Source: an uncultured Bacteroides sp.
GTDB lineage: Bacteria; Bacillota; Clostridia; Lachnospirales; Lachnospiraceae
DNA: 32,000 bases
Assembly: GCA_945913015.1 (NCBI GenBank)
Contig: CAMECH010000001.1
Location: 135,287-167,286, forward strand
Direction: 5' to 3'
A program made the position numbers and the translations under genes. Below are positions 1 to 32,000 of this stretch, in pieces; positions within the stretch are counted from its first letter, which is position 1, and every line of letters starts with the position of its first letter. Below the pieces are notes generated by a model. It saw nothing but the letters and a program-made list of their open reading frames with translations. It was not told where the DNA came from and did not search any database.

Positions 1-1757
1 TCCTCTATCTTTTTCCAGCTTCCGCCTGTGATATCCGCAATTGATTCTCCGTGTGTTCTAAGTATAAAATACACATTTTCCTTATAATTCTCTATGTGTA
101 CCTTAATACTGTTGTCTTCTCTCTTTTCGGTGTAATCGGCTGCCAGAAAATGCCTTACCCTGCTGTCAGTTTCCGAAACCGTATTCTTATCAAATGCCGA
201 ATAACAGTCTAAGTATTCAGCAAGATTTGTTGCAAAATCCTCATATTTTCTGCCCCACTCAGGTGAATCCTCCTCAGGGAACAGTACATCTGTCATATCA
301 AGCGTAATCGACGAATATCCAAGCGCCGTCTGAAGGCTTCTGTTCTTAAAATCTTTCATAAATGTGTAGTCAAGTCCGTCATTGGTAGTCCTGAGTTCCA
401 TTACCTGATTGGAGAGGTAAGAAAACATCTGCGTATCCTTCTCATAATCAAAAACGACTGTCCGCACATCCTTTAAAAGTGCCGTTTTTAGCAGGCTCAT
501 CGTTTTTTCACGACTGTTTTCATTCACATACATTGACATAAATTTATAGTTCGGAACCGTTCTGTAAAATGTATCATAGTCCGCAACAATTTTCTGTCTT
601 AAGGTCGCATCCTGAAGATTATATGCGGCCCACCCCGCTTCATCACCATTCTCTCTGAACAGTTTGAAATAGTATTCAATCTCCTCCTGCTTTGGATAAC
701 TCTCATCCTGATAGTTATTCTGCGGAGTTACCATATATGTCATCTTCGCATTAAAATGATTGATAAGGCCTGATAAATTAGGCCATATTATATCCCTTAA
801 TGTTTCTGTGGAGGAACGGCTGTAACGCTTTTTCATCTGTTCATCATTTTCCGAAGAAAATGACGGATAGTTAATTGCTATTATGTTCTGTGAATTGACA
901 ACCGGATATATATCATAATCTTTGGCTTCATACATCATTGCCGTATAAATCCCAAGCCCCGTATTATCCTGTCCGTAGTCTCCGTTAATTGCAAATACAC
1001 AGGTTTTATCAGTCCGGTATCTCCATATAATGCACGGCTGTAATTCATTATTAACCTCGCCGTATCTGCCTTCATCAAGCACGCCTGCCATATACACCTT
1101 TGTACCGGATTTCAGAATATACCACGGCACCTCAAGCTGCATATCCTGATACTTTTCTTCTTTTTCATTGTTGGCAATATACCATTTTTCACCGCCGACA
1201 AGAAACCCTCCAAACAGCTTTATTCCCTTAAGCTGCGCTTTATTCTGCTTTACAGATGATATTCCGAGAATATTGCGCAGCTCCTCACTGGCTTCAATTA
1301 CAGACGGCTCGGGCAGACTGCAGAAAATCATTGTAACACCGCTGTTCGCAATTCCTGAAAGCGCAGAAGCTGACCTTGAAAAATCAATCTGATTGGAGTC
1401 AACAAATACCACCTCCGGCATATGCTTTGTGTCAGGAGTGTATTCCTCCGGTGAGCCCACCGAAAGCATATTCATCTTTGAATATGTGCACCACTGCTGC
1501 ACTGTCCTTTTTGCCGGGCTTGCCGTATCGGCAGCATTTCCGATAAATACTGCATAGCCGTCCTCAGACGCCGCAATTTTATCACTTTCCGATACAGGCC
1601 TTACAACTGAAGTCTGCGTAAGACTTCTGTCCGAGGACGCATACACATTTGTATCATAATCATTATAAAAATCCTTTATAAACTCTGAAAACTGAAATAA
1701 GAACAGCACCAGCAGCATAATCAGAGTTATCACAAAAAAATTTCTTCTTGAAACCAT
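1..1757 (-). CDS. DUF2194-like membrane-anchored protein, possibly an analogue of the PelA deacetylase domain; the C-terminal end runs off the window
   Basis: The minus-strand frame is open from ATG 1757 to the window edge. It is absent from the ORF track because it has no stop in the window, and no competing minus ORF is listed there. GAGGA lies 6 nt upstream of the ATG. The translation starts MVSRRNFFVITLIMLLVLFLF, a single N-terminal TM anchor. It begins 14 nt after the stop of the upstream gene. The family call is from memory of sequence character only. Confidence 0.55.
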   Translation of the reverse strand, partial: MVSRRNFFVITLIMLLVLFLFQFSEFIKDFYNDYDTNVYASSDRSLTQTSVVRPVSESDKIAASEDGYAVFIGNAADTASPAKRTVQQWCTYSKMNMLSVGSPEEYTPDTKHMPEVVFVDSNQIDFSRSASALSGIANSGVTMIFCSLPEPSVIEASEELRNILGISSVKQNKAQLKGIKLFGGFLVGGEKWYIANNEKEEKYQDMQLEVPWYILKSGTKVYMAGVLDEGRYGEVNNELQPCIIWRYRTDKTCVFAINGDYGQDNTGLGIYTAMMYEAKDYDIYPVVNSQNIIAINYPSFSSENDEQMKKRYSRSSTETLRDIIWPNLSGLINHFNAKMTYMVTPQNNYQDESYPKQEEIEYYFKLFRENGDEAGWAAYNLQDATLRQKIVADYDTFYRTVPNYKFMSMYVNENSREKTMSLLKTALLKDVRTVVFDYEKDTQMFSYLSNQVMELRTTNDGLDYTFMKDFKNRSLQTALGYSSITLDMTDVLFPEEDSPEWGRKYEDFATNLAEYLDCYSAFDKNTVSETDSRVRHFLAADYTEKREDNSIKVHIENYKENVYFILRTHGESIADITGGSWKKIE

Positions 1758-1771
1758 AGCCAATCCTCTAC

Positions 1772-4096
1772 TTAATCGATAGCGAGATTAAACAGACTGT
1801 ACATATTCTGCTCAAGCCTGTAACAGACAAATTCATCATCCTCATAATAAACCTTCATTTCATTAGGATACAGCTTCATAAATTTCTGCGCCCAGTAATA
1901 CATTTTTGACATTACAATCCACCGGTTTTCGCCGAAATATACGCTTATACCGCTTCCAATAGGAGTGTCCTTTCCGGCACCTGCCAATGATACCATTTGA
2001 CCGCTGCCCTCATACGGGTGAAGATAATCAATAGGTCTTTTCTCTATGTAAAAATATACATATTTTGTATCAATATAAATGCTTTTATTATCTCTCTTAC
2101 TTTCGTTAAGATGTATAAATGTAATCGGCTCATAGTGATATCCGTGCCCGTAAATCATACGAAGTTCATCGTTGGCGGAGACTATCGTCCATGTATTGTC
2201 TTCGTTATCCTTAATAATATTGGTAAGGCATGTTATTGCTCCGTTGGTTTCAAGTCTGCCTGTGCTAAACGGCCTTCTTATAAGATTCATCTGAAAACCG
2301 AATATTACCACTCCGACAACTGCCGCCAGTGACAATAAATTCATTATCCATTCCTTCTTTGTTATAAGGAACCATACCGAACACAGCGCATCAACTGCAA
2401 CACATGCAATAACCGTAAGCAGGTACGCAAAATAAATTCTTGAACGGTTCGCATCCATCAATTCAGGAAGTCCAAGCATTTTTGCAGAAACAAGTACCAG
2501 CATGCACAGTGTCATTACTGCGACAGATATAAGTATTGCTCCGTAGTCCGTCTGTTTTAACACAAACATCAGCAACCCCATTACCGCTGCAAATGCCACT
2601 ACCGCAAGCAGTGCCGGCAGGAAAAATTCCATGTCAAATCTAAGAACATTCAGCTTAAGACCTGCCTTAATACTGTTATATGCACCATAAAGCTTCTTAG
2701 ATAACGAAAGCTTTTTATTTTGTGTACTGCTGCCGGACTTACTGCCTGCCGCCTGCTGCGTACTTTGCGTAGAAGCACTGTCCGCCTGCCCGATACTGCC
2801 GTCAGGTGCCGTTCCTGTCTGTTTTTCATCCTGCACTGTCTTCTTTTCTTCGCTCTGACTGTTTACATCCGCTGAGGTTGTAGAATCTCCGGAACCTTTT
2901 CCCTGCATAACATTCATGCCCCAGTTAAGCGAGCCCTGCAATGGCGTTCCGGTTGCAAATGCAACACCCATCGGAAGCACACCTATCATCACAGCCGCAA
3001 TTACCGCAACCAGTATCCTGCCGAGATATTTTATATTAAAGAACCGGAAAATAAATCCTATTGCTATTGCCACGCAGAAAATTCCGGCAATCATCGTATC
3101 ATAAAAATGCACTGCAATCGTCATTCCGAAACTTAATGCATACCCTGTAAGGTACCATGAAGAATCCGACATACCCTTAATTTTTTCAGGCAGTGCCAGC
3201 TCTTTTTTTCTTGTCTCAAAAAATCTGATTGCAAAATATATGGCAGGCAGTATAAAGACCATACCAAATTCCTGCGGGAGCGTTCCCAGATATCTTCTTG
3301 TGCATTCAAGGTTGAAAATGTCATATCCCGCATACACAAGACACCCTGCATATGCCGCATACCTCGATTTGCAGATTCCTTTTATAAATGCAAGCAGCAT
3401 AAAAAAAATATATATCATCTGCGTAAATCCGAATACACGAAGCAGCACATATGTATCAATTCCAAACACTTCGTAAAAATAGTATATAATGCAGTGAAAT
3501 CCAAACGGATAAACTCCCGCCACATAAATATCTCCGTCGCACATGGCATTTATCCAGTAATTGTGAACCGGAAGGTCTGAAAATGAGTATCCGTAATATG
3601 AAACATAATTATCGCCATAAACCCACAAAAGACATACAAAAAGCAGCACAAATGCCAGAGATTCAAACAGATTATGTCTTACGAAGCCTGCAAATTTACG
3701 GATAAGACGCTTTAAGCCTGCTACGGCTGCACGAATCAGTTTCTTTGTAAATGTCTTCCGGCCCATTATTCCGAAGACAGCCTTATGAAGAACCTGAAGC
3801 CAGCGCAGTATGTGGTCTGCCATATTCCCGTCATAATTGCGTATATACACAATAAGTCCGGGTATAACCGTAAATAAAATAAGCGTTATGCGATTTGATA
3901 TATGCAGAAGCTGGAGCAGAAAAACAATGTGCATAATAAAGAAATTGCCTATTACAAAGTACACCATAAACTGCTCAAGCGGTCTTTTGTCTGCTACCTT
4001 TTTATGAAAAATAAGTGCCGGCAAAGCTATGGTAACAAGCGAGTACAATGCAAATATCCCTGCAATCTGCATAATTGTAAGCATTGTCATTGACAT
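1772..4096 (-). CDS. Large polytopic membrane protein of unknown function, about 14 predicted TM helices plus a C-terminal extracytoplasmic domain; possibly GT-C/YfhO-like
   Basis: This is the 776-aa ORF 1772..4102. The codon at 4102 is TTG, only 3 nt from GAAGG. ATG at 4096 sits 9 nt from GAAGG and is the more likely start. Hydrophobic segments run through residues 1-400 and 470-600. An Asp/aromatic-rich loop (DNYVSYYGYSFSDLPVHNYWINAMCDGDIY) follows TM4. The last ~170 aa are soluble. Confidence 0.7.
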   Translation of the reverse strand: MSMTMLTIMQIAGIFALYSLVTIALPALIFHKKVADKRPLEQFMVYFVIGNFFIMHIVFLLQLLHISNRITLILFTVIPGLIVYIRNYDGNMADHILRWLQVLHKAVFGIMGRKTFTKKLIRAAVAGLKRLIRKFAGFVRHNLFESLAFVLLFVCLLWVYGDNYVSYYGYSFSDLPVHNYWINAMCDGDIYVAGVYPFGFHCIIYYFYEVFGIDTYVLLRVFGFTQMIYIFFMLLAFIKGICKSRYAAYAGCLVYAGYDIFNLECTRRYLGTLPQEFGMVFILPAIYFAIRFFETRKKELALPEKIKGMSDSSWYLTGYALSFGMTIAVHFYDTMIAGIFCVAIAIGFIFRFFNIKYLGRILVAVIAAVMIGVLPMGVAFATGTPLQGSLNWGMNVMQGKGSGDSTTSADVNSQSEEKKTVQDEKQTGTAPDGSIGQADSASTQSTQQAAGSKSGSSTQNKKLSLSKKLYGAYNSIKAGLKLNVLRFDMEFFLPALLAVVAFAAVMGLLMFVLKQTDYGAILISVAVMTLCMLVLVSAKMLGLPELMDANRSRIYFAYLLTVIACVAVDALCSVWFLITKKEWIMNLLSLAAVVGVVIFGFQMNLIRRPFSTGRLETNGAITCLTNIIKDNEDNTWTIVSANDELRMIYGHGYHYEPITFIHLNESKRDNKSIYIDTKYVYFYIEKRPIDYLHPYEGSGQMVSLAGAGKDTPIGSGISVYFGENRWIVMSKMYYWAQKFMKLYPNEMKVYYEDDEFVCYRLEQNMYSLFNLAID
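2712..2905 (-). other. Ser/Thr/Gln/Gly-rich low-complexity loop inside the 776-aa membrane protein
   Basis: The translation is QGKGSGDSTTSADVNSQSEEKKTVQDEKQTGTAPDGSIGQADSASTQSTQQAAGSKSGSSTQNKK. It lies between TM blocks and has no hydrophobic stretch. Confidence 0.8.
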
Positions 4097-4110
4097 ATGC
4101 AAAAACCTTC

Positions 4111-5046
4111 CTATTCATTAAAAATACGTATTATTTCCAGTGTCTCTTTATCAATCACAACCTGCGATTTTCTAAGTTCATCCATTGCCACAAAAAATTT
4201 TTCTCTGTCTTTAAGCTTGTAATAAAGCTTGAGTCTGCATTTGTAAGGTGCCAGAATACCCGGACACTCTTTCATGATTATTTCACACCATTTTTCTGCT
4301 TTCTCATAATCATCGATATATATAAGGTGCATGCATATCCATTCATAGTACTCATCTTTCATGCCTGCCTTGTCAGCCGTATACAGAATATTTCCGGTTT
4401 CCTCAAGCATAAGGACATATTTCTTCTGTTCCATCGGCACAAGTACATGCTGCTCAAGCACCGTATTCATATATTCCAGTTCCATACAGCAGTATTTTGA
4501 AAGATTCTTATCCCTTTTCTGGATTTCAATGTATATTTTCTGAGCTGTCTCTCTGAAACTTGCAAGTTCATCCCTCAATGCCGTTGCCGCATAGTGCGAT
4601 GTCTCTGAATCCTGACTGTTTAATGCAAGAGAAATTGATGCAAGCGATTTTTTGATATCCCCGCGCAGCACATTAAGCATAAGCTCCCTTAAGCTCTTAT
4701 AATCGCTGACCGCAATAGCCTCTTCAAACGAGGTTATGTTAAGCTCCCTGCTTTCATCTGCCCTGTCATATGTCTCTGTTCTCTCTTTGCTGAAAATAAC
4801 ATCTGTCAGGTCAACCTCTTTATGAAAGAATACTTTATTAAACAGCAGTGCCAGCACGTAACCTGCCATACTCACAACAGGGCACATTATAAACACAACA
4901 AACAGGATAATATACCGCCTTTTTCCACCGGGTATATATTTTTTCAGACCCGTCACCGGAACAACCGCTACTCCCCATATAAGAAATATAAGCGCAAATA
5001 TCAGGTTAATTCCGAGAACAGCAATAATTATTCTTTCTGAACTCAT
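4111..5046 (-). CDS. PelE-like protein with two N-terminal TM helices and a TPR-like helical-repeat cytoplasmic domain
   Basis: The ORF is 311 aa. Its ATG (5046) overlaps the upstream stop as ATGA, which suggests translational coupling. The N-terminus has two TM segments, IIIAVLGINLIFALIFLIWGVAVVPV and YIILFVVFIMCPVVSMAGYVLALLF. The C-terminal half is helical-repeat-like (YYEWICMHLIYIDDYEKAEKWCEIIMKECPG...). Size and architecture match PelE. Confidence 0.5.
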   Translation of the reverse strand: MSSERIIIAVLGINLIFALIFLIWGVAVVPVTGLKKYIPGGKRRYIILFVVFIMCPVVSMAGYVLALLFNKVFFHKEVDLTDVIFSKERTETYDRADESRELNITSFEEAIAVSDYKSLRELMLNVLRGDIKKSLASISLALNSQDSETSHYAATALRDELASFRETAQKIYIEIQKRDKNLSKYCCMELEYMNTVLEQHVLVPMEQKKYVLMLEETGNILYTADKAGMKDEYYEWICMHLIYIDDYEKAEKWCEIIMKECPGILAPYKCRLKLYYKLKDREKFFVAMDELRKSQVVIDKETLEIIRIFNE

Positions 5047-7202
5047 TCTCCCATCTCCTTAGGAATCCGATAGCTGTATCCTGCCTCCGCAATTCTTTTC
5101 TCAACATAGCCGGTCGCTTCATTGTCCGTGCTTACAAGCATTACACACAGCTTTCCGTCCCCCATGTCACCCATATAATCTGTGTTTCTTATAACCTTTT
5201 CAATGTTCATGCCTGCCTTTTCAATACTCTCGCCCGCCATGTCAATTTCAAGAAATGAGCATTCCGCCAGCCCGCGTTTTCTTGCGCTGTTAAATGCCTT
5301 AACAAGCGAGCCAAACGCTTCTTTTTCCAGTACATGGGTTCCTGCAATATACCTTTGATTTTCAAGTATATCCATATAACGGTTCGCACGCACAACTGAA
5401 TTCTGTGTGAGAGAACCTATAATTTTCAGTCTGTTTGCCATACTGAGATTCATGCGTTCAAACGGAATATCCCACAGCATGACGATAAGATTTATCGTCC
5501 CCTCCGGACGTATTGCCAGCGCCATCATAGGAAGATCCGGATTCATCTTTCTGTTGATAAAAACGCGGTCCTGCTCAAATTCAGTGTACATTTCGCCATA
5601 CTTTTTATACTCAATTGAATTGCCAAGCTTCCTTGCCTCTTTGGAAGTAAATGAAATAAGTCTCGCAAAATTTTCATTGGATACCGTATAAATTGCCACA
5701 TCACGGCTTTCCATAAGCCTCGACACAACATCAGCCGCATAGAACAGTACTTCCTCCGGCTCATATTTATCAAGGGACGAAGTAATCTCGTAAATTTTCC
5801 CCATGCTGTCGCTCTGGCTCACAATCTGCCTTTCCATTTCATTCTTTAACCGCACGTTCGTTTTATTAATATCTTCAATATCTCTCAGCCTGTGCTTAAG
5901 ATAATCAATCTCATCATCCTTATCCTTGCGGATAAGTACAAGCTGATCCCTTAAGTAACCTACGGCAAGCCCAAGAATCAAAAGCTGTGCAATCCATACA
6001 TATGTATTGTAGTCAATAGCAACCTCAAATCCGCTCTTTGTATACATTTCCCTGAAGCAGAAGCCTGCAACCGACAGAATTGCCGAAAATGTTGCTTGCT
6101 GCTGTCCGAATATAATGGCAAAAAGCAGTACGTATATAAGATAACTGTCCAGCTTTCCGAAAAACTGGCTTCCCACCGCCCTGTTGTTTATCATGAAAAA
6201 CGGAATAAAACAAATCATATTCTCAATAAACGGAATAAATGTGATAAGAATTGTTTTTATTGAGAGCATAATCTGCATAAATTTATTCTGCTCATGCTTT
6301 TTTTCACGTATAAATTTTTTGGAATTTTTCTTTATTGCTTTAACGGTTTCTTCAACGCAGTCTTCCGTCCTGTAAAATACAGCAAACGGAAATTCCTCCG
6401 AATAATCGTGCACATCAAGTTCTTCAATCCAGATTACCGAATTGTCACTTGCATATCTTACAGGAACTCTGAAGCCAAATTCCCTGTTAATTATGTCAAT
6501 GGCATCTCCGCTTCGCATTTCGTTTCTGCATGTCAGTGTATATATATTGTATCTGTGCTTCTCAGCAGTAAAAATATTGTACATAAACTGAACTGCATCA
6601 GGAAGCGCCAGCAGCGAGATATCCATCCCGTTACAGTTGATTTCGTTTTTATTGAGCGCTTCAATGCACATTCTCGCACATTCACCATACGCCTCCGAAA
6701 TATTTGCAGGGGCATAGCTTATATTCTCAGCGCGCACAACAACTATATCAAGTCCTGTTGCAATCCTGTAATTAACACATGTTATCTCACCCTGACGTAC
6801 TGTTCTTGCTTTTATAATCTCACCATCGTTATCTTCCTGCACTTCTGCCGCATTGTACACCTCCTCCGAGGATAAATATACAAAACGTCCTTTGCCAAGC
6901 CTTGAATACGCCGCAAGCACATTGCTTAATCCCGTCGAAAACGAAAGCTGTGCATCCTGCTCTCCCTGCCAGTCAAATGAGGTATCAAACACTCCCGTAA
7001 AAACTGTCAAATCCGGAGAAACACTCTCGAACACATCCTTGATGCAGTTGTTGCCATAATCAAAAATATACTTTTCATAGACATGCCTGAAATGTGTTTT
7101 TCTGCTGCTCATAAGGACATAAACCGTATGCCCTTCCTTGTTCAGCTTATTGACGATTTCACTTGTTATTCGGTTTGCATCACCAATTAATAATATTTTC
7201 AC
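5043..7202 (-). CDS. PelD-like c-di-GMP receptor candidate: degenerate SDR/epimerase-like domain, 4 TM helices, GAF domain and degenerate GGDEF domain
   Basis: The ORF is 719 aa with a GTG start at 7202 and GGAG 6 nt upstream. The N-terminus MKILLIGDANRITSEIV... has a Rossmann beta1 but the GxxGxxG motif is lost, and LSSEEVY is epimerase-like. Four TM helices lie at about residues 305-420, followed by a coiled coil and a GAF-like region. The C-terminal part reads RNTD-YMGDM-GDGKL. That is an RxxD I-site exactly 5 aa before a degenerate GGDEF position (verified at nt 5148..5189). Confidence 0.6.
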   Translation of the reverse strand: MKILLIGDANRITSEIVNKLNKEGHTVYVLMSSRKTHFRHVYEKYIFDYGNNCIKDVFESVSPDLTVFTGVFDTSFDWQGEQDAQLSFSTGLSNVLAAYSRLGKGRFVYLSSEEVYNAAEVQEDNDGEIIKARTVRQGEITCVNYRIATGLDIVVVRAENISYAPANISEAYGECARMCIEALNKNEINCNGMDISLLALPDAVQFMYNIFTAEKHRYNIYTLTCRNEMRSGDAIDIINREFGFRVPVRYASDNSVIWIEELDVHDYSEEFPFAVFYRTEDCVEETVKAIKKNSKKFIREKKHEQNKFMQIMLSIKTILITFIPFIENMICFIPFFMINNRAVGSQFFGKLDSYLIYVLLFAIIFGQQQATFSAILSVAGFCFREMYTKSGFEVAIDYNTYVWIAQLLILGLAVGYLRDQLVLIRKDKDDEIDYLKHRLRDIEDINKTNVRLKNEMERQIVSQSDSMGKIYEITSSLDKYEPEEVLFYAADVVSRLMESRDVAIYTVSNENFARLISFTSKEARKLGNSIEYKKYGEMYTEFEQDRVFINRKMNPDLPMMALAIRPEGTINLIVMLWDIPFERMNLSMANRLKIIGSLTQNSVVRANRYMDILENQRYIAGTHVLEKEAFGSLVKAFNSARKRGLAECSFLEIDMAGESIEKAGMNIEKVIRNTDYMGDMGDGKLCVMLVSTDNEATGYVEKRIAEAGYSYRIPKEMGE

Positions 7203-7231
7203 TTTTAGCTCCAGCCTGTTATATATTTTTA

Positions 7232-7510
7232 TTATAAATCAACGCCCCGTGACTTTAGTTCATTTATAAACGCATCGACGTCCCTGACAGCCTCTTCATG
7301 CTGTATGCCATATTCTTTTGCAAGCATATCCGCAAGTTCATCCGATGTCATATCACCTGCAATCCCTTCCCATATCATTGCTCCGCACTCATTTACAGGT
7401 ATCGGAGGCATATATGCATCCTGCTTTTGTGCACATTTTACAATCCATTTGCTGCCTGCTGCCTGCCTTACAACATATTCTGTTCCCGACCGCATAACTC
7501 CACTCTCCAT
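7232..7510 (-). CDS. PqqD-family protein (RiPP recognition element-like winged helix)
   Basis: The ORF is 92 aa. The segment PIPVNECGAMIWEGIAGDMTSDELADMLAKEYGIQHEEAVRDVDAFINELKSRGV fits the PqqD pattern (LN-x-a-iW-x-l-dG-x-t-x-eia-x-l-x-eY-v-x-e-x-a-x-Dv-x-fl-x-L-x-x-G). An alternative start is Met6 at 7495, preceded by GGAGAGTGGAG. It ends 29 nt upstream of the PelD-like gene on the same strand. Confidence 0.7.
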   Translation of the reverse strand: MESGVMRSGTEYVVRQAAGSKWIVKCAQKQDAYMPPIPVNECGAMIWEGIAGDMTSDELADMLAKEYGIQHEEAVRDVDAFINELKSRGVDL

Positions 7511-7517
7511 TCTGACG

Positions 7518-7557
7518 CAGCTGTCACAGCTGTAGGCACAAAGGTAATCTTTGCACC
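7518..7557 (-). other. Two adjacent hairpins in the 5' leader of the PqqD-like gene
   Basis: On the minus strand the first hairpin is GGUGCAAAG-auuac-CUUUGUGCC, a 9-bp stem with two central G-U pairs (7535..7557). The second is CAGCUG-uga-CAGCUG (7518..7532). No U-tract follows, so this is not an intrinsic terminator. Confidence 0.4.
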
Positions 7558-7579
7558 CTCCACTAAACTATAGCTATTT

Positions 7580-7588
7580 ATTATATCA
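7580..7588 (-). promoter_or_regulatory. Candidate extended -10 promoter (TGATATAAT) for the PqqD-like/Pel-like operon
   Basis: The minus strand reads ...ctaTGaTATAATaaatag.... The -35 is only weak (TGTTTT at 17 nt). Confidence 0.3.
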
Positions 7589-7627
7589 TAGAATATGCCT
7601 AAAAAACACTTACTTTTGCCTGTGTAC

Positions 7628-7656
7628 TTGAAAAAAAAATCATCATAAGGTAATAT
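7628..7656 (+). promoter_or_regulatory. Candidate sigma-A promoter for tadA (TTGAAA-17-TAATAT)
   Basis: TTGAAA lies at 7628..7633, followed by a 17-nt spacer and TAATAT at 7651..7656. This is 38 nt upstream of the tadA ATG. Confidence 0.45.
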
Positions 7657-7693
7657 CATTATCAGCAATAAATTCAGGAGAATTATAAATAAT

Positions 7694-8167
7694 ATGCACA
7701 TACAACTTACCGCTGACGAAAAATATATGAAAGAAGCATTAAAACAGGCACGCAAAGCTTACAGGCTCAATGAATCGCCTATAGGCTGCGTAATTGTATA
7801 CAATGATAAAATTATCGCACGCGGTTACAACCGCCGCAACACCGACAAAACCACGCTCGGACATGCCGAGATTACTGCCATACGCCGCGCAAGCAAAATT
7901 CTTGGTGACTGGAGGCTTGAGAACTGTACTATTTATATTACGCTTGAACCTTGTCAGATGTGCGCCGGAGCAATTGTGCAGGCACGCATTCCAAAAGTCG
8001 TAATCGGTGCAATGAATCCAAAAGCCGGATGTGCCGGTTCAATCCTCAATCTTCTCGAAATACCGCAGTTTAATCACCGGTGCGAAGTAACACGCGGTAT
8101 TCTTTCCGAAGAATGTTCAGAACTAATGTCGTCGTTTTTTTGTGCACTCCGCAAAAAAAATAAATAA
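7694..8167 (+). CDS. tadA: tRNA adenosine(34) deaminase
   Basis: The ORF is 157 aa. It carries the CDA-fold zinc motifs HAEITAI and LEPCQMCAGA, and its size is typical of TadA. Confidence 0.93.
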   Translation: MHIQLTADEKYMKEALKQARKAYRLNESPIGCVIVYNDKIIARGYNRRNTDKTTLGHAEITAIRRASKILGDWRLENCTIYITLEPCQMCAGAIVQARIPKVVIGAMNPKAGCAGSILNLLEIPQFNHRCEVTRGILSEECSELMSSFFCALRKKNK

Positions 8168-8226
8168 ATTTCTGATAACAAAAAATGACGCCCGTAAGCC
8201 TTTTTGCCTACTGACGCCATTTTCTA

Positions 8227-9462
8227 TTATCCAATCACACCGTTAAGCGCAGCCTTTGCTGCTGTTGCAGGTGAACCGAGGAAGATTTCAACTTTGGATG
8301 AGCCCATTCTTCCCAAAAAGTTTCTGTTATTTGTCGCAAGAATTTTCTCGCCGTCTGCCATAATTCCGCATGCACGTCCACAGCACAGGCCGCAGCCCGG
8401 TTGTGTTATAATTGCACCTGCCTCTGCAAGGTCCTTAATATAGCCTGCCGCAATTGCTTCCCTGTAAATGCTTCTGCTTGCAGGTGTAACAATCAGCCTC
8501 ATATAATCGGCAATCTTCTTACCGCGGAGAATATCTGCCGCAACCTTCAAATCCTCAAGTCGTCCATTAGTACATGAGCCAATAAACACCTGGTCAATCT
8601 TTGTACCCTTAAGCTCACTTACAGGATGTATATTATCAACCTGCGAAGGGCATGCAAGCACAGGAACAAGCTGCTCTGCGTCATATTCCATGACACGGCA
8701 GTATTCTGCGTCATCATCTGCCTTAAGCCACTTAACATCATCATAATCCACTTTTGAATACTCTGCTGTCTTTTTATCCGGCGCAAACAGTGCCGCTTTC
8801 GCTCCCGCCTCAATTGCCATATTTGCAATAGTCATTCTTGAGGCTACGCTCATTTCATCAACAGCACTTCCCGAAAATTCAAGCACCCTGTATGTGGCTC
8901 CGTCAGAACGCAAATCTCCGATAAGTCTGAGGATAATGTCCTTTGCGTATACGCCCTCCGGAAGATGTCCGTTGATTACAACCTTGATTGTCTCCGGCAC
9001 CTTAATCCACATTTCGCCTGTTCCGAGAACCGCTGCCATTTCCGTATATCCTATTCCCGAAGAAAAGCATCCGACACAACCGTATGTCGTCGTGTGTGAA
9101 TCCGTACCAAATACAATATTTCCCGGCTTTGCATATCCCATTTCAGGCATAAGCTGGTGGCATATACCGTCGGCTCTGTGGAAATGTGTCAGTCCCTGCT
9201 CCTTAACAAATGCATCTCCTATCTGAAAATGTCTTACATCCTCAACCGCACTCGTAGGAACAAGATGGTCATAAATAAGTACAACCTTATCTGCATCCCA
9301 AACCTTTGTAAATCCCATTTCACGGAACTTTTCCACAACAAACGGAATAAATATATCATGAATCATTACTCTGTCAACATTAACAGTCACAATTGCCCCC
9401 GGTCTGACATCTGTCTTTCCGGTATTTTTCATTACTATTTTTTCAATTAATGTATGTCCCAT
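8227..9462 (-). CDS. Aconitase-family dehydratase large subunit (3-isopropylmalate dehydratase LeuC / homoaconitase HacA type), copy 2
   Basis: The ORF is 411 aa with an ATG at 9462 and GAGAGG upstream. Motifs are GTDSHTTTYG, GSCTNGR and CGLCCG (Fe-S cysteines). Length is of the short archaeal-type. Confidence 0.85.
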   Translation of the reverse strand: MGHTLIEKIVMKNTGKTDVRPGAIVTVNVDRVMIHDIFIPFVVEKFREMGFTKVWDADKVVLIYDHLVPTSAVEDVRHFQIGDAFVKEQGLTHFHRADGICHQLMPEMGYAKPGNIVFGTDSHTTTYGCVGCFSSGIGYTEMAAVLGTGEMWIKVPETIKVVINGHLPEGVYAKDIILRLIGDLRSDGATYRVLEFSGSAVDEMSVASRMTIANMAIEAGAKAALFAPDKKTAEYSKVDYDDVKWLKADDDAEYCRVMEYDAEQLVPVLACPSQVDNIHPVSELKGTKIDQVFIGSCTNGRLEDLKVAADILRGKKIADYMRLIVTPASRSIYREAIAAGYIKDLAEAGAIITQPGCGLCCGRACGIMADGEKILATNNRNFLGRMGSSKVEIFLGSPATAAKAALNGVIG

Positions 9463-9485
9463 TTGATAATCCTCTCAACCTCGAT

Positions 9486-9977
9486 TTATATGATTCCGTT
9501 GCGTTTCTGCATGGCTTTTACAAGTCCGCCTGCATTAAGAATTTCCATCAGATTGTCCGGAAGCGGCTGTATCGGATACTCCCTGCCGTTAAATACAATC
9601 TTGTCATTCATTATTACATCAATCGTATCCCCTTCTTTAACCGCATCCGGAATCTCGCTGTTCTCAATAAGCAGAAGCCCGTTGTTAATTGAGTTGCGGA
9701 AAAAGATTCTCGCAAATGATTTTGCAATCACACATCGCACATTGAGATGCTTAATAATTTCCGGTGCCTGCTCTCTTGAAGAGCCGCAGCCGAAATTCTT
9801 GCCTGCAACAATAATATCTCCATCCCCTATCTGTGCCGCAAGTTCAGGGCGCAGCGGAGAAAATGCATATTTCTTCATATCGTCAACAGTCTTTAATGCA
9901 AGATATTCCGTAGGTATAATGATGTCAGTATCAATATCGTCACCAAGCACCCAGACCTTTCCTGTAAACTTATCCAT
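9486..9977 (-). CDS. Aconitase-family dehydratase small subunit (LeuD/HacB type), copy 2
   Basis: The ORF is 163 aa. Motifs are GDDIDTDIIIPTEYL, GKNFGCGSSREQAP and AKSFARIFFRNSINNGL. Confidence 0.85.
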   Translation of the reverse strand: MDKFTGKVWVLGDDIDTDIIIPTEYLALKTVDDMKKYAFSPLRPELAAQIGDGDIIVAGKNFGCGSSREQAPEIIKHLNVRCVIAKSFARIFFRNSINNGLLLIENSEIPDAVKEGDTIDVIMNDKIVFNGREYPIQPLPDNLMEILNAGGLVKAMQKRNGII

Positions 9978-10016
9978 ATATTTACTACCTTTCTTTGTTT
10001 TATTTAGACCATGCCG

Positions 10017-11261
10017 TTAGACCGTACCGCAGATTTTGCCTGCAATTGCGGATGCCGTTACAGTGGCTGCCGAACCGAGATATACCTTTGAGTTTTTATG
10101 TCCCGCACGTCCCTTGAAATTGCGCGTTCCTGTTGATATAAGTACTTCTCCGTCTCCTATTACTCCCTGACAGCTTCCCCAGCATACGCTGCAGTTTGCA
10201 TTCATAACCATGGCTCCTGCTTCCATGAATATGTCAATCAGCCCCTCATCAAGTGCCTGAAGATACACATTATTTGATGCAGGTGCAACAATAAAGCGCA
10301 CATCCGGATGTACCTTTTTACCCTTAAGAATAGATGCTGCCACTCTCAGATCATCAATACGTCCATTATTACATGAGCCAAGAAATGCTTCATCAATCTT
10401 CACATCACCAACCTCAGAAAGCGAAATTACATCATCAACAAAGTCAGGTCTTGCAACTACCGGCTCAATTTTACTTAAATCATACTCATAAACCTTTAAA
10501 AACTTTGCGTCTTCATCGCTTACATACATATTGTCAGCATTACGCCCATGCTCTTTTATAAACTGTTCAACCTTCTCGTCAGGCTCAACAATGCCTGTCT
10601 TTGCACCTGCCTCAACCGCAAGATTGCAGAGTACAAAACGGTCATTGACACTTAAGTTGTGCGCGCCCTCTCCCGCAAACTCCATAACTTTATAATTGGC
10701 GCCGTTAGCTCCGATATCACCGATGATTGTAAGAATCAGGTCTCTTGGATATACACCCTCTCTCAACTTGCCTTTCAGATTAAATCTGAGTGTCTCCGGG
10801 ACCATAACCCATGACTTTCCGGTAACCATCGCGTAAAGGAAATCAGTACAGCCTACACCCGTACCAAATGCGCCAAGCGCACCATATGAACAGGTATGTG
10901 AGTCAGCTCCGAAAATGAGCTGTCCCGGCTCAACGAATTCCTCAAACATAATCTGGTGGCAGACACCTTTGCCCTCAAAAAATTTAATTCCGTTAGCTTT
11001 TGCAAACTCACGCATTTTCTTATGAACTGCCGCAGTTTTCGGGTTTTCTGCCGGAACATTGTGGTCAACTATAAATACGAGCTTATCCTTGTCTGCAATC
11101 CTCGGATTCTTAAGCTTATTGTTATACATATCAATCGTAAGATGTGTTGTTCCGTCATTGCTCATAAGATAATCAAGCTCAACCGTATGTATCTGTCCGG
11201 GCTTTACCTCACTGACACCTGCTGCCCTCGCAATAATCTTTTCTGCTATTGTCATTCCCAT
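10017..11261 (-). CDS. Aconitase-family dehydratase large subunit (LeuC/HacA type), copy 1
   Basis: The track ORF 10017..11288 begins at a TTG. ATG 11261 (MGMTIAEKII) has GGAGG 6 nt upstream and is preferred. Motifs are GADSHTCSYG, GSCNNGR and CSVCWG. Confidence 0.85.
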   Translation of the reverse strand: MGMTIAEKIIARAAGVSEVKPGQIHTVELDYLMSNDGTTHLTIDMYNNKLKNPRIADKDKLVFIVDHNVPAENPKTAAVHKKMREFAKANGIKFFEGKGVCHQIMFEEFVEPGQLIFGADSHTCSYGALGAFGTGVGCTDFLYAMVTGKSWVMVPETLRFNLKGKLREGVYPRDLILTIIGDIGANGANYKVMEFAGEGAHNLSVNDRFVLCNLAVEAGAKTGIVEPDEKVEQFIKEHGRNADNMYVSDEDAKFLKVYEYDLSKIEPVVARPDFVDDVISLSEVGDVKIDEAFLGSCNNGRIDDLRVAASILKGKKVHPDVRFIVAPASNNVYLQALDEGLIDIFMEAGAMVMNANCSVCWGSCQGVIGDGEVLISTGTRNFKGRAGHKNSKVYLGSAATVTASAIAGKICGTV

Positions 11262-11323
11262 GATTTTCCTCCATCCTGCTCTTTTCAATAAACCTGCATC
11301 ACTCTTTGCTCAGTTAAGCAGCA

Positions 11324-11794
11324 TTACTCTTTATTAAGTGAAGCAATCAGTCCGCCTGCATTAAGGATATTCTGCATATATTCAGGCAGCTTTGTACATG
11401 TAAATTCTTTTCCGCCGGCACTTACTATTCCCTGTGTCAGGTCAACCTCAACCTCATCACCTGCATTTACATTTTCATGGACATTTTCGCACACAAGTAC
11501 CGGAAGGCCTATATTAATCGAATTTCTGTAAAATATTCTTGCAAATGATTTCGCAACCACCGCTTTAATCCCGAGCGCCTTTAAAACGCTTGGAGCCTGC
11601 TCTCTTGAAGATCCGCATCCAAAGTTATCTCCCGCAACAATTATATCGCCTTCTTTAACACCCGATGCAAAATCAGCATCAAGTGACTCAAACGCATGTG
11701 ACTTCATTTCATCGATTGTAGGCAGCAGAAGATACTGCGATGCTATAATCTGGTCTGTATCGACATCATTATTAAACTTAAAAACACGACTCAT
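11324..11794 (-). CDS. Aconitase-family dehydratase small subunit (LeuD/HacB type), copy 1
   Basis: The ORF is 156 aa. Motifs are NNDVDTDQIIASQYL, GDNFGCGSSREQAP and AKSFARIFYRNSINIGL. Confidence 0.85.
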   Translation of the reverse strand: MSRVFKFNNDVDTDQIIASQYLLLPTIDEMKSHAFESLDADFASGVKEGDIIVAGDNFGCGSSREQAPSVLKALGIKAVVAKSFARIFYRNSINIGLPVLVCENVHENVNAGDEVEVDLTQGIVSAGGKEFTCTKLPEYMQNILNAGGLIASLNKE

Positions 11795-11835
11795 AAACTA
11801 ACTGTAACCTCCCTGTATAAATTACCAACTTATTC

Positions 11836-11865
11836 ATTATACAGTTTAGGGCATGCTTTTGTAAA
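11836..11865 (-). promoter_or_regulatory. Candidate sigma-A promoter (TTTACA-18-TATAAT) for the four-gene dehydratase operon
   Basis: The minus strand reads TTTACAaaagcatgccctaaactgTATAAT. It lies about 42 nt upstream of ATG 11794. I could not see a leader, attenuator or T-box between the promoter and the start. Confidence 0.45.
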
Positions 11866-11940
11866 CAATAACCAAATTAAATCATTAAAATTTTATTGAT
11901 TGCAAATTTAAATATTGTATGATAGAATACAAATAAGTAA

Positions 11941-11969
11941 TTAAAGTTCTTGTTAAAATTTTCTATAAT
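11941..11969 (+). promoter_or_regulatory. Candidate promoter with a perfect TATAAT -10 upstream of the GNAT gene
   Basis: TTAAAG lies at 11941..11946, followed by a 17-nt spacer and TATAAT at 11964..11969. The -35 is weak. TTGATT-17-ATGATA around 11897..11925 is an alternative. Confidence 0.3.
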
Positions 11970-12196
11970 TCTTTAAGGCCTTTGGCCGTCCTGAGCTTGT
12001 AAGCCTACTGCAGTACATGAAGAATACAAGGCTTGACAATCCCGCGATAATAGTTCAGGATGAACGTATAGTTAAGCTTGACAAGGTAGTTGAGGAAGTG
12101 AAGCAGTCAGAAGAATGGGAGGCTGTGAAGATGACTTTTTTAAATACCGGTCGGAATAGATTGGAGCAGTATAGAAATGAATTCTTTAAAATTTGA
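11969..12196 (+). pseudogene. C-terminal remnant of an Rpn-family / PD-(D/E)XK nuclease 'putative transposase'-like gene
   Basis: The open frame reads FFKAFGRPELVSLLQYMKNTRLDNPAIIVQDERIVKLDKVVEEVKQSEEWEAVKMTFLNTGRNRLEQYRNEFFKI*. The QYMKNT..LDN...VKQSEEWEAV string resembles, from memory, the C-terminal region of these ~300-aa proteins common in Lachnospiraceae. No N-terminal nuclease part is present. The longest Met-initiated piece is 59 aa (12017..12196), and it overlaps the GNAT start. Confidence 0.4.
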
Positions 12197-12728
12197 ATAC
12201 AGAGAAAACGGAATTATACTGCGTATACTTTCTGCTGACGATGCGGAAAAGGTACTGCAGTTTTATGAAAAAAATAAAAATACATTTGGTTCTTATGAAA
12301 CAGAAAAGCCCGAAGGCTTCTACACAACGGAATTTCAGGAGACTCTGCTGCACGCAGAAATGGAAAGCTTTCTGAAGGGAGTACACGTCCGCTACTTTTT
12401 GTTTGACGAGCGCTTTCCTGATGACATCATCGGAAGCATTTCATTTTTTAATATAAGACACGGCCATTTTGAGCAGTGTACAACCGGGTACAAGATTGAT
12501 GAGGAATACCGCCGGCTTGGTTACGGCACAAAAATGCTTTCTCTTGCGACGCGCATTATCACGCATGATTTCGGAATTCACCGCATAGAAGCTTACATCA
12601 TGCCTTCAAACATACCTTCAGTTCATCTTGCCGAGCGATGCGGATATGAAGCTGAAGGCATTGCCAAAGGCTATGTGCGCCTGCATGGCAAATGGACAGA
12701 CCATCTGCGATATGTCTATATTGTCTGA
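12177..12728 (+). CDS. GNAT-family N-acetyltransferase (RimJ/RimL-like)
   Basis: The ORF is 183 aa. It has an acetyl-CoA motif-A-like segment (YRRLGYGTKMLSLA) and a typical RimJ-like C-terminus (HRIEAYIMPSNIPSVHLAERCGYEAEG...HGKWTDH). Confidence 0.85.
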   Translation: MNSLKFEYRENGIILRILSADDAEKVLQFYEKNKNTFGSYETEKPEGFYTTEFQETLLHAEMESFLKGVHVRYFLFDERFPDDIIGSISFFNIRHGHFEQCTTGYKIDEEYRRLGYGTKMLSLATRIITHDFGIHRIEAYIMPSNIPSVHLAERCGYEAEGIAKGYVRLHGKWTDHLRYVYIV

Positions 12729-13750
12729 TACCAGTATCCGAAATAAGGATTGCGGCAGTCGCTTCTGTGGCTTCTTTTAAAGTTATTAAAGTTAAACATA
12801 GATGCCATAAAGCGTTCTTTGTTATTGTATACTCCCGGGACTCCGACAAACAGTGCATCCGGGTCATTATGCACCCTTGCAACCAGAAGATGACGGAATG
12901 TAAAATACCCATGCATGAGAAAGCTGTTCTCTGCAACCTGTAACGTATTTTTTTCCTGCATTGTTCCAAATGCACCGTCAATCTCCGGCTGCTGCCGCCT
13001 TGCATCAAAAATCTGCTGCAGCTGCTCCGGTGTGACCTCCATACAATCATAGAAATCATCATCATCAAATGCATCCACAAAATTTCCATCTATTTTTTCA
13101 AATGTTTCTGATACTGTAAGTATCTCAGGTTTACTTTGTAATGGAACCAGACTGATTTCTTCAGCGCTGACCACCGCTTTCTCTTCCTTTTCTGCCGTAG
13201 CATCTGCCTCATTTACCGTTACTTCAACCCTATTTTCGTCTGTATCCTTGACTGTATCCTCAACTTCATCTGCCGCCTTGACTGTATCCTCAGCTTTATC
13301 TGCCTCTTCGGATGTATGCCCTGTCGAGGTACGCCTTTTTGCAGCTCCATATCTCATGTCATTTATGTCGGCGTTCTCATTTTTCCACAATACCGCAGCT
13401 GTTGAAGCCCGGCTGTCGGGTACAATGGCAATCCCCATGACATCATTCCAGTCAAATCCGCTTCCTGAAATATTTTCGGCAACGACCTGACATTCTGTCT
13501 TTCCAAAGCCATTGACAATGCTTACATCACAAAGTCTTACTGCCCCTGTAAGCCCGTTTTCTTCAGGCACCAGTGCATATACGCCGTCTTTTGCCGTTCC
13601 ATGTGAGTAAAGTCCTCTTACATTTATTGAAATGTTAACATTTTTGCTCATCATCCAGCCGGTCTGCCGGCAAAACTTTACGAATCCGCAGGAATGGCTC
13701 ATATCAGGCTGTCCTGCTATGTATTCATGCAAATAAAATAAATCACCCAT
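12716..13750 (-). CDS. Hypothetical protein with two conserved-looking end domains joined by an acidic repeat linker
   Basis: The ORF is 344 aa with an ATG at 13750. The N-domain reads YLHEYIAGQPDMSHSCGFVKFCRQ.... The C-domain ends ...VGVPGVYNNKERFMASMFNFNNFKRSHRSDCRNPYFGYWYQTI. The middle is Glu/Asp/Lys/Thr/Val-rich. I do not recognise a function. Confidence 0.7.
   Translation of the reverse strand: MGDLFYLHEYIAGQPDMSHSCGFVKFCRQTGWMMSKNVNISINVRGLYSHGTAKDGVYALVPEENGLTGAVRLCDVSIVNGFGKTECQVVAENISGSGFDWNDVMGIAIVPDSRASTAAVLWKNENADINDMRYGAAKRRTSTGHTSEEADKAEDTVKAADEVEDTVKDTDENRVEVTVNEADATAEKEEKAVVSAEEISLVPLQSKPEILTVSETFEKIDGNFVDAFDDDDFYDCMEVTPEQLQQIFDARRQQPEIDGAFGTMQEKNTLQVAENSFLMHGYFTFRHLLVARVHNDPDALFVGVPGVYNNKERFMASMFNFNNFKRSHRSDCRNPYFGYWYQTI
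13246..13305. repeat. 2 x 30-nt imperfect tandem repeat inside the acidic linker of the 344-aa ORF
   Basis: Unit 1 is ccttgactgtatcctcaacttcatctgccg (13246..13275). Unit 2 is ccttgactgtatcctcagctttatctgcct (13276..13305). Together they encode ...KAEDTVKAADEVEDTVKD.... Confidence 0.85.
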
Positions 13751-13809
13751 ATCATAGTCCCATCTACAATTACTATTGCAGTATATTCATGATATGAGTG
13801 ATTTATGAT

Positions 13810-14697
13810 TTATTTCTGCGCAAGCAAATCTGAAAGCTGTGCAAACTGCGCAAGCGTGAGCGCCTCGCCTCTTATACTTGGCGACAGGTTCATTGTTTCA
13901 AGCGCATTCAGTATTTTGTCTTTATCAATATTGTGCTCTTTGCCTTTAAGTTCACCGCTGTTTGAAAGTGAATTGACAAGCGTCTTTCTGCGCTGGTTAA
14001 ATGCAGCGCGGATAACACAAAACATAAACTCCTCGTCTTCTACGTTTACCGGAGTATTTTCGTGGCGTACAAGCTTAATTACCGCCGAATCTACATTAGG
14101 GCGCGGCATAAAGCAGCTTGCCGGCACTTTCAACACAATCTGTGCAGCGGCATAGAACTGTACTGCAAGTGAGAGTGCACCGTAATCTTTTGTTCCCGGG
14201 CCTACCTGCATGCGATCGGCGACTTCCTTCTGAACCATTATCGTTATGCTCTCCACGGGTACATGGCTCTCGAAAATCCCCATTATAATCGGTGTCGTAA
14301 TATAGTAGGGCAGATTGGCTACAACCTTTATCGGCCTGCCTCCGTTTTTCTTTTCTGCCAGCTCCTTTATATCTACCTTAAGAATATCTTCATTGATTAC
14401 CGTAACATTGTCATATGGTGCAAGTGTTTCCTTTAATATCGGAATCAGGTTTTTATCGATTTCGACCGCCGCCACTTCTCTTGCATTTTCACAGAGTATC
14501 TGAGTCATTGTTCCTATTCCCGGACCAACCTCAAGGACGAAGTCATCCTTTGTAACTCCTGCCTCGCGCACTATCTTTTCAACAACATTCCCGTCAATAA
14601 GAAAATTCTGGCCGAAACGCTTCTGAAACGCAAAATCATATTTTTTAATTATTTCCAGTGTGTTAGTCGGATTATATAAATGTTTGATATTTTCCAT
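13810..14697 (-). CDS. rsmA: 16S rRNA (adenine1518/1519-N6)-dimethyltransferase
   Basis: The ORF is 295 aa. Motifs are FGQNFLID and the SAM motif EVGPGIGTMT. It lies 11 nt downstream of the TatD gene. Confidence 0.93.
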   Translation of the reverse strand: MENIKHLYNPTNTLEIIKKYDFAFQKRFGQNFLIDGNVVEKIVREAGVTKDDFVLEVGPGIGTMTQILCENAREVAAVEIDKNLIPILKETLAPYDNVTVINEDILKVDIKELAEKKNGGRPIKVVANLPYYITTPIIMGIFESHVPVESITIMVQKEVADRMQVGPGTKDYGALSLAVQFYAAAQIVLKVPASCFMPRPNVDSAVIKLVRHENTPVNVEDEEFMFCVIRAAFNQRRKTLVNSLSNSGELKGKEHNIDKDKILNALETMNLSPSIRGEALTLAQFAQLSDLLAQK

Positions 14698-14708
14698 TAA
14701 TTATCCTT

Positions 14709-15506
14709 TCAGATATTTAAAAGGCGTCTTGCATTCCGGTTGGTCACAGCGACAACCTCTTCGTATGAAACACCCTTGATTGCAGCGATTTCCTTCGCAA
14801 TATAAGGTATGTTAAGCGAGGAATTTCTCTTTCCCCTGTTTGGTACCGGTGAAAGATACGGACTGTCCGTCTCAAGCACAATCTGCTCAAGCGGTACATA
14901 ATCCACTACTTCCTTAAGCTTTCTTCCGTTCTTAAATGTGACAACTCCGCCTATTCCAAAATAAAAGCCATTGTCAAGATAAAAGCGTGCGCTTTCTTTT
15001 GAGTATGAATAGCAGTGGATTATACCGCCTATTTCACCTGCATGTGTGGCTCTAAGTATATCTTCCGTATCCATCGCCGCATCCCTTGAATGTATCATAA
15101 TCGGAAGGCTTACCTCGCGCGCAAGTTCAATCTGGCATTCAAACCACTTTTTCTGCTCTTCCCTTGTTGTTTTTGGATTATCATAATCCTGACATTCGTA
15201 GTAATCCAGACCAATCTCGCCTATTGCCACTATCTTATCAAGACCGACAGCCTGCTCTTTAATCCAGTCAATATCTCTTTGCGTAAGACCGGCTACCTCA
15301 TCAGGATGAACACCAAGAGCACCATACATAAAATCGTACTCTTTTACAAGTTCAATGGTATTGTGGCAGCCGCTTACCGACGCTGCCACATTTACCACAT
15401 ATTCAATTCCGTTGGAAGGAAGGCTCGATAAAAGCGCTCTCCTGTCCGTGTCAAATGCCTCATCATCATAGTGGGCATGTGTTTCAAATATCATTGTCTT
15501 TTCCAT
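14709..15506 (-). CDS. TatD-family metal-dependent hydrolase (YabD-like)
   Basis: The ORF is 265 aa. Motifs are FETHAHYDD, AIGEIGLDY, IHSRDA and ETDSPYL. It lies 12 nt downstream of metG, as in the Bacillus metS-yabD synteny. Confidence 0.9.
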   Translation of the reverse strand: MEKTMIFETHAHYDDEAFDTDRRALLSSLPSNGIEYVVNVAASVSGCHNTIELVKEYDFMYGALGVHPDEVAGLTQRDIDWIKEQAVGLDKIVAIGEIGLDYYECQDYDNPKTTREEQKKWFECQIELAREVSLPIMIHSRDAAMDTEDILRATHAGEIGGIIHCYSYSKESARFYLDNGFYFGIGGVVTFKNGRKLKEVVDYVPLEQIVLETDSPYLSPVPNRGKRNSSLNIPYIAKEIAAIKGVSYEEVVAVTNRNARRLLNI

Positions 15507-15518
15507 ATCAGTATCAGC

Positions 15519-17459
15519 TTAGCAAATCTCAGAACCATTGATAATATCACGGTCAACAGTCATAACTGAAAGATTTCCCGCATCATCTCCTGCCGCAAGA
15601 ATCATTCCCTGCGATTCAACTCCGCAAAGCTTGCACGGCTTTAAGTTTGTGATTACGGCGACTTTCTTGCCAACCATTTCTTCAGGCTTATAGTATGCTG
15701 CAATTCCCGATACAATCTGACGCATTTCTCCGCCAACCATAACCTGTGAAACAAGAAGCTTCTTTGACTTCTTAACCGGCTCACACGCCATGATTTCGCC
15801 AACCTGAATCTGAATCTTGTCAAAATCGTCGATTGTTATTTCCGGTTTTGCTTCAACCTGAGGGTACTGTGGTCCGAGTTGCTTTTTTTGAATTTCTTCT
15901 GCCTTTGCAAGTACCTCTTCCAAATCAAGTCTTGCGAAAAGGATTTCAGGAGTATCAGTTACCTTCACCCCGTTTTCGCGAAGCCCGAACTTATTAAGGT
16001 CATCATAATCTCTTGCCTGCGCATTAAGCTGGGCTAAAATGCGTTCTGCTGTTTCAGGCATATATGGTGTAAGAAGATTTGCACCGATTGTAATACTTTC
16101 AACGAGATTGTATAGTACGTGCGCAAGCTCATCCTGCTTTGACTCATCCTTTGCAAGTGCCCAAGGCATTGTCTCATCAATATATTTATTGCACCTTTTG
16201 AACAGTGTAAATATCTCTGTCATCGCATCTGCCACACGGAGCTTATCCATATTCTTTTCAACAAGCTCCCTCGTAGATGTAACAACCTTCATAAGGTCTT
16301 CATCAAAATCGGTAACAGCATCCGTATTATTTACAACACCACCAAAATATTTGTTAGTCATTGCAATTGTACGGTTGACAAGATTACCAAGTGTATTGGC
16401 AAGCTCAGAATTCATTCTCTCTACCATGAGCTCCCATGTGATAATACCATCATTCTCAAAAGGCATCTCATGAAGCACAAAATAACGAACCGCATCTACA
16501 CCAAACATTTCTACAAGGTCATCCGCATAGATTACATTTCCCTTTGACTTACTCATCTTTCCGTCGCCCTGAAGCAGCCACGGATGTCCGAAAATCTGCT
16601 TTGGAAGCGGGAGGTCGAGCGCCATCAGCATAATCGGCCAGTAAATCGTATGGAAACGAAGAATATCCTTTCCAATCAGATGGAGGTCTGCCGGCCAGTA
16701 TTTATTAAACTTCTCATCAGAATTGCCGTCTGCATCATATCCAAGTCCCGTAATATAGTTTGTGAGCGCATCAAGCCATACGTACACAACATGTTTGTCA
16801 TCAAAATCAACAGGTATTCCCCATTTGAAAGAAGTTCTTGATACACAGAGGTCCTGAAGTCCTGCTTTAATAAAATTGTTCATCATTTCATTTTTACGTG
16901 ATTCAGGCTGTATAAACTCAGGATGAGCCTCGATGTGCTCAATCAGCTTATTCGTATATTTCCCGAGCTTTAAGAAATATGCCTCCTCTTTAGCAGGCTG
17001 GCATGGTCTTCCACAATCCGGGCATTTGCCGTCTACAAGCTGGGATGGAGTAAAGAAAGACTCACATGGTGTACAGTACATTCCCTCATAGAAACCCTTG
17101 TAAATGTCGCCCTTATCATAGAGCTTCTTAAATATCTTCTGCACCTGCTTCTCATGATATTTATCTGTTGTCCTGATAAACTTGTCATATGACGTTCCCA
17201 TCAGATCCCAGATTCTCTTGATTTCTCCGGATACGTTGTCCACAAATTCCTGTGGGCTTATCCCCGCATCCTGTGCCTTCATCTCAATCTTCTGCCCATG
17301 CTCATCAGTTCCTGTCTGAAAGAACACATCATAGCCCTGCTGTCTTTTAAAACGTGCAATACTGTCAGCAAGTACAATTTCATATGTGTTTCCGATATGC
17401 GGTTTGCCTGATGTGTAGGCAATTGCAGTTGTAATGTAATACTTCTTTTTTTCTTCCAT
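15519..17459 (-). CDS. metG: Methionine--tRNA ligase with a C-terminal tRNA-binding (Trbp111/EMAP-like) domain
   Basis: The track ORF extends to 17573, but that extension lies in the T-box leader. The real start is ATG 17459 (MEEKKKYYITTAIAYTSGKPHIGN). Motifs are HIGN (HIGH), KMSKSKGN (KMSKS) and the CPDCG zinc knuckle. Confidence 0.95.
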   Translation of the reverse strand: MEEKKKYYITTAIAYTSGKPHIGNTYEIVLADSIARFKRQQGYDVFFQTGTDEHGQKIEMKAQDAGISPQEFVDNVSGEIKRIWDLMGTSYDKFIRTTDKYHEKQVQKIFKKLYDKGDIYKGFYEGMYCTPCESFFTPSQLVDGKCPDCGRPCQPAKEEAYFLKLGKYTNKLIEHIEAHPEFIQPESRKNEMMNNFIKAGLQDLCVSRTSFKWGIPVDFDDKHVVYVWLDALTNYITGLGYDADGNSDEKFNKYWPADLHLIGKDILRFHTIYWPIMLMALDLPLPKQIFGHPWLLQGDGKMSKSKGNVIYADDLVEMFGVDAVRYFVLHEMPFENDGIITWELMVERMNSELANTLGNLVNRTIAMTNKYFGGVVNNTDAVTDFDEDLMKVVTSTRELVEKNMDKLRVADAMTEIFTLFKRCNKYIDETMPWALAKDESKQDELAHVLYNLVESITIGANLLTPYMPETAERILAQLNAQARDYDDLNKFGLRENGVKVTDTPEILFARLDLEEVLAKAEEIQKKQLGPQYPQVEAKPEITIDDFDKIQIQVGEIMACEPVKKSKKLLVSQVMVGGEMRQIVSGIAAYYKPEEMVGKKVAVITNLKPCKLCGVESQGMILAAGDDAGNLSVMTVDRDIINGSEIC

Positions 17460-17530
17460 TTTCCTATTCCTTTCTCTTACAGATATAAGATTGGCTCTGC
17501 GACAGAGGTTCGCCTGTGCTTTCTGTCGCA

Positions 17531-17570
17531 CAAAAAACGCCCTCCCGCCAAAAAATTTGACAGGAAGGCG
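17531..17570 (-). terminator. Intrinsic terminator of the metG T-box leader
   Basis: The minus strand reads CGCCUUCC-ugucaaauuuuuuggc-GGGAGGGCG followed by UUUUUUG. Confidence 0.75.
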
Positions 17571-17830
17571 CATAATTAACGCTGTACCACTTCCATTCGC
17601 CGCACAAAATATCTGCCTTCCGGTCAGATATTCCGATTAAAGCCTCATGTCCGATATAACAGTCGGTCCTGTCGCAGCCTTGTGAATTCTTCTGCAATTA
17701 CAATACGTCTGTCATAATGTGCCAGAACCCATTCGGTGCGCCACTCCGGAGCCATGTTCAGCAGTCCTCCAATCATCCGTTCCCAGCCATCGACGGAATT
17801 CTCTGTGCATCATCCTACTGCTTACTCTTT
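17531..17830 (-). promoter_or_regulatory. T-box riboswitch leader, Met-specific (AUG specifier)
   Basis: The minus strand shows AGUA/GAUGA then AGAGA, and GAAC-AUG-G (AUG at 17753..17755). The T-box core is AAUGGAAGUGGUACAGCG (17580..17597). A canonical antiterminator can be drawn: GGAAG-[UGGUACA]-GCG...CGC-CUUCC. It competes with the terminator CGCCUUCC/GGGAGGGCG plus U6. Confidence 0.85.
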
Positions 17831-17865
17831 CCTTCACAGTGTTTAATTATTCCAATTCTTTTCAT

Positions 17866-17894
17866 AGCCTACCATAACGTCCCGCCGGTGTCAA
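17866..17894 (-). promoter_or_regulatory. Candidate promoter of the metG leader (TTGACA-17-TAGGCT)
   Basis: A perfect -35 TTGACA lies at 17889..17894 on the minus strand. The -10 is weak, TAGGCT at 17866..17871. Confidence 0.35.
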
Positions 17895-17932
17895 CGATTT
17901 TCACAATTTAATACATTCAATTACTATGCTCT

Positions 17933-20518
17933 CTAATGTGTTCCATACACTATATAATCATCCATATAATTTCTGTTACCGCTGTAAAGTGCCACATCTC
18001 CCCATCTTGGGGAACCACCTGCCTTATACCCTTCTGTTTTCCACATGTTGCAGTAACCATTTGCGCTGTTTTCCACATTTGCATAACTTAAATACACATC
18101 GCCGGACTTTTTTGTGTATATGTCAAAATTTACGATTATTAAGCCGCCCCGAGCGCGCTCATTCGGTCTGATTATATAATTTTCCCAGAGATTATCGTAC
18201 CCTGTCACAATCTGCTCATCAATCAGTTTCTGTAACTTTAATCCGCATTCCACCGCCGCAGTGACCTTTGGCAGTTTAAATGTACCTCTCCACCGCTTAA
18301 TATGCCCGTCATATTCCTGCGCTATACATGTTATACTGCCGGCCTCGATTACATCTCCAAGCTTTGTTACTGATATCTTTCTGCTGCCATTATTATAAAC
18401 CTCATATAAATCCACCTCTCCCGAAAGACTGTAAGGCTCCTCCGCCTTATTATATCCTCCTTCTTTTTCGTGGTAAAAATGCGGCTTTATGCATACCATA
18501 TCTTCTTCAGTCATATTCCCGGATGTTGTAAGCTCAAATGTAAACTCATATCCAAGCTTTAAAGCAGGATTTCTTAACGGAAGTCTGCCGGCCGCTGCCG
18601 GATACATCTGCTCCCATCGCGGGTCATTACACTTCGTTATTGCAAATCCGTATATCTGGCCTGACACATACACTTCACATGTGTCATACGCGCAATAATA
18701 TTCAGGATTTATATTGGCTTTTTGCTGTGCACAGTCTTTTGCATCCGGCGGCAATTGTTCATTAACGGCACGTGTACGGAATTTTACACTGTAAATTCCC
18801 TCATCTACCGTGACAGGCAGATAGAAAACATTATTTTCGCACATTTTACCAAGACTTATCCAGGTGCCTGCTTTGATTTGCTTCCCATCCGTACTTCCAA
18901 CAACCACATTAAAAGGAAAACATATCTCATTGTCGAGCACATATTTATTATAGTCCCTTGTTCCATACCCTTTATTGTAAATGTGCTCACCTGCATTGTC
19001 TGCATTTACTCTGAAAGATTTTCCAATAACCAGCGAAATTCTTGTTTCATCAGGCTCTATTCGCTGATTATCTGCACGGTTATCGCTAATCCATCCTCCG
19101 CATACAACGGGAGTATGAATGGTAAGCGGATTTACCAGAACATTTTTATATTCAGACTGAGGATGGTCTGAAGCTGTCTCAATCCCTCCAATCTCCACCC
19201 TTTGGTATTCACAATGGCTTTCTGTTGCAAATGTACTGTTCGGTGTATTCTCATTTATTTTGATTTGTGAAAGCGAAAGGTCAGTCATTATATCATATGC
19301 AGGCTTTTTAGCACCGTTTTCGCCGAGAATTTCAAAATTATTTACCAATATGGAGTCACTTACTGCATTGATATCACCTACCACACTCTCCGCAAGCCAT
19401 TGAAGGTCATTATCAGGAACCGGCGGCCTTTGTCCCTGTCCGGTAATTACACCGCCGTCATACCGGACTTCGTCCTGAAATGGTGCATCTTCAATATACG
19501 CTATTGCAGAACGTATAATCTCAATATTGTCTGTATTTTCAATTACATGACTGCCTATTGCGGGATTTTCAAACTGCCAGCATTTCAGTCTGTAAAAATC
19601 CAGTGTATCTGCCACATAGTGAGAATATGAGCGGGTAACATCATACCAGTCGGTGACACAGACATTATCTCTGTACTCATTGCCATATATATCTTTCCAC
19701 TGAAGAGTATATTCCGATACTACCTTCACTCCGTATGTCCTGTTTCCCGACTCCTTCCGGTAACACAGTCTGTAGCCATATGTGCTGAAACTACCCTGTG
19801 CGTCAACATTTTCAAGAACCGGGACGGCCTGCTGCACATCATATTCCTTACTCGTAAGCCTCCCTGTACGCCCTATCGAGAGTCCGCTGTCAGAATAATT
19901 ATAATCCGATACCATACTCACATTTTCGTCCTCCGGCGGCTTTTGTTCATGCTTCGGCTCGTCCGCCGGAATAGCAACCATTCTTCCGAAGTACTGCTTT
20001 AAGTCTTCAGGATTTTTCCAGTTTCTTGCCTGTGAAATTCCCTCAAATGTATCATAAACCTCTCCTTCATAGCTGCCATCCTCAAGAATCGCTCCCTGCA
20101 GCACTCCGTCAACACTTACCGTCATTATATTATCAAGATAAGCGATTCCGCCGCTTCTCTTAATTTCATCAAGCCAGTCATCTGAACATTCACGCACCTT
20201 TTCAAGTATTGCCTCCCTGCTTACATAAATTGTAGTATGCATAAATCCATCATCTCCGAGAAAAGATTCATCCTCAAGCTGCACCGTTACAGTTATATTA
20301 TCAGGATGTCCGATAGGCAGATCATATTTTTTAATTGTCCATGCTATCGTCTTATATGCCGTATGTATTGCCGGGTTGTCCCTCATTGTAAATGAGAGCC
20401 TGCCCTGCTCATCAAAATATTTTATCTCTCTTTCCTCTGACCGCGCCTTAATTATAAACATTCCCCCAAGCATAAATAACGCACAAAATATAATTGCTGT
20501 AATTTTTTTATTTCTCAA
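17933..20518 (-). CDS. Large exported or membrane-anchored protein of unknown function
   Basis: The ORF is 861 aa with a TTG start at 20518 and GGGGG 7 nt upstream. The N-terminus MRNKKITAIIFCALFMLGGMFIIKA is a signal peptide or anchor. The rest is hydrophilic and beta-rich in character, with many Tyr, Asn, Gly and Cys residues. No catalytic motif was recognised. Confidence 0.75.
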   Translation of the reverse strand: MRNKKITAIIFCALFMLGGMFIIKARSEEREIKYFDEQGRLSFTMRDNPAIHTAYKTIAWTIKKYDLPIGHPDNITVTVQLEDESFLGDDGFMHTTIYVSREAILEKVRECSDDWLDEIKRSGGIAYLDNIMTVSVDGVLQGAILEDGSYEGEVYDTFEGISQARNWKNPEDLKQYFGRMVAIPADEPKHEQKPPEDENVSMVSDYNYSDSGLSIGRTGRLTSKEYDVQQAVPVLENVDAQGSFSTYGYRLCYRKESGNRTYGVKVVSEYTLQWKDIYGNEYRDNVCVTDWYDVTRSYSHYVADTLDFYRLKCWQFENPAIGSHVIENTDNIEIIRSAIAYIEDAPFQDEVRYDGGVITGQGQRPPVPDNDLQWLAESVVGDINAVSDSILVNNFEILGENGAKKPAYDIMTDLSLSQIKINENTPNSTFATESHCEYQRVEIGGIETASDHPQSEYKNVLVNPLTIHTPVVCGGWISDNRADNQRIEPDETRISLVIGKSFRVNADNAGEHIYNKGYGTRDYNKYVLDNEICFPFNVVVGSTDGKQIKAGTWISLGKMCENNVFYLPVTVDEGIYSVKFRTRAVNEQLPPDAKDCAQQKANINPEYYCAYDTCEVYVSGQIYGFAITKCNDPRWEQMYPAAAGRLPLRNPALKLGYEFTFELTTSGNMTEEDMVCIKPHFYHEKEGGYNKAEEPYSLSGEVDLYEVYNNGSRKISVTKLGDVIEAGSITCIAQEYDGHIKRWRGTFKLPKVTAAVECGLKLQKLIDEQIVTGYDNLWENYIIRPNERARGGLIIVNFDIYTKKSGDVYLSYANVENSANGYCNMWKTEGYKAGGSPRWGDVALYSGNRNYMDDYIVYGTH

Positions 20519-20610
20519 ACTTTTGCCCCCTTTAATTTAGAGTTGTATAATTTTAATAAACATTTGTTTATTCCCATGATAATATGATATATTGAACTAT
20601 ATAATTAATA

Positions 20611-22473
20611 ATGGATATTAGTAACATAGGGAGGAAAAATATATTGAAAGCCTTAAAGATTTACAAAAAGATTTCTGCGGCATTACTGGCTGTAATTTTA
20701 TCAATTTCTCTTGCCGGATGCAGTTTTACCGGTGTAATCAGTAATGAGGAAACCCCATCAGCATCAATAAGTTCTGAAAATCCTTCTCAGTCCTATGCAG
20801 AAAAGGATTTACAAAGTTTTAATGATTTTACCAACGAAATATTTAAGGATGAACTGTCAGACAATACTCTGAACCTTCACTGCGTTGCAAAGGACCCTGC
20901 AAAATTCGGCATAGAAAAATATCCTGCCACGTTTGGCAAAATTGAATTTGATAAGCTTGACGATACAGCCAAAATAACAGATTTACTCAACCGGCTTTCA
21001 ACCTTTAAATATAATGAATTGTCAAAAAGCCAGCAGGCTACGTACGATATTCTGAAAAATATGTTACAGACAGAGCTTGAATACAGCGATTTGTATATGT
21101 ATGGCACAGAACTTACACCATACAGCGGTGTAACCGTGTATCTTCCAATACTACTCACCGAATATGAATTTTACTCAAAAAGTGATGTAGAGGATTACAT
21201 TGGACTGCTCAATGATATGAAACGCTATTTTACCGAGCTTATTGAATTGGAAAAATTACGCTCCAAAGCCGGTCTTTTCATGTCAGACGATATAGCATCG
21301 GAACTTGTGAAGCAGTGCAGTACATTTATTGATGAAAACAGCGGTGATGACTCTTTTCTTATAAGGACATTTGAAAACAGGCTCAACGGGCTTACGGATA
21401 TTTCACAGTCAGAAAAAGCTGCTTTTATATCTGCCAACAAAACTGCGGTTACCGATTCGGTTATTCCGGCATATCGGATTATTATAGACGGCATAACAGG
21501 TCTTATGGGCACCGGTAAGTACAGCGGCGGGCTTAGCAGTTATCCTGATGGCCGGAAATACTATGAGTATATTATTAAATCAGACCTTGGATGGTCAAAA
21601 TCAATGGATGAGCTGGATGAGATGCTTGACCAGTATATTACTGCATCATATTTGTCCATTCAGTCAATACTCCTCTCAGACCAGACAATCACAGCGGGTC
21701 TTGATAACTTTTCATTTACATCAACTGAACCCGATAAAATTATTACGGATTTAAAGAAAAAAATAGAAAATGATTTTCCTGCTGCGCCAAATGTCAATTA
21801 CGAAATCAAGGATATTGATAAGTCCCTTGAAGCATTTGCCAATCCTGCAATGTATATTATTGCTCAGATTGACAATTACACTAATAATGTCATACTTGTT
21901 AATAAGTATAATTGCAATTATTCGGAATTATATCCTACCATTGCACATGAAGGATATCCCGGCCACCTTTACCAGCACACATATTTTTTAAGTCTTAACC
22001 CTGAGCCGATAAGAAGGCTGCTTGAACCCGGCGGATATATCGAAGGCTGGGCAACATATGCTGAATTATGTGCCTACGACTACGATGATGCTGCCTCCGA
22101 CAATAAATTATTCCAGCTTCTAAGGGAAAATCAGAAGGTAACACTCGGATTGTATGCCAAGATGGATATGGGTGTGAACTATTACGGATGGACAAAGGAA
22201 CGCCTTAAGATTTTCCTTAAGGACTGGGGAATATCTGATAATTTAGATATCGACCATCTTTACAATTATCTGATTGCAGAACCCGGATCATATCCAAAAT
22301 ACTCTGTTGGCGGCTTTGCATTCATGGACTGGAAAAATCAGGCTTCTTCAGCTCTTGGAGATAAGTTTGATTTGAAAGAATTTCATAAATTTATTATGGA
22401 CTTAGGACCTGTTCCATTTGATATCATTGATAAAAAGCTGCCTGAGTGGATTACCACACAGAAAAATAAGTAA
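20611..22473 (+). CDS. DUF885-family lipoprotein (metallopeptidase-like HExxPGH motif)
   Basis: The ORF is 620 aa. It has the lipobox LAGC after a hydrophobic stretch and HEGYPGH at 21946..21966. An in-frame TTG at 20644 has AGGGAGG 9 nt upstream and may be the true start. Confidence 0.8.
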   Translation: MDISNIGRKNILKALKIYKKISAALLAVILSISLAGCSFTGVISNEETPSASISSENPSQSYAEKDLQSFNDFTNEIFKDELSDNTLNLHCVAKDPAKFGIEKYPATFGKIEFDKLDDTAKITDLLNRLSTFKYNELSKSQQATYDILKNMLQTELEYSDLYMYGTELTPYSGVTVYLPILLTEYEFYSKSDVEDYIGLLNDMKRYFTELIELEKLRSKAGLFMSDDIASELVKQCSTFIDENSGDDSFLIRTFENRLNGLTDISQSEKAAFISANKTAVTDSVIPAYRIIIDGITGLMGTGKYSGGLSSYPDGRKYYEYIIKSDLGWSKSMDELDEMLDQYITASYLSIQSILLSDQTITAGLDNFSFTSTEPDKIITDLKKKIENDFPAAPNVNYEIKDIDKSLEAFANPAMYIIAQIDNYTNNVILVNKYNCNYSELYPTIAHEGYPGHLYQHTYFLSLNPEPIRRLLEPGGYIEGWATYAELCAYDYDDAASDNKLFQLLRENQKVTLGLYAKMDMGVNYYGWTKERLKIFLKDWGISDNLDIDHLYNYLIAEPGSYPKYSVGGFAFMDWKNQASSALGDKFDLKEFHKFIMDLGPVPFDIIDKKLPEWITTQKNK

Positions 22474-22496
22474 ATTTACTATATGATTATGTATCT

Positions 22497-22533
22497 GATT
22501 GCTGTAAAGAAATTCTTTACAGCAATCTTTTTT
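22497..22533 (+). terminator. Intrinsic terminator after the DUF885 gene
   Basis: It is a perfect 13-bp stem, GATTGCTGTAAAG-aaatt-CTTTACAGCAATC, followed by TTTTTT. The T-tract overlaps the stop codon of the convergent gene. Confidence 0.85.
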
Positions 22534-23311
22534 ACTCAAAATAAACCATCGGGTCTACCGGCGCATCAGCCTTTGTCAGTTTAAAATACAGGTTAGGCCC
22601 TTCCTCTGTATAATACTTGGATGGCTCTGCCACTTTGCCGATTACGTCCCCTGCCACAACAGTCATACCCTTTTTAAGGTTGACACCGTCCAAAAGACCA
22701 TATGTTGTAACATAGTCATTGCCTATGGAAATTGAAACGGTTGTGCCTGTCTCTTCACTTTGTGTAACTGAAGTTACAACACCTGACGCGGCCGCTACAA
22801 CACCGGTGCCGACAGGCGCAGAAATATTTACTGCCGGATTGACCTTATAAAGCCCAAGTGTCTTGAAATATACGGTGCTGTCCATGCTGAATTTCATCAC
22901 CACATCACCTTTAACCGGCCATTTGAGTGTGTCATTCTCGCCGAATGAATACTTTGCACGCACACTGCCATCGGAATCCGCCGCAACGTTCTTTGAATTC
23001 CCCTTAGTCGGAAGCTCTGCCTGAGACGGCGCAGTAATCAATGACTTGTCATCAGCCGCCTTTGTCGCTTCATTCTTCACATAATTATCCGGCTCTGTAT
23101 CTGCATCGTTCTTTTGGTTATCTTTTTCATTATCGTTATTAATATTTTTCGCCTGCTCAGCCTTTGTCTCATTGAGATCTACAATATTAGCCGTCCCATC
23201 TTTGGTGCTGTTTGCCACAGAAATAACACCAACAGCCAACGCGCAGACAAGTGCACCTGCAACTATTATTGATAATAGCTTTTCGGGATTTCTCTTTTTA
23301 TTCTTCCTCAT
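22532..23311 (-). CDS. SpoIIQ-like membrane-anchored protein with a degenerate LytM (M23) domain
   Basis: The track ORF starts at 23332. ATG 23311 (MRKNKKRN) has GAGG 5 nt upstream. One N-terminal TM helix is followed by an Asn/Asp/Lys-rich linker and a C-terminal LytM fold. The HxxxD position reads NPAVN (22799..22840) and the HxH position reads NLY (22577..22594). It lies immediately downstream of the SpoIID-like gene, the order seen in many Clostridia. Confidence 0.6.
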   Translation of the reverse strand: MRKNKKRNPEKLLSIIVAGALVCALAVGVISVANSTKDGTANIVDLNETKAEQAKNINNDNEKDNQKNDADTEPDNYVKNEATKAADDKSLITAPSQAELPTKGNSKNVAADSDGSVRAKYSFGENDTLKWPVKGDVVMKFSMDSTVYFKTLGLYKVNPAVNISAPVGTGVVAAASGVVTSVTQSEETGTTVSISIGNDYVTTYGLLDGVNLKKGMTVVAGDVIGKVAEPSKYYTEEGPNLYFKLTKADAPVDPMVYFE

Positions 23312-23388
23312 ATTAACCTCACATTCCGCCATCGCAATTGCTGATGTATGGCTTATTGATGTTAATATTCTGTCCTGATTTGTATTTT

Positions 23389-24360
23389 CTATACGTCAGT
23401 TATTGTTATTCCGCTGTAAAAATATTTTAAAATTTCTTCATAATTTTTTCCATCCGAAGCCATTCTGCCCGCTTCATTAAGGCTCAGTCCATATCCGCTT
23501 CCGCTGCCTTTAACTGTTATTCTTATGCACTGCGTTCCATCCTGTTCCTTTGCATTGTCAAAGTAAAAACAGGGTGATGCAAGTCCCAGTGCATCTGCTA
23601 GTTCCTCACCCGTAACAATGACACTTCCCACCTTTACTTTATTCACATAATCCGCTGCATCCCTTGATACTATCTGCACTGACTCAAGCGGTGCATTCCT
23701 GCTGATACCTGTATCTGTCCCGACAGTCGATGCATTAAATCTCTTATTGCACAGCCTGACAAAATCATCATTCGACCTGGTAAATACGCACAAAAAATTA
23801 TCTGCCTGAATATCGCCGGAACACTCAACCGACTTTAAATAATTTAATGTTCCCGAACCGTTATTGCTCCCATCTCTTGTCCTGCCTGAACTTACTGCCG
23901 TATAAGGACAGTGGATGAAGCTGCCTTCATATTGAATTGCCAGATTGGAAACCGAGCTTATGCAATCCTCGACAAGCGATTCCTTCTCATCATATTCACT
24001 TCCCCAAAGCTTTCTTCGCTCCTTGTCGCTTAGATAAGTCATGGAAAGCTCATCATCTTCTATGCAGATTCCGTCACCCATTGCCGCATATACCTCAGTT
24101 CTTACCATAACAGCCTCTGCTTTAAGAAGTTCTATCTCCTCGCCATACGAAAGTCTTGATGCAAGCACACCTGCTATGTAATCGTCAACACTTATCTCCA
24201 TAACTGTCTTGCCGACATCTATCCTTACGCGCTTTACATCCTGTCCGACATCTGAAATCTCTCTTTTCACAACGCCGGTAACAGCAATTGTTATCAACCA
24301 CGGAATAAGAATACAAACTGACATTACCGCCGTAATTTTTTGCATGGCTTTCATCTGCAC
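23389..24360 (-). CDS. SpoIID/LytB-domain protein (stage II sporulation protein D-like)
   Basis: The ORF is 323 aa with a GTG start at 24360 and GGAGG 7 nt upstream. It has an N-terminal TM helix. SpoIID-like blocks are DDYIAGVLAS..., LLKAEAVMVRT, CPYTAVSSGRT and GSGSGYGLSLNEAGRMASDGKNYEEILKYFYSG. Confidence 0.7.
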   Translation of the reverse strand: MQMKAMQKITAVMSVCILIPWLITIAVTGVVKREISDVGQDVKRVRIDVGKTVMEISVDDYIAGVLASRLSYGEEIELLKAEAVMVRTEVYAAMGDGICIEDDELSMTYLSDKERRKLWGSEYDEKESLVEDCISSVSNLAIQYEGSFIHCPYTAVSSGRTRDGSNNGSGTLNYLKSVECSGDIQADNFLCVFTRSNDDFVRLCNKRFNASTVGTDTGISRNAPLESVQIVSRDAADYVNKVKVGSVIVTGEELADALGLASPCFYFDNAKEQDGTQCIRITVKGSGSGYGLSLNEAGRMASDGKNYEEILKYFYSGITITDV

Positions 24361-24519
24361 GTTCTCACCTCCCTGCCTCTCTAAAGACTATGAGCCCGTA
24401 CACATTTTTATGTTGGATTTTCATTATACAAAAATAGTACCCCCGAATCAATTAACGCATTCACCAAAAAAATGGTTAAAAATTCGTAGGGTACTACAAA
24501 ATTTGAAAATATTTTAATT

Positions 24520-26976
24520 TTAGAGTTCTACTTTAACTTTCTCAAGCTTCCAGATATCTCTTACATACTCCTCAATTGTACGGTCAGATGAGAACTTGCC
24601 TGAGCATGCAACATTTAACATCGCTGACTTGGCCCAGCCCTTTTCATCCTTGTACTTTTCTATCATTCTGCGGTGTGCATCCGCATATGAGCGGAAGTCC
24701 TTAAGAATAAAGTATGTGTCTGCCCTTCTGCCGCCTGCATTATACAGAAGTGAATTGTAAATATCCCTGAACAGCTCAGGATTTTCTCTGCAATATTCAC
24801 CATTGATAAGCTGCATAAGCACCTTGCGCACATCCTGGTCATTGTTAAAGATTTCCATTGGGTCATATCCGCCCTCATTCTCATAACGGATAACCTCATC
24901 AGAGCTCAGACCGAATATAACTGCATTGTCCTCGCCAACCTCCTGAACAATCTCAACATTGGCGCCATCCATTGTTCCGAGTGTCAGCGCGCCGTTAAGC
25001 ATGAATTTCATATTACCTGTTCCCGATGCCTCTTTTGAAGCTGTAGAAATCTGCTCGCTTACGTCTGCACCCGCAAATATAATCTCTGCGTTTGAAACAC
25101 GATAATTCTCAATAAATACAACCTTTAACTTTCCGTTGATTGAAGCGTCGTTGTTAATGACATTGGCAACATTGTTAATAAGCTTGATTGTAAGCTTTGC
25201 AATCTTATAACCTGCTGCTGCCTTCGCACCAAATATAAATGTCTGCGCCGGCATATCCATATCCGGATGTTCCTTAAGTTCATTATACAGATACATTACA
25301 TGCAGAATGTTGAGAAGCTGTCTCTTGTACTCATGCAGTCTCTTTACCTGTACATCAAAGATTGAACGAGGGTCTACATCAATACCGTTATTTTCTTTGA
25401 TGTATTTTGCAAGTCTTAACTTGTTCTGATACTTAATCTGCATAAATTCATGCTGGCATTTCTCATCATCAACATAAAACTTAAGCTTTTCAAGATGTGA
25501 GAGGTTGGTAATCCAGTCATCACCAATCTTGTCATTAATCCAGTCAGCAAGAAGCGGATTGCCGTGAAGAAGGAAACGTCTCTGGGTAATTCCGTTAGTC
25601 TTGTTATTGAACTTCTCAGGGAACATTTCGTAGAAATCCTTGAGCTCCTGATTCTTAAGAATCTCTGTGTGCAGCCTTGCAACACCATTTACCGAAAATC
25701 CCGCTACTATAGCAAGATTAGCCATCTTTACCTGACCGTCATAAATTACAGCCATCTTACGGATTTTCTCCTGGTTGCCCGGATATTTAATCTTAATCTG
25801 CTCTACAAAGCGGCGGTTAATCTCCTCCACAATCTGGTATACTCTCGGAAGAAGTCTTGAGAAAAGCTCAATCGGCCATTTTTCAAGAGCCTCTGCCATA
25901 ATTGTATGATTTGTATATGCACAGCAGTGAGTTGTTACCTCCCATGCTTCTTCCCAGTTCAAGCCTTCCTCATCCATGAGGATTCTCATAAGCTCTGCAA
26001 CAGTAACTGTCGGATGTGTATCATTAAGCTGGAATACATACTTATCAGGAAGCTTTCTGATATCATCATGATTTTTCTTAAATTTTGCAATAGCTCTCTG
26101 AAGGCTGGCAGATACAAAGAAGTACTGCTGCTTTAAACGAAGCTCCTTACCTGCATAGTGGTTATCGTTAGGATAAAGCACCTCAACTATATTCTTTGCA
26201 AGGTTCTCCTGCTCAATGGCCTTGTGATAATCTCCCTTATCAAATGATTCAAGGTTAAATGTATTAACCGGTTCAGCATCCCAGATAATCAGTGTATTAA
26301 CGACATTATTGCCATATCCGACAATTGGCATATCATACGGAACCGCAATTACGGAGCGGTAATCCTCCTGAACGAATTTATCCTTGCCATTCTCGTCCTT
26401 ATAGCATCTTACATAACCGCCAAACTTAATCTCATATGAATACTCCGGTCTTTTAAGTTCAAACGGATTGCCGTCCTTAAGCCAGTTATCAGGAACTTCA
26501 ACCTGATATCCGTCCCTGATTTCCTGCTTGAACATTCCGTATTTATATCTGATTCCGCAACCATATGCAGGATATCCAAGCGTTGCAAGAGAATCAAGGA
26601 AACATGAGGCAAGTCTTCCAAGACCTCCGTTGCCAAGAGCTGCATCCGGCTCCTGGTCTTCTATTACATTAATATCAAGCCCCATCTCACTGAGAGCTTC
26701 TTTGATTTCCTTATACATTGTAAGGTTAATCATATTATTGCCGAGCGCGCGTCCCATAAGGAATTCCATTGACATATATACAACTGTCTTGGCATCCTGC
26801 TTCTCATATTCATTCTGGGTTGCGAGCCAGCGGTCCATTACCATATCCTTTACAGAGTAGCTGACCGCCTGAAAAATCTGCTGCTTGTCAGCTTCTTCCA
26901 CTGTTTTTCTATACAGCACCTTCAGGTTATCCGAAACACTTTTCTTAAACTCTTCCTTATCAAAATTTACTGCCAT
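24520..26976 (-). CDS. glgP: Glycogen/maltodextrin phosphorylase
   Basis: The ORF is 818 aa. It has the PLP-lysine block EASGTGNMKFMLNGALTLGTMDGANVE, and the N-terminal region is typical of alpha-glucan phosphorylases. Confidence 0.93.
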   Translation of the reverse strand: MAVNFDKEEFKKSVSDNLKVLYRKTVEEADKQQIFQAVSYSVKDMVMDRWLATQNEYEKQDAKTVVYMSMEFLMGRALGNNMINLTMYKEIKEALSEMGLDINVIEDQEPDAALGNGGLGRLASCFLDSLATLGYPAYGCGIRYKYGMFKQEIRDGYQVEVPDNWLKDGNPFELKRPEYSYEIKFGGYVRCYKDENGKDKFVQEDYRSVIAVPYDMPIVGYGNNVVNTLIIWDAEPVNTFNLESFDKGDYHKAIEQENLAKNIVEVLYPNDNHYAGKELRLKQQYFFVSASLQRAIAKFKKNHDDIRKLPDKYVFQLNDTHPTVTVAELMRILMDEEGLNWEEAWEVTTHCCAYTNHTIMAEALEKWPIELFSRLLPRVYQIVEEINRRFVEQIKIKYPGNQEKIRKMAVIYDGQVKMANLAIVAGFSVNGVARLHTEILKNQELKDFYEMFPEKFNNKTNGITQRRFLLHGNPLLADWINDKIGDDWITNLSHLEKLKFYVDDEKCQHEFMQIKYQNKLRLAKYIKENNGIDVDPRSIFDVQVKRLHEYKRQLLNILHVMYLYNELKEHPDMDMPAQTFIFGAKAAAGYKIAKLTIKLINNVANVINNDASINGKLKVVFIENYRVSNAEIIFAGADVSEQISTASKEASGTGNMKFMLNGALTLGTMDGANVEIVQEVGEDNAVIFGLSSDEVIRYENEGGYDPMEIFNNDQDVRKVLMQLINGEYCRENPELFRDIYNSLLYNAGGRRADTYFILKDFRSYADAHRRMIEKYKDEKGWAKSAMLNVACSGKFSSDRTIEEYVRDIWKLEKVKVEL

Positions 26977-27025
26977 ATTTTTTCACTTCCTCCATTCCGG
27001 AAACAAATCCGTTCCCTGTAAATAT

Positions 27026-30000
27026 TTATGAAAGCTTCTCAACACCTATTTTAACACTTTCACCGTTAATATTCCACTCTTTTGTGAAACCTTTAACAGA
27101 GTCATACTCTGCCCTGTCAGCAAGCACTTCCGACTTAATCAGCTCCTCATTTCTCTTAACAAGTTCGGCTATCTTTTCGTTTCCTTCAAACGAAACCGCA
27201 ATCTTATCCATAACCTCAAAATCAGCTTCCTTACGCATCTGCTGGATTTTACTGATAATCTCACGGACAAAGCCTTCCTCGATAAGCTCAGGAGTAAGCG
27301 TTGTTTCAAGGACTACAGTTACACCTGCATAGCTGTCAGCCACATACCCTTCCGTCTGTGCCATATCAATGAGCAAATCTGCCTTTTCAAGCTCAATATC
27401 AGTTCCGTTTATATTAAGCTTCAGATAGCCTAAAGAATTAAGCTGTTCCATAGCTTCATTGCCATCAATCTCTGCAAGCGCTTTGCGGATATCATTAAGA
27501 ATCTTTCCATACTTTGGTCCGAGCGTCTTAAGCTGTGGCTTAAATGTGTATGATGTAAAATCTCTTACGTCATCCTTAAATTCTACGTTCTTTACGTTCA
27601 GCTCTTCCTTTACAATATCGAGATAGAACTCACCAAGCGTCCACGGTGCCTTGATGAACATATTTCCAATCGGCTGACGGTTCTTGATGTTGGCTGCATT
27701 ACGGCACGCACGTCCGATTACAACAACATTCATTACGTCCTCCATGTCATCCTCAAGCTCTTTGTTAATCCATGCCTCATTGGCAACAGGGAAATCACAA
27801 AGATGTACGCTTTCAGGTGCCGTCTTGTCAATACTTCTCACAAGATTCTGGTAAATGTCTTCTGTCATGAACGGAATCATAGGCGCTGCACATTTAGCAA
27901 GCGTTACAAGTGTTGTATATAGAGTCATGTAAGCATTTATCTTATCCTGCTCCATTCCCTTTGCCCAGAATCTTTCACGGCTTCTTCTTACATACCAGTT
28001 AGAAAGTTCGTCAACGAAATCCTCAAGAGCTCTTGCTGTCTCAGTAATCTTGTACTCTGCAAGATTATTGTCAACTGTTTTGACAAGTGTATTCAGCTTT
28101 GAAAGAATCCATTTATCCATTACAGGAAGCTTGTCATATTCAAGTGCATACTTTGTTGCATCAAATTCATCAATATTTGCATAGAGTACAAAGAACGCAT
28201 ATGTGTTCCAGATTGTACCCATGAATTTACGCTGTCCTTCAGTAACAGCCTTGTCATGGAAACGATTTGGAAGCCACGGTGCGCTGTTCTCATAGAAATA
28301 CCAGCGGATTGCATCTGCTCCGTGCTTTGAGAGCGCATCAAACGGGTCAACTGCATTACCCTTAGACTTGCTCATCTTCTGTCCGTCTGCATCCTGAACA
28401 TGTCCCAGAACGATTACATTTTCATATGGAGCTTTATTAAACAGAAGCGTTGAAATGGCAAGAAGCGAATAAAACCATCCTCTCGTCTGGTCAACTGCCT
28501 CCGAAATAAACTGTGCCGGGAACTGCTGCTCAAAAAGCTCCTTATTTTCAAACGGATAATGATGCTGTGCAAACGGCATTGAACCCGAGTCAAACCAGCA
28601 GTCAATAACCTCAGGTACCCTGTGCATAGGCTTTCCGCACTTCGGACACTTGATTGTAACTTCGTCAATATACGGTCTGTGAAGCTCAATATTGTCAGGG
28701 CAGTTATCTGACATTTCCTTAAGCTCTGCAATGCTTCCTATACTGTGCTGGCATCCGCATTCACACTCCCATACATTAAGCGGTGTACCCCAGTAGCGGT
28801 TACGGCTGATACCCCAGTCCTGAACATTTTCAAGCCATGCTCCAAAACGTCCCTTGCCGATGCTCTCAGGAATCCAGTTAATTGTATTATTATTTCTAAT
28901 AAGGTCATCCTTAACCGCTGTCATCTTGATAAACCATGATTCTCTTGCATAGTAGATAAGCGGTGTGTCACATCTCCAGCAGAATGGGTAATCATGCTCA
29001 AACTTAGGTGCGTCAAAGAGCAGGCCATCCTTTTCGAGGTCTGTAAGCACCATCGGATCGGCCTTCTTAACAAATACTCCCGCATATGGTGTTTCCTTTG
29101 TAAGCTCACCCTTTCCGTCGACAAACTGTACAAACGGCAGGTCATATTTTCTGCCGACCTTGGAGTCGTCCTCACCGAATGCAGGTGCAATATGAACTAT
29201 ACCTGTACCGTCTGTCATCGTTACATAGCTGTCACATGTAACAAAATGTGCTTTCTTATTCTGCTTTGCCGCAGCTTCTCCCGCACATGCGAAAAGCGGT
29301 TCATATTCCTTATATTCCAAATCCTTTCCCTTATATGTCTCAAGGATTTCGTATGCCTTCTCATCAGAATCCTGCTCTGCAAGCTTGCCAAGTACTTTAT
29401 CGAGAAGCGCCTCCGCCATATAATAAGTATATCCGTCAGCAGCCTTTACCTTGCAGTATGTCTCCTCAGGGTTAACGCAAAGTGCAACATTGGAAGGAAG
29501 TGTCCATGGTGTTGTCGTCCACGCAAGGAAATATGCGTCTTCTCCAACGACCTTGAAACGCACGATTGCCGAGCGCTCCTTTACTGTCTTATATCCTTGT
29601 GCAACCTCATGGCTTGAAAGAGGTGTTCCGCAACGAGGGCAGTACGGAACAATTTTATATCCCTTATACAAAAGACCTTTGTTCCAGATTTCCTTAAGCG
29701 CCCACCATTCAGACTCAATAAAGTTATTGTCATATGTTACGTATGGGTCATCCATATCAGCCCAGAAGCCGACGGTATTTGAGAAATCTTCCCACATACC
29801 TTTGTATTTCCATACGCTCTCCTTACAATGCTTGATAAATGGTTCAAGTCCATACTCTTCGATCTGCTCCTTGCCGTCAAGTCCGAGCATCTTCTCAACC
29901 TCAAGCTCGACAGGAAGTCCGTGTGTATCCCATCCTGCCTTTCTTGGAACCATATATCCCTTCATGGTCTTATATCTCGGAATCATATCCTTAATAACAC

Positions 30001-30187
30001 GAGTAAGCACATGACCTATATGCGGCTTGCCGTTAGCTGTCGGAGGTCCGTCATAAAATGTATATGTCTCTCCCTCTTTACGGCTGTCGATACTCTTCTG
30101 GAAAATGTGATTGTCTCTCCAGAACTGCTCTGTTTTCTTCTCTCTCTCCACGAAATTCAAATCGGGTGATACCTTTTCGTAAACCAT
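27026..30187 (-). CDS. ileS: Isoleucine--tRNA ligase, type 2 (long form, about 1050 aa)
   Basis: The ORF is 1053 aa. Motifs are PPTANGKPHIGHVLTR (HIGH), KMSKSKGN (KMSKS) and the CP1 editing region. It is preceded by an Ile T-box leader. Confidence 0.95.
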   Translation of the reverse strand: MVYEKVSPDLNFVEREKKTEQFWRDNHIFQKSIDSRKEGETYTFYDGPPTANGKPHIGHVLTRVIKDMIPRYKTMKGYMVPRKAGWDTHGLPVELEVEKMLGLDGKEQIEEYGLEPFIKHCKESVWKYKGMWEDFSNTVGFWADMDDPYVTYDNNFIESEWWALKEIWNKGLLYKGYKIVPYCPRCGTPLSSHEVAQGYKTVKERSAIVRFKVVGEDAYFLAWTTTPWTLPSNVALCVNPEETYCKVKAADGYTYYMAEALLDKVLGKLAEQDSDEKAYEILETYKGKDLEYKEYEPLFACAGEAAAKQNKKAHFVTCDSYVTMTDGTGIVHIAPAFGEDDSKVGRKYDLPFVQFVDGKGELTKETPYAGVFVKKADPMVLTDLEKDGLLFDAPKFEHDYPFCWRCDTPLIYYARESWFIKMTAVKDDLIRNNNTINWIPESIGKGRFGAWLENVQDWGISRNRYWGTPLNVWECECGCQHSIGSIAELKEMSDNCPDNIELHRPYIDEVTIKCPKCGKPMHRVPEVIDCWFDSGSMPFAQHHYPFENKELFEQQFPAQFISEAVDQTRGWFYSLLAISTLLFNKAPYENVIVLGHVQDADGQKMSKSKGNAVDPFDALSKHGADAIRWYFYENSAPWLPNRFHDKAVTEGQRKFMGTIWNTYAFFVLYANIDEFDATKYALEYDKLPVMDKWILSKLNTLVKTVDNNLAEYKITETARALEDFVDELSNWYVRRSRERFWAKGMEQDKINAYMTLYTTLVTLAKCAAPMIPFMTEDIYQNLVRSIDKTAPESVHLCDFPVANEAWINKELEDDMEDVMNVVVIGRACRNAANIKNRQPIGNMFIKAPWTLGEFYLDIVKEELNVKNVEFKDDVRDFTSYTFKPQLKTLGPKYGKILNDIRKALAEIDGNEAMEQLNSLGYLKLNINGTDIELEKADLLIDMAQTEGYVADSYAGVTVVLETTLTPELIEEGFVREIISKIQQMRKEADFEVMDKIAVSFEGNEKIAELVKRNEELIKSEVLADRAEYDSVKGFTKEWNINGESVKIGVEKLS

Positions 30188-30217
30188 TGTATTTGTTTCC
30201 TTTCTTCAATAAAATAC

Positions 30218-30248
30218 TAAAAAGCCTCCGCCGTAATGGGCGAAGGCT
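30218..30248 (-). terminator. Intrinsic terminator of the ileS leader
   Basis: The minus strand reads AGCCUUCGCC-cauuac-GGCGGAGGCU followed by UUUUU. The stem is 10 bp with one G-U pair. Confidence 0.8.
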
Positions 30249-30470
30249 AAAACTGCATTCTTGAAAATTCCTATTACGACATACCAGCATATGCGTCCCT
30301 GCTAACGGTAGGAGCCCCGTCGGAATCTACTCTTTCGGCTGCAGTACAGCTTTAATTTCGGACCGATGCTTAGAAGTGATATTCGGATAAATTCTACTCG
30401 TACCGGCTCGCAGCTGCCCCGGCTCTCTGAGACTTTTGAAAAAATCCTACTGTCTTCGTCACAGCATTTA
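30218..30470 (-). promoter_or_regulatory. T-box riboswitch leader, Ile-specific (AUC specifier)
   Basis: The minus strand shows AGUA, AGAGAG, GCUGCGAG, GAAU-AUC-A (AUC at 30378..30380), GAGUAG and the F-box CCGUUA. The T-box-like core is AUAUGCUGGUAUGUCG (30277..30292). A strong terminator follows. The core is divergent from consensus. Confidence 0.7.
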
Positions 30471-30475
30471 TGCTA

Positions 30476-30504
30476 ATTTTATAAAAATGTAGAGTGAATG
30501 TCAA
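30476..30504 (-). promoter_or_regulatory. Candidate sigma-A promoter of the ileS leader (TTGACA-17-TAAAAT)
   Basis: TTGACA lies at 30499..30504 and TAAAAT at 30476..30481 on the minus strand. It sits directly after the kdgK stop. Confidence 0.55.
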
Positions 30505-30512
30505 GCATTTAA

Positions 30513-31526
30513 TTATCTTTTGATGTCATGTTCTTCACGCATAATTGCCTCAATCTGCTCACGTGTTGTAATGTTGGTATCACCGTGAATTGAATGCTTC
30601 ATTACTGATGACGCAACTGCGAAATCAACTGTATCCTGACAGCTCATGCCTTCCATCATGGCATATATAAGACCTGATGAAAATGCATCACCGCCTCCGA
30701 CACGGTCAACGATATCAAAATTAATCAGCTTGCTCTCATATGTCTTTCCCTCAGTATAATAGAAAGCTTTGAGAGAATTATTGCTTCCTGAATGTGCATA
30801 GCGCACAGTTCTTGCAATTGCCTTAAGACCGTATTTATTGTCAAGGGCCTTGAAAACCCTGTCCTGATCTTCAAATGAAGGTTGCATTGACAGGCCATCC
30901 TTAACATCTGTCACGCCATCCTCATTATAGCAGTGGATAGGCTCAATACCGATAAGTACATCCACATAAGGCATATAAGTACTTAAGACATCTCTCGCTG
31001 TCTCAAAGCTCCAGAGATTAGCCCTGAAGTTAGGGTCAAAGCTTACCGTAAGTCCCATCTTATGCGCAGACTTAAGTGCCTTGTCTACAAGACGGCGGCA
31101 GTTATATGAAAGTGCAGGAGTGATGCCGCTGATATGAAGCCAGTCATACTCCTTCATAATTTCATCAAAGTCAATATCAGAATAATCATATTCGGCAAAT
31201 GCTGAATGCTCTCTGTCATAAATTACCTGGGAGCGCCTTGCTGCAACGCCTTCCTCAAGATAATAAATACCCATTCTTCCTTCCGACTTGATAATCTGCC
31301 TTGTATGCACATCATTTGCCTTGAGATAGCTGATTGTGGATTTTCCCAAATCTGTATTAGGCAGAACCGTAAACAATGTTGAATCAACGCCGAGACACGC
31401 CAGTGAAACAGCCACGTTAGCTTCTGCCCCTCCGTAGTTTACAATAAGATCATGCGTTGATACTAATTTATCATAGTTAGGCGGCGAAAGTCTCATCATG
31501 ATTTCACCAATAGTAATAAACTTCAT
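30513..31526 (-). CDS. kdgK: 2-dehydro-3-deoxygluconokinase (PfkB family)
   Basis: The track ORF starts at a TTG (31538). ATG 31526 (MKFITIGEIMMRLSPP) follows GGAGGA. Supporting blocks are YGGAEANVAVSLA and the C-terminal GGGDAF anion-hole motif. Confidence 0.8.
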   Translation of the reverse strand: MKFITIGEIMMRLSPPNYDKLVSTHDLIVNYGGAEANVAVSLACLGVDSTLFTVLPNTDLGKSTISYLKANDVHTRQIIKSEGRMGIYYLEEGVAARRSQVIYDREHSAFAEYDYSDIDFDEIMKEYDWLHISGITPALSYNCRRLVDKALKSAHKMGLTVSFDPNFRANLWSFETARDVLSTYMPYVDVLIGIEPIHCYNEDGVTDVKDGLSMQPSFEDQDRVFKALDNKYGLKAIARTVRYAHSGSNNSLKAFYYTEGKTYESKLINFDIVDRVGGGDAFSSGLIYAMMEGMSCQDTVDFAVASSVMKHSIHGDTNITTREQIEAIMREEHDIKR

Positions 31527-31692
31527 GCAATCCTCCAAATAATAATCCTACTACTCCTATTTTTCAATGTTAGCATAGATTTTACCAAAAAACAATCTAT
31601 TCGTGATTTTTTTCAAAAAACATGTTAAATTATTCAATATACATTACAAAGTAAAGAATTTTTCAGCAGACATCTGCAGAATGGAGTTTGAT

Positions 31693-32000
31693 ATGCTACA
31701 GGACATCCAGCCACATGTTTACCACAATGAGTACAAGCCTGCCGCACCTGATGGTGAAGGCATTATTCTTGCATATAAGGAAAGGAAAGTGCTGCTTCGC
31801 AGTGAAGCGGAGGACAGCACAAGGATACTGTATCCGCAGTTTAAGGAACTGGCAGACAAAATTCCCGGCATTTATGAAAACTATACATACCTGTTCACAA
31901 TCGATGAATGCCACTACTACCTGATTCCTGAATTTGATGAGGCCTTACTTCCGGGATATTCATACACTGAAATCTCCCGCCTTCGCACCGCACTTCCAAT
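31693..32000 (+). CDS. NUDIX hydrolase, NAD(+) diphosphatase (NudC)-like; only the N-terminal part is in the window
   Basis: The frame is open from ATG 31693 (GGAG 6 nt upstream; in-frame ATG also at 31681) to the window end. The translation is MLQDIQPHVYHNEYKPAAPDGEGIILAYKERKVLLR.... It resembles, from memory, the N-terminal domain of clostridial NudC-type proteins. The NUDIX box itself would lie beyond the window. Confidence 0.5.
   Translation, partial: MLQDIQPHVYHNEYKPAAPDGEGIILAYKERKVLLRSEAEDSTRILYPQFKELADKIPGIYENYTYLFTIDECHYYLIPEFDEALLPGYSYTEISRLRTALP

Follow-up and report, generated by a model that had tools for sequence, protein, structure and literature searches.

A probable Pel-type exopolysaccharide operon of Lachnospiraceae with a substituted deacetylase homologue and a predicted GT-C glycosyltransferase

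The stretch of DNA analyzed here (the window, 32,000 nucleotides) begins with five closely packed, co-oriented genes on the minus strand (positions 1-7510), all of which were found where an earlier note on this DNA had placed them. Starting from the head of the operon, these encode a small PqqD/RRE-family protein (7232..7495, 87 aa), a PelD-like protein with a GTG start (5043..7202, 719 aa), a PelE-like protein (4111..5046, 311 aa), a membrane protein with the predicted fold of GT-C glycosyltransferases (M774; 1772..4096, 774 aa from its ATG or 776 aa from the TTG at 4102), and a DUF2194 protein homologous to the PelA deacetylase (1..1757). The last gene is cut by the window edge 27 codons short of its stop codon; the complete protein, as encoded in metagenome contig L001, has 612 aa. 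Intergenic distances recomputed from the coordinates were identical to those originally given: 29 nt between the PqqD-like and PelD-like genes, -4 nt where the PelE-like start overlaps the PelD-like stop (ATGA), 8 or 14 nt, and 14 nt. The PqqD-like open reading frame extends at its longest over 7232-7510, with ATG 7510 as an alternative start; ATG 7495, which gives 87 aa, is preceded by a GGAG ribosome-binding site and was the choice of gene callers in six metagenome contigs. An intergenic region (7496..7693), presumed to contain the promoter, separates the operon from a divergent tadA-like deaminase gene (7694-8167, plus strand, in the ORF map). A simple sigma-70 scan of this region performed no better than on shuffles, and zero Rfam families matched across the whole window, which thus contains no known c-di-GMP riboswitch. 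The domain calls of the earlier note also held, with PqqD, SDR and DUF2194 recovered by Pfam and the GGDEF domain faint by sequence and confirmed by fold.

The 719-aa protein consists of an SDR domain, about four TM helices, a coiled helix, a GAF domain and a GGDEF domain. Its N-terminal SDR/epimerase domain was detected by Pfam (2e-7) and by a profile of the protein family against the PDB SDR entry 8rdg (1.4e-10). The columns of the SDR catalytic Tyr and Lys are occupied by R/K and L/I/V across the family, the expected glycine motif GxxGxxG reads GDANRIT in the present protein, and the domain is predicted to be catalytically dead. The GGDEF domain is truncated and degenerate (E 0.03 by sequence), and the Pfam PelD_GGDEF model gave no match to the protein at E up to 1. 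When an AF2 model of residues 310-719 (pLDDT 77.7) was compared with the PDB using Foldseek, the top-ranking fold was that of P. aeruginosa PelD (E 3.5e-7 for 4etz_B, with 4dmz and 4dn0 next in rank). Moreover, hhalign paired the family with B. cereus-type PelD over 361 columns (92.7% probability, E 4e-7); for this and all other B. cereus-type Pel proteins, the B. cereus-group locus L087 served as comparator. The proposed assignment to the PelD architecture was thereby borne out. An RxxD motif (R672-N-T-D675, 5178..5189, minus strand, coordinates checked) lies five residues before the GDGKL sequence (5148-5162) that stands in for GGDEF, and hhalign pairs it with 'RDID' of B. cereus-type PelD. 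R672 and D675 are invariant in an alignment of 22 sequences, and RxxD is found in 72 of 72 homologues. In Pel systems, polymer production depends on c-di-GMP binding by PelD, for which the P. aeruginosa protein also employs a second arginine. Judged by these residues, the protein retains the TM-GAF-degenerate GGDEF architecture together with an intact predicted c-di-GMP I-site, in agreement with the suggestion that a Pel-like exopolysaccharide operon, probably gated by c-di-GMP, is encoded here.

The 311-aa protein, encoded directly after the PelD-like protein, has two N-terminal TM segments (residues 6-24 and 46-64) followed by a helical repeat domain. Searches of Pfam and NCBIfam found no family for it, and its identification as PelE-like, already proposed from its layout, was sustained by hhalign against B. 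cereus-type PelE (84.9% probability, E 6.4e-6, 185 columns) and by a common motif, DSETSHYAA (window 4585-4611), which aligns with DPETVHYAA of the comparator.

For the polytopic membrane protein between the pelE-like and pelA(DA)-like genes, the position given in the earlier note stood, and its description can now be refined to that of a GT-C glycosyltransferase tied to GT2 and DUF2304 proteins encoded downstream. The 774-aa protein spans the membrane with approximately 12 helices or more and has a disordered, S/T/Q/K-rich linker at residues 401-462 and an alpha/beta domain at its C-terminus. No sequence matches were found in Pfam, NCBIfam or the PDB for this protein, the family of which comprises 1134 clusters at 50% identity. 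The nine best PDB fold matches of its AF2 model (pLDDT 79.6, pTM 0.80) were all GT-C enzymes with probabilities of 0.97-1.00, among them DPY19 (1.9e-5), PglB (1e-3), AftA (2e-3) and AglB, and the next match had an E-value of about 0.5. As the alignments cover multiple domains, the Foldseek TM-scores of these matches stay low, at about 0.3. By its modelled fold the protein is a GT-C glycosyltransferase, of a family without a Pfam model. A conserved motif, YSFSDLPVHNYWIN (residues 170-183; 3548..3589, minus strand), has Y170, S173, D174, H178, N179, W181 and N183 invariant in 24 sequences. It is located in an acidic loop after TM4 (residues 158-216; 0 K+R, 6 D+E), which is predicted to be extracytoplasmic since it lacks K and R and follows a loop rich in both (50 residues, 11 K+R). 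GT-C enzymes such as PglB and DPY19 have a conserved acidic catalytic residue in their first long loop outside the membrane, and within the present motif we infer D174 to be a candidate catalytic residue.

One TM segment near the N-terminus (residues 9-27) anchors the DUF2194 protein, which matched PF09960, the profile singled out for checking, across profile positions 51-576 (of 582; E 2.4e-20). An active PelA_DA is a metal-dependent de-N-acetylase with an Asp-His-His triad and a catalytic Asp/His pair. In the B. cereus homologue BcPelA_DA, enzyme activity depends on H350, H354 and H488, and the production of Pel on D262 and R458 (PMC13254593). With the residue numbering of this comparator verified, D262/D263 correspond to I295/N296 (window 858-878), H350/H354 to A377/L381 (615-641), R458 to T457 (375-398) and H488 to D487 (288-308) in the present protein. 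Two independent alignments of 69 homologues showed V/A/I, N and S in the columns of D262, D263 and H350, variable residues at H354, A/I/V/T at R458, and D/N at H488, so that each of the six positions with a tested or assigned catalytic role is replaced in 69 of 69 sequences. No conserved histidine was found in the family, and no His column exceeded 71% in these homologues; the acidic residues E369, E373 and D393 do not vary. Alignment of the family with BcPelA_DA by hhalign was weak (probability 7.7%, E 0.0045), and the solved PelA_DA was no longer detected when the central catalytic region of the family was used alone. The case for homology is made by shared Pfam membership and collinearity. 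The earlier note's putative pelA(DA) analogue is thus upheld as a homologue of PelA_DA (CAZy CE26) and not as an enzyme with its catalytic residues: by these alignments the protein lacks the residues needed for de-N-acetylation.

The operon continues past the left edge of the window, where the earlier note had supposed that pelF and pelG might lie. This extension was read from contig L001, which is 99.66% identical to the window and which continues just outside it with PelF (L001 15153-16556) and then PelG (L001 16567-18009). PelF matched the NCBIfam equivalog NF038011 (390.2 bits, cut-off 100) and PF11997 (1.5e-79), and is 36% identical to B. cereus-type PelF (E 2e-109), in keeping with a cytoplasmic GT4 enzyme that has DUF3492 at its N-terminus. 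PelG matched PF16933 over its entire length (2.9e-133, profile positions 1-452 of 452) and is 25% identical to B. cereus-type PelG over the full length (BLASTP E 1e-32). By these matches, PelF and PelG are bona fide members of their families. Genes for DUF2304, GT4, GT2 and DUF4874/DUF4832 proteins follow beyond PelG, giving the operon order PqqD-like, PelD, PelE, GT-C, DUF2194, PelF, PelG, DUF2304, GT4, GT2, DUF4874/DUF4832. The DUF2304 protein (PF10066 at 1.5e-11) belongs to the GacJ/Rv3632 family and is separated from the GT2 gene by the GT4 gene at this locus. The best NCBIfam match of the GT2 was the polyprenyl-P-GalNAc synthase PpgS (2.7e-22; with 79 bits, far below the equivalog cut-off of 370), and its PDB sequence matches included dolichol-P-mannose synthase as the best (5mlz, 2.6e-8) and ArnC (1.8e-4). 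The GT4, the second of the locus, best matched the alpha-1,4-GalNAc transferases PglJ and PglH. The last gene carries a DUF4832 domain, as does SIR_1591 of S. intermedius, an active Pel hydrolase (PMC12345266). Together with the GT4 matches, this domain hints indirectly at a product like Pel, which is a partially deacetylated alpha-1,4-GalNAc polymer. No dedicated flippase of the GacK/Wzx or GtrA type was recognised among the 11 genes of the locus, in which the core Pel component PelG is the only MOP-like protein.

A survey of synteny across the Lachnospiraceae, proposed in the earlier note as a check, found the gene set to be syntenic in about 60 species, including species of Roseburia; an order that recurs in dozens of species is not due to chance. 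Among the 59 loci with enough flanking sequence to be counted, PelD, PelE and PelF were each present in 58, PelG in 57, DUF2304, GT4, GT2 and DUF4832 each in 56, and DUF2194 in 55. In 68 of 74 loci, the GT-C gene has the DUF2194 gene as its immediate downstream neighbour. In most loci it lies between pelE and the DUF2194 gene, and alternative orders occur, e.g. directly after pelG; the GT-C family was recovered almost exclusively in pel-like contexts. One locus, L064, carries the GT-C and DUF2194 pair without pelD, pelE, pelF and pelG. Some loci are headed by a Stealth hexose-1-phosphate transferase. DUF2194 is missing altogether from five loci and PqqD from about 20, and thus neither is obligatory. 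The PqqD-like protein itself belongs to PF05402 (E 4.5e-13; 49.7 bits against a gathering cut-off of 23.4), with the PqqD family protein 9x8z and TfuB1 as best PDB sequence matches; all NCBIfam PqqD subfamilies scored under their cut-offs, the nearest models being lasso-peptide chaperones. That an RRE-type protein heads the operon, as the earlier note stated, applies here and to about 52 of 72 related loci, in which the PqqD-like ORF is directly 5' of PelD; the gap is at most 30 nt in 44 of 47 loci, with a 4-nt overlap in 11. As a head gene it is optional, being absent from the remaining loci (about 20 of 72).

Compared with pelDEA(DA)FG of B. cereus ATCC 10987 (PMC7112168, PMC13254593), the present locus shares co-oriented genes for PelD, PelE, DUF2194, PelF and PelG proteins, a PelD with TM-GAF-degenerate GGDEF architecture and RxxD, and a DUF2194 protein with a single N-terminal TM anchor. 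It differs in the inactive SDR domain predicted on PelD, in the GT-C gene that separates pelE from the DUF2194 gene and breaks the contiguous pelD-pelE-pelA(DA)-pelF-pelG order, in the PqqD-like head and the downstream DUF2304, GT4, GT2 and DUF4874/DUF4832 genes, in the replacement of D262, D263, H350, H354, R458 and H488 of PelA_DA, and in the absence of divergent GH114 or galE genes. Streptococcal and clostridial clusters with an extended PelD (S. intermedius, PMC12345266; the clusters depicted in S4 Fig of Whitfield et al. 2020) likewise combine a PelD whose N-terminal epimerase domain is degenerate with a DUF4832-containing glycoside hydrolase contiguous with the operon. They carry cotH, polyphosphate polymerase and DUF4956 genes, whereas the present locus has none of these within the 10 kb seen, and has the GT-C/GT2/DUF2304 set instead. 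Furthermore, the streptococcal PelD has no GGDEF domain, while the present one keeps both GGDEF and RxxD. It is the loss of catalytic residues in the "deacetylase" and the membrane glycosyltransferase module that distinguish this operon from studied Pel systems.

Pel-like loci of Lachnospiraceae have been catalogued before. The sections of Whitfield et al. 2020 considered here (PMC7112168, S7 Fig) place those of Roseburia hominis A2-183 and R. intestinalis M50/1 inside a larger cluster, with pel genes among GT1, GT2, DUF and phosphotransferase genes, treat it as unsettled whether they work, and doubt that they yield Pel; the Roseburia text of these sections mentions neither a GT-C protein, PqqD nor loss of the deacetylase site. 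These loci are probably of the same type as the present one, although the gene-by-gene identity is something that we infer from that description. The view of this locus as an uncharacterised variant exopolysaccharide system therefore stands with respect to the variant and not with respect to a wholly unknown type, since such loci were listed in 2020 and left unexplained in that account.

The closest parallels to the additional genes come from wall polysaccharide systems. GacJ (DUF2304) activates the GT2 GacI, the product of which, GlcNAc-P-Und, is used by the GT-C enzyme GacL (10.1101/180810), and PpgS/Rv3632/Rv3779 follow the same pathway logic in the GalN modification of mycobacterial arabinogalactan (PMC9671496). 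Three parts match these systems: a GT2, a small DUF2304 membrane protein and a GT-C protein, the last from a family without a Pfam model and likened to GacL and Rv3779 by GT-C class. In contrast to both systems, the present genes are part of a synthase-dependent Pel-type operon and not of a wall-polysaccharide locus, and a flippase of the GacK type was not found. By analogy, a module for glycosylation with lipid-linked sugars is predicted to consist of the GT-C, the PpgS/GacI-like GT2 and the GacJ-family DUF2304 protein. In it, the GT-C donor would be a polyprenyl-phosphate-linked sugar, judged by the co-encoded PpgS/DPMS-like GT2 and DUF2304. Extracellular decoration of the polymer is the probable role of this module; the acceptor could alternatively be another wall polymer.

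As a whole, the window is probably best explained as the promoter-proximal half of a conserved Pel-type synthase-dependent exopolysaccharide operon of 10-11 genes that is typical of Lachnospiraceae and occurs widely among those of the gut. In such an operon, PelF would polymerise a GalNAc-type chain in the cytoplasm, and c-di-GMP bound at the predicted PelD I-site would license its synthesis and its export via a PelD/E/G complex. Meanwhile, the GT2, activated by the DUF2304 protein, would load a sugar onto undecaprenyl phosphate, and after flipping, the lipid-linked sugar would be moved by the GT-C onto the emerging polymer on the outside of the membrane. The membrane-anchored, catalytically silent DUF2194 protein would act as a polymer-binding guide and not as a deacetylase, the DUF4874/DUF4832 protein as a Pel-type glycoside hydrolase, and the PqqD-like protein as a non-essential partner, probably coupled to PelD. 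More speculatively, and with only a modest chance of being correct, the PelA de-N-acetylation step may have been replaced, with the DUF2194 protein as a non-catalytic holder of the polymer, the GT-C/GT2/DUF2304 set grafting an amino-sugar or other side chain from its lipid carrier to the growing chain beyond the membrane, and the PqqD-like RRE recruited to regulate PelD and not for binding a RiPP precursor. If true, this would be the first case in which a GT-C module modifies a synthase-dependent exopolysaccharide, and the step that makes Pel adhesive, which in studied systems is partial de-N-acetylation by PelA, would have been swapped in this Lachnospiraceae lineage.

A different polymer, capsule-like or teichoic-acid-like, for which Pel export parts were co-opted and the GT-C, GT4 and GT2 build or attach another chain, e.g. 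by wall ligation or by polymerisation of lipid-linked units, is possible if rather doubtful. This was raised for the Roseburia loci in the sections of Whitfield et al. referred to above, and is consistent with the extra GT4 and GT2 genes, with the Stealth transferase at the head of some loci and with the loss of a deacetylase site that P. aeruginosa and B. cereus need in order to produce Pel. However, PelF matches at equivalog level and is 62-74% identical among the related loci compared, the DUF4874/DUF4832 gene has the domain of a demonstrated Pel hydrolase, the similarity of the second GT4 to PglJ/PglH fits GalNAc chemistry, and the structural neighbours of the GT-C are single-sugar or glycan transferases and not of the Wzy or WaaL type. 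An ordinary Gram-positive pelDEA(DA)FG system, with the 776-aa and PqqD-like proteins as passengers and a DUF2194 deacetylase active through other residues, is unlikely. The solid homology of the PelD/E/F/G core and the DUF2194 membership common to the present protein and BcPelA_DA speak for it, and the invariant E369, E373 and D393 could in principle bind metal, but this would have to be reconciled with six catalytic positions substituted in every homologue, with the lack of a family-wide conserved histidine and with a central region that by itself fails to detect PelA_DA. Nor does a passenger role fit the GT-C gene, which sits inside the operon with gaps of 8-14 nt and is syntenic with pel genes in essentially every locus, pointing to selection that keeps them together.

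That the GT-C/GT2/DUF2304 module acts on some other acceptor, such as lipoteichoic acid, a wall polysaccharide or a protein, and is merely co-regulated with the exopolysaccharide genes would agree with the known systems of this kind, which modify wall polymers, and with the GT-C and DUF2194 pair of L064. We consider this very unlikely, as in all loci except L064 the GT-C gene either follows pelE and precedes the PelA homologue or comes right after pelG, and its usual neighbour encodes the polymer-handling DUF2194 protein. Finally, a RiPP peptide maturation pathway at the operon head, which could be read from the above-threshold PqqD match and the proximity to lasso-peptide chaperone models, is exceedingly improbable. 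Neither the operon nor its flanks contain genes for a precursor peptide or modifying enzyme: a radical-SAM enzyme, a protease, a cyclase and a conserved precursor ORF are all missing, and the single ORF upstream, called in one of six contigs, overlaps tadA. The PqqD-like gene is instead translationally coupled to pelD at nearly all loci that have it, and is dispensed with in loci that are otherwise identical.

The ORF map confirmed five minus-strand genes, which the earlier note had described as a Pel-like operon with gaps of 29, -4, 8 or 14, and 14 nt from the head gene to the DUF2194 gene. They comprise a PqqD-like gene (window 7232-7510; the likely start is the ATG at 7495, preceded by a GGAG site), genes for a 719-aa protein (5043-7202) and a 311-aa protein (4111-5046), a gene for a 776-aa or, with an ATG instead of a TTG start, 774-aa protein (1772-4102 or 1772-4096), and a DUF2194 gene extending from 1757 beyond the left edge of the window. 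Pfam recognized a PqqD domain in the head gene product (4.5e-13), an N-terminal epimerase/SDR domain (2e-7) and a faint GGDEF match (0.03) in the 719-aa protein, and DUF2194 (2.4e-20); the 311-aa and 776-aa proteins matched no family in Pfam or NCBIfam. An exact-sequence look-up found the identical 311-aa protein in six metagenome contigs and no match for the 776- or 774-aa protein, in which the window strain differs by a few residues.

The longest of these contigs, L001, matches window 1-15047 at 99.66% identity and thus derives from the same species. Compared with L001, the DUF2194 gene in the window is short of just 27 codons. Since L001 continues past DUF2194 with PelF (467 aa; NCBIfam NF038011, 390 bits against a cut-off of 100; DUF3492, 1.5e-79) and PelG (480 aa; PF16933, 2.9e-133), the prediction that both genes lie beyond the left edge was verified. 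Relative to their counterparts in L087, a B. cereus-group comparator locus, PelF is 36% and PelG 25% identical. Next come a DUF2304 protein (126 aa; Pfam), a GT4 (401 aa; best matches the alpha-1,4-GalNAc transferases PglJ and PglH), a GT2 (260 aa) and a DUF4874/DUF4832 protein without a match in a PDB sequence search.

The identification of the 719-aa and 311-aa proteins as PelD-like and PelE-like held up in profile and fold comparisons. For residues 310-719 of the former, the best PDB match of an AlphaFold model (pLDDT 77.7) was P. aeruginosa PelD (4etz_B, 3.5e-7, then 4dmz and 4dn0), followed by GAF and GGDEF proteins, and hhalign aligned the 719-aa family to L087 PelD with 92.7% probability over 361 columns. 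In this alignment R672-N-T-D675 falls on the Bacillus 'RDID', and all 72 of 72 PelD-like homologues carry RxxD with a degenerate xDGxL five residues on; this conserved RxxD motif makes c-di-GMP gating of the PelD-like protein a well-motivated prediction. A profile of the 719-aa family (22 sequences) also matched extended SDRs (8rdg, 1.4e-10), and the SDR domain is degenerate, because across the family R/K replaces the catalytic Tyr and L/I/V the Lys, and the glycine motif of the window's protein reads GDANRIT. Whitfield et al. 2020 (PMC7112168) likewise described a degenerate epimerase domain for clostridial PelD. The 311-aa family aligned to Bacillus PelE (L087) with 84.9% hhalign probability, the two having a motif in common (DSETSHYAA and DPETVHYAA, respectively).

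Relatives of the 776-aa protein, assigned below to the GT-C glycosyltransferases, were sought in one genome per species. Matches were obtained in 246 species, and the best 80 loci, almost all from Lachnospiraceae, include Roseburia, Acetatifactor, Blautia luti, Anaerobutyricum hallii, Dorea, Lachnospira, Agathobacter and Hominisplanchenecus faecis. Among the 59 loci with enough flank, PelD, PelE and PelF were each present in 58, PelG in 57, DUF2304, GT4, GT2 and DUF4832 in 56 each, and DUF2194 in 55; the gene order of the window was the commonest (45/59). The gene set is thus syntenic across Lachnospiraceae, as the earlier note had proposed to check. In contrast, the B. cereus-type locus L087 (GH114, then PelD, PelE, DUF2194, PelF and PelG, then GalE) has none of the extra genes of the Lachnospiraceae-type loci. 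The DUF2194 gene directly follows the GT-C gene in 68 of 74 loci, and the adjacency is kept where both sit behind pelG (L036) and in a 19-kb locus, L064, where the pair (6809-12457) adjoins a convergent DUF4874/DUF4832 gene. No pelD, pelE, pelF or pelG was found in L064, an arrangement suggesting that the two genes can work or be maintained without the synthase.

Five loci without DUF2194 show the order PqqD-PelD-PelE-PelF-PelG-GT-C, and their PelF (L015:5769-8345, L017:4840-7266, L019:6246-8495, L027:5835-8348, L030:5382-8444) carries a C-terminal low-complexity extension of 280-550 aa with terminal 'NNAxNxAVN'-type repeats. A DUF2194 domain fused to this long PelF was considered and rejected, as the low-complexity extension matched neither Pfam nor the DUF2194 HMM. 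The two closest species-level relatives (L007, CAMBEF010000055.1; L008, CAYZYS010000082.1; GT-C identity 62% and 45%) have the tadA neighbour seen in the window. Both were deposited as 'uncultured Bacteroides sp.' MAGs, probably through a binning or labelling error, since their gene content is Firmicutes-like.

The DUF2194 protein corresponds to the pelA(DA) analogue of the earlier note, and proved to be a homologue with substituted catalytic residues. PelA deacetylation is needed for Pel production in the two systems known in detail, those of P. aeruginosa and B. cereus. A 2026 study solved the structure of the B. cereus deacetylase BcPelA_DA (CAZy CE26) and dissected the enzyme: D262/D263 and H350/H354 are metal ligands, D262 is the base, activated by R458, H488 is the acid, and the histidine mutants lose all activity (PMC13254593). 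A single-sequence search with the DUF2194 protein gave no match to the solved domain, the full-family profile reached it (9zau) at an E-value of 0.023 only, and a catalytic-core sub-profile left it undetected. For this reason L087 was recovered, via a 187-residue fragment printed by HMMER, and aligned directly to the DUF2194 family. Its PelA_DA orthologue has the published catalytic residues at identical numbers. The gene (L087:9120-10951) is split by a frameshift, probably an assembly error of the metagenome contig, into ORFs of 294 and 316 aa, with residue numbering that matches the published enzyme exactly.

The hhalign alignment of the DUF2194 family with L087 PelA_DA was weak (probability 7.7%) and collinear over 515 columns, and the same residue equivalences emerged independently when 69 homologues were aligned with MAFFT. 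In the Lachnospiraceae-type homologues D262 is replaced by V/A/I, D263 by N (56/69), H350 by S (60/69), R458 by A/I/V/T and H488 by D or N (69/69), and the H354 position is variable; irrespective of any alignment, no histidine is conserved in the family. Judged by these substitutions, the DUF2194 protein has very probably lost the deacetylase activity of PelA. It retains the N-terminal TM anchor, which in Bacillus PelA_DA is proposed to contact PelG, and may have a non-catalytic, polymer-binding role.

The 776-aa family is large (>1161 matches in one search, 1134 clusters at 50% identity in another) and escaped annotation: Pfam, NCBIfam and PDB profile searches gave nothing meaningful, and DUF6541 recurred below the Pfam threshold in 3 of 34 scanned members. 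In an AlphaFold model (pLDDT 79.6, pTM 0.80) the fold is that of GT-C enzymes, which contradicts the name 'amino acid ABC transporter permease' given to the family by some sources, and that name was rejected; DPY19 (1.9e-5), PglB (1e-3), AftA (2e-3) and AglB head the PDB list, below which scores drop to an E-value of about 0.5. The invariant motif YSFSDLPVHNYWIN lies in a loop that, being acidic, free of Lys/Arg and preceded by a strongly basic loop, is predicted to be extracytoplasmic, and D174 in this motif is a candidate catalytic residue. A disordered, Ser/Thr/Gln/Lys-rich linker of ~60 residues (401-462; window 2711-2896, minus strand; pLDDT <50) lies between two TM bundles and differs greatly in length among homologues, which measure 740 to >1100 aa in total.

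GT-C enzymes use polyprenyl-phosphate sugars as donors. The best NCBIfam match of the GT2 was the polyprenyl-P-GalNAc synthase PpgS (2.7e-22, under the equivalog cut-off), and its best PDB sequence match a dolichol-P-mannose synthase. In group A Streptococcus the DUF2304 protein GacJ activates the GT2 GacI, and the GT-C GacL decorates polyrhamnose from GlcNAc-P-Und (10.1101/180810); mycobacterial PpgS/Rv3632/Rv3779 add GalN to arabinogalactan by the same scheme (PMC9671496). The parts list of GT2, DUF2304 and GT-C matches both systems, although no dedicated flippase was found in this cluster.

Taken together, the Pel-like reading is supported, with the refinements that the PelA homologue has lost its catalytic residues, the 776-aa protein is a GT-C and the locus type is already partly catalogued. 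In the best-supported mechanism, a c-di-GMP-licensed Pel-type synthase and exporter would produce a polymer that the GT-C/GT2/DUF2304 module would modify extracytoplasmically, with the deacetylase homologue reduced to a scaffold and a Pel-type hydrolase as the fourth component; least secure in this scheme are the acceptor of the GT-C, the chemistry of the polymer and the part played by the PqqD-like protein. Pel is among the most widespread bacterial biofilm polysaccharides, and carriers of this locus type include many abundant gut commensals (Roseburia, Anaerobutyricum hallii, Blautia, Dorea, Lachnospira, Agathobacter, Acetatifactor). The locus type has kept synthase, exporter and predicted c-di-GMP receptor, has apparently lost the deacetylase chemistry and has gained a predicted lipid-linked glycosylation module. 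If the model holds, this would represent a new means of tailoring a synthase-dependent exopolysaccharide, and a membrane-protein family of about 1100 clusters that lacks annotation would gain a fold and a suggested role. It would also offer a concrete genetic handle on the glycans at the surface of butyrate producers in the gut, which bear on colonisation, aggregation and host immune recognition.

Whitfield et al. 2020 (PMC7112168) predicted pelDEA(DA)FG in clostridia and listed DUF4832 among accessory genes; later work demonstrated Pel hydrolase activity for the DUF4832-containing protein of S. intermedius (PMC12345266). In the open-access library searched, we found no paper describing pel loci with a GT-C enzyme, a PqqD protein or a deacetylase that has degenerated. 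On this comparison the locus is of a known kind, and its make-up and mechanistic implication are new.

About 52 of 72 loci carry the PqqD-like gene; it is almost always separated from pelD by no more than 30 nt, and in 11 loci the two overlap by 4 nt. A role in RiPP biosynthesis was rejected because RiPP partner genes are absent from the operon and its flanks. Four of ten inspected PqqD-less loci instead have, just upstream of pelD, a co-oriented gene with a common conserved N-terminal sequence (L040:5802-6842, L058:2068-3270, L059:4022-5074, L063:5813-6856); Pfam, applied to the L040 copy, identified it as a Stealth CR1-CR3 hexose-1-phosphate transferase. The operon head position is therefore variable. 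In L011, whose pel-like operon has no small PqqD gene, a protein of 490 aa that begins with a PqqD domain (2373-3848, minus strand; Pfam 9.6e-11) is encoded 3 kb upstream of the operon. Rfam matched nothing in the window, and hence no known RNA, such as a c-di-GMP riboswitch, ahead of the operon; a promoter/terminator scan of the operon head was uninformative, with sigma-70 matches no better than shuffles.

The remaining window genes are housekeeping genes (aconitase-family pairs, MetRS, IleRS, glycogen phosphorylase, SpoIID). Directly beyond the divergent tadA-like deaminase gene lie two tandem LeuC/LeuD-like pairs of aconitase-family large and small subunits (8227-11794, minus strand; 411+163 aa and 423+156 aa). 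An 861-aa protein whose sole Pfam match is DUF5704 (17933-20518, minus strand; 5.8e-13) is encoded among genes for MetRS, IleRS, glycogen phosphorylase, SpoIID and an M23 peptidase.
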